Notes: generated by a model not told the origin, from the sequence alone. DNA of 64,000 nucleotides from an uncultured delta proteobacterium (GCA_963760795.1 CAVXEP010000002.1:128001-192000), one strand, 5' to 3'; positions 1 to 64,000 are shown, counted from the stretch's first letter. Program-made: numbers and translations.

Positions 1-848
1 TCGCCTATCGAAAGATCGCCCGTCAAAACGCGCCGAGCACCCAGCCACAAAATGGTGGCAGTTCCAGCAGCGATCGTTAAGTTTACCACCGCATAATAGA
101 AATTTTGTAGGTTATATAAGCGCAATTCGGCTGCCAGGCTCTCCGTGCTGGCCTGGAGAAAGCGCCGCTCCTCGTCTTCTTCCTTTGTAAAAGCCTGGAT
201 CACGCGGATTCCCGATAGGGTTCGCTGAACCACAGAATAAACCGTGCTTCCCTTCTGACGAGCATCAGTTGCGGCCGAAGAGATTTTTTTATTCAAAAGC
301 GCTATTGCACAGAAGAGCGCTGGACACACGGCCATAGCCAGAAGTGTCAGATACCAATCGACCCAAAGCATGACTAGCAACATTCCGGTCAAGAGAACTG
401 AAGCAGAGAGGATGGCAAAAAGTCCGTTCATCGTGAGCGTCTGGATTCCCATTGTATCGGCGGTAATGCGATACATAAGATCGCCGATTTGCTGTCGGCG
501 GTGGAAAGACAGGGAGAGGCGTTGAATATGGCTATAGAGGTCGCGACGAAGATCGTTGACCATGCTTTGGCCAATTCGGATAGTCGTGAAATCGTTGAGC
601 AGTCGCAGCCCTCCTAAAAGCAGATAAACAACAACCAAGCCAATGCAAGCCCCCACGAGAAGGCTCTCGGAAGACCAGCCAGGAGCCAATCCCCAGGGCA
701 CAGGACTGCCGCTCAGGACATTGTCAATAATGATTTTAAGCGGCCAGGGCTTTAGCAGCTCCAGCGCGCTGATGAAGAAAAGCTGACCCAGAGCGACACT
801 GAAGGTTAGCCAATAAGGTTTCAGATAAGAACGAACGGTGCGTTTCAT
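1..848 (-). CDS. ABC exporter, fused permease/ATPase (MsbA/NdvA-like), N-terminal transmembrane domain; runs off the window edge
   Basis: Manual translation from ATG 848: MKRTVRSYLKPYW...LLKPWPLKIIIDNV...HIQRLSLSFHRRQQIGDLMYRITAD...LSGIRVIQAF, typical ABC-membrane domain; GAGGAG 9 nt upstream. Confidence 0.85.
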   Translation of the reverse strand, partial: MKRTVRSYLKPYWLTFSVALGQLFFISALELLKPWPLKIIIDNVLSGSPVPWGLAPGWSSESLLVGACIGLVVVYLLLGGLRLLNDFTTIRIGQSMVNDLRRDLYSHIQRLSLSFHRRQQIGDLMYRITADTMGIQTLTMNGLFAILSASVLLTGMLLVMLWVDWYLTLLAMAVCPALFCAIALLNKKISSAATDARQKGSTVYSVVQRTLSGIRVIQAFTKEEDEERRFLQASTESLAAELRLYNLQNFYYAVVNLTIAAGTATILWLGARRVLTGDLSIG

Positions 849-861
849 CAGCGGCATCTCC

Positions 862-3456
862 TCACGACGCTTCTTCCGGTGATTTTTCGACCGGCACGAA
901 GTCCAACTTGTGCGCAACGGATTCGAGAACGTGATAGAGGATGTGTCCGAGGCGAAACTTCTGATAGATTATGGCGCTGGCGTGAGCCCACCCGATAAAA
1001 GCGGTCGCGGCGGCGATCTTCGGCAATGCCAGAGCGACGGCGATACCGGCTACGACTAGATAGAAGTAAAGAAACGTAATCGAGATTCGCGACATCCGAA
1101 GCGCGCAGCGGACTCTGAGGACTCGTTTACTGCCACCGTGGTTTTCCGTCGCTGTTTTGATTTGGGCTTTGGCCCAAGGCCCCTGGCAAATTTCCAAATC
1201 CCACTGGCTCCAGCCCTGGTCCATGGCAATGAGATATTTGCGCGGCAAGAGGAACTCCATCATGGAATGGAGCAAACTCTCTTTTTCCTGTCCTTCCTCG
1301 TTCCAGTAGGACAAATAGAACGCGCGCTCATGCCATTGAATTCGCGGATCCTGCGTCGGCCCGTTAAGGTCGACCGGCTTGACTTCACGCAACCTGCGCA
1401 GGCGCCAGCGGTAGCGCTCGAATGTTCGGATCGGCGGTCCCAAGTAGATCAGAGAAGCGATCAGAAGAGTGGCCGGCAAGCCACGGAATTGCGGAGTGAT
1501 GCGGGCCTTGATCGCGCTTGCCAGGCAGCGACTGACCGTGAGGAGGAACGGAATCGCTCCGAGCACGAACCATCCGCCAAAAAGAAACGCGCACGCCAGC
1601 AGCACAATGGAAAGCACGTTCCATTCGAGCGTGAGTGGCAGGCAGGAAAGCACAGAGGGAGGGGGTTGATAGAGGGTTTGAAAAAGGCCACGGCCGAAAA
1701 CTCCCGAATAGATTCTCGGTTGACGGCTGGACAGATAAGAAGACAGGTCGCCATAAATTCTGCCGAACCAGCGCGATTGCCCGAGCACATTAAACCGGCA
1801 CGGATGTTTAAAGAAGAGGAGAGTTTCAGCTTTGCCGTAGCCGCGCTGCTGCTTTAAGTAATCGCGAACCGTGTTGCGGCGAAAGTGCCAGACTACTGCG
1901 GCCGGACTAAAGCCGATCTTGTAACCCTTGTTCTGAAGCCGCCAGCACAGATCGACATCATCGCCGGCGGCGCGAAAAATCGGATCAAATCCGTTGATCG
2001 CATCCAAGGCTTCGCGGCGAAACGCCATATTGCAGCCCGGGATATGCTCGGCCTCTTCATCGTCCAACAAAACGTGAGCCGGAGCCCCCGGCGAGACCGC
2101 GACGCAAGATGCGACGAATGAATCGTCAGGCGGCGACAGATTCGGCCCACCGACGGCGGCAAACTCAGATGCCTGGAACCGGGCCACGAGATGGGTGAGC
2201 CAATCCTCATCGGCAACGCAATCGGCGTCCGTAAATGCGATAATTTCGCCGCGCGCGGCGTCGATACCGACGTTGCGCGCAGCGCTCAAACCCTGATTTT
2301 CTTGGTTAATAAGGCGAATGTGGTCGTAGCTCTCGGCAACTTGCAGCGTACCATCGGTTGAGCCGTCATTGACGACAACAACTTCGTAATTGGGGTAATT
2401 GAGTTTCTCCAGCGAAGCGAGACAATCATTGATCGTTCGCTCGCCATTATACACGCAAACGATAACCGAGACCTTGGGATAGGCGCGAAGAGGCGGCGGC
2501 AGCACACCGCCATAGAATTGTTTCACCGAAAAAAACGCGGGCTTCTTGCGACGGCTGCGATCGACCAAGCCAAAGGCCCAGTCGTTGACCTGAAACCCGC
2601 CATCTCCTGAGGCGTACCAATCGTCAGTCCAAGAAAAGATCACCGTGCCGGCTACGCCGGTCTCAAAACAGGCGCGAACTTGCCAACCAAGAGTTTCCGC
2701 TTGAAACGCGTTTCCTTGGCGAATCGAATCGATACCAATCTCGGTAAGAATGAGCGGCCGATCGCCCGCCAAGTTGTGAAGGTGCGACAGGTAACGACGG
2801 AAGTCGCTCTCCCGGTGTAGATAAACGTTGAAGGCCAGAAAGTCGGCAAAATCCGTTTGGAGGTATTCAGTGGAAGGAAAATTAGCGTAGCTTACGAAGG
2901 CTTCAGGATCGACGCTTTTGACGCAATCCATCAATTCACCAAGAAAGGTGCGTACCTTGTTGCCGCCGTACCAACGGACGATTTCCGGTGGAATTTCGTT
3001 GCCGACCAAATAAGCGAAGACCGCGGCGTGACGAGCGCATGAGGCCACGTCGCGTGCGACGCTTGCGCGAATGTCCGCTTGAGTTCGACGAGAATCGAGG
3101 AAAGATATGTGCTGAGCCCACGGAATGCCGACGATGACCCTGAGATCGTACAAGTAGGCCAGATCGAGGAGCCAATTTGGCGGTGGTGTGAAGGTTCGAA
3201 TGCAATTGACGCCAAGCTCGCTCATCGCCGCAAAATCTGTTTCGACAAGATCAGAATCCGGGAACGGTACCCCCGCCTGAGTGGGCGCAAAGGGCCCGTA
3301 TGTAACTCCCTTCAAGAAAAACTTTTGATTATTTTGAAAGAAATACCGGCCCCGCAGGGAAAGTCTCTCTCTTGAAGTCTTGCGTGGGCGAGAAAATTTT
3401 GCGACTGAAGGAATCGACCTGTTTTGGGTGAATTCCCCTTCTGTCAAATACATCAC
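862..3456 (-). CDS. Fusion of clan GH-A (GH2-like) TIM barrel, GT2 glycosyltransferase and C-terminal membrane region
   Basis: GVTYGPF, VGNEIP (acid/base), LTEIG (nucleophile); GT2 motifs VVNDGSTD, FTDADC, GDDVD, QQRGY; hydrophobic C-terminal helices. Confidence 0.85.
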   Translation of the reverse strand: MMYLTEGEFTQNRSIPSVAKFSRPRKTSRERLSLRGRYFFQNNQKFFLKGVTYGPFAPTQAGVPFPDSDLVETDFAAMSELGVNCIRTFTPPPNWLLDLAYLYDLRVIVGIPWAQHISFLDSRRTQADIRASVARDVASCARHAAVFAYLVGNEIPPEIVRWYGGNKVRTFLGELMDCVKSVDPEAFVSYANFPSTEYLQTDFADFLAFNVYLHRESDFRRYLSHLHNLAGDRPLILTEIGIDSIRQGNAFQAETLGWQVRACFETGVAGTVIFSWTDDWYASGDGGFQVNDWAFGLVDRSRRKKPAFFSVKQFYGGVLPPPLRAYPKVSVIVCVYNGERTINDCLASLEKLNYPNYEVVVVNDGSTDGTLQVAESYDHIRLINQENQGLSAARNVGIDAARGEIIAFTDADCVADEDWLTHLVARFQASEFAAVGGPNLSPPDDSFVASCVAVSPGAPAHVLLDDEEAEHIPGCNMAFRREALDAINGFDPIFRAAGDDVDLCWRLQNKGYKIGFSPAAVVWHFRRNTVRDYLKQQRGYGKAETLLFFKHPCRFNVLGQSRWFGRIYGDLSSYLSSRQPRIYSGVFGRGLFQTLYQPPPSVLSCLPLTLEWNVLSIVLLACAFLFGGWFVLGAIPFLLTVSRCLASAIKARITPQFRGLPATLLIASLIYLGPPIRTFERYRWRLRRLREVKPVDLNGPTQDPRIQWHERAFYLSYWNEEGQEKESLLHSMMEFLLPRKYLIAMDQGWSQWDLEICQGPWAKAQIKTATENHGGSKRVLRVRCALRMSRISITFLYFYLVVAGIAVALALPKIAAATAFIGWAHASAIIYQKFRLGHILYHVLESVAHKLDFVPVEKSPEEAS

Positions 3457-3496
3457 ATCCCCCAGTCTAAAATGGCTTGAATGTCGCTAGGACTCC

Positions 3497-3511
3497 GCAA
3501 CAATGGTGCCA
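3497..3511 (-). promoter_or_regulatory. sigma54 (-24/-12) promoter for the GH/GT2-ABC operon
   Basis: Minus strand TGGCAC-CATTG-TTGC matches TGGCAC-N5-TTGC, about 40 nt upstream of the start codon. Confidence 0.7.
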
Positions 3512-3985
3512 TGCTCCCTAGAATCTATTTTATCGTGATATTACGGGCGTTTGATTCGATCGAGATAGTAGACAATGTGTTTTCTGAAGGCTTTATCCTG
3601 CTCTGAGTGTGGAGGAATTCCTGCTCGCTGGCGGCATGAATAACGTCGGGCTGATCGGCTCACCTTCACAAAGAGCCGATCGCCGTAGCAAGCAATGGAA
3701 TAATGAAAACAGATTAAAAGAAAAAAGCGCGGGGGTTTATTGTTGCGGCTCGGAATTGAATCGGGAACAGGCTAGTGCCTCATAGTGATGCAATCTTATC
3801 CAACAACGCCGTAACTTATGTTTTACGTCGAACAAGCAGGCAAGGAACGTCAACCAACACCGGGTGGTCTTTTGCTACACGAGCGGAGCCTATTTGTCCA
3901 GAATCAATTGCGCAACGTGACCGCCACGGACAGCGAAGAATGAGGCGACTCAATAGTCATGGGTGACGCCAATCGCCGTCCCCAC

Positions 3986-4450
3986 CTACCGCGCCTTCAC
4001 CGCCCGTTTCCCATGACTATCCTGGGGCACGCCGCGCGCCAGCGACATATGTGAATGCACGCCGAGCCAGCGCCCGTCCGATTGCCGCACCAGCACGATT
4101 GTCGCGCGTCCCGGCCGTTCAAAAGACGCTCCGTTCGCATGGAAGCCGGTGCTAGTCCAGGGCGCGATCGCGACCGCTAGCACGCCGTCTGGGGAAATCA
4201 TGACCATGGTGCTTGCCAGATCGAAGCGGAACTCCGCAGTGCGCGGCCAAACGTTAGCCCACTGCTTCTCGGTCCAGCCTGACAGGCTTTTCACCAGCTC
4301 TTGGTAAGTGCCAAAGATGACGATGTCGGGGTGCCAAAAGGGGCGGGCCGCCGCGTAATCCACCTCCCGGACACAGACAGCGAAGCGATCAAGCCAATCG
4401 CGGACCTCTACCGCGGTCGCGGCATCGGCCTCTGGTAGCGGAAAGTTCAT
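3986..4450 (-). CDS. SnoaL/NTF2-like family protein
   Basis: 154 aa with NTF2-like pattern (WLDRFA...VDY...GRATIVL...WLGVHSHMS). Confidence 0.75.
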   Translation of the reverse strand: MNFPLPEADAATAVEVRDWLDRFAVCVREVDYAAARPFWHPDIVIFGTYQELVKSLSGWTEKQWANVWPRTAEFRFDLASTMVMISPDGVLAVAIAPWTSTGFHANGASFERPGRATIVLVRQSDGRWLGVHSHMSLARGVPQDSHGKRAVKAR

Positions 4451-4544
4451 CTTACGCCGTGCAAATAATACGTCCTGTCACAATTCTGTATAAATTTATT
4501 GCCGCGATCCCATTGTCTTTTCAGCACGAAGAAAACGAGAGCCA

Positions 4545-4646
4545 AGAGGCGAGTTTCAAACCCGCCTACAACTTCGATTCTTTTGCGCTCTTTGCGTTCT
4601 ATGCGGCCATTCTCCTTTTCGCTTGCCGCTTCACCGCGCGGGATCT
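4545..4646. repeat. Composite REP-like element (GGCG.GTTTCAAACCCGCC palindrome plus TTTGCG 9-mer triplet), copy A
   Basis: Near-identical to 6378-6455 and 22418-22489. Confidence 0.7.
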
Positions 4647-4658
4647 TTCCGGCGAATA

Positions 4659-5711
4659 CTATTGTGCAAGCATTTTCTTCGCGCGCTCGATGACCTCCGG
4701 CGGGGAATCGAAGATTTCTTTGACCAGCGCTTCAAGATCTTCTCCGGAGGTCGTCTCGACGTCCATCCGGCCCTTTTTCGCTTCGGCCAACGCCTCGGGA
4801 TCGCTCATGGTCTTGAGAAAGGCCTCGCGCAAAATTTTCACTCGGTCGGCTGGCGTTCCCGGCGTCACCATGATCGGCCGGCCAAAATCTCCCGAGGCCA
4901 GTAGAATTTGCGCGACACGGCGGCTATTGGCCGGGACTTTATACTGCTCGAAGATCTCGTTAAGTGTCGGCGTGTCCGCTGCGCTTGAATCGCGCTTGCG
5001 CGCAGTCTGGACGAGATGGCGGTCAAAATTCTTCTTATGCCACGAGTCGAAGGGCTCGCGGCCGAAATGCGCCGATAAACTATGGGCGCGGCAAATCACC
5101 TCGCCCTTTTCCACCGCGATATCGATCTCGCTGCCGCCGGCGTATCCCAACACGCTGTTGAACTTCGCGCCGACCGTGTCTTCGAGAATTTTCGATAGAA
5201 TGTAATCTGTGCTGGCCGTCCCTGTGCTGCCGCATTTGGGCGCTTCCTTAGCCTTGATCACATCCGCGATGGATTTGTAGGGCGCATCGGCGCGCATGTA
5301 GAAGATATTCGATTCGATCGCCGGAGAGCCGATGAAATGAAACTTGCGCAAATCATATTGCGCCTCGGCGCGGCCGACGAACTGGTCGACGTAGATACCG
5401 TTGAGAGGCATACCCAGGGTGAGACCGTCCGGCTTGGCCACTTTGTACACGTGGTTGGCGGCGATCACCGAGCCGGCACCCGCCATGATCTGCACGATCA
5501 TCTCCGGCTGTCCGGGAATATGCTTGACCATATGTCGGGCAAGGAGGCGAGCCCAACGGTCGTAGAACCCGCCGGCCGTCGAGCCGACGACGATGCGAAT
5601 CGTTTTGCCCTTGTAGAACGGTTCGGCTTGGGAGCGGAGTTCCGGCACGACGCCGGCAAGAAAACTGGTCAGGGAGAGAATCGACACCAACCCAATGTTG
5701 AGTTTTTTCAT
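4659..5711 (-). CDS. Tripartite tricarboxylate transporter substrate-binding protein (Bug/TctC family)
   Basis: Signal peptide; FYKGKTIRIVVG, GGFYD, AGAGSVIAAN, PDGLT, PGTPADRV. Confidence 0.9.
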   Translation of the reverse strand: MKKLNIGLVSILSLTSFLAGVVPELRSQAEPFYKGKTIRIVVGSTAGGFYDRWARLLARHMVKHIPGQPEMIVQIMAGAGSVIAANHVYKVAKPDGLTLGMPLNGIYVDQFVGRAEAQYDLRKFHFIGSPAIESNIFYMRADAPYKSIADVIKAKEAPKCGSTGTASTDYILSKILEDTVGAKFNSVLGYAGGSEIDIAVEKGEVICRAHSLSAHFGREPFDSWHKKNFDRHLVQTARKRDSSAADTPTLNEIFEQYKVPANSRRVAQILLASGDFGRPIMVTPGTPADRVKILREAFLKTMSDPEALAEAKKGRMDVETTSGEDLEALVKEIFDSPPEVIERAKKMLAQ

Positions 5712-5841
5712 GACGGTCTCCTTTCGCTGGCCCGATCATTAAAGTGGTTAACGTCAGCCGACCCCGAGAGCAATCGTCAATCGAATTGGCCCCTTAGTAT
5801 CGCAGCCAATCTGGTTTGTCCATGATCAAGTCTTGCGCAAA

Positions 5842-6297
5842 TCAGGACTCCCCATTGAACGCGATAGTCGTCGCGCCGGTGGGATCAGAAAGACTGGCGA
5901 TGATTTCCGCCGGCACGGCTTGGGCTTTGATCTCTCCCGCACGCTCGGGATGGGGCGCGACCCAAACGCGCTTCTCAAAGCCATCGAGCGCGAGCTCGCC
6001 TGCTTTGACAATCCGATGGCGCACCGTGAAGCTCGAACGGCCCCACTCGCCCACTTCGCTTTCGACGACGATCTCGTCGTCGAAGCGGCAAGGCATGAGG
6101 AAACGCGCTCCAACCTCGACCACCGGCATGCCGACGATGCGGTATTTCTTGCGCATTGCCGAAGGCGTCAAGCCGGTGCGCTCGAAGAGCCAGCCCGTGC
6201 TGCTGTCGAAGATGATCAAATACTGCGGATAAAATACGATGCCGGCTGGATCGCACTGGCCCCACTCGATGCGCAGGGTGCGGCGGTTCACTAGCAT
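5842..6297 (-). CDS. Acyl-CoA thioesterase (4-hydroxybenzoyl-CoA thioesterase-like, hotdog fold)
   Basis: IEWGQCDPAGIVFYPQY motif. Confidence 0.88.
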   Translation of the reverse strand: MLVNRRTLRIEWGQCDPAGIVFYPQYLIIFDSSTGWLFERTGLTPSAMRKKYRIVGMPVVEVGARFLMPCRFDDEIVVESEVGEWGRSSFTVRHRIVKAGELALDGFEKRVWVAPHPERAGEIKAQAVPAEIIASLSDPTGATTIAFNGES

Positions 6298-6377
6298 TGC
6301 CTAGCCCATTTCATATCAGTGAAGCGAACTTTCATTCTCGCGCCTAGCCTGGCCAAGTCCTGAATTCCCAACGAACC

Positions 6378-6455
6378 ACGAGGGCGGTTTTCAAACCCGC
6401 CTTTACAAGTCCCAATCCTTATTTTTCGAACTTTGCGTTCTTTGCGGCCATTCTT
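6378..6455. repeat. Composite REP-like element, copy B
   Basis: GAGGGCGGTTTTCAAACCCGCC...CTTTGCGTTCTTTGCGGCCATTCT. Confidence 0.7.
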
Positions 6456-6466
6456 TGTTTCAGCGC

Positions 6467-8182
6467 TTACGCCGAACAAATAATATTGATAACGGCCTGG
6501 CGTTTTTCGACATTCACCGCTTTGAGGCCGCGCTCGAGGGCCGGTATCACGTCACTCGCCTCGGTGACTTTTTCGCCGTAACCGTCGGCGACCTCCACCG
6601 CTTTTTGGTAATTCGAGATACTGTCTAGGAAAGTGATCGGCTGCTTTTGGCTCTTGGCGGCGTAGCCCTCCTTGGTCATGTCGACGGTGGCGCGGCGCAC
6701 CGCTTGCCAGCGCTGGTTGTTGAACAGCACGGTCAACACCGGCAGTTCCTGCTCGGCGCCGACATAGTGGGCCGAGATCGGATTGCCGAACATGTAGGAG
6801 CCGTCGCCGTGGGTGCCGATCACCAACCGGTCGCGGGCGGCGAGCTTGGCGCCGAGCGCGCAGCCCAAGCCGTGGCCGAGCCCGGAGGCGGCGCCGGCGT
6901 TGAACATGGTCCCCGGTTGGGAGAAGTCAATATACTCCGGCGCCAGGGGCGACTCTTTGATGACGATGGTGTCTTTGGTTTTGATCTCATCGATGCAGTG
7001 GGTGATCCAGGCGGGGTGGATCGGCGACTGGCCTTTGACCTCGGCGAGTTTTTTGCTCCAGCCGTCGCGCAGCGCTTGCCAGCTCAGCGCCAGCGCCGCC
7101 CGGCGCTTGTCGATGCGCAGCTTCGCCCGCGCTTCATGCTCGGCCATGGATTCGTTGAGCACGCGCAATCCCTCGGCGGTGGCGCAGGCGAGCGCGATGT
7201 CGCAGGGATGGCCGCGCACCGGCACGTAGCCGTGCAGCGGATCGGCGCCCATGTGAATGACTTTCGCGTCGTCGCGCACTTTGTCGGTGGCCGGCAACCA
7301 GGGCACGGCGATATCGATGGCGAGGATTACGTCGGCGCTTTGCAACAGCGGTTTTAGCTCGTAGCCCAAATTCATCGGATGGTTGCTGGCTATCGACATG
7401 TAACGGTTGCGATACTGGATCACCGGGATCGCGTAACGTTCGGCGAACTCGCCGAGCGCGGTCCACGCCTTGGGATCCCGGCCGGCGCAATTGGTGATGA
7501 TCAGGGGATTTTCCGCGGCGGCCAAGAGCGCCGCCACTTCTTCGACGGCATCGCCATTGGGAGAAGCCGGCGCAGCGGCATGTTGGCGCGACGGCGTCGT
7601 GTAAGTGAACTCGCTCATCTTATGCGCCAGCACCTCGCGCGGCAGCGATAGATAGACCGGCCCCATGGGCTCGCTCTTGGCGATGCTCAGCGCCCGGTCG
7701 ACCACGGTTTCCAATTGCTGGCCGTTGCGCAGCTCATAGTCCCACTTCACCGACTCGCGCAGCATGCCGGCCTGATCGAACATCTCCTGGGTCCAGTGGA
7801 TGTCCAGGCTGCGGTGTCCGTCCAAGCCGTCTTCGTTGGTCGGCGTGCGCCCGGCGGTAAACAGCATCGGCACATGGCCGCGGGCGGCGTTGAGCAAGCC
7901 GTTCATGCCGTTGGCGGTGCCGACGTTGACGTGGACCATGACCGCCTGCGGTTTACCGGTGACGAGATAGTAACCGATGGCCATGTGCATGGCGGTATTC
8001 TCGTGGGGACAGGTGATCGCCGTCGGCACCCGGGTTTCCAACACCTGCGCCTTGGCCAGCGATTCGACCACCGGCGCGAAATCGGTTCCGGCGTTGGCGA
8101 ACCAGTAATCGATGCCGCGATCGGCGAGCAACGCCAAGTAGGCATCGGAGACGGTAACGTTGTTCAGCGTAATCTTTGCCAT
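6467..8182 (-). CDS. Thiamine pyrophosphate-dependent enzyme (acetolactate synthase large subunit / decarboxylase-like)
   Basis: FANAGTDF, PHENTA (catalytic Glu), GDGSY...FNN TPP-binding motif. Confidence 0.9.
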   Translation of the reverse strand: MAKITLNNVTVSDAYLALLADRGIDYWFANAGTDFAPVVESLAKAQVLETRVPTAITCPHENTAMHMAIGYYLVTGKPQAVMVHVNVGTANGMNGLLNAARGHVPMLFTAGRTPTNEDGLDGHRSLDIHWTQEMFDQAGMLRESVKWDYELRNGQQLETVVDRALSIAKSEPMGPVYLSLPREVLAHKMSEFTYTTPSRQHAAAPASPNGDAVEEVAALLAAAENPLIITNCAGRDPKAWTALGEFAERYAIPVIQYRNRYMSIASNHPMNLGYELKPLLQSADVILAIDIAVPWLPATDKVRDDAKVIHMGADPLHGYVPVRGHPCDIALACATAEGLRVLNESMAEHEARAKLRIDKRRAALALSWQALRDGWSKKLAEVKGQSPIHPAWITHCIDEIKTKDTIVIKESPLAPEYIDFSQPGTMFNAGAASGLGHGLGCALGAKLAARDRLVIGTHGDGSYMFGNPISAHYVGAEQELPVLTVLFNNQRWQAVRRATVDMTKEGYAAKSQKQPITFLDSISNYQKAVEVADGYGEKVTEASDVIPALERGLKAVNVEKRQAVINIICSA

Positions 8183-8387
8183 GAGCTAAGCCCCTTTCCG
8201 GAAATCCTGCTAATTCTTACGGCAGGTGGTGGTCGATTTGCAAAGCTTTTTTTGACGCAAGCAGATTTTTTGGCGAAAACGATAGCGTTGATGGAAGACC
8301 ATGAAAAAGCGACGGAGCCTTCACCGCGTAAAGACTCCGTCGCTCAGCTGTCCGCGGTCTAATTCGCGGAGATTCAATGCCGCCTGG

Positions 8388-10553
8388 TTATTTCGCCAGC
8401 GGATTGGGCCGCAACTGAAATTGCACGGCCATCGGCTTGGCCCCTTTGCCGGTCTCTTTGAACCATGGCACGCGGTCGCCGGTTGCGCTCCACAGTCCGC
8501 GTCCCTTCCAGCCGGCTTTGGGATCGTCGATGCGGCCATCGAATCCTTTGGCGTAAAATCCCAGCGGATAGGGCACGCGCAAGGTGATCATCTTGCCGTC
8601 TTTATAGGCGATCAGGCCGTCGTTTAGATTTCCTGTAGACATCGGCACATCGTCGCCGAGTCCGAAAGTATTATGCTGGTCGACCCAGGTGTAATAACTC
8701 GACTCGGCGCTATTGTCGCCGAGACCCTTGAAGCCAGGACCGGGATATTGATGGAAAGCCCAGCCTTCGGGACAATGATCGCCGGTGGCCTTCGGCCCGT
8801 TGAGCGGACCTTTGCACTTGCGCCGATCGAAGCTACCAAGTGACCGCTCGCCAGCGACACCCAGACGACGCCTTGCTTGTCGATGTCGCCGCCGCGCGGC
8901 CCGAATCCGGGCAGCGGAACGTTGTAGATTTCCGTCAGCGCGGTCTCGTTGGGATTGCTGCCGGGCATCGAGCCGCACCACCGCACCGGGATTGGTGCGC
9001 CAAGTACCCCAGACGGAACCGTCCACCGGATTCGGCATCACAGCGTAAAAACCGGCGACGATGCGCTTATCTTTCTTCGGATCGACCGGCTGCGTCGGCT
9101 CGACATATTCGTCGCGCTTGCCGTTGCCGTTGGTATCGAGAACCATCGGCGTCCAACCCTGCGACTTCACATGATCGCCGGTCTCTTCCCAGATCTTAGT
9201 GTTGATCCAACCAATCACCGAACCACCGCCGCTGGTCCAGAGCGTTTCATTGGCGTCGTAACCGAACTGCAAATGGTGCGTCTGAAAACAGGTGTCGAAG
9301 TAGGTGTACTGCCCGGTCTTGGGATCGAGCATCGTCACATGGCGGTTGGTGCGCTCGATTGGAAAGACCTTCGCCGACGGATGGTCCGAGCCTTTCTTGC
9401 AATAGTCCGGATTGGGCGCACCGCGCACCGTCGCCGCGAACCACACCCGTCCTTTGCGATCGAACATGGCGTTGTGATTGTTCGCCTTGGTGTCCCACAG
9501 CTTCTCGTTACCCCAATAGGGCGACGGCTGCATGGGTCTTTCGCTCGCCGCATGTCCCGGCCCCAGCGCCTCCGGCGTGTTGGCGTCCCGTACTGGCAAC
9601 ACTAGAGTCGTCGCCGTATGGGTTTTCGGATCTAGGACCGGAATCAGGTCGGTGCTGTACTCGGCGGAGCCGTACAGCGGACCATAAGCGTTGACCGTCG
9701 GATAACGGCGGTCGGAAGCGATCAGATCATGGAGATATTTTTTCTCGTTGAGCCAGTCCCATGTCGTCACGACGATGTTGCGCTCCACCCCTTGCGGCCG
9801 CAGCGGTTTAGTATGGGGCAGCTCGCCCTTGGCGACCCGATCGGTCCAGTCCGCGAAATATTCCATCGGCGCGGCGCCAAGCTGAGTGACCAGGGTGTTG
9901 AACATTGACTCGCCCGATTGGCCGGATTGGATGCGGCGGAACCAAGCTTCCACGGAGTTGCTGAACTTGCCCATCGGGTAAGGAACGTTGCTCGGGAAGG
10001 TGCGCGTCGCGATCTGGCCCATCTGGTGACAGCCGACGCAGCCGTTGCTCTTCATCGAGTTGAGCCATTCGGTCTGGGTGATCTTGGCGGGAATGTTACT
10101 CTTGCCGCCGAATTCGCTCTTGTCCGGAATCTTCATCATCGCATACCAATGGATCGCCGGATAAATCTGCGCCGCGGCCGCTTCGTTGGGCGCCACGACA
10201 GCTTTCAAATTAAGAAGCTTGCCAGGCGCGCTTTTCACTTTGGGCGAATCAACCAAGCCGTAACCGCGCACCCAAATGCTGTAACTGGCCTTGGGCAAAT
10301 CCGGCAGCACATAGCGCCCGCCATCGTCGGTCACGACCATTCGGGCGAATCGTGTCGGCAAATCGTTGGTTTCCGCGATCACCCACACTCCCGCTTCCGG
10401 CCCTTTGGCGCTCGTCACCACGCCGCCGATGTCGTCATTATCGATTTGTACGGTGACGCTTTGTTGGCTGCTCAGCTGCACCGGATAGGCACACAGCAAT
10501 GCCGCCAGACCTACCGCCAGAAAACTAAAGTTCGATAACTTCTTTGCTATCAT
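8388..10553 (-). CDS. Secreted carboxypeptidase-regulatory-like / monoheme cytochrome c / beta-propeller protein, paralog 1; two compensating frameshifts at about 8845 and 8965
   Basis: Signal peptide; DDIGGVV..GPEAGVWVIAET; CVGCH; YLHD, NHNAM, THHL; the homologous segment (PGSNPNETALTEIYNVP...GHL) lies in alternate frame 8624..8986. Confidence 0.85.
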   Translation of the reverse strand: MIAKKLSNFSFLAVGLAALLCAYPVQLSSQQSVTVQIDNDDIGGVVTSAKGPEAGVWVIAETNDLPTRFARMVVTDDGGRYVLPDLPKASYSIWVRGYGLVDSPKVKSAPGKLLNLKAVVAPNEAAAAQIYPAIHWYAMMKIPDKSEFGGKSNIPAKITQTEWLNSMKSNGCVGCHQMGQIATRTFPSNVPYPMGKFSNSVEAWFRRIQSGQSGESMFNTLVTQLGAAPMEYFADWTDRVAKGELPHTKPLRPQGVERNIVVTTWDWLNEKKYLHDLIASDRRYPTVNAYGPLYGSAEYSTDLIPVLDPKTHTATTLVLPVRDANTPEALGPGHAASERPMQPSPYWGNEKLWDTKANNHNAMFDRKGRVWFAATVRGAPNPDYCKKGSDHPSAKVFPIERTNRHVTMLDPKTGQYTYFDTCFQTHHLQFGYDANETLWTSGGGSVIGWINTKIWEETGDHVKSQGWTPMVLDTNGNGKRDEYVEPTQPVDPKKDKRIVAGFYAVMPNPVDGSVWGTWRTNPGAVVRLDARQQSQRDRADGNLQRSAARIRAARRRHRQARRRLGVAGERSLGSFDRRKCKGPLNGPKATGDHCPEGWAFHQYPGPGFKGLGDNSAESSYYTWVDQHNTFGLGDDVPMSTGNLNDGLIAYKDGKMITLRVPYPLGFYAKGFDGRIDDPKAGWKGRGLWSATGDRVPWFKETGKGAKPMAVQFQLRPNPLAK

Positions 10554-10660
10554 GTCGTTCTCCTTAGACTCCTATGACTCCATTCGTCTACCTGCGACTC
10601 TTTTTACCTCGAAGCATATCGATTCGCCAGAGAATCGTGCGCGAATTGTAACATCCTACA

Positions 10661-10942
10661 TCAGGGGCTGTACTCGTAAAGCGGCACCTTCGGTAGTGCT
10701 GTTGCCAGGGCTCGAAGAATTCTTTTGCGCACAGCGCTATCGAAATCCCGGCCATAGAAACGGAGGAACAGAGCCTTTAACGCGGCAGCCGATGCCGTTC
10801 GCTCGTCAGCCAGCGCCGATGCTCGAACCATCGCTCGTTCCGATGCGGACATGGAACACCCCATCTTGAGGCGTTCCTCGCCAGAAAGTTTCAGGAGCAT
10901 GTCACAATATTTGCGCTCCATCGGATCCGATGTGACTTTCAT
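10661..10942 (-). CDS. Small helical hypothetical protein
   Basis: 93 aa with GTGAGG RBS-like site; SGEERLKMGCSM...LFLRFYGRDF resembles small proteins I associate with nucleotidyltransferase genes (recollection, unverified). Confidence 0.55.
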   Translation of the reverse strand: MKVTSDPMERKYCDMLLKLSGEERLKMGCSMSASERAMVRASALADERTASAAALKALFLRFYGRDFDSAVRKRILRALATALPKVPLYEYSP

Positions 10943-11081
10943 TGCGCGGCCTCACGGATAGCGAGACTCAACACCCAACCGTTTGACCACCACATATCAC
11001 AGCCGACTTACATTTGCGGACTGCGCCCATTGTACTGCGCGTAGCACTCGACACAGACCGCCGAGTTCCGGCATGCGAACT

Positions 11082-13263
11082 CTATTTCGCCAGCGGGTCG
11101 GGACGCATTTGCCACTTCACGACTTTCGGCCTAGTGCCTTTACCGGTTTCCATGTGGAACGGCACTCTGCTGCCCTGGGTCGACCATAGTCCGCGGCCCT
11201 TCCAGCCCGCCTTGGGATCGTCGATGCGGCCGTCCAACCCCTTGGCGAAAAATCCCATGGGATAAGCAACGCGCAGGGTGACGAACTGGCCGTCGACCAG
11301 CGCCAGCATGGCGTCGTTGGCGTTGCCGGTGGCCACCGGCACATTCTCGCCCAAGCCCAGCGTGTTGAACTGATCCACCCAGACGTAATAGGCGGACTCG
11401 GCGCTGCCGGCATCCGTGCAGGTTTTGAAACTGCGGACCGGGAAACGGATACATCGCCCAGCCTTCAGGACAATGTTGCCCCGTCGCCGTCGGCCCGTTG
11501 AGTGGACCTGTGCACTTGCGGCGGTCGAAGCTCGCCAGATGGCCGCTCGACAGCACCGTCCAGACCACACCGTGACGATCGATATCCATGCCGCGCGGGC
11601 CATAGCCCTGCGCGAGTGGTTTGCCATCCTTCCAAGGTATCTCGTAAACCTCGGCCAGAGCCGTGTGCGGCGGGTTAGACCCGGGACTGAGGCGAACCAC
11701 CTGTCCGGGAAACACCCGGATCGATCCCCACACCGAACCATCGACCGGACTCCAGGCAATACCGTAAAAGCTCGCCTGGAGTTGTTTGTCCTTCGCCGGA
11801 TCGATCAGATCCTTCGGTCCGACATAGTCATCGCGCTTGCCGTTGCCGTTGGTATCGAGGATGAGCGCCGTCCATCCCTGTGACTTCTCCTCGTCATCAG
11901 TCTCTTCCAACATCTTAGTGTTAAGCCAACCGACCACCCCGGCACCGCCGCCGCCACTGGTCCAAAGTGTATTGTTGGCATCCTCGGCGAAGACCAGATG
12001 GTGCGTGCCGTAGCAGGTATTGATGAGTTTAAATTTAGCGCTCTTGGGATCGTACAGAGCCAGCTGGCGTCCGGAATTGTTGACCGCTGTCAGCTTCGCC
12101 GATGGATGCTCCGAGCCCTTCTTGCAGAAGGCTGGATTATCCGACGGGCGGATTCTCGACGTGAACCACACTCGCCCCTTGTCGTCGAGCATCGGGTTGT
12201 GCACCGTGGCCTGACTGTCCCACAGCCGTTCCTCGCCCCAAATCAGCGAGGGCCGATAAATCGGATCTTCCTTCGAGCTTGGCGTCTTGGGATCGCGCAC
12301 CGGCATTTTCATCTCGGTCGCCGTGTTGCGGACGGGATCGAGGACAGGAATCATATCCGTGCTGTACTCGGGCGCGCCGTAGAGCTTGCCGTAGCCGTTG
12401 ATCGTCGGATTGCGCTTGTCGGTGGCGATCTCGTCATGGAGGTAAGCCTTGGCGCTGCTCCATTCCCAGATGCTGACCACCGCGTTGCGCTCGACACCTT
12501 GGGGCCGGGAGGGTTTTGCAGCAGGCAGCTCGCCGGCGGCGATGCGATCGCTCCAGTCGGCAAACAGCAGCAAAGCCCGTTCGCTGTCGAGCCGATTCAT
12601 CTGATTCAGCATGCTCTCGCCGCCCTGTCCGACCATCATGCGTTGCGCCCACACACTCACTGAGGCGCCGGCCTTGTCCCATGCCTTGGAGACGGTGCGC
12701 GTCGCTTTGTTGCCGATTTGGTGGCAGCCGTGACAACCGTTCGATTTAATGTTGTTCAACCATTCGTACTGCGACCGCTGCGTCGTCGCCATGCCGTTGC
12801 CTTGAGGACCGGTGCCGGGGAACAAACTCTTGTCGGGGATCTTGAGCATGGAAAACCAATAGATCGACGGATAGTACTCCGCCGCCGCGGCTGGGCTAGG
12901 CGCCAGCACCGCCCTCAAGTTGAGAATTTTGCCGGGCGCGCTGCGCACCTTGCGCGAATCGACCAGACCGTAGCCGCGCACCCAGACGTTGTAGTTGGCT
13001 TTCGGCAGATCGGGCAGCAGGTAGCGTCCTTGATCGTCGGTCACCACCATCTTGGCGAATCTCGTCGGCAGATCGGTGGTTTCGGCAACCACCCACACTC
13101 CAGCTTCCGGTCCGTGCGAACTGCTGACTACGCCGCCGATATCGTCGTTGTCGATGCGTACGGCGGCGCTTTGTTGGCTGCTCAACTCAACCGGCAACGC
13201 AGCCAGCAAGGCGGCGATAGCGATCGCCAATCCACCGAGGTACACGAAGCATTTAGTCCCCAT
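11082..13263 (-). CDS. Secreted monoheme c / beta-propeller protein, paralog 2; frameshift at about 11415
   Basis: ORFs 11140..13263 and 11082..11759 join; CHGCH; ends KWQMRPDPLAK like the other paralogs. Confidence 0.85.
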
Positions 13264-13354
13264 GATCTGGTTTCCCCCTGGCTAGCCGTATAGGTCTGGA
13301 GCGCCTAAACAGTAACGAATGGCACCGCGATGTGTCAACTAACAATCGCCATAC

Positions 13355-13442
13355 TGTAGTAGCAACGTGATTCTGTCTGGGGTTAACGGCAACGTAATTA
13401 TGTCAGGGTGGAATGATTAAAACCCCGACGATGAAAAACGAA
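13355..13442 (+). mobile_element. Isolated left end of an IS1202/ISNCY-like element plus the first, degenerate transposase codons
   Basis: TGTAGTAGCAAC...GTCAGGGTGGAA matches the reverse complement of 48432-48489 at 55/58 positions; internal GCAAC.T.ATT.TGTC.GGG direct repeat. Confidence 0.75.
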
Positions 13443-13487
13443 TCTATTTCGCTTAGCAGCGCAACCTGGAAGCCGGGATTTTGCCTT

Positions 13488-15687
13488 CTACTTCGCCAGC
13501 GGACCGGGTCGCAGTTGGAACTTCACGACCTTGGGTTTGGTACCCTTGCCGCCTTCGATATGGTTGGTCGCTCTGCCGGCGTAAGCGGACCACAGCCCTT
13601 TGCCTTTCCATCCCGCCTTGGGATTGTCGATACGGCCGTCCATGCCCTTGGCGTGAAAGCCCATCGGGTACGGCACGCGCAGGCTGACGAACTTTCCATC
13701 CACTAATACTTCTAGGGAGTCGGTCGAATTACCCGTTGCAAAGGGCACGTTGCGGCCAAAGCCAAAAGTGTCGTGCTGATCCACCCATGTGTAATAACTC
13801 GCCTGTGCGCTGCCCGAATCGGTGAGGCTTTGAAATTGCGGGCCGGGAAATGGGTAGAGCGTCCAACCCTCGGGACAATGCTTTCCAGTCGCGCTCGGAC
13901 CGTTGAGCGGACCTTTGCATTTGCGGCGGTCGAAGCTCGCCAAATGGCCGCTCGCCAGCGGCACCCAGACGACGCCGTTACGATCGATGTCCATACCGCG
14001 TGGCCCATAGCCATTGACCGGCGCTCTCGGCTCGTCCCACGGCACCTCGAAGATTTCCGTCAGAGCGGTAGTCGATGGATTCTCACCGGGGCTGAGACGC
14101 ACCACGGCGCCGGGAAAGCTCAGCACCGAGCCCCAGATAGAACCGTCGTTGGGATTAAAGCCGATGCCGTAGTAGCCCGCCACGATGCGCTTGTCTTTGG
14201 CCGGATCGACCGGTTGAGTGGGCTCGACATAGTCATCGCGTTTGCCGTTACCGTTAGTGTCCAAGACAAACGGCGTCCAGCCCTGCGATTTCTGCTCGTC
14301 GCCGGTTTCCAGGAACATCTTGGTATTGAGCCAGCCGATGATGCCGCTCGCCGCGCCCCCGCTGGAGAGCCATAACGTATTGTTCGCATCCTCGGCAAAA
14401 ATCAGATGGTGCGTGCTAAAGCAGGTATCGATCAGAGTGAAGTTCTTGGTTCCGCGGATCGTACATGGAAAGATGGCGTCCGGCTCGCTCCATCGGAAAC
14501 ATTTTCGCCGAAGGATGCTCCGAACCTTTTTTGCAGAATGCGGGATTGGCCGGCGGGCGGATTCTCGATGTGAGCCAGACTCTTCCCTTGTCGTCGAACA
14601 TCGGATTGTGCACGGTGGCTTGGCTTTGCCAGATGCGCTCGGTGCCCCAGAACGGTGACGGCGCGAGCATCAGCGCTTCGGTTGTCGAGATGAACATCCG
14701 GTCCGAAGTGTTTGGCTCGCGCACCGGCACTTTGACTTCCGTCGCCACATGACGCACCGGGTCGAGGATCGGCATGAAATCGGTGCTGTCCTCGGGCGAG
14801 CCGTAGATCAAGCCATTGGCGTTGACCGCCGGATTGCGTTTGTCGCTGGCGATCTCATCATGCAAGTAAGCTGTCGGCGTCGCCCAGTCCCACAAAGTGA
14901 TGACAACGTTTCTCTCGACACCCCGCGGCCGCGCCGGTTTCGACGCCGGCAATTCGCCGGCGGCAATCCTATCGGTCCATTCGGCGAACAACTCCAGAGC
15001 CCGCTTGGGTTCGAGATCGTTTAAGTTGCGCATCATCACTTCGCTGGCTTGGCCGGAGAGCACGCGGCGCTGCCACGCGTCCAACGAAGTTTTGAAATCA
15101 CCAAGCTCTTTGCCAATCGTGCGCGTCGACTTGTTGCCCAGTTGGTGGCACGACATGCAACCGTGGCTTTTTACTCCCGCCACCCATTGGCCATGGCTTT
15201 TCAATTTCTCCGGCAAGCCGTTGCCCTTGTCCCCGGTGCCGGGGAACTGGCTCTTGTCGGGAATCTTGAGCATGGAAAACCAATAGATCGCCGGATAGTA
15301 TTCCGCGGCGGCGGCCGGACTCGGTGCGACCAGCGCTTTCAAATTGAGAATTTTCCCCGGCGAAGACTTAACTTTTGGCGCATCGACCAGACCGTAACCG
15401 CGCACCCAAACATCGTAGTTAGCCTTAGGCAAATCGGGAATGACATAGCGGCCGCGGTCGTCGGTGACCACGATCTTGGCGAACTTGGTGGGCAGATCGG
15501 TGGTCTCGGCGATCACCCACACGCCGGCTTCCGGCCCGTTCGCGCTGGTGACCACACCGCCGATGTCGTCGCTGTCGATGCTCAGGGTCGGACCCTGTTG
15601 GCTGCTCAGCCGGTCAGCGGATACTGTCAAAACGACAATGACGACTACGGCGAGCAAGTTCGAACTGGACAGCGTTCTCGCGTTCAT
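13488..15687 (-). CDS. Secreted monoheme c / beta-propeller protein, paralog 3; frameshift at about 14450
   Basis: True start MNARTL at 15687 with GGAGG RBS; CMSCH; joins ORF 13488..14318 ending QLRPGPLAK. Confidence 0.85.
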
Positions 15688-15704
15688 ATCGCCCTCCTGT
15701 CCAC

Positions 15705-16006
15705 CGCCGGCGGTCGATAAGCCGATCAGCTTTCCTTTGAGATCGGCGAACCTTTTAATCTCGGGCCGGACAATCAAGCTGTAAACTGGATTGGTCGTCT
15801 GCGCGACGATGGCGACGGCGTCGGAACCCTTGAGCACGGCTTGAATCAAATAAGGCGTGGCGTTCTTGCCGGCGTCGATCTCGCCCTTGTCGAGCGCCGC
15901 AACGATCCGGTCCGTGCCGCCGGGAATCGGCACCACTTCCAGAGTTAAGCCTTCGCGAACGAAGAACCCCTTGCGCTCAGCAACCGCTAGCGGCAGCAGC
16001 GACAAG
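15705..16006 (-). pseudogene. Internal 302-bp fragment of a NitT/TauT substrate-binding gene, paralogous to 19071-19372
   Basis: Collinear with 19071-19372; protein almost identical (PLAVAERKGFF...LIGLSTAG); no own start or stop. Confidence 0.85.
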
Positions 16007-16099
16007 GTTCGCTCCCGCCGCAGCGAAAGCTTCGGCGATTGCCGCCCCAATCCCGCGGCCGGCACCGGTTACTACGGCGACCTGACCGCTTAAAGCCAT
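16007..16099 (-). pseudogene. Short-chain dehydrogenase (SDR) N-terminal remnant
   Basis: MALSGQVAVVTGAGRGIGAAIAEAFAAAGAN contains the TGxxxGIG Rossmann motif; truncated at the junction with the binding-protein fragment. Confidence 0.8.
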
Positions 16100-16130
16100 C
16101 CCCTTTTCGCTCGCCACGATTTCGTAGTGT

Positions 16131-16976
16131 TCAAGTGACGACGAGTGAATCCGCGGGTTGTCCGATCGCGGCAAGTGCGATGCGCCGCTGCTCTCGAACC
16201 GTAATCACACGGAACGAGCGGGCCGTTTTAACCGCCCAAAAGGCAAGCTCCTGGTTCTCCCGCGTCGTAGAGTATTTCTTGAGGACGTTGATACAATCCA
16301 TCCCATGCGTGAGATCTTTGCTCGCGTGCAACCGCCAGAGCCGGATTGAGCCTTCCGGAACGTCGCAAAGCTGTTCCACAGTGCGCGGTAGCGCCGTCAC
16401 TGAATCTTCTTCCTTTTTCATGTAACCGCGCGCCACAGCGACCCGCGCGGCTTCCAATCCCCCCATGGCCGCGTAGCCGCCTTGCCACGGAAGCGTCCGG
16501 GTCAGGTTGTCGAGCGCATGCATGCAGGCCATTAATACAGGAGTCGGCTGAAAATTCTCCACTTCCTCTCTCGATATGCCAACGACTTCCACATCGCGAT
16601 ACAATACTTCGATATGCGACAATCCTTGGGCATCAGGATCGGCCACTTCTTCATCCATGCAGTCTTTGAGAATCTCTTGGCGCACATCCTGATATGGACA
16701 GCTTGCCGCCACGTTCATCAAGTAACTAGGAAACAGCTTCGCGAAAATCGAATGGAGCATGCGCTCGGTCCCGAAAAAGCGCCGCGCCACCTTAGGATCC
16801 TTGAGCACCACCTCAGGCAACGGCGTATGGTCGCTGCGAAACGCCCGAAACGAGTCCGCGATCGCCTCGAGAAATTTATGTTCAAACTCTTCAGGGGAAA
16901 GCGCGTCTGGAGATCTCTCCAGGGGGTAGAGAAAATAGGTTCTCGTGACCTTGGTGTTACCGGCTGCCAGGCTCAT
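16131..16976 (-). CDS. Heme-oxygenase-like diiron oxidase (HDO; CADD/PqqC/TenA fold)
   Basis: E..H..E..HxxxDxxH ligand set: DEE, SH, GLE, LHASKDLTH. Confidence 0.75.
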   Translation of the reverse strand: MSLAAGNTKVTRTYFLYPLERSPDALSPEEFEHKFLEAIADSFRAFRSDHTPLPEVVLKDPKVARRFFGTERMLHSIFAKLFPSYLMNVAASCPYQDVRQEILKDCMDEEVADPDAQGLSHIEVLYRDVEVVGISREEVENFQPTPVLMACMHALDNLTRTLPWQGGYAAMGGLEAARVAVARGYMKKEEDSVTALPRTVEQLCDVPEGSIRLWRLHASKDLTHGMDCINVLKKYSTTRENQELAFWAVKTARSFRVITVREQRRIALAAIGQPADSLVVT

Positions 16977-17067
16977 AGGGGCCTCCTTTGATTCTTATGT
17001 TGTAGGTATCCACTGCGCAAACATCGTCATTCCTCAACGATACGCGGTAGTACAATCCAGCAAAACG

Positions 17068-18102
17068 TTACTCGGCCAGTGCCATTTTTCTAAATTTCTC
17101 TTGCAGCTCTGCGGCAATGCCGAGCTGTGGCTTTACGAATTTGTCGAGAATTTCATCTGCAGTCATAAAGTCGCCGCCAAGTTGCAACTTGTCCATCGCC
17201 GATTCGTACTCTGGCGATGTCATCGCCCGTTTCACCACGTCTCGGAGCATCTGCAGGACGCCCTTCGGCGTCTCTTCTCTGACCAGCCAGCAAGTCTGCA
17301 AATGCCAAGGCGCCTCGGCAACGCCGTAGAGGATCTTTTGCTCATCGGTGAAATTAAACGCCCTCAACACATAAGGAGCGTCAGGATAGCCTGGAATTTG
17401 GCCCGGAATCAATTTGCCGACAACTTTTAACTTGCCCGCGTCGAGATGCTGCTTTGCCGTCGACAGCAGTTCCGGAGTGGCGTCCGCCTCCCCACGGAGA
17501 ACCGCCAACAGGCGCGCCGTCCCTCCTGGATATCCGCTCACAAGCTTCATCCTTATTCCGATCATGCGCATGATCCGCGCGGGGTTTTCCACAGTACTGC
17601 CCAACGTATCTGCGGACCAAACGATCGGGTTTTTGGCTTGAGACCATTCACTGATGCTCGCGTAAGGAAGCTCCGCGCGCTGCATGATTGGCATGTAATC
17701 GCGCTTGGCTCCGCCAAGAAAATGCCAGCGGCGCACGTCATATTTGATCTCGAGACCCAGGAGCTGATAGAGGGGATAGCCGATGTGGCATTGCAGTATG
17801 GTCAGGTCCGGCCCGGTTTCGCGCATGAACAGATTACCGGCGACTATTCCACCCGCGCCTGCCACGTTTTGGACCGCGATGGTCGGGTTGCCAGGTATAT
17901 ACTTTTGCAACAAAGGAGCCAAAGCGCGGCTCTGCAGATCCACGCCGCCACCAGGAGCAACAGGAACGATGACCCGAACAGTTTTCCCGGCAAACGAGAC
18001 TTGCGCATCAGCAGCCAGCCCGATGCCTGCGAGCAAGGATAAGTAGACCAGAGCAGCAGTGACTCCGATAATCCCGACAAACATTTCTCGTCCGGCTCTC
18101 AT
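17068..18102 (-). CDS. Bug/TctC-family substrate-binding protein
   Basis: Start MRAG at 18102 with GGAGG; FAGKTVRVIVP..PGGGVD, NVAGAGG. Confidence 0.85.
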   Translation of the reverse strand: MRAGREMFVGIIGVTAALVYLSLLAGIGLAADAQVSFAGKTVRVIVPVAPGGGVDLQSRALAPLLQKYIPGNPTIAVQNVAGAGGIVAGNLFMRETGPDLTILQCHIGYPLYQLLGLEIKYDVRRWHFLGGAKRDYMPIMQRAELPYASISEWSQAKNPIVWSADTLGSTVENPARIMRMIGIRMKLVSGYPGGTARLLAVLRGEADATPELLSTAKQHLDAGKLKVVGKLIPGQIPGYPDAPYVLRAFNFTDEQKILYGVAEAPWHLQTCWLVREETPKGVLQMLRDVVKRAMTSPEYESAMDKLQLGGDFMTADEILDKFVKPQLGIAAELQEKFRKMALAE

Positions 18103-18498
18103 GGCGACCTCCATTGTCAAGATTGCATCCGTGGAATGTCCAATCGCCTTGATCGACTCGTATCTCAAGCGTCGCCTCGATGTCAATGTTAATGTTGGTT
18201 CACTGTTAATGATGCGTCACACCAATCCGCGCGCTGGAATTTGCCCTGCGAGTCGCAATTTTTTGCTCAACTCTCAGCTCCCCGCTGATTCACCCCGGCC
18301 TTCTTTACTTCGATCAGGAACAACTATTTCGAGCCTTCCACGCTGAAATGAGCTTGGTCAACAACAAATAAACAATAGACTTTGTATCCCACGGGAACTC
18401 CAATGAATGGACTTCCAGCGATCAGGTTTTAGCAGGTCGCGCCCCCTCAGTCGCTGTTAAACACTTGAGCAGCAGCGCTCGCCGCGACGATGGAGTAA

Positions 18499-19494
18499 TT
18501 ACTGAATCCCGGCAGACTTTAGAAATTGCAGATCGACGAAGCGGCTCGCTGGCGCAACGGGTGAAGGTATGACCGCGGCCTCGCCCATGAGCGAAAGCAC
18601 CCGATCGAATGCACGCAAATCCAACTCACCGCGCCGAGGCAGCACGTTGTTATCGGTCTGCGTGTAAGGCGCGAAGATTTGCCGCGCGGTGTCGTCAGAA
18701 ATTTTTAGCGTATCTTTGACGATGTTCAAAACCTCGTCGTGATTCTTTCCATCGTTGATATATCGGTACGCCGCCGCGAAGCCACGCACCATGCGCACGA
18801 GCACGTCTTTGTTTTTCTCACCCCACGCGCGCCGCGCCATATCGACGTTGAAGATCAGATCCGCCCCCGCTTCATAGGTAAACGCCAAGCGTGGATAGCC
18901 TTGCCGAATCGCTTCCAAATCCTCCGGCTGGCCCATCGGCACGGCGGCGCACTCGCCGGACTTCAAACATTCAAAACGCGCCGACGTGCCGACCACCGGC
19001 TTGGCGCGAAAGTCAGCGGCTTTTAGCCCTTTGCTTGCGAGCAGGCGCACCGCTGACAGCGTAATCGTGTCGCCGGCGGTCGACAATCCGATCAGCTTTC
19101 CTTTGAGATCGGCGAAGCTTTTGATCTCGGGCCTGACGATCAAGCTGTAAACTGGATTGGTCGTCTGCGCGACAATGGCGACGGCGTCGGAACCCTTGAG
19201 CACCGCTTGAATCAGATAAGGCGTGGCGTTCTTGCCGGCGTCGATTTCGCCCTTATCGAGCGCCGCGACGATCCGGTCCGTGCCGCCGGGAATCGGCACC
19301 ACTTCCAAGTTAAGCCCTTCTCGGGTGAAGAAACCCTTGCGCTCGGCGACGGCTAGCGGAAACGACGACAAGCTGCCGGCGGACGTGGCGTTCTGACCGT
19401 AGCGCAGCGTGATTAGTTCGGCAGCGGTTGCGCCATTCGCAAGCCAAGCGCAGAGCAGTGCGCCGGCGATAAAGAACATTCGATCATTCATCAC
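18499..19494 (-). CDS. ABC transporter substrate-binding protein, NitT/TauT (SsuA/THI5) family
   Basis: Signal peptide; VAERKGFF.REGL, DLKGKLIG. Confidence 0.88.
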   Translation of the reverse strand: MMNDRMFFIAGALLCAWLANGATAAELITLRYGQNATSAGSLSSFPLAVAERKGFFTREGLNLEVVPIPGGTDRIVAALDKGEIDAGKNATPYLIQAVLKGSDAVAIVAQTTNPVYSLIVRPEIKSFADLKGKLIGLSTAGDTITLSAVRLLASKGLKAADFRAKPVVGTSARFECLKSGECAAVPMGQPEDLEAIRQGYPRLAFTYEAGADLIFNVDMARRAWGEKNKDVLVRMVRGFAAAYRYINDGKNHDEVLNIVKDTLKISDDTARQIFAPYTQTDNNVLPRRGELDLRAFDRVLSLMGEAAVIPSPVAPASRFVDLQFLKSAGIQ

Positions 19495-19501
19495 GCCTCA
19501 A

Positions 19502-21674
19502 TCACTTCGCCAAAGGATCGGGCCGGAGCTGAAACTTCACCACCTTGGGCTTTGTGCCTTTGCCGCCCTCCATGTGGAACGGCGTGCGCGTTCCTGTCGT
19601 CGCCCACAGCCCCTTGCCCTTCCAGCCGGTCTTTGGATTATCGATCCGTCCGTCCATCCATTTGGCGTAGAAGCCGAGCGGATAGGGCACGCGCAGATTG
19701 ACCATCTTGCCGTCCACCAACGCGATCAGCGAATCGTTCAAGTTGCCGGTGGCGATCGGCACGTCCTTGCCCAAGCCGAAGGTGTCGAACTGATCGACCC
19801 AAGTATAGTAACTCGACTCGGCGCTGCCAGTTGGTTCGTTCAAGCTCTCGAAGTTCGGTCCCGGCAGTGTGTGCAGCGTCCAGCCTTCGGCGCAGTGCTT
19901 ACCGGTGGCGTTGGGGCCATTAAGCGGGCCTTTGCACTTGCGCCGGTCGAAGCTCGCCAGATGGCCGCTCGATAGCGACGACCAGACCACGCCGCTGCGA
20001 TCGATATCCATGCCGCGGATACCGTAGGCGCCTTGGGTGTCGAACGGAACTTCAAAGTACTCCGCGAGCGCGGTCTCTGACGGATTAGGACCCGGATCGA
20101 GCCGGACGATGGCGCTGGGAAATCCCTGCGTCGATCCCCACACCGTACCGTCGACGGGACTGACGGCGATACCGTAGAAAGCCGCCGCCATGCGCTTGTC
20201 TTTGGCCGGATCGACCGCTTGATTGGGTTCGACCCATTCGTCGCGCTTGCCGTTGCCGTTGGTATCGAGCACGATCGGCGTCCAGCCTTGCGACTTCTGT
20301 TCGTCGCCGGTGGCTTCGAACATTTTTCGGTTCAACCAGCCGACCACGCCGCTAGCCGGACCGCCGGCGCTGGTCCACAGCGTATGATTGGCGTCCTCGG
20401 CGAAAACCAAATGATGCGTCGAAAAGCAGGTGCTGATCAGCGTGAACTTTTTGCTCTTGGGATCGTACATCGACAGATGGCGGTTAGCGCTGTTGATCGG
20501 AAAGACTTTCGCCGAGGGGTGGTCCGAACCTTTTTTGCAAAAGTCCGGATTGGCCGGCGGACGCACTCGCGCGGTGAACCAAACACGCCCCTGTTCATCC
20601 ATCATCGGATTATGCTGGTTCGATTGGCTGTCCCAGATCGCCTCCGCGCCCCAGTAAGGCGACGGCGTGAGCGGATCGGTCTTGGCCGACGGCGTATTGG
20701 GATCGCGCACCGGATGTTTGATTTCGTATGCGCGATGGCGCACCGGGTCCAATACCGGCACGAGATCGGTGCTTAGCTCCGTCGAACCATAGAGCGGACC
20801 GTTGGCATTGACCGTCGGCTTGCGCTTGTCGGTGGCAATTTCGTCGTGCAGATAAGCCTTGGCATTGCTCCAATCCCACACCGTAACGACGATGTTACGC
20901 TCTGCCCCTTGCGGCCGCGGCGGCTTAGCCTTGGGCAGTTGGCCGGCGGCGATTCGATCGGTCCAGTCAGCGAAAAGCGCGAGGGCGCGTTTGGAATCTA
21001 ATCTATCGATCGCATTGAGCATGCTGGTCATCGCCTGACCGGAGACGATGCGCCGCTGCCAGGCCTCGGTGGAATTTTTGAATTCGCCCAAATTTTTTGG
21101 GATGGTCTGGGTCGCCTTGTTGCCCATCTGGTGGCAAGTGTTGCAACCGTTGGTTTTAACCACGTCCAACCACTGCGCTTGATGCTGCAGCTTTTCCGGC
21201 ATGCCGTTACCTTTTTCACCGGTGCCGGGAAACTCGCTCTTGTCGGGAATTTTCAACATCGAGTACCAGTAGATCGCCGGATAGTACTGCGCCGCGGCGC
21301 CATCGCTCGGCGCCGTCACCGCTTTTAGATTTAGCGTCTTGCCCGCCGTAGCGCGCACCTTGGCGGAATCGATCAAGCCATAGCCGCGCACCCAGATGTC
21401 ATAGTTTGCCTTGGGCAGATCGGGAATCAGATAGCGCCCTTGATCGTCGGTGACGACGATCTTGGCGAACTTGGTCGGCAGGTTAGTCGTCTCGGCGATC
21501 ACCCACACACCAGCCTCCGGCCCGTTAGCGCCGTTGACCACGCCGCCGATGTCATCGCCATCGATGCGCACCACCGCGCCTTGTTGACTGCTCAGTTGAT
21601 CCGGGCAGCAGCCCAATCAAGCCACTGAGCGCGGTCACCAACACGCCAAAGCCAAGCAACTTTGAACGCTTCAT
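19502..21674 (-). CDS. Secreted monoheme c / beta-propeller protein, paralog 4; frameshift at the end of the signal peptide (about 21604)
   Basis: ATG 21674 with AAGGAG RBS, MKRSKLLGFGVLVTAL...; CNTCH; ends QLRPDPLAK. Confidence 0.85.
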
Positions 21675-21798
21675 AAATGACTCCTTTTAAATGAACCAGT
21701 ACGGCAAGCGAATGGAGAGTAACCGAAATCGAAATCGCACGTCAATCGAAACTGAACAACATTGAACATTGGAGCAACAGCAACTAGCCCAGTCCGGT

Positions 21799-21885
21799 CC
21801 CTCCCTTTCGTAAAGGGAGGTTAGGAGGGATTTTTCAAACTACGAAAAACAAGATCTCCATTAGTCCCCGTTTTTTAAAGGGGAA
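21799..21885. repeat. CCCTTT..AAAGGG palindromic REP-like element
   Basis: CCCTCCCTTTCGTAAAGGGAGGGTTAGGAGGGATTT; related copy at 34981-35015. Confidence 0.6.
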
Positions 21886-21950
21886 TGAATGCGTGGCCTC
21901 AGTCGCTGTTCGGACATGACCTGCGACGTGCAACAGCAGTATCACGTCGA

Positions 21951-22238
21951 TCAGATCGTCTCCGCGACATAAAGCCCGCCGTGGCTCTTCTTGGTTTGCA
22001 GTCCCTCCACCGCGGCGCGAAAGGATTTGTAAGAGTCGGTGCCGCGCCAGCGTGCCAGATGCTCCTTGCTTTCCCATAACAAAATGACGATCACCGCCGA
22101 CGGATCGTCTTCGCTGCATAGGATATGTCCGCCGGTCGAACCCGCCGATTTACAGCCCTGGACCGCTTCGCGATAAATCTTGACGTACTCGGCCCGCTTG
22201 GCCGGGTCCACCGTCTGAAAGCGCATTTCGTAAACCAT
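21951..22238 (-). CDS. Antibiotic biosynthesis monooxygenase (ABM)-like ferredoxin-fold protein
   Basis: 95 aa from MVYE; DDPSAVIVILLWESKEHL..WRG. Confidence 0.75.
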   Translation of the reverse strand: MVYEMRFQTVDPAKRAEYVKIYREAVQGCKSAGSTGGHILCSEDDPSAVIVILLWESKEHLARWRGTDSYKSFRAAVEGLQTKKSHGGLYVAETI

Positions 22239-22295
22239 AGTTTGCCACCTTTTTGCCGTCTGTGAGTTTTTCACCAAATGAGAAACAACTTCCTG

Positions 22296-22532
22296 ACCAC
22301 GAAGAACACGAAGCGCACGAAGTTCGGAGTTTTAATTATCCGAAACCTTCCTGTCCATCTGATTACTATCCTTTATAATTTGCGCGGCCTGCGCAAATTG
22401 TCTGAGCGCCATACCCAAGAGGGCGGGTTTCAAACCCGCCCCTACCAATCCCAATTTTGCGTCCCTTGCGTTCTTTGCGGCCATTCTTCCATTCGGTTGC
22501 AGCGGTGCCGCGCTAGGATCTTCGTGGTGAAA
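22296..22532. repeat. Nested REP-like cluster (ACCACGAAG triplet, GTAG-type palindrome, TTTGCG triplet), includes copy C
   Basis: ACCACGAAGAACACGAAGCGCACGAAG ... GGGCGGGTTTCAAACCCGCCCCTAC ... CTTCGTGGT. Confidence 0.7.
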
Positions 22533-22538
22533 CAAATG

Positions 22539-24014
22539 TTACTTGGTCGGTTCCGTAGCGCCAGCTTTCTCCAACCGCAGCGTCAAGCCATTTTTCTCTA
22601 TGTAAACCTGGCGGTATTGTTTGCGCTTGGCGAGTTCGGAGATCAGCAGCGCCAGCGGCTGCGAGATCACGCTATAGTCCTTCGGCGCGCCGGCGGCGAG
22701 CATGGCATCGACGGCGGGATCGCCGGCGATGACGCGCAGGACCAGTTCTTCGTCAGAAACATTCGAGCCGCCGACTTTGCGCCGCACTTCTGCCAGCGAC
22801 ATTTCCGGCACCGACCAGTTCGCCCACTCTTTGGCGCGCGGCCGGCTGAGAATCTTGTCCTTGACGCCGGCGTCCATCACCGTCGGCGCTTCCTTGCCCC
22901 AGTAACCGAGGGCGTACTGAATCGCCTGGTCGGTGACCTCTTTGTAGCGCTCGCCGGTGATCACGTTGATCGCCGCCTGACTGCCAACGAATTGCGCCAG
23001 CGGCGTCACCATGATCGGATAACCGAACTCGGCTCGCACCCTGCCGCATTCCTCGAGCGTTTCCTCGATCCGGTTCGCCATTCCCATCTTGCCCAACTGA
23101 AAACGCAAGTTAGAAATCATGCCGCCGGGCACTTGGTGCAGGTACTGCGCATGATCGTATTCGCGCTGCGCGCCCACCGGATGGCCCTCCAGTTTGGCGA
23201 TTGAAGTGAAATGCCTCTCCACCGGCTTGACCGCTTCCAAGTCAACTTGCGGTTTGTAGCCCAACGCTTGAGCGTTGCGTGCGACGTTGAAGATCGATGG
23301 CTGTCCCGAACCGTTGGCCAATGGCGGAATACCGGTGTGAAACGTCTCGACACCGAGCTTCATCGCCTCTAAATAATTGAACGGCGCCATGCCGTTGTTG
23401 CAGTGGGCGTGAAACTCCAACGGGACATCGCCGATGTTTTGCTGGATCAATGGAATCAGCGTGCGCGTCCGATCCGGTGTCAGCAAGCCGGCGACGTCCT
23501 TGAAACAGATCCGGTAAGGCTTGATCGCCGCCGCCTGGCGCGCCCGCGTGGCGAAATATTCATCGGTGTGGCGCGGGGACACGGAATAGATGATATTGAC
23601 GATCACCTCCATGCCGAGTTTTTGCAGAGCAGCGATCTCGATGGCAGCGGCATCGTAATCGTTCCACGGATCGGACGTGCGCGTCAGTGTGATTCCATGC
23701 GCCGCCACTCGCTCGATCATCAACAGCCGAACCGAACGTGGGATTTTTTCGAACCCCGACGCCAGTCCGCCGTGGTAACGCAGCCGCGTGCGGTGAAACT
23801 TTTTGGCCCCCTCGCCCATCCATACCCACGGATTTTCTTTGTGCTCTTTGACGTACTTGATGTAACCGGCAAAGCCGAAGAACTCCATCGACTCAAAACC
23901 GCACTGGTCCATCTGTTCGGCGATCGCCAGCATGGCGCCGGTACGCATGCCCAACGCCCACAAGCTCAACGACCCGTCGCGCACGGTGGTATCGACAAAT
24001 TTGATTTGCTTCAT
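22539..24014 (-). CDS. Pyruvate/oxaloacetate carboxyltransferase domain protein (OadA/PycB/5S-like), no biotinyl domain
   Basis: DTTVRDG, KDVAG, HAH, HQVPGGMISN, GYPIMVTP.AQ; no MKM biotin motif. Confidence 0.85.
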   Translation of the reverse strand: MKQIKFVDTTVRDGSLSLWALGMRTGAMLAIAEQMDQCGFESMEFFGFAGYIKYVKEHKENPWVWMGEGAKKFHRTRLRYHGGLASGFEKIPRSVRLLMIERVAAHGITLTRTSDPWNDYDAAAIEIAALQKLGMEVIVNIIYSVSPRHTDEYFATRARQAAAIKPYRICFKDVAGLLTPDRTRTLIPLIQQNIGDVPLEFHAHCNNGMAPFNYLEAMKLGVETFHTGIPPLANGSGQPSIFNVARNAQALGYKPQVDLEAVKPVERHFTSIAKLEGHPVGAQREYDHAQYLHQVPGGMISNLRFQLGKMGMANRIEETLEECGRVRAEFGYPIMVTPLAQFVGSQAAINVITGERYKEVTDQAIQYALGYWGKEAPTVMDAGVKDKILSRPRAKEWANWSVPEMSLAEVRRKVGGSNVSDEELVLRVIAGDPAVDAMLAAGAPKDYSVISQPLALLISELAKRKQYRQVYIEKNGLTLRLEKAGATEPTK

Positions 24015-24237
24015 CTTGTTATCGCTTCGTTCCAATCGGTGAGTATCGTTTAGAACCGGCGAAATTCTAACTCGACGCTATAACGGTATATCGATTAGCA
24101 CAGGTGTAACTTTTTAGTCGAGCATGTTTTGCCGATTGCGAATGTCTACCCGTCGGCTTCTGTCTAGGGATTGCGAATAATTTTCCTGAGACTGTCCCGC
24201 CTGTGGGACTTTAACCTCACCAGCGCCACCGACAGGA

Positions 24238-24252
24238 TGGCATAGTCGTTGC
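24238..24252 (+). promoter_or_regulatory. sigma54-type promoter
   Basis: TGGCAT-AGTCG-TTGC, 60 nt upstream of the ATG at 24312. Confidence 0.6.
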
Positions 24253-24311
24253 TCCTCAAGTGATCATGAGGAATTTCTTGTTATTTTATTAACGTTAAAA
24301 GGAGAGACTGT

Positions 24312-24878
24312 ATGAAGAAAACTATCATGGCGGCAATCGTCGTATCAGGGTCGTTGATCGGCGGCGCTTTATCGGCGCAGCAAACCGCGCCCAATAATAA
24401 GAATATGCCCAATGCCAATCCAGCCACCGAGGTGCCACGTGAAATAAATCCCAGCAACCCCGGCCAAGTCGCCCCCAAAGGACCAGGTCTGGACCAAAAA
24501 ATTCCCGGCCAAGAGGGCACCATTCCGGAAATTATCCAGCGCCCCGGCGGCGTGACTCCGCAAGCGCAGACTCCCCAACAGCAAGCTCCGCAAGCGCAAA
24601 TGACCGTTTCCCCCGAAGAAATTCGCCGGGCGCAAGAAGCTCTCAAGACAAAAGGTTACGATCCGGGAGCGGCCAGTGGCAATTTGCACGCGGGCACTCA
24701 AGAAGCCTTGCGTAAGTATCAAAAAGCTAACAATTTGCCGGTCACCGGAGTTCTGGATGAACGGACGGCGGAGACACTCGGAGTAGAAATTCGCAAAAGC
24801 GATAGCAAGCCTTCTGATACTAAATCTTTTGATAGTAATTCGTCTAGAGAACCGAACAAATCGGTACCCGCGAAGTAA
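24312..24878 (+). CDS. Secreted protein with peptidoglycan-binding domain
   Basis: AAGGAG RBS; signal peptide; Pro/Gln linker; IRRAQEALK.KGYDPG...TQEALRKYQ..NNLPVTG. Confidence 0.85.
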   Translation: MKKTIMAAIVVSGSLIGGALSAQQTAPNNKNMPNANPATEVPREINPSNPGQVAPKGPGLDQKIPGQEGTIPEIIQRPGGVTPQAQTPQQQAPQAQMTVSPEEIRRAQEALKTKGYDPGAASGNLHAGTQEALRKYQKANNLPVTGVLDERTAETLGVEIRKSDSKPSDTKSFDSNSSREPNKSVPAK

Positions 24879-24897
24879 ACGCGTGTGAAAACTTAAG

Positions 24898-24926
24898 CGG
24901 CGGGTAGCGAAAGTCGCTACCCGCCG
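24898..24926. terminator. Hairpin between convergent genes
   Basis: CGGCGGGTAGCGA-aag-TCGCTACCCGCCG, perfect 13-bp stem. Confidence 0.7.
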
Positions 24927-26209
24927 ACGTGACCGGCGACTATTGATTTTACGATCGCTGTCATCTGTTCGAGATCTTCAAATGCGACGCTGGGTTCACA
25001 GGGCAATTCGATCAGGTCGGGCCAAACCAGATCGGAGTAAGGCAAACGATCCCACACGCATTGCGTGATATGCGTCAATAAGTGAATCGGCATGTAACTG
25101 CCCTGTACTTCGTAACCGGCTTGGCCCAGCGCCGCTATAATCCTTGCCGCAAGGTCCTCGCCGCGCTCTTTCCCCACGATCCGAACGACCTGCGTCAAGC
25201 AGGCCGAGCCGGGGTTGTGGCGAATCAACTCGATACCCGACTCGTTGCCGAGCAGTCGGTGATAGGCGTCGACTCTGGCACGGCGCGCATGAAGATTTTC
25301 CGGCAGCGAATGAATAAGACTGCGCGCCACCGTGGCATTTAAGTTCGCCATTATTTCGCATCGATAAACTTTTGGCGGAGCTTGGGGGCTTTTTTCATGG
25401 GCGCGCGAAAGCACGCGTTGAAACGGTAATGTCCAGCCGCGCCAACGGTGCAACACCAGCGTTGAAGTCAGCCGCGCGAGCGTGTGAGCCGCGCTCGGAT
25501 GGCCAAGGACTACTTCCCGCGCGCTTTCGAGCACTCCACGGCTGCGGGAAACCAGCACGCCGCCGCCAAGACCGAAGCAAACTTTCTCGGCGCCGAAACT
25601 TAATACTCCCATATCGCCGAAGGTACCCGCCCGCCGGCCGTCGATGGTGGCACCAAGCGCTTGCGCGGCATCGTCGATGACGACGATATTGTTCGCGTCA
25701 CCCAGCTCGACAATCTCTTCGATATTGGCCGGATTGCCGAACAAATGGGGCACGAGGACCGCGCGAGTTCTGCGTGTACGCGCAGCGTCAACCGTTTCCG
25801 CCGTGAGATTGAGGTCACTACCAACATCGGCCAACACCGGCGTCGCGCCCACGGCCAAGATCGGCGCCACCACGGTGCTGCAACAAAAACTCGGAATAAT
25901 CACTTCATCGCCTTGGTCGAGGTGACAGGTGCGCAAAGCGAGCTCCAACGCCAAACTGCCAGAGCCGCAAAGTATGGCATCCTCGATGCCAAGAAGATCC
26001 AGTAGCTCTGAGCGCAATGCCACGAGATCCGTGCCGCGAATTATTTGGCCGGAAACCAGACAGCGCAGTAGGTTTCGCTGCGTCTCGTGATTCCAGAATG
26101 GGACTGCGAGGGGAACGCGTGGGAAAGAACGGCGGAGAAAATCGTTCAAGGGTTCAAGGTTCAAAAGTTCAATCGTTTTCGGATCGCGCAGTGTAGATTG
26201 GTGGGCCAC
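24917..26209 (-). CDS. DegT/DnrJ/EryC1/StrS PLP-dependent aminotransferase; start uncertain
   Basis: GSGSLAL, PHLFG, IDDAAQALG, SFGAEK. Confidence 0.85.
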   Translation of the reverse strand: MAHQSTLRDPKTIELLNLEPLNDFLRRSFPRVPLAVPFWNHETQRNLLRCLVSGQIIRGTDLVALRSELLDLLGIEDAILCGSGSLALELALRTCHLDQGDEVIIPSFCCSTVVAPILAVGATPVLADVGSDLNLTAETVDAARTRRTRAVLVPHLFGNPANIEEIVELGDANNIVVIDDAAQALGATIDGRRAGTFGDMGVLSFGAEKVCFGLGGGVLVSRSRGVLESAREVVLGHPSAAHTLARLTSTLVLHRWRGWTLPFQRVLSRAHEKSPQAPPKVYRCEIMANLNATVARSLIHSLPENLHARRARVDAYHRLLGNESGIELIRHNPGSACLTQVVRIVGKERGEDLAARIIAALGQAGYEVQGSYMPIHLLTHITQCVWDRLPYSDLVWPDLIELPCEPSVAFEDLEQMTAIVKSIVAGHVGG

Positions 26210-26341
26210 AGTGACATCGAATTGTTTGCGCTAGCTTCCCTGCGCCCTTTGCGTTCTTTGCAGCAATTCCCCGATTCCGAAATGGTCCGGGCAAAACCGG
26301 CCCCTACTTTGTGACCTATGTGCCCTTTGTGGTTAAATCTC

Positions 26342-27043
26342 TCAATCCAGTCTCTCCATCTCCTCGGCCACACCGAGATGATACAACTTGAATAGCTCCA
26401 GCGCATCGTCAGCGGCCTTGAGCGCGCTGTCGCGATTGGAGATGAATTTGTCGAGCAGCGGCACGAATAGATCGCTGTGTTTTTCATCGGCGACGGCATG
26501 AGCGGCAAAGTTGGCCATCTCTTCCCATTTGTAACCGAAGTCGCGTATCCAGCGCAGACCGTCGCGCCGCGATAGGCCGCCGCCTTGATCGAGCAAGCGG
26601 CGGTCATCGTTCACCCACTCGGTCGCCATCATGGCGATCAAGCCGTCTTGCCAGGCTGCCGCGCGCGTGATCCACTTCCAACCGTAAAACGTCGCCATGC
26701 TGGTGCGCAGCGGCTGTACCTGAGCGAAGTCTTCGGCCGTCAGACCAATCAGCGCGCCCTGGCGAATCAGCAAGTCATAGTGGCCTTTGGAACTGTACTC
26801 GTCTTCCACCAACTCATCATATTCATGGGCCATCAGCCGCTGGCGCATCGCTGGCGCGTCGCAGTTGGCGATCAGATTGGCCCAGCCGTCGCGGCGGCAA
26901 CTGACGAAGAGACTCAATTGCAACAGCGCCACCCGCGCCCGCGCCGTTGTCATCTTGACGGCAAAGTAACGCTCCATCTCCGGCGACGCCATCGCGGCGC
27001 GCACCCGCTCGCCGATCGCATGTTCCCAATTGCCTGCCATCAC
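26342..27043 (-). CDS. HDO (CADD/PqqC/TenA-like) diiron protein
   Basis: YDEL, GHYDL, ATEW, HAVADEKH ligand set. Confidence 0.78.
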   Translation of the reverse strand: MMAGNWEHAIGERVRAAMASPEMERYFAVKMTTARARVALLQLSLFVSCRRDGWANLIANCDAPAMRQRLMAHEYDELVEDEYSSKGHYDLLIRQGALIGLTAEDFAQVQPLRTSMATFYGWKWITRAAAWQDGLIAMMATEWVNDDRRLLDQGGGLSRRDGLRWIRDFGYKWEEMANFAAHAVADEKHSDLFVPLLDKFISNRDSALKAADDALELFKLYHLGVAEEMERLD

Positions 27044-27159
27044 TTTCCTTTCCGCTATGGACTGAATTACGACCCCGTGTATTGAAACCCTAATCCGTTC
27101 GTCCTGAGGGTCTCGAAGGACTCCGAGTTAGAGTCTTTGATCCGCGGCGCGCGGCAATT

Positions 27160-28303
27160 TTACTTCATCGCCAGATTGCTGACTGTCCCGAGCTCGTCGA
27201 GCTTGAAGCCGCCATTGGAATTAGCCTGCTGAATGCGCCGCCATTCGTCGTGATAGCCAGACGGTATGGCCGCGAAAGTGCGGCATGACGTAGCGCGCAA
27301 ACAGTTCATAGGACCGGCGGACCTTCTCCGTGCCGGTCCACTCATGGGTGGTTAACAACAATCCGCCGAAGCCGCCGGTCTCTTCCTGCATCCTTTCGAT
27401 CTGCTTGATCGCATCGTCCGGCGTGCCGATGATCCAGTCGCGCCGGTCGGCGCCGGAGCGTGGGGTGATTTCGCTGAACGGTTGACCCGGATAGGACTCG
27501 TAGGGCGCTTTCAAGCCGATGGCGGCGAAGTATTCCATGTCGCGGCCGATGCTCGCCTCGACATCGCGCCACGCCTCTTCCTTGCTGTCGGCAAGATAAA
27601 CGCAGGTGGCGATGCGCCAGTTGTCGCGCGAAGTCGCGGTGCCATGTTTGGCCGCGATCGTTTCGACCTTGTTCCACTGCTCGGCTTTGGTCTGGTTGTT
27701 GCGGACGTTTTTTCCCGCCGGCGACAAAAATTGCATGCCGTACTTGCCCGCCAGCTCGAGACTGATCGGATTTCCCGATGACGCGATCGCCATCGGCAGG
27801 CGCGGCTGCTGGTAGGAGCGCAGCTGCAAGCGCATTTGTTTGAACTGCCAAAACTGGCCGTCGTAATCAATCGGTTCCGGCGATTCGAGCAAACGCACGA
27901 TGATATCCACCGACTCGGCCATCATCGGATAGAGCTTTTCGTTGGGCAGGCCGAATAAGACTTTGTCCGTCACTAAAGCGCAAGGTCCGACCCCGAGAAT
28001 CGCGCGACCGCGCGTCAAATGATCGAGAAATGCCATCCGCTCGGCGACATAGTAAGGATGATGAAACGGCACGCTGATCACCGACGTGCCGAGACGAATG
28101 CGCTGGGCCTGCGCCGACGCTTTCGCCAACGCCATCTCCGGCGCCGGCATGGTCTCCCAGCCGCCCGAGTGATGCTCGCCGATGAAGCACTCGTCATAGC
28201 CAAGCTCGTCGGCAAGATGGATCAGCGATATGTCGCGGTCGAAAGCCAGCGACGGGCTCTCCGACGGATGATGCAGCGGCATCATGAAGAGTGAGAATTT
28301 CAT
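27160..28303 (-). CDS. LLM-class flavin-dependent monooxygenase (limonene 1,2-monooxygenase-like); frameshift near 27260
   Basis: GYDECFIGEHHSGG, DHLTRGR, SYELFARYVMPHF; likely C-terminus GYHDEW...SNLAMK in ORF 27160..27345. Confidence 0.88.
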
Positions 28304-28608
28304 AATTCGACTCCTTCTCAGTCAATCTCTACTGCGGAAACGGGATCGGGAGCAAGAGCGAAGTGTGTAGGCAGGAGCGAGAAGCACTGGCAAACTAACC
28401 GAGGAAGGCTCCCAACTCTAGCTGAGATAAGCCGCCGATTGTTAGTGAGATAACCTGCCGCGCCGGTCGGCTTTTTCCGGTAAGGCTGAGATTGACAAGA
28501 TAAGGTAGCGGATGGATATTGCCGCTAATTTGAATTTTTGTCATCGAAGCCGCTGAGGGCAGGAAGAAAGAAACAAGCATATTACGGCACTGCCACACGG
28601 AGGGGAAC

Positions 28609-29599
28609 ATGCAAAAACTATCGTCACTTATATTCACGACCCTGATCAACGTCGGTATTATAGCACTAGCGCGCAAAAGCATAGCGCAGAAGAGCGCCAC
28701 GCCATGAAGACAGGCACCCGCCTTATCACGCTTGGGACGTCAGCTGGTCCGCCACCGAGAGCCCATCGAGCGCAATCGTCCAATCTGCTGATTGTCAACG
28801 GCGCGCTGTACGTTGTTGATGCGGGCGACGGCGTCGCACGCCGTCTTGCGAAAGCTGGTATCAACGTTCGAGAGATCGGAACTGTTTTTATCACTCACCA
28901 TCATGACGATCACACGGCCGGTCTTGGTACACTGTTGTCGGTTGCGTGGGATCAAAATCGCACCAAACCGATCAATGTCTATGGCCCGCCCAGGACAGTA
29001 GAGCTGGTCAAGGCCGCTGTGCAGTATTTCACTATTAGTGCTGAGATCAGGATTGCCGACGGAGGCCGCACGCGTACCGATAGCTCAGGTGTTCTTCGGT
29101 CATGATGTCGGCACCGGGATGGTTTACCAGGACGCGAACGTCAAGGTGACGGCCGTCGAAAACAGCCATTTTGATTTCCATGAAGGCCCGGCTTCCGGCA
29201 AGCACAAGTCCTATGCCTATCGTTTTGAAACACCTGATCGCGTGATTGTGTTCACGGGGGATACCGGCCCTAGCGATGCCGTCACTGAACTTGCGAAAGG
29301 CGCCGATCTGCTCGTCTCGGAAACCTCTTCGTGCCAAGGTCGAATGCAAGAGATGGCCGATGATGGTCGCTGGCAAGCCATGAGCCTGGCCGAGCAGGCC
29401 GGCATTGTGCGGCAGATGACCCAGGGACATATGACCCTGGACGAAATCGGGAAGATGGCGGCAACAGCGCAAGGTCAAGACCGTGGTGCTGTCGCACCTG
29501 ACGCACAAGCCCGACGGCGATTATACGCCTTGGGCCGAGGAGGTGAAGAAACACTTTTCCGGCCAGGTGCTCATCGCCAAAGACCTGATGGAGTTTTAA
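28609..29599 (+). CDS. Secreted metallo-beta-lactamase-fold hydrolase (RNase Z/arylsulfatase-like); three frameshifts
   Basis: GGAGGGG RBS; TLGTSAGP, THHHDDH, FTGDTGP, LSHL, IAKDLMEF stop at 29599. Confidence 0.8.
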
Positions 29600-29744
29600 C
29601 CACTTCAACGTAAGCAGGAAAACGTCGAGCATAACTTGGCGCTTCAGACCGATCTCTGAAAGCCGCGACGGCTGAGCTATCTCGCCCCAGAACCCCAACT
29701 GCCGTACTCTGACAGATCGCGCAGAGATTCGATTTGCCTCGCGT

Positions 29745-29837
29745 ATGGTGACTTTCCCAAGCCAGTTTTTTCTTCGCCAGGGCTAAGCGGACCTTCTGCG
29801 CGCACACCGACATATCGTTGTGATAGAGCTCGATTAT
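29745..29837 (-). pseudogene. Glutathione S-transferase N-terminal remnant
   Basis: IELYHNDMSVCAQKVRLALAKKKLAWESHH; start codon reads ATA; similarity is lost after about 30 codons. Confidence 0.7.
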
Positions 29838-30052
29838 GAACCGTTCTCCTTGTGCGCGCCTTGTGACCGCTGAACGGCCTTTATCGACAACACATGGCGC
29901 ACCGCTTCGATAATTTCATAGCGATTGCCGGCCCGATCTGGATTGGCGCGCAACAGATCGACGATCTTTTGCGCTTCCGGTAGGGAGTAAAATAAACCGA
30001 CCGTGCTGATCGCGCCATCCGGGCGAATTTCGTTGACGTAAAGTTTTTCCAT
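29834..30052 (-). CDS. Small hypothetical protein
   Basis: 72 aa MEKLYVNEIRPDG... fills the gap in a co-oriented run. Confidence 0.45.
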   Translation of the reverse strand: MEKLYVNEIRPDGAISTVGLFYSLPEAQKIVDLLRANPDRAGNRYEIIEAVRHVLSIKAVQRSQGAHKENGS

Positions 30053-30121
30053 CGATAATTTTCCGACCTTCGCGCCTTTGCGTCTTTGCGAGAAATATTT
30101 TTCTCCGATCATCCATCTGAA

Positions 30122-31030
30122 CTAATAAGTCTTCGGCGTCTTGTAGCCCACCTGTTTGCGCTCTTTCATGAACGCTTTGTAAGTATCGGGATGCGATTTC
30201 ACGATGTAAGGGCAGACATCGACGCATAGATGGCAGTACTCTTCCCGCAGTCGCGAGTAGGGATAGCATTTCTCCAGATCGATGAGCCAGCGCTTGATCC
30301 CATGGGTCATGACGTGATCCTGCGGAATCGCGTCGCCCGGGCAGTTGCGTTGGCAGACATTGCAGTTCATGCAGAAATCCTGCACGCCAAATTCCCGCGG
30401 TTGGTCCTCCACCAGCGGCAGGTCCGTCGTCACAAACCCAGGGCGAAAGCTCGCGCCGTACTTTTCGTTGATCAAACTGCCATGCCGGCCGAGCTCGCCG
30501 AAACCCACTTGGTAGAAAATCGGAATCGCCTGCACCTCGCTGGCGCCATTGTGGTGCGCGATAGCCGGATAGCCCATCTCCCGGACATAAGCCGCAAGCG
30601 CGGTTGAGATTTCCGTGCACTTCGCATACACCCGCATCGCTTCTTCCTCGACGGCGTCCGGCCCGTGAAGAACCTTTTCATAATCTTCAGCAACGCAGCA
30701 GGCGATCACAAACTCATGCGCTACTTCCGACCCGAGGTCGATCATGTGCGGCTGCAAGCGGCAGATGCCGACCATGTCGGCGCCAAGCTCGGCCGCTCTC
30801 GCCTTGATACGTGCCGTCATCGCGGCCGGATCGTTCACCGTCTCCCGCTGCGAATTCACCGGACCATCGCGTAACGGCGCCAGCTTCACCCAACTGGCGC
30901 GATAAGCTTGAATGGCCGGCTTAACCGCCGCGTAGTGACGCGACTCCGCCGCCCCTGTGGCATGAACCATCTCGGCCAACACCGGGTCAGCCATGCCTTG
31001 TTCTCGTCTCGGTGTTATTCCGCGCATCAC
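30122..31030 (-). CDS. Reductive dehalogenase/QueG-like cobalamin and 2x[4Fe-4S] protein, cytoplasmic
   Basis: LGADMVGI, GFGELGRHG, VTTDLPL, CMNCNVCQRNCP and C..CHLCVDVCP; no Tat signal. Confidence 0.82.
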   Translation of the reverse strand: MMRGITPRREQGMADPVLAEMVHATGAAESRHYAAVKPAIQAYRASWVKLAPLRDGPVNSQRETVNDPAAMTARIKARAAELGADMVGICRLQPHMIDLGSEVAHEFVIACCVAEDYEKVLHGPDAVEEEAMRVYAKCTEISTALAAYVREMGYPAIAHHNGASEVQAIPIFYQVGFGELGRHGSLINEKYGASFRPGFVTTDLPLVEDQPREFGVQDFCMNCNVCQRNCPGDAIPQDHVMTHGIKRWLIDLEKCYPYSRLREEYCHLCVDVCPYIVKSHPDTYKAFMKERKQVGYKTPKTY

Positions 31031-31240
31031 TGCTGTCCCAATTAGCCGGGGTTCAAACTAGCGGCCATTGATTTTACGTCGTCTTTGGACGGGCTTTGCG
31101 TCATTTTGAAACCAGACCTCATTGTGCTGGATTTTGCGTTCTTTGCGCCCTTTGCGGTAAATTATCCGATTCCAAATCTTTCTTTCGCTTGCGGCTGTGC
31201 CGCGCTCAGCCCTTCATAGTAAAAACAATCTTTCTTCTTA

Positions 31241-32203
31241 TCACAGATCCAGTGTATTCGGCGCGAACAACTCTTCCGCGGTAACTTTTTTCTCCGCTAA
31301 TCCCTGTTCGTACAGATAACCCAAAAGGGTTTCGACCACGTGGCGGTTCTTCTCGAAACCGTATGGCCACGGGTCGTCGCCGAGTATCTGCTGCTGTTCC
31401 TCCACCGGGCCGCGGAACCATGCCAAGCTGATCTTGTAGGGCGACAAATCCTTCAACCGCGCGTAGGCGTCTTCCTTGGCGCGCTGAAAGGCTTTGAACA
31501 AGCTGCGCGCGACCCATGGATGGGCCTGCCAGACATCCTGCCTGAGCGCGACCGAGTGCATGATCGGAAAGATACCGGTCTTTTTGTAATACTCGGCCTC
31601 CACTTTGGGCGAGTCTTCAAACAAACGCCGCACATGAGGTGGCGGATTGAAGAGCGAGGGGAACAGGCTGGGAATCATGATCGCATCGAGCTCGCCGTTG
31701 AAAAGCATTTCATCGGGCTTTTTGTCCGGCGTCAGATGGCTGACTTTGTAGCGCTTGGGCAATTCCATCTCCATGCGCGAGCGCGGCACCCAGGTAAACC
31801 ACTCGATGTCATTGAGATTGACGCCGTAGTCATGTTGCAGCGTGCCGCGCATCCACACCGTCGCGGTCTGTTGAAACTCGGCCAAGCCGACACGCTTGCC
31901 CATGAGATCCTTGGGCTCACGTATGCCGCTCTTGGTATTGATGAAAATATACGAATGGCGAAACGCCCGCGCCGGAAACACCGGGATCGCCGTCAGCGGC
32001 TTACCGAGCGACCGCGCGATAATGTACGACGACAGGGAAATCTCCGAAGCGTCGAAGTCGTAGTAATTGAGCATGCGCGTCCAGATCTCCAGATGCGGCA
32101 AGGTCAACCAGTTGAGCTCGATCCCCTCAGGCGCGACCGAGCCATCGATCAACGGATGGGTCCGGTCATAATCGCCGCAGGCGATCGTGAGTTGTAGTGC
32201 CAT
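31241..32203 (-). CDS. 4,5-dihydroxyphthalate decarboxylase-like protein (SBP fold, no signal peptide)
   Basis: LTIACGDYDRT, SEISLSSY, PVFPARAFRHS, GIFPIMH, DPWPYG. Confidence 0.85.
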   Translation of the reverse strand: MALQLTIACGDYDRTHPLIDGSVAPEGIELNWLTLPHLEIWTRMLNYYDFDASEISLSSYIIARSLGKPLTAIPVFPARAFRHSYIFINTKSGIREPKDLMGKRVGLAEFQQTATVWMRGTLQHDYGVNLNDIEWFTWVPRSRMEMELPKRYKVSHLTPDKKPDEMLFNGELDAIMIPSLFPSLFNPPPHVRRLFEDSPKVEAEYYKKTGIFPIMHSVALRQDVWQAHPWVARSLFKAFQRAKEDAYARLKDLSPYKISLAWFRGPVEEQQQILGDDPWPYGFEKNRHVVETLLGYLYEQGLAEKKVTAEELFAPNTLDL

Positions 32204-32474
32204 GTGAAGACCTTTCTATTTGCCACGAAGGTGGTCGCGAAATTCGGAACATTGATTTCCGAAACTTTCGTGTGCTTCGAGTGAAATGTATCCTCTCTTC
32301 TTCGTCGTGAATACAAGCGTATGCCATACGCCGCTATTCAGATTTCCACTCAGAAATTTTTTGCACTCTTTGCGTCTTTTTCGGTTAATAGTCCGATTCC
32401 GACAGGGCCGGTCGCGACCGGCTTCTATTATGCGTCATTTGCGTTCTTTGCGGCCAATCCTCTTCGTCCCGATC

Positions 32475-33878
32475 TCACGACAGCTTGTCAGGCCATTTTG
32501 CTAAAATCCGATCGCGCAGCTCCTTGCTCGATCGCGACACCGGCGGGAAGGTTTCCTTCCACTCATAGGGACGCGTCGCATCGATGACGGCGCGCGAGTT
32601 GAACCCCTTGGCGTCTTTATGGATGATCGGGTCGAGCGGGCCGCTCCAGCAGCGCCGCAGGATTTCGATATCCTGTACCGGATCGGAGCGCGTGCACACC
32701 GCCCAGAGCACTTCATTCAAGTTGGTCGGATCGATGTCGTCGTCGACGACGATGGTGTAGCGGCCCAGATAGGCCGCGGCGTGGCACTCGGTGGCGATCA
32801 AACCCGCCTGGCGCGCGTGGCCGGGATAGCGCTGCTTGATCGCCACGACGAGAAATAAATACGCCGCGCCGGCCGCCTCGTGGTACCACACGCCGCGGAT
32901 ATCGGGCACGCCGGCGGCTTCAAGATCGTCCCACACCAACGCGGCTTTGAGCGGCGCGCGCCATTTGCGCGTGTAGCCGAGCAAGATCGGCTCGTTGCGG
33001 TGCGCGACCTGGTGAATCTTGACGATCGGTTCCGGGCGCGACGAGCTGCCGTAGTAACCGGTCCACTCGCCGAACGGTCCTTCGATTTTTTCCGGACCGG
33101 GCACGCACTCGCCTTCGAGAACGATCTCCGCGCTGGCCGGGATCGGCAAGCCGGTGAATTCGCCGCGAATAACATCCACCGGCTCACCCTGGATGCCGCC
33201 GATGAAGTCGTACTCGCAGACGCCGTAAGGAACTTCCAGGGCGCCGGCGAGAAAGATCAACGGATCATGTCCGACGGAGATCGCTACCTTGAACGGCTCG
33301 CCGCGGGCGAACGCTTTGTCGCGGTGAATCCGCCCATGGCGTCCCGGCGCGATGTAGAAACCGACGGTATTCTCGTCGTGGATCATCACCCGCGCCGTGC
33401 CGAGATTGGTCCAGCCCTCTTCGGGATCGTGGGTAATATTCACGCTGCCCGTGCCGATATAGCGGCCGCCGTCGAGCTCAAACCAGCGCGGCGTCGGGAA
33501 TTTCAAAATGTTGACATCCTTGCCGCGCTGAATATTTTCCAACACCGGCCCGTCGCGCACCAGCCGCGGCGGGATATGCTTCAAGTCCTTCGAGCGCCGG
33601 CGCCACTCCGAGACGAAATCCATGGCGCTCAAATTTTGCGCCATGCCGAGACTCAAAGCGAGCCGCTTGGTCGAGCCCAAAGAGTTGACCAACACGCGAT
33701 AACCCTTGGGATAACCTTTGACCGAATCGAACAGCACCGCCGGCGAACTGCCGCGCTCGTTGACGATGTCGGCCACCCCGCCGATTTCCAGATCCCAATC
33801 GGCGCCGTCGATGTTCCGGATTTCACCGAGTTCTTCCACTTCGTTCAGCCAACTTCTTAAACCGTCGGTTTGTTTCAT
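32475..33878 (-). CDS. UbiD-family prFMN-dependent (de)carboxylase
   Basis: DGGRYIGT, EGPFGEWTGYY, VDDDIDP, IDATRP. Confidence 0.92.
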   Translation of the reverse strand: MKQTDGLRSWLNEVEELGEIRNIDGADWDLEIGGVADIVNERGSSPAVLFDSVKGYPKGYRVLVNSLGSTKRLALSLGMAQNLSAMDFVSEWRRRSKDLKHIPPRLVRDGPVLENIQRGKDVNILKFPTPRWFELDGGRYIGTGSVNITHDPEEGWTNLGTARVMIHDENTVGFYIAPGRHGRIHRDKAFARGEPFKVAISVGHDPLIFLAGALEVPYGVCEYDFIGGIQGEPVDVIRGEFTGLPIPASAEIVLEGECVPGPEKIEGPFGEWTGYYGSSSRPEPIVKIHQVAHRNEPILLGYTRKWRAPLKAALVWDDLEAAGVPDIRGVWYHEAAGAAYLFLVVAIKQRYPGHARQAGLIATECHAAAYLGRYTIVVDDDIDPTNLNEVLWAVCTRSDPVQDIEILRRCWSGPLDPIIHKDAKGFNSRAVIDATRPYEWKETFPPVSRSSKELRDRILAKWPDKLS

Positions 33879-33899
33879 CGATTCACCATCGTGGCCTAC

Positions 33900-34001
33900 G
33901 TTCAAGGTTCAAGGGTTCAAAGTTCAACGACAGAAAATGAAGGGAACAACGCTGGCGCTCCTAATGACCGACCTTGAACCTTGAACTTTTGAACCTTGAA
34001 C
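33900..34001. repeat. Inverted heptamer tandem repeats (GTTCAAG)n...(CTTGAAC)n
   Basis: Seen directly; related tracts at 26143-26173 and 45622-45730. Confidence 0.7.
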
Positions 34002-34007
34002 AGTTTC

Positions 34008-34964
34008 CTACAATCCCCTTTGCACTTCGCGCAGCAGCCGCAAGTCCAGTACGCGGCCAAGCGGCGCCTCATCTTTCAAATTCATCCGCTCGGTTTCGCG
34101 CTTGAGCGCATCGCGGATGCCCTTCTCGTCCATGCCGCCGTCTTTGGAGAATGCCGGCAGCATCGATTTGTACAGCTCATCGGCAGCCGCTGCGTCGACG
34201 CTCCACTCCTTGGCAATGAACTGGATGGTGTCCGCAGGCCGCTGCTGGATGAACCGCAAGCTTTTGATCGTCGCGCCCAGCATTCGCCTGACCAACTCGG
34301 GCCGGTCGCGAATCATTTTGTCCGACGTACCCAAACCCGATAGAGACTGCTCGACGTAATCGCCGAAATACGCCAGCGTGCGGTAGCCCAATTGTTTTCC
34401 AAAGGCGTTGAACGGCGGCGACAGCACACCGGCGTCCACGGTGCCGGCTTTCATCGCAGTGAGAATATTCGCGGTCGTGCCGGTGCCGAGAAACGCCACA
34501 TCGCGGTCCGGCACCAAACCATTTTTACTGACCAGGAAGCGCGCCAACGTATCGGTGGATGAGCCGATGGCGGTAATGCCGATAATCTTGCCCTTGAGCT
34601 CGGCCATCGATTTAATCTCCGGCTTGGCCATCAGCCAGAACGACGGCTTGATGGTGAGAAAGCCAACGACTTTCACCGCCAGACCGCGCGCCGCGCCGGC
34701 CATCACTTGAGATTGTGCTCCGGAAAAATCGATATCCCCTGTCGTCAGCGCCGCCACCTGGATCGTCGATGCGACCAGGATCATCTGCAAGTCGATATTT
34801 TCCGCCTGAAAGATTCCTTTGTCGCGGCCCAGCGTGACTGGCAGATAATTGAGACTCTTCGCGGGATAGGCAAACCGTACGCGATCGGCGCCAAGGATTC
34901 GAGTTGGCGCAAATAGACCAACGAGCAATGAAACAATAATGACGCAGCTACTTTTTATGATCAT
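34008..34964 (-). CDS. NitT/TauT-family substrate-binding protein
   Basis: Signal peptide; GIFQAENID, ELKGKIIG, LSPPF. Confidence 0.88.
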   Translation of the reverse strand: MIIKSSCVIIVSLLVGLFAPTRILGADRVRFAYPAKSLNYLPVTLGRDKGIFQAENIDLQMILVASTIQVAALTTGDIDFSGAQSQVMAGAARGLAVKVVGFLTIKPSFWLMAKPEIKSMAELKGKIIGITAIGSSTDTLARFLVSKNGLVPDRDVAFLGTGTTANILTAMKAGTVDAGVLSPPFNAFGKQLGYRTLAYFGDYVEQSLSGLGTSDKMIRDRPELVRRMLGATIKSLRFIQQRPADTIQFIAKEWSVDAAAADELYKSMLPAFSKDGGMDEKGIRDALKRETERMNLKDEAPLGRVLDLRLLREVQRGL

Positions 34965-35080
34965 CGGCTATCTTTCTCTGTCCCCTCTTTGAAAAAGAGG
35001 GGTTAGGGGAGATTTTCTTCGTCGGTAGCGCGCCACGCAGAGGCATCTTCCTTAGGGGAAAGGATCGCCACGGGTCACAT

Positions 35081-36079
35081 CTACCGCATCCCCAAATCCT
35101 GCAATGCCTCGCGCAGCACGGCGAATTCCACGACCCTGCCGACCGCCACCGCTTCTTTGACCTGCTGATCGCGCCTTGCCCGTTCGATATCACTTTCCAG
35201 GACTCGTTCGCCAACTACGCCGTTCAAGCTCATGCCTTTGACGTAAATATCATAGGACGCCTGGGCGATAGCGGGTTCGAGCTTCAGCCAGTCGGCGATG
35301 ACGCGCACGCTGTCGGTTTTGTTACCGCGGATAAAATTCTGCGCTTTCAACAGCGCACGGAGCATTTTTTTGACTTGGCCGGGCTTTTCTTTTAGCGTGT
35401 CATTGTGCAGTGCCAGCCCCGACACACTGGTCTCAAATACATCCGCAGCGGCCATCAAACGCACGAAGCCTTTGCTCTCCGCCTCGAAATTGAACGGCGG
35501 CGGTAAGATTGCCGCGTCGAGTCTGCCGGCGAGCAGTGTTTGAACGCGCTGGCCGCTGCCTGACACCTGGAAAGCCTGCGCATCTTTCTCAAGCGTCATG
35601 CCCGCCTGCGCCAGCATGGCGCGCAACATGTACTCGGTGGAGTCGCCATAGCCGGCAAAACCGATCACCTTGCCGCGCAGTTCGCCGACAGATTTTAACT
35701 CCCGCTTGGCGACCAGCACGTGCAACGGCCGGCCGTTGAAATAGGTGACAACCTTGATTGGCAAGCCTTTTACGCCGGCGCGCAACGCCGCGCCGACGGC
35801 GGTGGTGTAGCCGATCTCTTTGGTGGTGACGGCGACGATGCCGATGTTGGTGGCGATGCGGATAATCTCGGCATCAATGCCTTCTTCACGGAAGAAACCC
35901 TTGGCATAGGCGAGCTGCGGCGCGATAAAACTCAATGACAAGCTCGGCATGCCGATGCGCACTTTGTCGAGATTTTGTGCGTCAACGCTTTGCCCCCAAG
36001 CCAAAATCAAAAAGAATGCGATAGTATGAGCTAATGTCCTGGCCCGGAAATATGTAAAACAATGCGGCGGTCTTCTCAT
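35081..36079 (-). CDS. NitT/TauT-family substrate-binding protein; start uncertain
   Basis: KGFFREEGID, ELRGKVIG; the ORF extension to 36190 runs through a REP element. Confidence 0.85.
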   Translation of the reverse strand: MRRPPHCFTYFRARTLAHTIAFFLILAWGQSVDAQNLDKVRIGMPSLSLSFIAPQLAYAKGFFREEGIDAEIIRIATNIGIVAVTTKEIGYTTAVGAALRAGVKGLPIKVVTYFNGRPLHVLVAKRELKSVGELRGKVIGFAGYGDSTEYMLRAMLAQAGMTLEKDAQAFQVSGSGQRVQTLLAGRLDAAILPPPFNFEAESKGFVRLMAAADVFETSVSGLALHNDTLKEKPGQVKKMLRALLKAQNFIRGNKTDSVRVIADWLKLEPAIAQASYDIYVKGMSLNGVVGERVLESDIERARRDQQVKEAVAVGRVVEFAVLREALQDLGMR

Positions 36080-36168
36080 CGTCATGCCGGCGCAGGCCGG
36101 CATCCAGGTTCGCGACTTTTCTGGATTCCGGGTCGCGCTAGCTAGCGCCAGCTTGCCCGGAATGACGA
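36080..36168. repeat. CGTCAT...ATGACG palindromic REP-like element
   Basis: CGTCATGCCGGCGCAGGCCGGCATCCAG...CTGGATTCCGG...CGGAATGACG. Confidence 0.7.
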
Positions 36169-36293
36169 ATGTTTGAAGTTTCATTTCCATTTCATTCCCA
36201 ACTCTCGCAGTGCTTCCCGCAACGGCCCCAGGTCAGTGACGTCACTCAAAACAAACTACCGCGTCGCTTTCATCTCTTTGGCGGCTTGCTCGA

Positions 36294-37257
36294 TCATCGT
36301 CCCTTGATGCCCAACTCTTTTTGTACTTCGCGCAGCAACGACAGTTCCGCGACTTCCGCCACGGCGATGTCTCGACTGAGATTTGCCTCAGCCTTGGCCT
36401 GATCCAACACCAGACGCAAGCCGCTCTCGGGAATCGCGCCGTCGACGATTGAACACTTTTACCGACGAATCGTAAGCCGCAGCGGCGGCGCTGCGGTCGC
36501 TGCGGCCCCACTGGGCTAAGATTTGAATCGACTCGTCGCGGTTGTCGCGAATGAAGACGTTGGCCCGCACCAAGGCTTTAATGGTTCGCTTCACTTCATC
36601 GGGACGCTCGGTGATTTTTTTCACGCTGGTGCCCAAGCCGACAAACGGAAAGGTAAAAATCTCATAAGCGCGGGCGAGAATATTGAATCCCGCCTTGCGC
36701 CCTTCCGAGTCCACCGGTGGCGCGACCACTGTGGCATCGACGATGCCCTCCTTCAGCGCCGCGAAGCGGGCCCGGTCCGATCCCAAGGCGACGATCTTCA
36801 TCTGTTTGTCCGGGTCGACGCCGTGGTGTCGCATCATCATGCGCGCGGAGATATCGTCCGAGGCGCCGTAAGAACCGACACCCATTGTCCGTCCCCGCAA
36901 ATCTTTGACCGACTTGAACTCCGGTCGAGCGAGCAGCGCATGCGTCGAACCATCGATAAAACTGGCGACGACACGCACCGGCAAGCCGCGCACCGCCGCC
37001 CGCACCACCGAGCCAAACACCGTCGTATAATCGATATCGCCGCTCGCCAACGCCGTAATCGACACCGGCGGGCGCATGGCGATGATCTCCGCATCGAGCC
37101 CTTCCTCACGAAAGAAACCTTTTTTAGCGGCGACGCCGGTCATCATGAAAGAGACGTTAAAGTTCGCCACGGCTACGCGGATTTTATCCGCGGCCGAGAG
37201 TTCGCCTCCGCTTAAACAAACAAGGACAATCATTAGTCCGTTCAACCACGGCCGCAT
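36294..37257 (-). CDS. NitT/TauT-family substrate-binding protein; frameshift near 36445
   Basis: KGFFREEGLD; C-terminus DGAIPESGLRL...LLREVQKELGIKGR in the shifted frame. Confidence 0.85.
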
Positions 37258-37352
37258 GATGTTTTTATTCCTTTTAACCCCGGTAGGCTTACACTAATTC
37301 AAAAATCGACTTGGCGATCGTGCCATAGCATCGCCTCCGCATCCTCTCTCGC

Positions 37353-38340
37353 CTACTTAATCACTCTATCCGCCCGCACCAGCACATTCGGTGGAATTGT
37401 CACGCCGATCTGCTTGGCCGCTTTGAGGTTGACGATGAACTCGAACTTGATGGGCTGTTCCACGGGTAGATCGGCGGGCTTGGCGCCTTTCAAAATCTTG
37501 TCCACATACGTAGCAGCGCGCCGGTCCAAGTCGTTGAAATTCACGCCGTAGGTCATAAGCCCACCGGCTTCCACATAATGTCCCCCTTCGTATATCACCG
37601 GGAGCCGGTTCTTTACCGCGAGTTCGATAATCTCTGTTCGGTGATCCCTGGCGATGGCGCCCGACACCATCATAAGGACTGCGTCAGCACGCCCCTTACC
37701 GGCGGCTTGGAACGCGGTCTCAATATCCTTGGGACTCAGGACGTCCAGGTATTGAAGCTTCACTCCGAACGCCTTTGCGGCGAGCTCGACCTCTTTTAAC
37801 GATTGCGCGTTGCCCGGGTAGGTTGAAGTCCCGAAGACGGCCACGCGGGAGAGTTTAGGAATAGTCTCCTTCAAAAGCTCCAGTCGTTTTCCGCTTAACT
37901 CAGGGGCAAAGGTTGACAATCCAGTAATGTTTCCGCCCGGCCGCGCCAGGCTGGCGACGAACCCATTGCCAACAGGATCGGTATCCTGCGCCATGACAAT
38001 GGGAATCGTAGAAGTTGCTTCCTTGGCGGCACGGGTTGCTGTCGGACCGCCCGTGACGATCACGTCTACCTTGAGACGCACTAGCTCGGCCGCGAGCGCG
38101 GGGAGGCGATCGAGTTTTCCCTCCGCAGATCGCAACTCAATAACAATGTTTTTCCCCTCCACATACCCAAGCTCGCGCAGACCCTGCCGGAATGCCTCGG
38201 TGCGGGCCAAGTCAGCGGAAGGGGAGGCGCCAATTAGGTTTGCTATCCGGGGGATCTTTCGTTGGCTGCTGCGCCGCTGCAGGAAAGCTAAGCGCAAAGA
38301 GCAAAACGCCAAGCGCAAGGCGAATAACTATCTTACTCAT
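37353..38340 (-). CDS. ABC transporter substrate-binding protein (ABC_sub_bind type); frameshift near 38255
   Basis: MSKIVIRLALG signal; LGYVEGKNIVIE, SLARPGGNITG, GAKPADLPVEQP. Confidence 0.9.
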
Positions 38341-38421
38341 GAATTTTTTCGCCTCGCTTTCGCTGACTGCTGATCTCTGACGTCTGACTTCTGTCATTTG
38401 AACACCGCCCCCGCCCGGACC

Positions 38422-38919
38422 TTACGGTCTTTCCCTCTTCACCTGACCCTCCCGCGCCGCTTCGAGAATCGATTGCGCGATGGCGCCATAGGCACCGCAA
38501 CGGCAAATGTTACCGCTCAACCACTCGGCGATTTGCTCGCGGGACGGATTGGGATTGTTGATCAACAGCGCCTTCGCTGCCATGATCTGCCCCGGCGTGC
38601 AGTAACCGCACTGCGCGCCGATGTTGCGGATGAAGGCCTCTTGGAGCGGATCGAGTTCATCACCGCGAGCGACGCCTTCGACCGTCAGCACCGATTTTTC
38701 ATTGGCTTCGAAGGCCAGGTAATTACAAGCACTCACCGCGCGATTATCGACCAACACCGTGCAGGCCCCACAGACTTCCGACTCGCATGAGCGTTTCGTG
38801 CCGGTGAGGTGAAGACGCTGCCGCAGGAATTCAAGCAAGGTCTCTTCAATGGCAACCTCGCCCGACCAAGCTTGGCCGTTGACGGTCACCGTAAGATTGA
38901 ATGACGATCGGGTTTCCAT
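38422..38919 (-). CDS. Mo-hydroxylase small subunit, 2x[2Fe-2S] (CoxS-like)
   Basis: CESEVCGAC, QCGYCTPG, NICRCG. Confidence 0.93.
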   Translation of the reverse strand: METRSSFNLTVTVNGQAWSGEVAIEETLLEFLRQRLHLTGTKRSCESEVCGACTVLVDNRAVSACNYLAFEANEKSVLTVEGVARGDELDPLQEAFIRNIGAQCGYCTPGQIMAAKALLINNPNPSREQIAEWLSGNICRCGAYGAIAQSILEAAREGQVKRERP

Positions 38920-38927
38920 AGACCCCG

Positions 38928-39797
38928 CTAATCTCCTCCGCTTTTTTCGCCCGCCGCCTGCACCAACGCATCGCCCAGCATCACTCCGGTCATATACATC
39001 TTGTACTCCGCGCTCCCCAGCAAATCATCAACGGGACGCAACACATCGCGCAGATATTTTTTCTCTTCTGCAATGATCCTTCCTGCGTCCGTCAGCGTCA
39101 CGCCGCCAAGCTTCTCCTCAAGACCGATTAAGCGTTGCGCCTTCGGTCCAACGCAGCCCACGGCCAAGCGCGCCTCGGCAATCTTGGCGTTATCAATTCG
39201 CGCCGCCACGGCGACCCCAAGCGTCGGGCGCTGATAGCGATGCAGCCGCAGGTACGCACTCGTCATCCCGGCAGGCAGCGACGGAATCTCGACTTCGAGC
39301 AACAGCTCGCCGGCTTCGAGCGCGGTAGCGTACATATCGACAAAAAAGTCATCGAGCGCCAAGCGTCGCTCGCCGTTTGCGTTGCCAATCGTCACCGCAG
39401 CCTTATGAACCAGCAACACCGTGCCCGGATCGGAATGCGGATCGTTGAAGGCGAGATTGCCGCCGAGCGTGCCTTGATTGCGCACACGGATATTTGCGAC
39501 CTGCGATTCGGCGTACGCGAAGGCAGGCGCATGTTCTCGAACTAGCGGGTTAGACTCCAACTCGCGATGGGTCACGCAAGCACCGATCCGCAGCAAGCCA
39601 TTTTCTAAAGTTACCGAGTGCAGCCGCTCGATCTTCTTGAGATCAACCAAGATTTCCACATCGAGCAAGCCATTGCGTAGCAGCAACAACAACTCCGCGC
39701 CGCCAGCGTAAAATTTGGCCTTGTCGCCAAATTCCGCGAGAGCTTGGGACGCCTCATCAACAGTGGTTGGCTGGATTAATTGTAATGGCTGCAACAT
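38928..39797 (-). CDS. Mo-hydroxylase FAD-binding medium subunit (CoxM-like)
   Basis: AGGAEL, VRNQGTLGGN, DPHSD. Confidence 0.92.
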   Translation of the reverse strand: MLQPLQLIQPTTVDEASQALAEFGDKAKFYAGGAELLLLLRNGLLDVEILVDLKKIERLHSVTLENGLLRIGACVTHRELESNPLVREHAPAFAYAESQVANIRVRNQGTLGGNLAFNDPHSDPGTVLLVHKAAVTIGNANGERRLALDDFFVDMYATALEAGELLLEVEIPSLPAGMTSAYLRLHRYQRPTLGVAVAARIDNAKIAEARLAVGCVGPKAQRLIGLEEKLGGVTLTDAGRIIAEEKKYLRDVLRPVDDLLGSAEYKMYMTGVMLGDALVQAAGEKSGGD

Positions 39798-39856
39798 CGT
39801 TGTTTCTTCAGGTGATCGGCAAATCTGAGCAAAGTATTTGTATTCTCATCTTGCTT

Positions 39857-39945
39857 CCTCTCCCTCTGGGAGAGGACTGAGGTGAGGGCGACTTTCATCT
39901 CACAAGGACCCTCACCCTTCCCTCTCCCATCGGAATGGGCGAGGG
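39857..39945. repeat. CCCTCTCCC/GGTGAGGG palindromic REP-like element
   Basis: CCTCTCCCTCTGGGAGAGG..GGTGAGGG..CCCTCACCCTTCCCTCTCCC. Confidence 0.65.
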
Positions 39946-40039
39946 TAACACAGAATTGGTTCACTCCACCTCGCTGCTATCTGATCGAAGTAAATTCCAA
40001 TTTTTCATTTTGCATTTTTACTTTCGCCTTGTTCCTTTT

Positions 40040-42283
40040 TCATATCTTTCCCATCGCCCGCAAAATCTTTTCCGGCGTGATCGGCAACGAGCGCACGCGC
40101 ACGCCGAGCGCGTCGTAGACTGCGTTGCCGATGGCCGGGCCGACGGTGACGATGGAGGTCTGGGCCATGCCCTTGGAACCGAACGGCCCCGGCCCGTCGC
40201 CCTTTTCTAACATCGACGAATAGAAAAACTCCGGCAGATCCTTCATCACCGGCAGACGATATTGAAATGGATCGCCGTTCTGCAACTGGCCGTCTTGATA
40301 AATCGTCTCTTCGAACAGCGCATGGCCGAAGCCCATCACCGCGCCGCCGTCCACTTGCGCCTTAGCCGAGGAATAGTGAATGGTTTTGCCGGCGTCGGCG
40401 ATGACCGCGTAGCCGAGAATGCGCAGCTCGCCGGTGTCGCGGTTCACTTCGAGATCGACCGCCGCACCGCTGGGCGCCCAGTGATCCATGCCGGCGAACG
40501 CCGAGTCCTTCACCATCGGCGGCACGCTATGATAGCCGACCGCTTTCAAGACCACGCTGGCGCCGACCGCGCGAATGATTTCGTTGATCGAAAAACTCGA
40601 CTCGCCCCAGCACAGCCGCCCGTCGACGATCTGCCAGTCCTTGGCTTCGCCGCCTTTGACCTGCGCCGCCAGCCCGAGCAAATCCTCCTGCAATGTCTTA
40701 CAGGCGTTGTGCACCGCGTTGCCCATCTGCATGGTCGTGCGCTGTGCGCTGACACCGGCGAAGGGCAAATTTACCGCGGTGTCCGGCGTGCCCACGCGAA
40801 TCTGGCTCTGCGGCAGGTTCAAGGTCTGTGACGCCACCACGCTGAATAGATTGTGCGTGCCTTGGCCGATCTCCGGCGCATTGTGTTGGATCGTAAGAAC
40901 GCCCTGCGCGTCCAGCGTCACCAGCGCATAGGCCCGGCCGCCGCCTTGAGAACCGTGGCGCAGGCTCAAAGCCATGCCGCGGCCGCGCGCCCAGCGCGGT
41001 CCGTTCAAGCTCGGCGCAGGATTCGCTTTGCCGTCCCATGCGATGCCGGCGATCGCGTCGGTCATCAGATCGAGATAATCGGTATCCATGCGCGGCGTGC
41101 CGGTGCAGACAAAATCGCCGCGCAACAGTACATTCTTCTTGCGAAACTCGTAGGGATCGATGCCGAGCTGGCGCGCCACGCTATCCATGGTGCACTCGAT
41201 GCCCCATGTGGTTTGGATCTTCCCAGTGGCGCGGGTGTGGCCGGCGGGAACTTTGTTGGTGTAAACGCACTTGCCGCGGATGCGCAGGTGGGGAATGCGG
41301 TAGCAGCCCCAGGCGGAAATCACTGAGTTGTGCACCGCGGTGGCGCCGCCGGTGGTGTAGGCGCCGGTGTCAACGACCAGATCGACATCGAGGGCGGTCA
41401 AAGTGCCGTCCGCTTTGACGCCGACTCGAGCTTTGAAAACTTCGGCGTGGCGCGAGTTCTGGCGAAAGCTCTCTTGCGCCGACGGGATCAAGCGAACTGG
41501 ACGGCCGATCTTGCGCGCAAGAAAGAGCGCGGCGAAATGCGCCGGCGTCGGTATCTTCGAGCCGAAGCCGCCGCCGACGTAGGGCACGCGCACGCGCACT
41601 TTATCCGGCTCGATGCCGAGAAAGTGCGCGAACTCCGCCGCGTCGCGGGTCGGCGAACTGGTCGGCAGCCAAATATTCGCCTCGCCGTTGACATAGTGCG
41701 CGAGAAATCCGCCCACCGGTTCCATCGGATGGTGAAACATCGACGGCGACGAGTAAGTCTCCTCGAATATCCGGTGCGCTTGCTTAAAGCCCTCGTCGAT
41801 GTCACCCCAGGCCAGGCTATCTTCGACCAAAAGATTGCCGCCGCGATCTTCGTGCAACAGCGGCGCGCCCGGTTCCAGCGCCGCAACCGCATCGAATACC
41901 GGCGGCAACGGATCATAGTCGACTTGAATTTTCGCCAACGCGCGCTCCGCCGTGCGCCTATCTTCGGCAACGACCAGCGCCACCAGATCGCCGTCGTAAC
42001 GAACTTTATCAATCGCGACAAAGTCCTGGTCGTCGGTAATTTTTAAATGCTCATGGGGCGCGAGCTTCAGTCGCGGGTTGACGCCATCAAGATGTTCCCG
42101 ATCGACGACGCCTAAGACTCCGGGTATTTTAAGCGCTTCGGAACAATCGATGCGGCGAATCTTCGCGTGCGAGTATGGGCTCAACAGTGTCGCGCCGTAG
42201 GCCGTGTTGGGCAGATCGGGCAGATCTTCGATGTACTCCGCCCGGCCAGTGACTTTGTCTTTCAAGTCGATGCGGGGAGCCAA
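40040..42283 (-). CDS. Xanthine dehydrogenase-family Mo-binding large subunit with an atypical active site
   Basis: KVTGRAEY, GGGFGSK, EIGQG; HTRATG replaces AFRGFG and KGMAQ replaces KGxGE. Confidence 0.9.
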   Translation of the reverse strand: MAPRIDLKDKVTGRAEYIEDLPDLPNTAYGATLLSPYSHAKIRRIDCSEALKIPGVLGVVDREHLDGVNPRLKLAPHEHLKITDDQDFVAIDKVRYDGDLVALVVAEDRRTAERALAKIQVDYDPLPPVFDAVAALEPGAPLLHEDRGGNLLVEDSLAWGDIDEGFKQAHRIFEETYSSPSMFHHPMEPVGGFLAHYVNGEANIWLPTSSPTRDAAEFAHFLGIEPDKVRVRVPYVGGGFGSKIPTPAHFAALFLARKIGRPVRLIPSAQESFRQNSRHAEVFKARVGVKADGTLTALDVDLVVDTGAYTTGGATAVHNSVISAWGCYRIPHLRIRGKCVYTNKVPAGHTRATGKIQTTWGIECTMDSVARQLGIDPYEFRKKNVLLRGDFVCTGTPRMDTDYLDLMTDAIAGIAWDGKANPAPSLNGPRWARGRGMALSLRHGSQGGGRAYALVTLDAQGVLTIQHNAPEIGQGTHNLFSVVASQTLNLPQSQIRVGTPDTAVNLPFAGVSAQRTTMQMGNAVHNACKTLQEDLLGLAAQVKGGEAKDWQIVDGRLCWGESSFSINEIIRAVGASVVLKAVGYHSVPPMVKDSAFAGMDHWAPSGAAVDLEVNRDTGELRILGYAVIADAGKTIHYSSAKAQVDGGAVMGFGHALFEETIYQDGQLQNGDPFQYRLPVMKDLPEFFYSSMLEKGDGPGPFGSKGMAQTSIVTVGPAIGNAVYDALGVRVRSLPITPEKILRAMGKI

Positions 42284-42348
42284 GAGGAATTTTGGATTTC
42301 AGTCCGCGGGGCCGCTTTTGGATTTTGGATTCCATCGGTCACCATTCG

Positions 42349-42430
42349 GAAGTAAGGAGTGAGTAGTAAGGAGTCAGGAGTTTTCGGACCCGATTTCTGA
42401 CTCCGACTTCTGACTCCTTACTCCTTACTA
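42349..42430. repeat. Inverted heptamer tandem repeats (AGTAAGG/AGTCAGG)n...(CCTTACT/TCTGACT)n
   Basis: Seen directly; related CTGAC heptamers at 38363-38397. Confidence 0.7.
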
Positions 42431-42438
42431 TTTACTCC

Positions 42439-44721
42439 TCACTTCTTCGTCATCGCCCGCCAAACCACATCCGGCGTCAGCGGCACGGACTGTAATCGAG
42501 TGCCGGTCGCGGCGAATACCGCGTTGCCGATGGCCGGTGCCACAGGAAGAATGCCGCCTTCGCCCATTCCTTTTGCGCCGTAGGGTCCTGGCCCGCCGCC
42601 GCCTTCCATGATCGTGGTGGTGAATTCGCCGGGCAGATCGGTGAAACGCGGCAGGCAATAATCGATCAGACTGCCGTTGAGCAGTTGGCCATCTTGATAG
42701 GCGAGATCTTCAAACAACGCCTGGCCGATGCCGAACACCGCCGCGCCTTCGTCCTGGGCCTCGCATTGCATCGGATTGATCATCTTGCCGGCGTCGGTGA
42801 GCGAGATGTAGCGCAACAACTTCACGGCGCCGGTCTCGACGTCCACTTCGACTTCCGCCGCGCCAAAACCGATCTCCCAAAACGGCGACGGGAAACCGAG
42901 GGGCACGTTCTGGTCCTTTTCGATCTTGAAATAACCCCGCCCCCAAATCTCCCCTTCCGATTCTCTGAAGTGACGCTGCATCACTTCGCGAAAGCTCAAA
43001 CGCTCTTCGCCGCACAACGCCATGCCGTTTTCCAGTCGCACTTCGCCGGCCGGCGCTTTCAATACGGCGGCCGCCGCTTCGAGCAATTGCCGCCGCGCAT
43101 CGCGCGCGGCCTTGAGCACCGCTTGGCCCATGATCGATGTCGCGCTGCTGGCGTTGGTGCCTTTGTCGAAGGGCGTGGAGTGGGTATCCAACGCGGCGAC
43201 GCGCACCTGCGCCGGCGGCACGGACAACTCTTCGGCGACGACTTGCAGGAACGCCGTGCGCATCCCCTGCCCCACTTCGACCGAACCGGTCGACAACAGC
43301 ACACTGCCGTCGTTGAAGATTTTCACCGCCGCATTGGCCGGCTTGTTGGTCCCGCCGCCATCTTTCATCGCCGTGGCGATGCCGACGCCGCGCCGTTTGG
43401 GTCCATTACTTATTTGACTGCCGTGGGAATCCCAACCGATCGCCTGGGCGATGTTTTTCAATCCGGCCTTGAGATCGCAGTCGATGGGCGTATCGCCGGG
43501 AGAAAAGCTTTCGCCCCGGTCCAAAAGATTTTTCATGCGCAGGTCGAAGGGATCGATCGCCATGCGCTGGGCGATCATGTCGGTATGGGTCTCGTAGGCG
43601 TAGGCCACCTGCGGTCCGCCGAAGCCGCGAAATGCGCCGCCGGGGACGGTGTTGGTATATACCGAATAGGCATTCGTCAGCACATGGGGAATCCGATAGG
43701 GCCCATGGGCGCGGTAGCCGGCTTTTTCGGTCACCGATGGACCGGAGTTGGCGTAGGCGCCGCCATCGAGAAAAATCTCACAGTGGCGCGCGACGAACGT
43801 GCCGTCCTTCTTGACGCCGGTCTTGAGCGTCATCTTGGCGCGCGGCTGGCAAATGGTTTTGAAAGTTTCCTCGGCGCCGAACGCCAAGCGTACCGGCCGG
43901 CCGCACATGCGCGACAAGCAGGCGGCGATGCCTTCGGTCTTGATGCCGCTCTTGGCGCCGTAGCCGCCGCCCACCGCGGGCACGATGACGCGCACGCCGC
44001 TAAATGGCAGAGCGAAGATTCGCGCCAACTCTTGGCGCACTGGAAAGGGGCTCTGGGTTGCCGACCACACCGTCAGCGTCTCGCCCTCGAAATGGGCGAC
44101 GCAGACATGGGGTTCCATCGGATAATGCTGCGCGCTGGGAAAGTAAAAGGTATCTTCAAAGACTGCATCGGCGTCTTTGAATCCGGCGGCGATATCGCCG
44201 CGCTGGTGGCGAAAATGCAGACAGATATTGCTGTCGTCGTGGACGATATGCGAACCGCCGCGGCCATAGCCAGGGTCTCGGCGCTCGAGCTTTTCATGCA
44301 CCAACGGCGCGCCCGCCTTGAGCGCGTCGTCGATGCTGAATACCGCCGGCAACTCTTCATAATCGACGTCGATGAGTGTTAATGCCTGTGCCGCGATGCT
44401 CGGTTGCGTCGCCGCCACCGCCGCCACCATGTCGCCGGCATAGCGCACTTTGTCGGTGGCGATAATCTGCTGATCGCGCACGTACGCGCCGAAAGAATTG
44501 GCCGCGACCTTGATGGTATCGCGCGTGAGCACCGCGAGCACGCCCGGCAACGCGCTCGCCCGGCTGGCATCGATGCTGCGGATGCGCGCGTGGGGAACCG
44601 GGCTGCGCAGCACTTTGGCATATCCCATCCCCGGCAGCCGCATATCGCCGGCGTAGACTGCTTTTCCGGCAACCTTTTCAATACCGTCGATGCGTTGGAC
44701 GTTGCTTCCCACGGAGAACAT
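42439..44721 (-). CDS. Xanthine dehydrogenase-family Mo-binding large subunit, canonical
   Basis: SATQ, GGGYGAK, AFRGFG, EVGQG, AKGMGE. Confidence 0.92.
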   Translation of the reverse strand: MFSVGSNVQRIDGIEKVAGKAVYAGDMRLPGMGYAKVLRSPVPHARIRSIDASRASALPGVLAVLTRDTIKVAANSFGAYVRDQQIIATDKVRYAGDMVAAVAATQPSIAAQALTLIDVDYEELPAVFSIDDALKAGAPLVHEKLERRDPGYGRGGSHIVHDDSNICLHFRHQRGDIAAGFKDADAVFEDTFYFPSAQHYPMEPHVCVAHFEGETLTVWSATQSPFPVRQELARIFALPFSGVRVIVPAVGGGYGAKSGIKTEGIAACLSRMCGRPVRLAFGAEETFKTICQPRAKMTLKTGVKKDGTFVARHCEIFLDGGAYANSGPSVTEKAGYRAHGPYRIPHVLTNAYSVYTNTVPGGAFRGFGGPQVAYAYETHTDMIAQRMAIDPFDLRMKNLLDRGESFSPGDTPIDCDLKAGLKNIAQAIGWDSHGSQISNGPKRRGVGIATAMKDGGGTNKPANAAVKIFNDGSVLLSTGSVEVGQGMRTAFLQVVAEELSVPPAQVRVAALDTHSTPFDKGTNASSATSIMGQAVLKAARDARRQLLEAAAAVLKAPAGEVRLENGMALCGEERLSFREVMQRHFRESEGEIWGRGYFKIEKDQNVPLGFPSPFWEIGFGAAEVEVDVETGAVKLLRYISLTDAGKMINPMQCEAQDEGAAVFGIGQALFEDLAYQDGQLLNGSLIDYCLPRFTDLPGEFTTTIMEGGGGPGPYGAKGMGEGGILPVAPAIGNAVFAATGTRLQSVPLTPDVVWRAMTKK

Positions 44722-44852
44722 TACGCAGGTTCCTTATCTTCTCAACTTAGCGTTCCACCGTTCGACCAACTTTCGCTAGGGCGATCCCAGCCGACCTTGA
44801 CGTTGACAACAATCTTGGCCTTCGGTTAAGTGGCCTTGACGAATGAAGTTTC

Positions 44853-45611
44853 ATGACGGGAAAGGAATTAACCGTGGCTGACCATATCAAAATGACTCCG
44901 CAGGAAGCAAAACAAAAATCCGAGGCGATCCGCAAAATCATCCTCGACACCTATCACAATGAAGTGAAGCCATCGCCGTTCTTCACCGACCTGCGCGCCG
45001 GTACTTTGTCGCAAGCGCGCCTCCAGGGTTGGATCAGAAACTGGTATTCCTTCGCACTCGAGGTCAACACAGGAATGGCTACCTCTTACCACCAGTTCGT
45101 CGGCTTTTTTAAGCGCCATCCCGATATAGAAAATCGCATCGCGCAGAAGATCGGCGAAGAATTCACCACCCCCGCCATCGGCGGCCACGCGCGCATGCTG
45201 CCGGTCCTCGGCAAAGCCTTGGGCGTCACGCCGGAGCAAATGATCGAATGCGAACTGATACCCGAAGCGCGCGGCTTGGTAGACTTCTTCGTGCGTTCCT
45301 GGATCGATATCCCGTTAGCCGAATGCTACGCGGTGCATATGGAAGAAGAGATCTTCGGCTTCATCTCCCGCGACTTCCGCCAGAGTCTGCCCAAGTACGG
45401 CATTACCAACGAGGACATGAAGTATTTCCGCGTCCATGAGGAAGCCGATCTCGACGAGGACCACGGCGGCACCAATCAAGCAATCTTGGAAGTGGCGTTA
45501 CAGGAAGGTTACGGCAACGAACGCGCCGGCTGGCCGCTGGAGTACTGCGGCAAGATCGCCGTGCAAATGATCGGTAACTTTTATGACGGCGTGTACCGGC
45601 GCTATCCGTAG
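44853..45611 (+). CDS. HDO (TenA/PqqC/CADD-like) protein
   Basis: GEEF, GGH, MEEE, YFRVHEEADLDEDH. Confidence 0.75.
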   Translation: MTGKELTVADHIKMTPQEAKQKSEAIRKIILDTYHNEVKPSPFFTDLRAGTLSQARLQGWIRNWYSFALEVNTGMATSYHQFVGFFKRHPDIENRIAQKIGEEFTTPAIGGHARMLPVLGKALGVTPEQMIECELIPEARGLVDFFVRSWIDIPLAECYAVHMEEEIFGFISRDFRQSLPKYGITNEDMKYFRVHEEADLDEDHGGTNQAILEVALQEGYGNERAGWPLEYCGKIAVQMIGNFYDGVYRRYP

Positions 45612-45775
45612 GCGAGACGGCGGTTCAATCCGTTCAACCGCTGCGCTCCGTTCAAGCCGTTCAAATCGTAATTCCGAACCGATCGAATCCGACGTCTTAA
45701 ACTACTAGAACGAATTGACCGGTTGGAACGAGATCGAACCGCCATAGCTGTCAACGAAATTTGCTCGGAGGATTT

Positions 45776-46714
45776 GTGACCAAGTTCGGAGTATTTTTGC
45801 CGGTCTCCGGCCGCGCCGCCAGCCGCAATACGCTGCGCCAAGCGGCGCAAGAAGCGGAAACGCTGGGCTACGATTCGGTTTGGGCCGCGGACCGTTTGGT
45901 GATCCCGTGGAAAATCGGCACCACCTATCCCTATAGCAAGGAAGCGACGTTCATCGTCCCGCCCGACCGGCCGTTTTTCGATACCATGACTTGCCTGGCC
46001 TTCCTGGCCGGCTGCACCGAGACCATTCAGTTAGGCATGAGCGTCATGGTGCTGCCCTACCGCCATCCGCTCCACTGGTCGCGCATCGCCACGACCATCG
46101 ATCAATTGTCCACCGGCCGGTTGATTCTCGGCGTCGGCGTCGGCTGGATGGAGGAAGAGTTCGCCGCCATGAACGCGCCGTTCAAAGAACGCGGCAAGGT
46201 TTCCGACGAACAGTTGACGCTGCTCAAGCAGTTATGGAGCGAAGAGCACATCACTTTTCACGGCAAGTATTATAACGTCGACGACATCGCCGTTTTGCCC
46301 AAGCCCTATCAAAAGCCACGGCTGCCGATCTGGGTCGGCGGCGAGGGCAAATACGCCCAGCGCCGCGCCGGCCGGTTCGGCGACGCCTGGTTTCCCTATT
46401 TCGTCAAAGTCACGCCCGAGCAGTTGGCCGCCGGCTATGACAACGTCCGCGCCGAGGCGAAAAAAGCCGGCCGCGATCCCGATGAAGTCCAACTCGCATG
46501 CTGCTTACCCGTCGAACTCACGCCAACCGACGGACCGCAAATCACCGACTATCTCAAAGGCAGCATTGACCAGGTCAAAGAAAGATTGAAGCAGTTCATC
46601 GCCGTCGGCTGCGTTCACATCGGCTTGCAATTCATGATCCCGCACTATCCCGAACGGCGCGAGCAGATCGAACGCTTCGCCAAGGAAGCGCTGGCGGAGT
46701 TAAAATTAACGTGA
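45776..46714 (+). CDS. LLM-class (probably F420-dependent) oxidoreductase
   Basis: GTG start after GGAGG; GYDSVWAAD, LPYRHP, GRLILGVGVGWMEEEF, PIWVGG. Confidence 0.88.
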   Translation: MTKFGVFLPVSGRAASRNTLRQAAQEAETLGYDSVWAADRLVIPWKIGTTYPYSKEATFIVPPDRPFFDTMTCLAFLAGCTETIQLGMSVMVLPYRHPLHWSRIATTIDQLSTGRLILGVGVGWMEEEFAAMNAPFKERGKVSDEQLTLLKQLWSEEHITFHGKYYNVDDIAVLPKPYQKPRLPIWVGGEGKYAQRRAGRFGDAWFPYFVKVTPEQLAAGYDNVRAEAKKAGRDPDEVQLACCLPVELTPTDGPQITDYLKGSIDQVKERLKQFIAVGCVHIGLQFMIPHYPERREQIERFAKEALAELKLT

Positions 46715-46749
46715 TCGTAGCCCGTGTTCGTGCTCGTGTAGAATCCATT

Positions 46750-46835
46750 CACCACGAAGGTCACAAGAGCACAACGTTCGGAATATTCATTAATCATCCG
46801 AACCCTTCGTGTCCTTCGTGCCTTCGTGGTGAAAA
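46750..46835. repeat. CACGAAG/CTTCGTG 9-mer palindromic element
   Basis: CACCACGAAGGTCAC...CCTTCGTGTCCTTCGTGCCTTCGTGGTG; related to 22296 and 32220-32310. Confidence 0.65.
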
Positions 46836-46944
46836 TATCCTTTGCCATCCAACGCCACAGCTTGAACTTCCCAGGCCTGACGTGGATAAAAATTAGCATC
46901 GGTAAACGGATACTGACAATCACAGAGAAGGAAGGATAGTTTTC

Positions 46945-47950
46945 ATGGCCAATTTACCCAGAGTTGCATTGATTTTGACCGGCGGCACCATCGACTCGGT
47001 GGGCAAGGACCGACTTGATCTCGCCTGGTACATCGAAGCGGGCAAGCGTTTGAACGACGGCGAACTGCTCGAACAGCTGCCAGAACTAAAAGGTATCGCC
47101 GAGATACAAGAGATTCCCTTTCGCCGCTTACCCAGCCACGCGCTGGTGGACAAAGACTGGCTCGATCTCGTGCGCACCATCCATAAGATCTTCGACGACG
47201 ACAAAGCCGATGGCATCGTCATCACCCACGGTACAAATACGATTGAAGAGACCGCCTATTTCTTAAATCTCGTGCTCAAGACCGATAAGCCGGTGGTGGT
47301 GGTCGGTTCCATGCGTCCGTCGTCGGCGATCAGCGCGGACGGTTATTTGAATTTGGTCAACGCCGTCAAAGTCGCCGCCGATCCGAGTTCCCGCGGCCGC
47401 GGCTGCTTGCTGGTGATGAACGATACGATTTTCAACGGCCGGGACGTAACGAAGAACGCCACCTACCGCGTCGAAGCTTTTCAGTCGCGCGACTTGGGCC
47501 CGCTCGGCTTCGCCGACGGCGACGGCAAAATCGTTTACTACCACACGCCGGTGCGCAAGCACACGACGGCAACCGAGTTCGACGTGCGGCAATCTGGAAT
47601 CGCTACCGCGCGTCGACATGGTCGTCTCGTATGTCGGCGCCGACGGCACCATGATCGAAGCCGCAGCCAAGGCCGGCGCCAAAGGCATCGTCAGCGCCGG
47701 CACCGGCGCCGGCCGGCCGACCCCCGCGGAAGATGCCGCCTTCGACAAGTGTTTCAAAGAAACCGGCATGCTCATGTGCCTGTGCAGCCGCGTCGCCGCC
47801 GGCCGCGTCGTGCGCAGCCCAGGCCTACAACGCCGCGGCTTCGTCGCCGGCGACAACTTGCAGCCATGGAAAGCGCGCTTGCTGCTCGCTCTCGCTTTGA
47901 CCAAGACCATCAACCCCGATGAAATTCAAAGGATGATAGATACTTACTGA
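46945..47950 (+). CDS. L-asparaginase family protein; frameshift near 47590
   Basis: TGGTI, ITHGTNTIEETAY, GSMRP; C-terminal part in ORF 47618..47950 (DNLQPWKARLLL). Confidence 0.9.
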
Positions 47951-47955
47951 TTCTA
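47683..47955 (+). repeat. 273-bp direct repeat, left copy (asparaginase 3' end)
   Basis: Matches 52438-52710 with about 11 substitutions and 2 single-base indels by manual alignment. Confidence 0.92.
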
Positions 47956-47974
47956 CTTTTAATGCCGTGTCAGC

Positions 47975-48489
47975 TCAGCAAGGGTTCACGCGCGAAGGGT
48001 ATTGATCTGCGTGCTGCCCCGTTTGACTGGCACGGCGAGTTGCTCCCGGCAGTTTCTTCCGATCCGACGGTAAACCAATTGTCTCCGCCTTCGTCTGCAT
48101 CCAGGCAAAGCGAAGTGATGGCTCAAGCGACACCTCTGCGTCCTGGGCCGCAGTGCGCTGTTGCTTGAAACACAAAGCTCGTTGGATCTGAGGCTAATTC
48201 TAAGACTCGTCTTACGGTACTGTCTTTGAGCCTACGTTTACACGGCCGCCCTCGGTTCCCGTGAACCACTCCCTTGGCTCCGGCCTTACTCACCCGGGCT
48301 TTGATCCGGTAACTTTGCCGTTCGCTTAGTCCCATGACCAGTGCGGCTTGTCCCACGGTCAACTCATTGCGATACACTCGTTGAATTACGTCTAGTCGTT
48401 TCTCGTTTCTCATTGTCAGGGTTGTCATCCTTCCACCCTGACATAATTACGTTGCCGTTAACCCCTGACATAATCATGTTGCTACTACA
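47975..48489 (-). mobile_element. Internally deleted IS1202/ISNCY-like element: left end, HTH region and C-terminal scrap, no DDE core
   Basis: TGT terminus at 48489; MTTLTM...AALVMGLSERQ...HGNRGR; then RALCFKQQRT in another frame. Confidence 0.8.
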
Positions 48490-48612
48490 TGCAGTTAAAC
48501 ATTTGTTGACATCATGAGCGATGCTGTTCTAACAATCTGAGGTGCCTTGATGGTTAGACTCGTTATCACCCCATTGCCGCCGATGCCAAGCCGAATGTGA
48601 TAGGAGGTTCTT

Positions 48613-50958
48613 GTGAATAGAAGTTTTCTTCGTCTTAGCGGCACCTGCTTTTCGTCGTTTATCTCGCTACTGCTCATGGTTTTTATTGCCGCCAATGGTG
48701 CGTCGGGGGCATCCGCGCTGACGGCACACTTTGTCGGCGTGGGCGCGGACGCAGTCAGCGAAACAGCGCTATCCCCGGATGGACGGGGCGACTTTAACAT
48801 CAAGGTCGCCGGCTTGCGCTCGGTTCCCACTGAGATTCAAATACTCTCCGAAACCGGCGGCATTTGGTACGTTCCCTTCAATGGCAACAACTGGGTCATC
48901 GCATTGGCGAACTATACCAACGGAACGGGAGATCTCTATTTCTCTCAGTATCCTAGCGAGAGTTTTACACTCCAGGTGGCCTACGCGGACGGAACGACGG
49001 ATCAAACTACGGTGCTGAATCCGTCGACGCAACCATCATCACTGACGGCGAGTTTCCTAGGTGTGGGCTCCGACTTCGTCAGCGAAACCGCTTTGGCGCC
49101 AGATGGCCGGCCTGATTTTAGTATCAAACTCACCGGACTACGCTCGGCGCCAACGCAAATACAAATACTTTCTGATACGGGCGGCCTCTGGAAGGTTCCC
49201 TTCAATGGCAACAATTGGGTGATCGCCTTGCCAAACTTCAACACCGGAACAGGCAATCTCTATTTTTCGCAGTACGGCAGCAATTCATTCCGGGTCCAAG
49301 TGACATACGCCGACGGCACCACGGACCAAGCGGACTCCACGACTCCAACCGGCAACGCACAGGGAGATGTCCAACGCCTGCTTGAGCAGGCGACCTTCGG
49401 AGCCACCACCGGGCAGACGGCCAGCGTGCAAGGGAGCGGAATCGAGGCATACCTAAATCAACAGCTGAACACACCCATGCAAGATTACCCGGACCTGGAG
49501 TTTTGGCCGCAAACCCGGCCGGCCACCTGCATTGATACTTGTCAACGTGACAACTACACCTATTATCAAGTGCAAAGGCACTTCTTCGCCAACGCTCTTA
49601 GCGGCCAGGATCAACTACGCCAGCGCGTCGCATTCGGCCTCAGTCAGATCCTGGTAACATCCCAAGTTGACGTGCCCAGGTCGGCCTGGATGAGAAGCTA
49701 CCAGCAGCTCCTCTATCGCAACGCCTTCGGTAACTTTCGCCAACTCCTCTACGATATGACTTTGCATCCGACCATGGGACGGTTCCTAGACATGCTCAAT
49801 AGTCGCTGCCAGCGGCTCGCGACCAACAACGATCCTAACGTTTGTCGCAATGGCTTAGTTTCGCAGCCCAACGAAAACTTTGGGCGTGAAATACTTCAAT
49901 TGTTTTCCATCGGGACGTTTCTTTTGAATCAAGATGGAACTCGTAAACTCGATGGTGCTGGCAACCCCATCCCATCATACGATCAAAAGACGATCGAAGA
50001 GTTTGCCCGAGTCTTTACCGGCTGGGTTCTAGCCCCGGCTCTTCCCGGGCCCGTGGACTCCGGGGCCGCCACCGTGCCGAATTACCGCGATCCGATGGTT
50101 CAGCATAAAGACTCGCAAAATCGCGAGGACTATCACGACCGTGGGCAGAAAACGTTATTGAACGGCCAAATTCTCCCGGCTGGTCAAACTGCCAGCCAGG
50201 ATCTTAACGCGGCGATCGACAACATCGCATTTCATCCCAACGTGGCGCCGTTTATCAGCAAGCAATTGATCCAGCAGCTGGTCACTAGCAATCCCAGTCT
50301 GGACTATGTCGGCAGAGTTGCCGCCGTGTTTACAGGCGCGCGCGATTCGCAGACACAGCTCTTTGAAGTCGTCAAAGCGATCCTGCTCGATCCAGAAGCG
50401 CGCGGCGATTTCAAAGATCCTACGAGCCAGCCCAATTACGGCAAGCTGCGCGAACCGGTGTTGTTCATCACGAACATCCTCCGTGCCTTCAATGCGACGA
50501 GCGACGGGATATTAAACAGTCCTGGGGGCGGAATCGGCACCGCAGATATGGGCGAGGACATATTCAATGCACCGTCGGTGTTTAATTATTTTCCACCGAC
50601 CGCGCGAGTTCCGGGTGAAAATGCGGTGGGACCTGAGTTCGCAATCTTCTCGTCGCTATCTTCATTGCGCCGCGCCAACTTCGCGAACCAGGTGATTTTC
50701 AGCACGATTGCTCCGGCGCCGCCGAACCGGCCGCTGGGTACGTCCATCGACTTATCACCGTTCGACCCGCTCGCAGCCAATCCGGATCAACTGCTCGACA
50801 CACTTGATAATCTGTTACTGCATGGCTCCATGTCTGCCGAGATGCGCCAGATTATAAAAACCGCCGTATCGGCCATTGCCGTCACCAACCCGCGGCTACG
50901 CGCGCGCACCGCGGTCTACTTGATTGCGACGTCCTCGCAATATCAGGTGCAACGTTAA
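48613..50958 (+). CDS. DUF1800-family protein with two N-terminal ~97-aa repeats
   Basis: TAGGAGG RBS; RLLEQATFG, DQLRQRVAF.LSQI, PNENFGREILQLFSIG, GKLREP, APSVFNY. Confidence 0.88.
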   Translation: MNRSFLRLSGTCFSSFISLLLMVFIAANGASGASALTAHFVGVGADAVSETALSPDGRGDFNIKVAGLRSVPTEIQILSETGGIWYVPFNGNNWVIALANYTNGTGDLYFSQYPSESFTLQVAYADGTTDQTTVLNPSTQPSSLTASFLGVGSDFVSETALAPDGRPDFSIKLTGLRSAPTQIQILSDTGGLWKVPFNGNNWVIALPNFNTGTGNLYFSQYGSNSFRVQVTYADGTTDQADSTTPTGNAQGDVQRLLEQATFGATTGQTASVQGSGIEAYLNQQLNTPMQDYPDLEFWPQTRPATCIDTCQRDNYTYYQVQRHFFANALSGQDQLRQRVAFGLSQILVTSQVDVPRSAWMRSYQQLLYRNAFGNFRQLLYDMTLHPTMGRFLDMLNSRCQRLATNNDPNVCRNGLVSQPNENFGREILQLFSIGTFLLNQDGTRKLDGAGNPIPSYDQKTIEEFARVFTGWVLAPALPGPVDSGAATVPNYRDPMVQHKDSQNREDYHDRGQKTLLNGQILPAGQTASQDLNAAIDNIAFHPNVAPFISKQLIQQLVTSNPSLDYVGRVAAVFTGARDSQTQLFEVVKAILLDPEARGDFKDPTSQPNYGKLREPVLFITNILRAFNATSDGILNSPGGGIGTADMGEDIFNAPSVFNYFPPTARVPGENAVGPEFAIFSSLSSLRRANFANQVIFSTIAPAPPNRPLGTSIDLSPFDPLAANPDQLLDTLDNLLLHGSMSAEMRQIIKTAVSAIAVTNPRLRARTAVYLIATSSQYQVQR

Positions 50959-50974
50959 TAAGGAGGATCTCGCG

Positions 50975-52396
50975 ATGGCACTCACAAGAAGAGAATTTCT
51001 CTGTCGGCTCGGCAGTTTCGGTGCAGCGGCGTTGGCAATGGAGCGCTTCGGCATCATGGATGCGTTGGCGCAGTCGACCGATTACCGAGCGCTGGTGTGC
51101 ATATTTCTATTCGGCGGCAATGATGCCAACAACATGGTGATTCCTTACAGCGATTACATTAGCTATTCGAATGCGCGACAAGCTTCCGGCATCGCCATAC
51201 CGCAAGCCAATCTTTTGCAAATCTCACCCCCTAGTCTTCCCGGTAGCGTCTTCGGCTTGCATCCGAGCATGAGCGGCCTCCAAGAACTTTGGGGATTAGG
51301 TAAACTCGGTGTGGCTTGCAACGTCGGCCCGCTGGTCGAACCCACAACCCGCACGACCTATCGCAATGGCTCCGTTCGCGTGCCCTCAAATCTTTTTTCG
51401 CACTCCGATCAGCAGAATCAATGGCAGACTTCAGTTTCCAACGGCCAGAGTTCCGCTGGTTGGGGCGGGCGTATCGCGGACAAAACGGGCGATTTGAACC
51501 TCACCATCTTTCCGCCCATAACTTCAACCGCGGGCACGCCCATTTTCACCAGCGGAATCATCGAACGTCCGCTCGCTATCGCAGCGGCGCCGACGGCGCT
51601 GAATGCCGCGCTCCAGTTGAACGGCTTCCCCGCAAACCAATCAGCTCGGGACAGCGACCCTCGGTATTTGGCGCTGCAGAATCTGCTACTCAATGACCAA
51701 AGCTATACGCTGATTCGTGGCGCCAGCAGTGTGACCAGTACCGCGATCTCGATTGAAAAAGCTCTGCGCGCAGCCGGTAACCCGACCATTGCGCCGTTTC
51801 CACTCAATCCCAGAACTAGCCTTGGCAATCAGCTGGAACAGATCGCCAAAGTAATCAGCATTCGCAGTGACCTCGGCATGACCCGGCAGATCTTTTTCTG
51901 CTCTCTGGGCGGCTTCGATACCCATACCGGACAAGTTATCGGAGGCGATCCGGCAAGCGGAACGCAGGCGAACCTATTGGCGCAGCTGAGCGGTGCGATG
52001 CGAGCGTTCTACGACGCGACTGTAACCCTGGGCGTGGCCTCGCAGGTGACCGCTTTCACGCTCTCCGATTTCTCGCGCACATGGATTCCGAACGGAACCC
52101 TGGGAACGGATCACGCCTGGGCGGCGCACCATTTTATTATGGGCGGCGCCGTGCGCGGCGGTGATTTTTATGGTCTGCCGACTTCCAACGGCACCGTTTT
52201 CCCAACCTTAGGAGTGGACACGGGAGACGATACCGACAGCGGCACCAATGCCCGCGGCCGGTTTGTTCCCTCGGTAGCCGTTGATCAGTTCGGCGCAACC
52301 CTGGCTAGCTGGTTCGGCATAAGTAATTCCGATCTTTCAGGAGTATTCCCCAACATCAACAATTTCAGCACCAAAAACTTAGGCTTCATGATGTAA
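50975..52396 (+). CDS. DUF1501-family Tat-exported protein
   Basis: AAGGAGG RBS; TRREFL; ALVCIFLFGGND, LFSHSDQQ, GGFDTH, SDFSRT, GTDHAW. Confidence 0.9.
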   Translation: MALTRREFLCRLGSFGAAALAMERFGIMDALAQSTDYRALVCIFLFGGNDANNMVIPYSDYISYSNARQASGIAIPQANLLQISPPSLPGSVFGLHPSMSGLQELWGLGKLGVACNVGPLVEPTTRTTYRNGSVRVPSNLFSHSDQQNQWQTSVSNGQSSAGWGGRIADKTGDLNLTIFPPITSTAGTPIFTSGIIERPLAIAAAPTALNAALQLNGFPANQSARDSDPRYLALQNLLLNDQSYTLIRGASSVTSTAISIEKALRAAGNPTIAPFPLNPRTSLGNQLEQIAKVISIRSDLGMTRQIFFCSLGGFDTHTGQVIGGDPASGTQANLLAQLSGAMRAFYDATVTLGVASQVTAFTLSDFSRTWIPNGTLGTDHAWAAHHFIMGGAVRGGDFYGLPTSNGTVFPTLGVDTGDDTDSGTNARGRFVPSVAVDQFGATLASWFGISNSDLSGVFPNINNFSTKNLGFMM

Positions 52397-52437
52397 CCAC
52401 CAGACCAGCGCGCTGGCAGCGCCGAGGCCACCATCAT

Positions 52438-52710
52438 AGGCATCGTCAGCGCTGGCACCGGCGCCGGCCGGCCGACCCCGCGGAAGATGCCGCCTTCGAC
52501 AAGTGTTTCAAAGAAACCGGCATGCTCATGTGCCTGTGCAGCCGCGTCGCCGCCGGCCCGCGTCGTGCGCAGCCCAGGACTACAACGCCGCGGTTTCGTC
52601 GCCGGCGACAACTTGCAGCCGTGGAAAGCGCGCTTGCTGCTCGCTCTGGAGTTGACCAAGACCACCAACCCCGACGAAATTCAACGGATGCTAGATACTT
52701 ACTGATTCTA
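52438..52710 (+). pseudogene. Duplicated asparaginase 3' fragment (right copy of the 273-bp direct repeat)
   Basis: Encodes ...GFVAGDNLQPWKARLLLALELTKTTNPDEIQRMLDTY stop. Confidence 0.9.
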
Positions 52711-53252
52711 GCCTTAAACGGAATATCACTTATCATGTAAATTGAACTACAGTTTCGCCTACAGGGCAGTACTATGGTTCAGATTTTTCCGGGAACGACT
52801 ATTCTTTCCAGAATCGCAGTTGTTTTGATTTAACTTTCAAATCCACGCGGCCGCGGACCACAGGGTCGAGACGCCCACCGGCTGCGTGATCATCGACCAC
52901 TAGCGTCGTCGCATCCAACTCGAAGCGGGTTATTCCAATTCTCTTTCAGTTCAATCCCGTGGCACCTCTCCCCCACACTCTTGAGCAAATCTTCACGCTA
53001 GATTAATTTGTTCGTTATATTTGCCCGCTCGCTTTTCATAAATCCGAGGTGTGCCAAATCATCTGCGCTGCTTTTCATGGCCTTTTTCTTCCCGGAATTG
53101 ACTTTAAGTTCCTTCAATTCAGAGAACATAAAATTCTATAGCCATTTAGCATGCTGTGGAACACAATATCGATTTTGCTAGAGGTTTAATTAGGATAGCG
53201 CCCCACGATAGGGAATGAATAAACTTTTCGCCAGCGAGTCTAGGAGAAACGC

Positions 53253-55182
53253 ATGAAACTACCGTCGGAGCAGCAGGCGATACGGGACAAGTGTTTCCAT
53301 CCATCGGGGATGTTCGTGGAGTTTCCCAATGACGCAATCGAGCACTCGATTCCCGGGCTGTTTGAGAAAATCGTGCGAATGAATCCGGATCGAGTCGCGG
53401 TCAAGACAAAAAATCTTTTGCTGACTTATGCCGAGCTGAATCGAGCCGCCAATCAGTTAGCGTGCGCGATCGTGGCGCAATGCGGTGAAGAGAAAGAACC
53501 GGTCGCTGTATGCTTGGCGCATGGCACCGATGTCATAAAAGCGGTCCTCGCTCTCTGGAAGGCCGGAAAGATCTTCGTGCCGCTCGACCCGTGCGCTGCC
53601 ACACTCCAGAAACAAAGCAATCCTCGATGCTACACAAGCGCGCCTCGTCGTGAGCGACGCGCGCCATCGGGATTACCTCGGACAAATTCAAACGGACCTT
53701 CGCGTGATCAATATCGATGAGCCCGCTGGCACTGCGTCTGCCGAAAACATCGGTGCTTCGATCGCCCCGGACGACTTGGCCTATATCCTGTTCACTTCAG
53801 GTTCCACCGGCCAGCCTAAAGGAGTTTTGCAGAATCATCGCAATGTCCTCAATCAAATAAAAAGAGAGACCAATGGCCTGCACATTTGCGCGGACGATCG
53901 ACTGATTCTTGTGCGTTCCTGCAGCGCCATCGGGGGAATCCGAATCGTCTTGAGCGCATTGCTAAACGGCGCGGCTGTCTATCCACTCGATGTCGCGCAA
54001 GTCGGTCATGCCGAGCTCGCCGAGGTGCTGGCGCGGGAAGAGATCACCATCTATGACTCCACGCCGACGACTTTTCGCCATTTTATCCCGGCCCTCGCCA
54101 AAGAGCAGCGGTTTCCCCATTTGCGCCTGATCAGATTGTCGAGCGAACCGGTGCACAAACAAGACGTCGATCTGTATAAGAAATATTTTTCCCGAGAGTG
54201 CATCTTCGCCAACAGCTTGGGGCTTACGGAAACAGCGGGTACTATCCGGCACAACCTGATCGACCACGACACGAAAGTCACGAGCGACACCGTTCCGGTC
54301 GGCTATGCCGTCGAGGAAATGGAGGTCGTGTTGCTCGACGACGACGGTCATGAGGTCGGCGCCGATGAGATCGGTGAAATCGCCGTCCGGAGCCGTTATC
54401 TCTCGCCGGGTTACTGGGGCAACCCCGAACTTACGCAAGCGAAATTTATCGTTGACCCGGACGGGGGCGATAGGCGCCTTTACCTCACTGGAGACTTGGG
54501 CCAGATGCTCGCCGACGGCAGTCTTGTGCACCTTGGACGCAAAGATTTCCAGGTCAAAGTCCGCGGCTACAAGATCGACGTCGCCGAGATCGAGCGGGCG
54601 CTTCTCGCTCTTGAGTCCATTGAAGCGGTCGTTGTCGTTGCACGCGCGGACCGGGACGATAATCTGTCGTTGATCGCTTATCTGGTTTCTGCCACAACGC
54701 CCGCCCCTACGAACAGCGCCTTGCGCCGCGCACTTTCAGATAAACTGCCTGAATATATGATCCCCTCGTCTTTTGTCCTGCTAGAGGCGCTGCCGACGAC
54801 GCCGACCGGAAAGGTCGACCGCGGCAGGCTCCCTTTGACCGACCGCACCCGCCCCGCGCTCGACGCGGTCTTTGTGCGGCCTCGCTCGGAGCGCGAAAGA
54901 TCGCTTACAAGGATTTGGCAGGATGTGCTTCATATCGACAAGATAGGCATTGATGATAACTTTTTCGATCTCGGCGGCAACTCTCTTCGATTGGCCGAGG
55001 TCAATCTTAAGATGCGCACTGTTTTCAAAACGGATATACCCCTGGTGGAGATGTTCGCGCTTCCTACTGTAAGAACTCTCGCTGAATATTTCACCCGCCC
55101 GGGAGATAAACTAGCCAAACTTGATAAAAGCCATGATCGCGCCAAGATCCGCAGAGCGTTAAAAGAGCGGCGCAAGCGATAG
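53253..55182 (+). CDS. Stand-alone adenylation-carrier (A-PCP) loading module; frameshift near 53600
   Basis: LTYAELN, YILFTSGSTGQPKG, YLTGDLG, GRKDFQVKVRG, TGKVDR, FFDLGGNSL. Confidence 0.9.
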
Positions 55183-55199
55183 AGAGGCCGGGAGCGAAG

Positions 55200-58100
55200 A
55201 TGACTAGATCCGATAGTGTTGATCCGCTCGATGGTGTCGCCATCATCGGCATGGCGTGCCGCTTTCCCGGGGCCAAGGATGCCACTGAGTTTTGGCGGAA
55301 CCTGCGCGACGGCGTGGAATCGATCTCTTTTTTCTCCGATCAAGAGCTCGCCGCGGAAGGCATATCTCCCGCTGTCCTTGCCGAACCTGGCTATGTCAAG
55401 GCCGGCGCCGTGCTCGACGGTGTCAAATTATTCGACGCCGGCTTCTTTGGCTATTCCCCCCGAGAAGCGGAATTAATCGATCCTCAGCAACGCCTCTTTT
55501 TGGAATGCGCCTGGACCGCTCTCGAAGCCGCCGGTTACAGCCCTGAGACTTATAGCGGTCAGATCGGGATTTATGCCGGCAGTCGAGTGAACGAGTATCT
55601 ATTGAAAAATCTTTACCCCGATGGCGAACGCTTCGGCTTAAGAAACAGGGCAAAGCCGTTAGCGCTTGGGGACGATGACTACTTGGCAAGTCGCGTTTCG
55701 TACAAACTCAATCTGTGGGGGCCATCGCTTAAGATCCAAGCCGCCTGTTCTACATCGTTGGTGGCAATTCATCTTGCTTGTCAAGCTTTGCTGAACGGCG
55801 AATGCGATATGGCTATGGCTGGTGGGGTCGCCCTGCGAGTTCCGGAAAAAACCGGATACTTTTTCGAGGAAGGTGGCGTCGTTTCGCCCGATGGACATTG
55901 CCGAAGCTTTGACGCGAGTGCAAACGGCACTGTCTTCGGTAGCGGCGTCGGCATCGTGGTCCTGAAGCGTTTAGCCGACGCCGTAAAGGACCGGGATAAC
56001 ATCGATGCGCTCATCAAGGGATCGGCCATCAACAACGACGGGGCATTGAAGATCGGCTTCACGGCGCCCAGTGCCGAGGGCCAGGCGCAGGTGATTGCCG
56101 AAGCGCTCGACATCGCTGGAGTGGATCCTGAGACGGTGAGCATACATCGAAGCCCATGGCACGGCGACGTCGCTCGGAGATCCGATCGAGATTGCCGCTC
56201 TAACTCAAGCTTTTCGCGCCGGGACGCGAAAAAAAATCTATTGCGCCATCGGCTCGGTAAAATCCAATATCGGCCACGCGAGCGCGGCGGCGGGCGTTGC
56301 CGGCATCATCAAGACTACACTGGCGCTCAAACATAAGTTGCTGCCGCCGAGTCTGCATTTTGAACAGGCCAATCCCAAGATCGATTTCGCAAACAGCCCC
56401 TTCTATGTCAATACCAAGCTTTCGGAATGGACGAGCGCGGCCACGCCGCGCCGCGCCGGGGTCAGCTCCTTTGGCGTCGGCGGCACAAACGCCCATGCGA
56501 TTTTGGAGGAGGCTCCCGCCGTTGAAGCTTCCGGACCGTCCCGGCCTTGGCAGCTGATATTGCTCTCCGCCAAGAGCGGCACCGCTCTGGAAGCCGCAAC
56601 GACAAATCTTGCGGACCATTTAAAGCAACATGCCGACATTAACCTCGGCGATGTCGCTTTTACTCTTCAAGTCGGACGCAAACCGTTCAACCATCGGCGC
56701 GCCCTCGTCTGCCGAGATCTTGCTGATGTCGTGCAAACCATCGAGAGCAGAGACCCCAAGAGGATTTCGACCGGGGCGAGCGATATGAGCGACGGCAGCG
56801 CGGCATTCATGTTTCCCGGCCAGGGCTCCCAGTATGTCAACATGGGCCGCGATCTCTACCGGACCGAGTCGATGTTTCGCGCGCAGGTTGACAGGTGTGC
56901 CGAGATCCTTTTACCGAAGCTGGGACTCGATCTGCGCCAAACTCTTTACCCGAGCGAGGCTCAAGCAGAAGAGGCATCGAAGCGGCTCAATCGAACGCTC
57001 CTAGCGCAGCCGGCGCTGTTTACGATCGAATACGCCCTGGCCAAGCTGCTGATCGGCTGGGGAATAGAGCCCAAAGCGATGATCGGTCACAGTGTCGGCG
57101 AATACGTGGCGGCATGTCTGGCGGGAGTTTTTACCTTAGAAGACGGTCTCGGCTTGATCGCCGCCCGCGGCCGGTTGATGGACGGACTGCCGGGCGGTGC
57201 CATGATTGCGGTCCCGCTGCCTTTGGCAGAGGTAAAGCCGTTCTTGAGCGATACGATTGAACTCGCCGCTCATAACGGCCCCGCGCTCTGCGTCCTAGCC
57301 GGACCGGAGGAAACTTTACGAGTGCTCGAACGACGAATGAAAGAAATGAATATCGACTGCCGCCGCCTGCATACCTCGCACGCATTTCATTCGCAGATGA
57401 TGGAGCCGGTTCTGCAAGCGTTTACGGACGAAGTCCATAAGATCGATCTCAAGCCGCCGACGATACCGTATCTTTCCAATGTTTCTGGAAACTGGATCAC
57501 GGAGGCTGAAGCCACCGACGCAAATTATTGGGCGAAACAGCTGCGCCAAACGGTGCGGTTTTCTGAGGGCTTGGCAAAACTCTTGGAGAGTTTCGGCGGC
57601 GCTCTCCTGGAAATTGGCCCGGGCCAGACGCTGAGTGCCTCAGCCATGCAACATAAGCGGACGGATCAAACCATTCTCCGTACCATGCGCCGTGCGCAGG
57701 AGCACGATGCCGACTTGGCGGTTCTTTTAACTACGCTCGGCCGCCTTTGGCTTGCGGGCATCCAGATCGATTGGGTGGCCTTCTATGCCACCGAGCGGCG
57801 GCGTCGGCGGCCGCTCCCAACATATCCGTTCGAGCGCCAGCGTTACTGGGTCGAAGCACCGCTGGGATCTGGCGCCGTCCAGGCGCGAGCGGTGGCGCGA
57901 GAGAAAAAATTGGATATTGCCGACTGGTTCTATGTTCCTTCGTGGAAAAGATCTGTTTCGCCTCAGATGCTCCAAGGGGAAAGCCTTGCGCGGCATCAGC
58001 GCTCTTGGCTGGTGTTTGTCGATGCCTGCGGCCTGGGCGCGCGTCTAGCCGAACGTTTGGAAGCATCCGGACAAGATGTTATCCGCGTCGAACCCGGGGT

Positions 58101-59886
58101 AACCTTTGGCCGGATCGATCAAAACCGGTATGCAATCAATCCGCGCAGTCAGAGCGACTACTTCGATTTGCTTAAATCGCTGGGTAAGGAAAGAAATGTT
58201 CCAGACCGAATCGTTCATCTATGGAGTGTTACGCGCAACGATACGGCGGTCACCATGGAAGCCTTCGATGCCGCGCAGCCTTTGGGATTCTATAGTCTGC
58301 TTCACCTGGCTCAGGCGCTGGAGAAGCATGGTGTAGTCGCGCCGCTGCGGATCGAGTTCATCTCGAATCATCTCCAGGAAATTGGCGAGGGTGATCGCTT
58401 GCGTCCCGAGAAGGCGACCGCACTGGGGCCGTGTAAAGTCATCCCGCAGGAATACACCCATATTAGCTGCCGCAGTATCGATGTCGTACTCCCGGGCGTA
58501 ACGGAGCATGGCGAGGACGCGCTGGTGGAGCAGCTTTTGAAAGAGTTCGCCTCCCAGCCGGTGGATCGGGCGATCGCATACCGCGGCAAGCATCGGTGGG
58601 TGCAAGTCTTTGAGCCAGTGCGGCTCACCGTGTCAGACGAAAGCCCACGTCTTAGAACCGGCGGCGTATATTTGATCACGGGTGGGTTGGGACATATTGG
58701 TCTGTTATTGGCGAAGTATCTGGCAGTCACCGTCAAGGCCAAGCTTGTTCTCACGGGTCGCTCGGTTCCGCCGGAACGAGAACAATGGGACGAATACTTG
58801 CGCGACCACGATGATTGACGATCCGGTGGTCCAACGGATCCGCCAGGTCAAAGCGATAGAAAATGTTGGGCGCTGAGGTGTTGATGGCTGGCGCGGATGT
58901 TAGCTCGCTGGAGCAGATGCAAGCCGTGATCAAGCAAGCGACGCTGCGATTCGGACCTCTCCACGGCGTTATTCACGCAGCCGGGATTCTTGGCGAAAAA
59001 TTGATGATGCCGGTACAGGAAACGAGCCCTGATGGGTGCAGGGCTCAGTTCGGCGCGAAAGTACAAGGGCTTTTGGTTCTCGATCAGCTTCTGTGCGGCA
59101 AAGAGCTGGATTTTTCCATCGTGACATCTTCCATGTCGTCTGTGTTAGGCGGTCTTGGCTTTAGCGCCTACGCGGCGGCAAATCTCTTTATGGACGCCTT
59201 CGCGCACCACCGCGCCCAAACGGGTGGTTTGCCCTGGACCAGTATAAATTTTGGCCGCTGGGAATTCGCTGTAGAAACCGAGGGACGGACAAATTCTGCC
59301 GCAGCCGCTGCGAGTGTGGCCGATGACAGCCGAGGAGGGCGTGGAGGCGTTCAGGCGTATTCTCTCCGTCGACCCGGCAACACAAATCATCGTTTCGACT
59401 AGGGACCTGACAGCCAGGATCGACGAGTGGAAAAGCCCGGAAATTTCGCGAGGTGCCGATCAGTCGTCACCCGCAGAGTCGGCAATCCGCGGGGCGATTC
59501 CGACCGGTTACTCAAGACCCAACCTGGCAAACGCCTATGTGGCTCCCGCAAGCGATTTGCAGCGAACGATCGCGGGCATCTGGCAAGAACAACTGGGTAT
59601 TGGGCAGATTGGCCTACATGACAACTTCTTCGAGCTGGGTGGACATTCGTTACTTGCCACGCAAATCATATCTCGAATACGCAATGCTTTTTCCATCGAG
59701 GTGCCGCTACGCCGCGTCTTTGAGTCGCAAACGGTTGCAGAAATGGCCGCCATTATTTCAGAAATCCAAGTGAAGCGGACCAGCGAAGCCGAGCTAACTC
59801 AGATAATGCGCGAGGTTGAAGCGATGACGGAGGAAGAAGTCCAACAAGGTACGGCCAAGCTTAATTCGACAATCGCCAAAAAGTAA
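55200..59886 (+). CDS. Single-module type I PKS, KS-AT-KR-ACP; frameshifts near 56140, 58815, 58860 and 59315
   Basis: KS: AACSTSL, EAHGT, KSNIGH; AT: GHSVGE, HAFHS; KR: TGGLGHIG, YAAAN; ACP: FFELGGHSL; no TE. Confidence 0.9.
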
Positions 59887-60765
59887 CTTTCCATTGCCGA
59901 GATCCTGTGCGTGTGTGCGATTTTCCCAGAGAATCGACTAAAAGCAGATCTACGATTAACGTTCGATTGATATCGATGATCGAGCGATGTCCTCCCTCCG
60001 CAGGCTAAGATCGAGCTGTATGCCCCCAGCAATGCCTTCCCAACGCTGTTCTTCACGCTCCCCGCTTTGCTCATGAACCGCTTCGCCATAGCCGTCACTG
60101 AACCAAATATCAGAGCCGGCCATGGGCTCCGGGTCATTGCTCGCCGAGGTTTTATTAAGCCCACTCGAACGACTCGGCGAGCGCCTAACTATGATCAGTG
60201 TCCTCGGCATAGCTTTCTGTCAGTGGCACAGGAGAAGGAAGCATACGGCGCCGAGACATTTCCGGCAGCATAAGTTCGTCTAGAGCGCTCGGGAAAGCGG
60301 ATTTTGGATTTAGCGCGGTTCTTTCATAATTACATAGTCAGCGAAGATGAAATGATTTCATGCACTTCCAAGATTCGGCGCGAAATGACAAGACAATGGG
60401 TAAAGTTACAACGAGCCCGGATTTCATCTAAAGGGTCGTGGCCGGCAACGGTGTCATCAGAACTCATCGAACGCTTCGCGAATTACTCTTTCGGTTGAAC
60501 CAACCGCACTATCCCTATCTGTCGCAACAGAAATATTAGCCGCGGTGCAAAAATAGCCGCCAGCGAGCTTTTCCCGCTGAACGAATAGACGAAGCTCCTT
60601 GTCATTCCGAGTCACGCCCGCCCAATTGCCTCTCCTCCCTCCTGGGTCCTGATCTTGCTCAGTCTCCAGCGATATCAATTTTGACCAGCGCACCTGCATT
60701 GAACAACGCCAGCTTCGGGCCGCAGCGCTAAGCAAGCGACCGCAGGCGCACAAAGAGGAGGGAAC

Positions 60766-62454
60766 ATGATCGCAGAGAAAGGTTTTACAGCAAAGCTCCT
60801 ATGCTACTCGCTGGTGGTCATTACAGGGCTATGGCACGCCAGCGATACTTACGGCGCTGTGGCGCCAAAGGCTACCGAAGCGGAAGCAGTTCGATTTCTC
60901 CAGCAAGCGAGTTGGGGGCCCAATAAGGCAACAATGCAAAAAGTCCAGCAGCAAGGCATCGCCGCGTGGATCGATGGGCAACTCAAAGCTCGACCCAAGG
61001 CTTACCCTAATCTCAGATTCTACCCTGAATCCCAGCCGGCAAACTGCGTCGACACCTGCGCGCGCGACAACTACACCTATTATCAATTGCAGAAACACTT
61101 TTTTACCAACGCGCTCACAGGACAGGACCAATTGCGCCAACGGGCAGCCTTCGCGCTGAGCCAGATCTTCGTCACCGCGCAGGGCGCCGTTCCCATGCCG
61201 GCATGGATGCGAACCTACCAGCAATTGCTCTACGACAATGCCTTCGGCAACTACCGGGAGCTGCTCTTCGATATCGCGCTAACGCCGGCGATGGGCCGCT
61301 ACCTCGACATGCTCAACAACCGCTGCCAGACACCGGTTCCCGCCAACGTTAATATTTGCCGCAACGGTTCGAGCGCTCAGCCCAACGAAAACTTTGCCCG
61401 GGAAATTCTCCAGCTATTCTCGATCGGCACCTTCATGATGAATCAGGACGGCACTTACCAAACCGACGGCGCTGGCCAGCCGATACCGACCTACGATCAA
61501 GCCAAGGTCGAGGAATTCGCGCGCGTCTTCACCGGCTGGGTACTCGCTCCGCCGCTGCGAGGTGTCGGCGGCGAAGTGCCCAACTACAAAGTCCCCATGG
61601 TGGTGCGTCGCAACAGCCAAAACCAGGAAATGCATCATGATCGTGGCGCGAAAACATTGCTCAATGGCGCAGTCATCCCGGCCGGCACAGATGCCGAGGT
61701 GGAATTGAATCTAGTCATCGACAACATCGTCAGTCATGCCAACGTCGCCCCGTTCATCTCTAAGCAGTTGATTCGCCATCTGGTGACGGCTAACCCGTCT
61801 CCCGCCTATGTCGGCCGGATAGCGGCGATTTTTTCCGCGAACCTCAATAGCGCCGACCAACTTGGGGTAGTGATTAAAGCGATTCTGATGGACCCCGAAG
61901 CGCGCACTCTACCCGATTCGGCGGTCGATCCCGATGCCGGCAAACTCAACGAACCGGTAGTGTTTATGCTCAACTTCCTGCGCGCCTTTGAGGCCAAGAG
62001 CGACGGCGTCCTCAACGGCGGCTCGCGCGGCTCGGCAGCGATGAATCAAGATGTATTTCGCTCGCCGACCGTCTTCAACTACTACCCGGCGGAATACGAG
62101 GTCCCCGGCGAACCTAATCTGGTCGGTCCGGTGTTTGGTATTTTTTCGACCCTGACGACGATTACGCGGGCTAATTTTATCAATCAAGTGCTTTTCTCGG
62201 GTATTCCGGTGAGCCTGCCGAATACACCGAAAGGCACCGCTCTAACTCTAAAAATCTGGGAAGACCTTGCCGACACCCCGGTGGAGTTGGTCGACCGATT
62301 GAGCTGCTGGATGCTCCACTGCACCATGTCGCAGGAGATGAAAACCATTATCGTCAACGCGGTGAACACCGTGCCGGTAACGAGTTTGCTCTTACGCGCG
62401 CAGACGGCGATCTATCTGGTCGCGACATCGAACCACTATCAAGTTCTACGCTAG
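60766..62454 (+). CDS. DUF1800-family protein, paralog 2
   Basis: GAGGAGG RBS; signal-peptide-like N-terminus; RFLQQASWGP, DQLRQR, PNENFAREILQLFSIG. Confidence 0.9.
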   Translation: MIAEKGFTAKLLCYSLVVITGLWHASDTYGAVAPKATEAEAVRFLQQASWGPNKATMQKVQQQGIAAWIDGQLKARPKAYPNLRFYPESQPANCVDTCARDNYTYYQLQKHFFTNALTGQDQLRQRAAFALSQIFVTAQGAVPMPAWMRTYQQLLYDNAFGNYRELLFDIALTPAMGRYLDMLNNRCQTPVPANVNICRNGSSAQPNENFAREILQLFSIGTFMMNQDGTYQTDGAGQPIPTYDQAKVEEFARVFTGWVLAPPLRGVGGEVPNYKVPMVVRRNSQNQEMHHDRGAKTLLNGAVIPAGTDAEVELNLVIDNIVSHANVAPFISKQLIRHLVTANPSPAYVGRIAAIFSANLNSADQLGVVIKAILMDPEARTLPDSAVDPDAGKLNEPVVFMLNFLRAFEAKSDGVLNGGSRGSAAMNQDVFRSPTVFNYYPAEYEVPGEPNLVGPVFGIFSTLTTITRANFINQVLFSGIPVSLPNTPKGTALTLKIWEDLADTPVELVDRLSCWMLHCTMSQEMKTIIVNAVNTVPVTSLLLRAQTAIYLVATSNHYQVLR

Positions 62455-62468
62455 AGAAGGAGAATCAT

Positions 62469-63902
62469 ATGGCACTCACACGGAGAGAATTTTTATTGCG
62501 CAGCTTCGGCGCCCTCGGCGCGGCGACCCTGGCGATGGAACGGTTCGGTATGGCCGACGCCTTTGCCCAGGCCGCCGACTACAAAGCGTTGGTATGCGTA
62601 TTTCTCTTTGGCGGCAATGACAGCGATAATATTCTGATTCCCTATGACAATTATTCCCAGTACGCGGTCAAACGAAACAACTCGGCGAATGTCGGCATCC
62701 CGCAAGCCAGTTTACTGCAAATTACTCCAAGCAGTGGGTTAGGGGGAGCGAAGTTCGGCCTGCACCCGTCGCTCGACGGCATCAAGTCGCTCTGGGACCT
62801 CGGCAAGGTAGCGATCATGCCCAACACGGGTCCGTTGGTGGAACCACTGACGCGAAACGAATACCGTAATCGCCTCAAACGAATTCCATTGAATCTGTTT
62901 TCCCATTCCGACCAGGAGAACCAATGGCAGACCGCGGTGGCCAACGGCTTCATATCGACCGGTTGGGGCGGCCGCACCGCGGATGCCATCGCGAGTTTGA
63001 ATGGCAGCGCCACGTTTCCGATGATCGCGACGATGGCCGGTAATAATATTTTCAGCACCGGCGCCTTCCGCCGGCCCCTCGCGCTCTCCCCCGCGCCCGC
63101 ATCTCTGAGCCGAGTCATCAGACTGGACGGTTTCCCCAACCCCCCAGCGTCATTGCAAGGCATTCCTCGCTACGATGCCATGGAAGCGATTCAAGCGCTC
63201 GACGGCGGCTTTACCGTGGTCAAGGCAGCCAACGAAATCAACTTGAGTACCTTTGCGACGATGGAGGCCTTGCGCTCGGCTACCGATCCGGTCGTTTCAC
63301 CCTTTCCACTCAATCCGAGAACCGGACTCGGCAATCAACTCGAACAGGTGGCCAAGGTCATTAGCCTGCGCGACACGCTCGCTCTCAAACGCCAGATATT
63401 TTTCTGTTCCATCGGCGGTTTCGATACCCATGGCGACCAAGTGAACGGCAACGATCCCACCACCGGCCAACATGCCGACCTGTGGGCGACCATCGACAAC
63501 GCTGTCAAAGCATTTTACGACGCCACAGTGGGATTGGGCGTCCAGAATAACGTCACCCTGTGCACCATGAGCGAATTCGGCCGCACCTATGTGCCCAACG
63601 GTGGCTTGGGTACCGATCACGCTTGGGGCAATCATGTTTTCGTTGTCGGCGGCGCGGTCAACGGCGGCAACTTCTACGGCGTTCCGGGTCCAAACGGCAC
63701 CGTCTTTCCGACCCTGGCTGCCGCAGGGCCAAATGACACCGACAATGGCAGCGGCGCCCGTGGCCGCTGGATCCCAACGACAGCCATCGACCAAGTTGCG
63801 ACAACCTTGGCGAGTTGGATGGGGGTTGCCAACGCCGATCTAGCTGGGATCAGCCCCAACATCGCCAACTTTAGCACGGCAAATCTAGGGTTCATGAGCT
63901 AG
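62469..63902 (+). CDS. DUF1501-family Tat-exported protein, paralog 2
   Basis: TRREFL; FLFGGND, SHSDQ, GGFDTH, SEFGRT, GTDHAWG. Confidence 0.9.
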   Translation: MALTRREFLLRSFGALGAATLAMERFGMADAFAQAADYKALVCVFLFGGNDSDNILIPYDNYSQYAVKRNNSANVGIPQASLLQITPSSGLGGAKFGLHPSLDGIKSLWDLGKVAIMPNTGPLVEPLTRNEYRNRLKRIPLNLFSHSDQENQWQTAVANGFISTGWGGRTADAIASLNGSATFPMIATMAGNNIFSTGAFRRPLALSPAPASLSRVIRLDGFPNPPASLQGIPRYDAMEAIQALDGGFTVVKAANEINLSTFATMEALRSATDPVVSPFPLNPRTGLGNQLEQVAKVISLRDTLALKRQIFFCSIGGFDTHGDQVNGNDPTTGQHADLWATIDNAVKAFYDATVGLGVQNNVTLCTMSEFGRTYVPNGGLGTDHAWGNHVFVVGGAVNGGNFYGVPGPNGTVFPTLAAAGPNDTDNGSGARGRWIPTTAIDQVATTLASWMGVANADLAGISPNIANFSTANLGFMS

Positions 63903-63924
63903 CCGCTTGAAACGAATCCGCATC

Positions 63925-63971
63925 ACGCCCGGTAGCGCGAAATTGATACTGAGTTTCGCGCTACCGGGCGT
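63925..63971 (+). terminator. Strong hairpin after DUF1501
   Basis: Perfect 18-bp inverted repeat ACGCCCGGTAGCGCGAAA / TTTCGCGCTACCGGGCGT; no U-tract. Confidence 0.65.
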
Positions 63972-64000
63972 ATCGCCTCTCATAGTAACTTCAAGAACCA

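Follow-up and report, generated by a model that had tools for sequence, protein, structure and literature searches.

A four-gene array encoding secreted proteins with a CxxCH domain and a Vgb-type beta-propeller in an uncultured delta proteobacterium

An array of four co-oriented paralogous genes, termed g1 to g4, was located on the minus strand of a 64,000-nucleotide stretch of DNA from an uncultured delta proteobacterium (GCA_963760795.1, CAVXEP010000002.1:128001-192000; hereafter the window), and its ~720-aa products are constructed from a beta-sandwich, a helical domain with a single conserved CxxCH motif and a seven-bladed beta-propeller. The genes are intact, anciently diverged paralogues, and are read here as encoding stand-alone, Sec-exported periplasmic haem-c redox isoenzymes, a reading to which we give an even chance. 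A small substrate would be bound and converted by the propeller, which may hold a metal ion acquired after export, the haem c would relay electrons between the propeller site and the soluble cytochromes and oxidases of the respiratory chain, and the four copies would act as isoenzymes differing in substrate or in conditions. Predicted features of this scheme are the attachment of haem, the catalysis, the metal site, the direction in which electrons flow and the differences in specificity among g1 to g4.

The ORF listing and translation of the whole window reproduced exactly the coordinates that a preliminary description had given for four co-oriented ~700-aa genes, namely g1 at 8388..10553 (~721 aa, CVGCH), g2 at 11082..13263 (~726 aa with the frame followed, CHGCH), g3 at 13488..15687 (~732 aa, CMSCH; its start is the ATG at 15687, MNARTL...) and g4 at 19502..21674 (~723 aa, CNTCH), all of which begin with an ATG preceded by a purine-rich, RBS-like stretch. 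In the translations, the signal peptides end in (Q/E/R/Q)LSSQQ, one CxxCH is present per copy, and the C-termini of the four copies read RPNPLAK, RPDPLAK, RPGPLAK and RPDPLAK, so that every signature described earlier was recovered. Apo-cytochromes c are exported by the Sec route and then matured in the periplasm, and no twin-arginine motif was seen in the signal peptides, which were read directly; Sec export of the apo-protein would limit the cofactors to those whose insertion can take place in the periplasm. Pairwise identity amounts to 56-69% between the proteins and just 66-72% between the genes, so the copies cannot collapse on reassembly, a possibility raised beforehand and now ruled out. 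The 6.58-Mb assembly holds these four copies and no others.

The secreted layout of beta-sandwich, single conserved CxxCH and beta-propeller proposed at the outset is supported by sequence, by conservation and by an AlphaFold model (pLDDT 94.2, pTM 0.93) that is divided into three corresponding parts. In g4, the N-terminal CarboxypepD_reg-like beta-sandwich occupies 21317..21550 on the minus strand (residues 23-100 of the 704-aa ORF; strands are present in the model), followed by the ~140-aa helical domain at 20897..21316 (residues 101-240), whose CxxCH lies at 21131-21145 (C158, C161, H162), and by the propeller of Vgb/NHL type at 19523..20896 (residues 241-698), after which the protein ends in a near-invariant Q-x-R-P-x-P-L-A tail. 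The only Pfam match of the window translations was a sub-threshold one to CarboxypepD_reg (PF13620), at 24-26 bits (g4 24.3) against a cut-off of 32.3; the same beta-sandwich aligns with that of homologous ~550-aa cousins scoring 54-65 bits, above the cut-off, and many database homologues carry a precomputed PF13620 match.

From the CxxCH motif alone, we infer that the helical domain carries one covalent haem c. The motif is common to class I (mitochondrial-type) cytochrome c, where it serves haem attachment, and all four window proteins, and its residues C158, C161 and H162 are retained in 272/279, 275/283 and 277/283 aligned homologues, and in 62/68, 77/83 and 78/83 of those aligned among 150 diverse 50%-cluster representatives. 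Met199, conserved to at least 90% in two alignments (24 and 46 sequences), is probably the sixth haem ligand, and the genome codes for haem-attachment proteins of the CcmC/CcmF and CcmE types. The earlier assignment of a monoheme c domain thus holds as regards the conserved motif, but not as regards a recognised cytochrome family, since no Pfam cytochrome family matched the domain at E <= 0.1 and no solved fold was recovered; 'cytochrome c' is therefore a name derived from the motif. When the 146-aa domain model (pLDDT 89.1) was compared with 48,161 chains, the highest Z was 3.7, and the lowest Foldseek E was 1.1, values that do not by themselves prove a new fold. This dependence of haem binding on the motif, together with the missing solved or Pfam cytochrome match, counts against the redox-enzyme reading.

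The propeller was found to belong to the same seven-bladed sub-type as virginiamycin B lyase (Vgb). Superposition on 2z2n_A gave Z 24.4 and rmsd 2.4 over 288/293 residues, and the four Vgb entries (PDB 2z2n, 2z2o, 2z2p and 2qc5) reached Z 24.1-24.5 with rmsd 2.4-2.5 over 288-293 residues, nearly the whole Vgb chain, ~3.5 Z units above the generic seven-bladed propellers, of which the next match scored 21.0. Vgb is a cytoplasmic, Mg-dependent C-O lyase. It is a single domain of ~300 aa, whereas the window proteins are exported, possess two more N-terminal domains, one of which bears the CxxCH, share 11-13% identity with Vgb and contain ~170 residues of insertions in the propeller. The Vgb_lyase family (PF24684) gave no match at E <= 0.1 in five window translations, and the family profile (A1) reached 2qc5 at E 2e-4. 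The ~550-aa cousins, in comparison, matched 2qc5 by sequence at E 2e-49 and PF24684 at 119 bits, and hhalign paired their alignment (A3) with A1 across each of the three domains (probability 99.9%, E 1e-32). The cousins thus bridge the family to Vgb, and a remote homology of the window propellers to Vgb-type propellers, via these shorter haem-bearing proteins, is confirmed at the level of sequence profiles. They have the order 'CarboxypepD_reg + CxxCH + Vgb_lyase' of the window proteins, are homologous to them throughout and are likewise uncharacterised, but are shorter, have neither the QxRPxPLA tail nor the extended loops inserted in the propeller, and exceed the cut-offs for both Vgb_lyase and CarboxypepD_reg. 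One cousin is encoded in this genome (C16:50877-51596), and cousins were found within 7 kb of a family member at 8-10 of 79 loci.

The catalytic set of Vgb does not appear to be retained. By transitive alignment, whose register is of low resolution as the blades repeat, the blade-7 'PH' of 2qc5, which we take to be the position of His270, corresponds to Tyr483 of A3 and to the conserved Tyr603 of the family, and the blade-6 'PH' to Arg440 of A3 and Arg534 of the family; the title of 2z2p records an H270A variant deposited as catalytically inactive. According to PMC8916777, the polar residues of Vgb for Mg2+ and substrate sit in blades 6-7. The same paper describes CylK, the cylindrocyclophane alkylating enzyme, in which an N-terminal domain is joined to a seven-bladed, Vgb-like propeller; loops contain Ca2+ sites, and the active site is formed between the N-terminal domain and the top face of the propeller, which provides a precedent for the redox-enzyme reading. 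CylK resembles the window proteins in this fusion and differs from them in its other type of N-terminal domain and in having no haem; it was not among the best 50 structure matches listed.

These relatives also feed an alternative which we consider unlikely, namely that the Vgb-type propeller is a lyase, lactonase or hydrolase whose substrate is an organic compound of the periplasm, for example a depsipeptide, a lactone or an ester, and that the haem does not relay electrons but is structural or senses redox state or a gas. Streptogramin B lyases are the closest solved structures, the SGL (lactonase) and Vgb_lyase Pfam families match the cousins, and both Vgb and CylK perform non-redox chemistry, as described in PMC8916777; that the known relatives of the propeller, CylK by structure, are not redox enzymes counts against the redox-enzyme reading. 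However, the transitive alignment places tyrosine and arginine where the two Vgb histidines stood, and the haem motif is kept in 97-98% of the homologues (279-283 aligned) and in 91-94% of the diverse representatives (68-83 aligned), which would be costly for a purely structural group.

The comparison drawn earlier with cytochrome cd1 and the quinohaemoprotein alcohol dehydrogenases is sound only in part. The logic of a periplasmic c-haem domain that relays electrons and is fused to a catalytic beta-propeller is shared, and the window proteins do combine a haem-motif domain with a propeller. Those enzymes, however, have class I cytochrome c domains and eight-bladed propellers holding haem d1 or PQQ, whereas the window propeller is seven-bladed and of Vgb/NHL type by structure comparison, its best matches being aligned end to end. 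No Pfam PQQ or cd1 family matched the window proteins, and the best PqqC hit in the genome, which is 89% complete, scored 91.5 bits and so fell short of the cut-off of 240.

Conservation is very high throughout the propeller and extends to numerous polar positions in the loops that follow the inner strands and to the His, Asp and Cys residues H257, D258, C360, C397, H401 and H402, and a DTNGNGKRD loop of the window proteins looks like a Ca2+ site in sequence. This conservation bears on another improbable alternative, that of a non-catalytic electron carrier or docking protein, in which the haem would shuttle electrons and the propeller and beta-sandwich would serve to bind a partner, for instance a mineral, a polymer or a component of the outer membrane or cell surface. 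Both propellers and CarboxypepD_reg domains often function as binding modules, the cofactor site of the propeller is putative, and PQQ dehydrogenases, which need cytochrome c acceptors, occur within 7 kb in a few loci (a neighbour family of 8 proteins at 7/79 loci, of which two were scanned against Pfam and both proved to be PQQ dehydrogenases). Against it stand the conservation of the whole propeller, polar loop residues included, and the neighbourhood survey, in which no partner gene was conserved and no neighbour family occurred in more than 10 of the 79 loci. The latter result and the single copies of some relatives (see below) argue for a stand-alone function. The 79 loci likewise contained no conserved electron-transfer partner, regulator or transporter that would hint at a substrate, which counts against the redox-enzyme reading.

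At 50% identity the family falls into 6,359 clusters. The members seen all came from uncultured bacteria of soil and groundwater, which belong to many phyla, and identity between phyla is 55-70%. Its uncharacterised status, as claimed in the preliminary description, was borne out: the window translations had no NCBIfam match, no sequence relative was found in the PDB, and no characterised member or described activity was found in the literature. A bolder extension of the redox-enzyme reading, which we regard as tentative and somewhat doubtful, would make the family a new class of periplasmic haem enzyme, in which a c-haem in a fold unseen among solved structures works together with a centre based on a metal or on histidine in the Vgb-type propeller. 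The enzyme would oxidise a small, ubiquitous soil substrate and pass the electrons to aerobic respiration, and the four groups would be isoenzymes for different substrates. Candidate substrates are a hydroquinone, a trace compound or an inorganic ion. Such a class, if real, would account for the retention and exchange of the gene, at 55-70% identity, among dominant uncultured phyla of soil.

Judged by sequence, the four copies are members of four old orthologous groups and anciently diverged. The g1 group includes G006, G007, G014, G017b and G011c, the nearest relative of g2 is L030, and g3 groups with G017a, G011a and L046, the latter two placements each carrying a starred support value of 100. 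The four genes are not a recent local expansion: the same four groups occur in related genomes, where the genes are arranged in other orders. Across the groups, 301 of 704 columns are identical, which, like the 55-70% identity between phyla and the low dN/dS (see below), points to functional constraint. Only 5 columns separate the groups cleanly, which is thin support for isoenzyme specificity. It had also been suggested that g1 to g4 are subunits of one hetero-oligomeric complex. The genes do lie together, and arrays of 2-4 copies recur in the relatives G011, G017, G003 and G018 as well as in other lineages (four copies in L027, three in L014). Nevertheless, G006, G007 and G014, which are 98-99% complete, hold a single copy that is always of g1 type, G011 and G017 showed no copy of g2 type, the order is g4-g3-g2-g1 here against g3-g1-g4 types in G017, and the copies are kept apart by spacers of 224 nt and 528 nt and by unrelated genes. 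An obligate complex is disfavoured chiefly by the three near-complete single-copy relatives, and we rate it as quite improbable.

The frameshifts implied by the preliminary description are real in this assembly, at least one being present per copy. In g1, a compensating pair of 1-nt frame errors lies near 8966-8970 and near 8835-8837, and one extra base is found in g2 (near 11419), in g3 (near 14450) and in g4 (near 21602, within the signal peptide), the last gene being otherwise 98% identical to an intact database protein (P0001). Contigs from four short-read soil metagenome runs of three studies leave out the base at 8970 (2 runs), 11419 (2 runs), 14450 (4/4 runs) and 21602 (1 run), so that, among the matches listed, contigs without the extra base were obtained for four of the five frame sites, the fifth being that of g1 near 8835; one X6 contig covers 8797-9168 and has two gaps in it. 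Elsewhere in the window, frame changes also split the genes for a PKS, a metallo-beta-lactamase and an AMP-binding enzyme. The short-read contigs and these further split genes indicate that the frame breaks of g1 to g4 are assembly errors, or at least that near-identical populations carry intact alleles. With the frame followed through the breaks, no segment of g1 to g4 has an in-frame stop, and the dN/dS values against orthologues (0.10-0.13 for g1, 0.08 for g2, 0.07 for g3 and 0.09 for g4), approximate because dS is near saturation (0.9-1.4), reveal that all four copies are under purifying selection. The disruption of each copy might suggest pseudogenes in decay or an artefact of assembly, but this is highly implausible in view of the independent contigs, the other split genes, the stop-free segments, the low dN/dS, the divergence of the copies in DNA and the intact orthologous arrays of relatives that were assembled into many contigs.

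Between the copies lie genes for an NMT1-type binding protein, a TctC-type binding protein and a Haem_oxygenas_2 'iron-containing redox enzyme', in agreement with the interleaving with substrate-binding proteins and a diiron oxidase noticed before. The gene for an NMT1/SsuA-like periplasmic binding protein (18499..19494, minus strand) starts 7 nt after the stop codon of g4, and the two are possibly co-transcribed; five full-length NMT1 genes are present in the window, and because they are so numerous this adjacency may be due to chance. Elsewhere, 8 of 79 loci have NMT1 genes no more than 7 kb away from the family member. A truncated NMT1 remnant (15705..16006, minus strand) just upstream of g3 shows 91.4% DNA identity to 19071-19372. 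The array is flanked downstream by a thiamine-diphosphate enzyme (6467..8182, minus strand) and upstream by an HMGL-like/PYC_OADA carboxyltransferase (22539..24035, minus strand), both of which are conserved as flanks within the genus (L007, L009).

The four paralogous genes of the array all lie on the minus strand and encode exported proteins of about 720 residues, and their coordinates in the preliminary description, 8388-10553 (g1), 11082-13263 (g2), 13488-15687 (g3) and 19502-21674 (g4), were reproduced exactly by the ORF listing and translation. The hallmarks ascribed to them, namely a signal peptide ending in LSSQQ, a single CxxCH motif and an RPxPLAK C-terminus, are present in every copy, as CVGCH and RPNPLAK in g1, CHGCH and RPDPLAK in g2, CMSCH and RPGPLAK in g3, and CNTCH and RPDPLAK in g4. 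Each gene starts with ATG located 3' of a purine-rich stretch resembling a ribosome-binding site, and the pairwise identities amount to 56-69% for protein and 66-72% for DNA. The assembly (6.58 Mb in 35 contigs, 88.9% complete) contains no further copy. The described interleaving with binding proteins and a diiron oxidase was located between g3 and g4, where three genes encode a Haem_oxygenas_2 'iron-containing redox enzyme' and two binding proteins, one TctC-type and the other NMT1-type. Genes of the Haem_oxygenas_2 or TENA/PQQC-like kind occur at 16131-16976, 26342-27043 and 44853-45611, one of them within the array. Upstream of g3, a 303-nt remnant of an NMT1 binding-protein gene (15705-16006, minus strand) is 91.4% identical to 19071-19372, which records a recent rearrangement within the array; in the present assembly the remnant reads continuously, in frame, into the g3 ORF. 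Promoter-like sites (6 observed, 5.2 expected) and terminator-like sites (14 observed, 17.1 expected) between 8000 and 22400 were uninformative.

The structure of the 704-aa g4 ORF, which supplies the residue numbers used here, was modeled by AlphaFold2 from an alignment of 62 sequences with a pLDDT of 94.2 and a pTM of 0.93. The model displays the proposed layout of a beta-sandwich (residues 23-100), a helical domain harboring the CxxCH motif (about 101-240) and a propeller (241-698). Virginiamycin B lyase (Vgb) ranked first for the propeller in both Foldseek and VIA-align, and superposition on 2z2n_A gave a Z of 24.4 and an rmsd of 2.4 with 288 of 293 residues aligned at 11% identity. The four Vgb entries scored Z values of 24.1-24.5, followed by YncE (21.0) and the WD40 propellers (about 20.5). 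The propeller of g4 comprises 458 residues, whereas that of Vgb contains about 290, which implies some 170 inserted residues.

The relationship to Vgb was further clarified by a group of shorter cousins of about 550 residues. Pfam yielded only a sub-threshold CarboxypepD_reg match for the window proteins, while CarboxypepD_reg was matched by both cousins scanned, one of which also matched Vgb_lyase above the cut-off, and a single CxxCH was found in all eight cousins examined. Such a cousin resides near a family member in 8-10 of 79 loci collected from other genomes; the sole gene of this type in the genome of the window lies outside it (C16:50877-51596) and scores 131.6 bits against PF24684. 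Alignment of the window family with the cousins extends through the three domains (hhalign probability 99.9%, E 1e-32), and 2qc5, a Vgb structure, is matched by sequence at an E of 2e-49 by the cousins and 2e-4 by the window family profile. On the basis of this three-domain alignment and these sequence matches, the window proteins are placed in a superfamily of haem-bearing Vgb-type propellers, as a divergent branch rich in insertions. Identity with Vgb itself was considered and rejected. The blade-7 'PH' histidine of Vgb, His270, is replaced by the conserved Tyr603, and the blade-6 histidine by Arg534; this mapping is indicative only, because the alignment is transitive and the blades repeat. 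The H270A variant of Vgb has been deposited as inactive.

The haem-attachment motif is retained in nearly all aligned homologues (C158 in 272 of 279, C161 in 275 of 283 and H162 in 277 of 283), and also when 150 diverse representatives are taken alone (62 of 68, 77 of 83 and 78 of 83, respectively). Outside the motif, Met199 is the sole conserved methionine or histidine. The preliminary description had termed this part a cytochrome c, of which the conserved CxxCH held good. No Pfam cytochrome family matched the window proteins, and when the haem domain was modeled alone (146 aa, pLDDT 89.1), no solved structural relative emerged among 48,161 chains, the best Z being 3.7 and the best Foldseek E 1.1. 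The domain is not a recognizable class I cytochrome c, the lack of a match being no proof of a new fold. The same genome encodes CcmC/CcmF-type and CcmE genes.

Taken together, export, a three-domain layout, a conserved haem-attachment motif, a Vgb-type propeller, strong constraint and the absence of a fixed partner are established for the four proteins. The reading that they are periplasmic redox enzymes in which haem c serves as an electron relay is held at about even chances. After Sec export, the haem would be attached in the periplasm, and, given this presumed route, the propeller cofactor would be limited to metal ions or PQQ. No PqqC match above the TIGR02111 cut-off was obtained in the 89%-complete genome, which is not proof of absence. 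Many near-invariant polar residues lie within the inner blade strands or directly follow them, for example H257-D258, C397/H401/H402, W445/D451, Y603/D608 and R642/Y645/R657/D659. H257 occupies the blade-motif position of the catalytic histidines of Vgb, but on a different blade, which suggests that the window proteins may share an active face of the kind found in Vgb and in CylK, another Vgb-like propeller enzyme. Five columns, all in propeller loops, separate the four paralogue groups under a strict test, and they are too few to place a specificity pocket. It is the cofactor limits, the inner-strand polar residues, the position of H257 and these loop columns that favor the redox-enzyme reading. 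A lyase or hydrolase without redox chemistry, carrying an accessory haem, would agree with the Vgb-type propeller and is set against the replaced Vgb histidines; it is regarded as unlikely. A carrier or docking protein devoid of catalysis would accommodate the haem motif and is set against the polar residues along the inner strands; it is rated equally improbable. If redox enzymes of this kind are wired into respiration, they would represent an unrecognized energy or detoxification trait in dominant uncultured soil bacteria, and the c-type cytochromes would gain a new fold in the haem domain.

The family is extensive. Searched exhaustively with HMMER, 1.84 billion representatives at 50% identity yielded at least 6,359 matches at E <= 1e-3 and 1,559 at E <= 1e-30, and the g4 family forms more than 8,000 clusters at 90% identity. 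All 8,000 scored candidates matched g4, the best 120 being 74-100% identical; those that had a name were called 'hypothetical' or 'carboxypeptidase regulatory-like domain-containing protein'. Among the matches listed, the named sources were metagenomes or metagenome-assembled genomes (MAGs) throughout, as were the best 120 of a search seeded with a Xanthobacteraceae member, and the high-identity members originated from soil and groundwater. When one genome was scanned for each species, at least 623 stretches matched, 619 of which encode a relative, and 79 loci were retained, all from MAGs and 53-88% identical to g4, spanning Binatia, Acidobacteriota, Alpha- and Betaproteobacteria, Gemmatimonadota, Rokubacteria, Chloroflexota, Phycisphaerae and others. 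The distribution is patchy, since 15 of the 18 other genomes of the genus (a tally that includes the unpublished G004) possess a match, compared with 2 of 151 genomes, that of the window included, in an even draw across the phylum, a figure denoting patchiness for this query and not absence. The phyla are intermixed in the family tree. Two loci labeled 'Verrucomicrobiia bacterium SMAG_U11567' (L012 and L020) carry copies near-identical to those of G011, a genome from the genus of the window, and nested in Binatia groups, and their bin label is probably wrong.

The claim of an uncharacterized family was borne out: NCBIfam contained no match for the propeller or haem parts, a PDB sequence search with one protein gave chance matches only (E > 0.8), and no published description of this architecture appeared in the result listings of a full-text literature search. 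The clusters returned by the ESM Atlas were all unnamed or labeled 'carboxypeptidase regulatory'; PQQ/SGL (0.85) and SGL/Vgb_lyase (0.79), the nearest to carry a name, fall below 0.9 and serve as leads only. The family thus ranks among the larger protein families without known function. Expression and assay are directly feasible with the high-confidence model and intact orthologues such as P0001, a database protein 98% identical to g4.

In a FastTree phylogeny built from 96 sequences, with distant members as the root, g1-g4 fall into four separate groups with SH-like supports of 96-100. Orthologues from same-genus genomes and other loci were assigned to g1 (G006, G007, G014, G017b and G011c), g2 (L030), g3 (G017a and G011a) and g4 (G017c, G011b and P0001), where a, b and c denote copies. 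Since orthologues from related genomes fall in every group, the duplications predate the genus. The array is flanked in relatives by the same genes, for an HMGL/PYC_OADA carboxyltransferase and a ThDP enzyme, between which 1 to 3 copies are found; the order is g3-g1-g4 in type in G017 versus g4-g3-g2-g1 in the window, and G006, G007 and G014 (98-99% complete) hold a single copy of the g1 type. Arrays of two to four copies recur elsewhere, including in a Micropepsaceae MAG (Alphaproteobacteria). The independent four-copy array of that MAG (L027, 2131-14012) shares a lineage-specific clade with a single further Micropepsaceae sequence, and adjacent sisters make up two of its copies; whereas the paralogues of the window are old, this array expanded within its own lineage. 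The suggestion that the copies are subunits of a hetero-oligomer would suit such recurrent arrays and is set against the single-copy genomes; it is judged very unlikely.

A conserved partner was likewise sought among 881 ORFs clustered from the 79 loci and was absent, no neighbor family exceeding 10 loci. The commonest were the 550-residue cousins (10), an unnamed family of about 330 residues (9), NMT1 binding proteins (8), SDRs (7) and an eight-protein family (7), both scanned members of which are PQQ dehydrogenases and some rows of which overlap the target gene and may be its pieces. The largest apparent cluster (20 loci) was left out, as its ORFs run antisense within the target gene.

Every copy is frame-broken in the present assembly: g1 by a compensating insertion and deletion that put about 45 codons out of frame, g2 and g3 by one extra base each, and g4 by one extra base within the signal peptide. 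Contigs from four short-read soil metagenome runs of three studies were compared over 8300-21800, and they omit one base at 8970 (2 runs), 11419 (2 runs), 14450 (all 4 runs) and 21602 (1 run), which accounts for all but one of the five break sites; the second g1 error, near 8835, does not figure among the short-read differences listed. When the frames are followed across the breaks, no stops are encountered, and comparison with orthologues gives all four genes a dN/dS of 0.07-0.13, ratios that are approximate because dS is 0.9-1.4 and near saturation. Other genes of the window are split in the same manner, including those for a metallo-beta-lactamase (28704-29613), an AMP-binding/PP-binding enzyme (53253-55182) and a KS-AT-KR-ACP polyketide synthase (55200-59886) cut into four ORFs, and small indel errors seem to be frequent in the assembly. 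In view of these split genes, the short-read omissions, the absence of stops and the low dN/dS, the frameshifts are assembly errors and not decay, and the notion of pseudogenes or an assembly artefact, for which the disruption of every copy might speak, is scarcely credible. The short-read contigs also show indels of 1-2 nt at 15942-17007. In the RNA runs X16-X18, just 0.07 of the sampled words were present.

Two further loci of the window deserve mention. The split genes at 53253-59886 (plus strand) constitute a small hybrid of an acyl-AMP ligase/ACP and a type I polyketide synthase module (KS, AT, KR, ACP), possibly a lipid or natural-product locus, flanked by DUF1800/DUF1501 gene pairs at 48613-52396 and 60766-63902. 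A molybdenum hydroxylase cluster (38422-44721, minus strand) encodes large subunits of 747 and 760 aa together with FAD and 2Fe-2S subunits, and is preceded by four periplasmic binding-protein genes (34008-38318).
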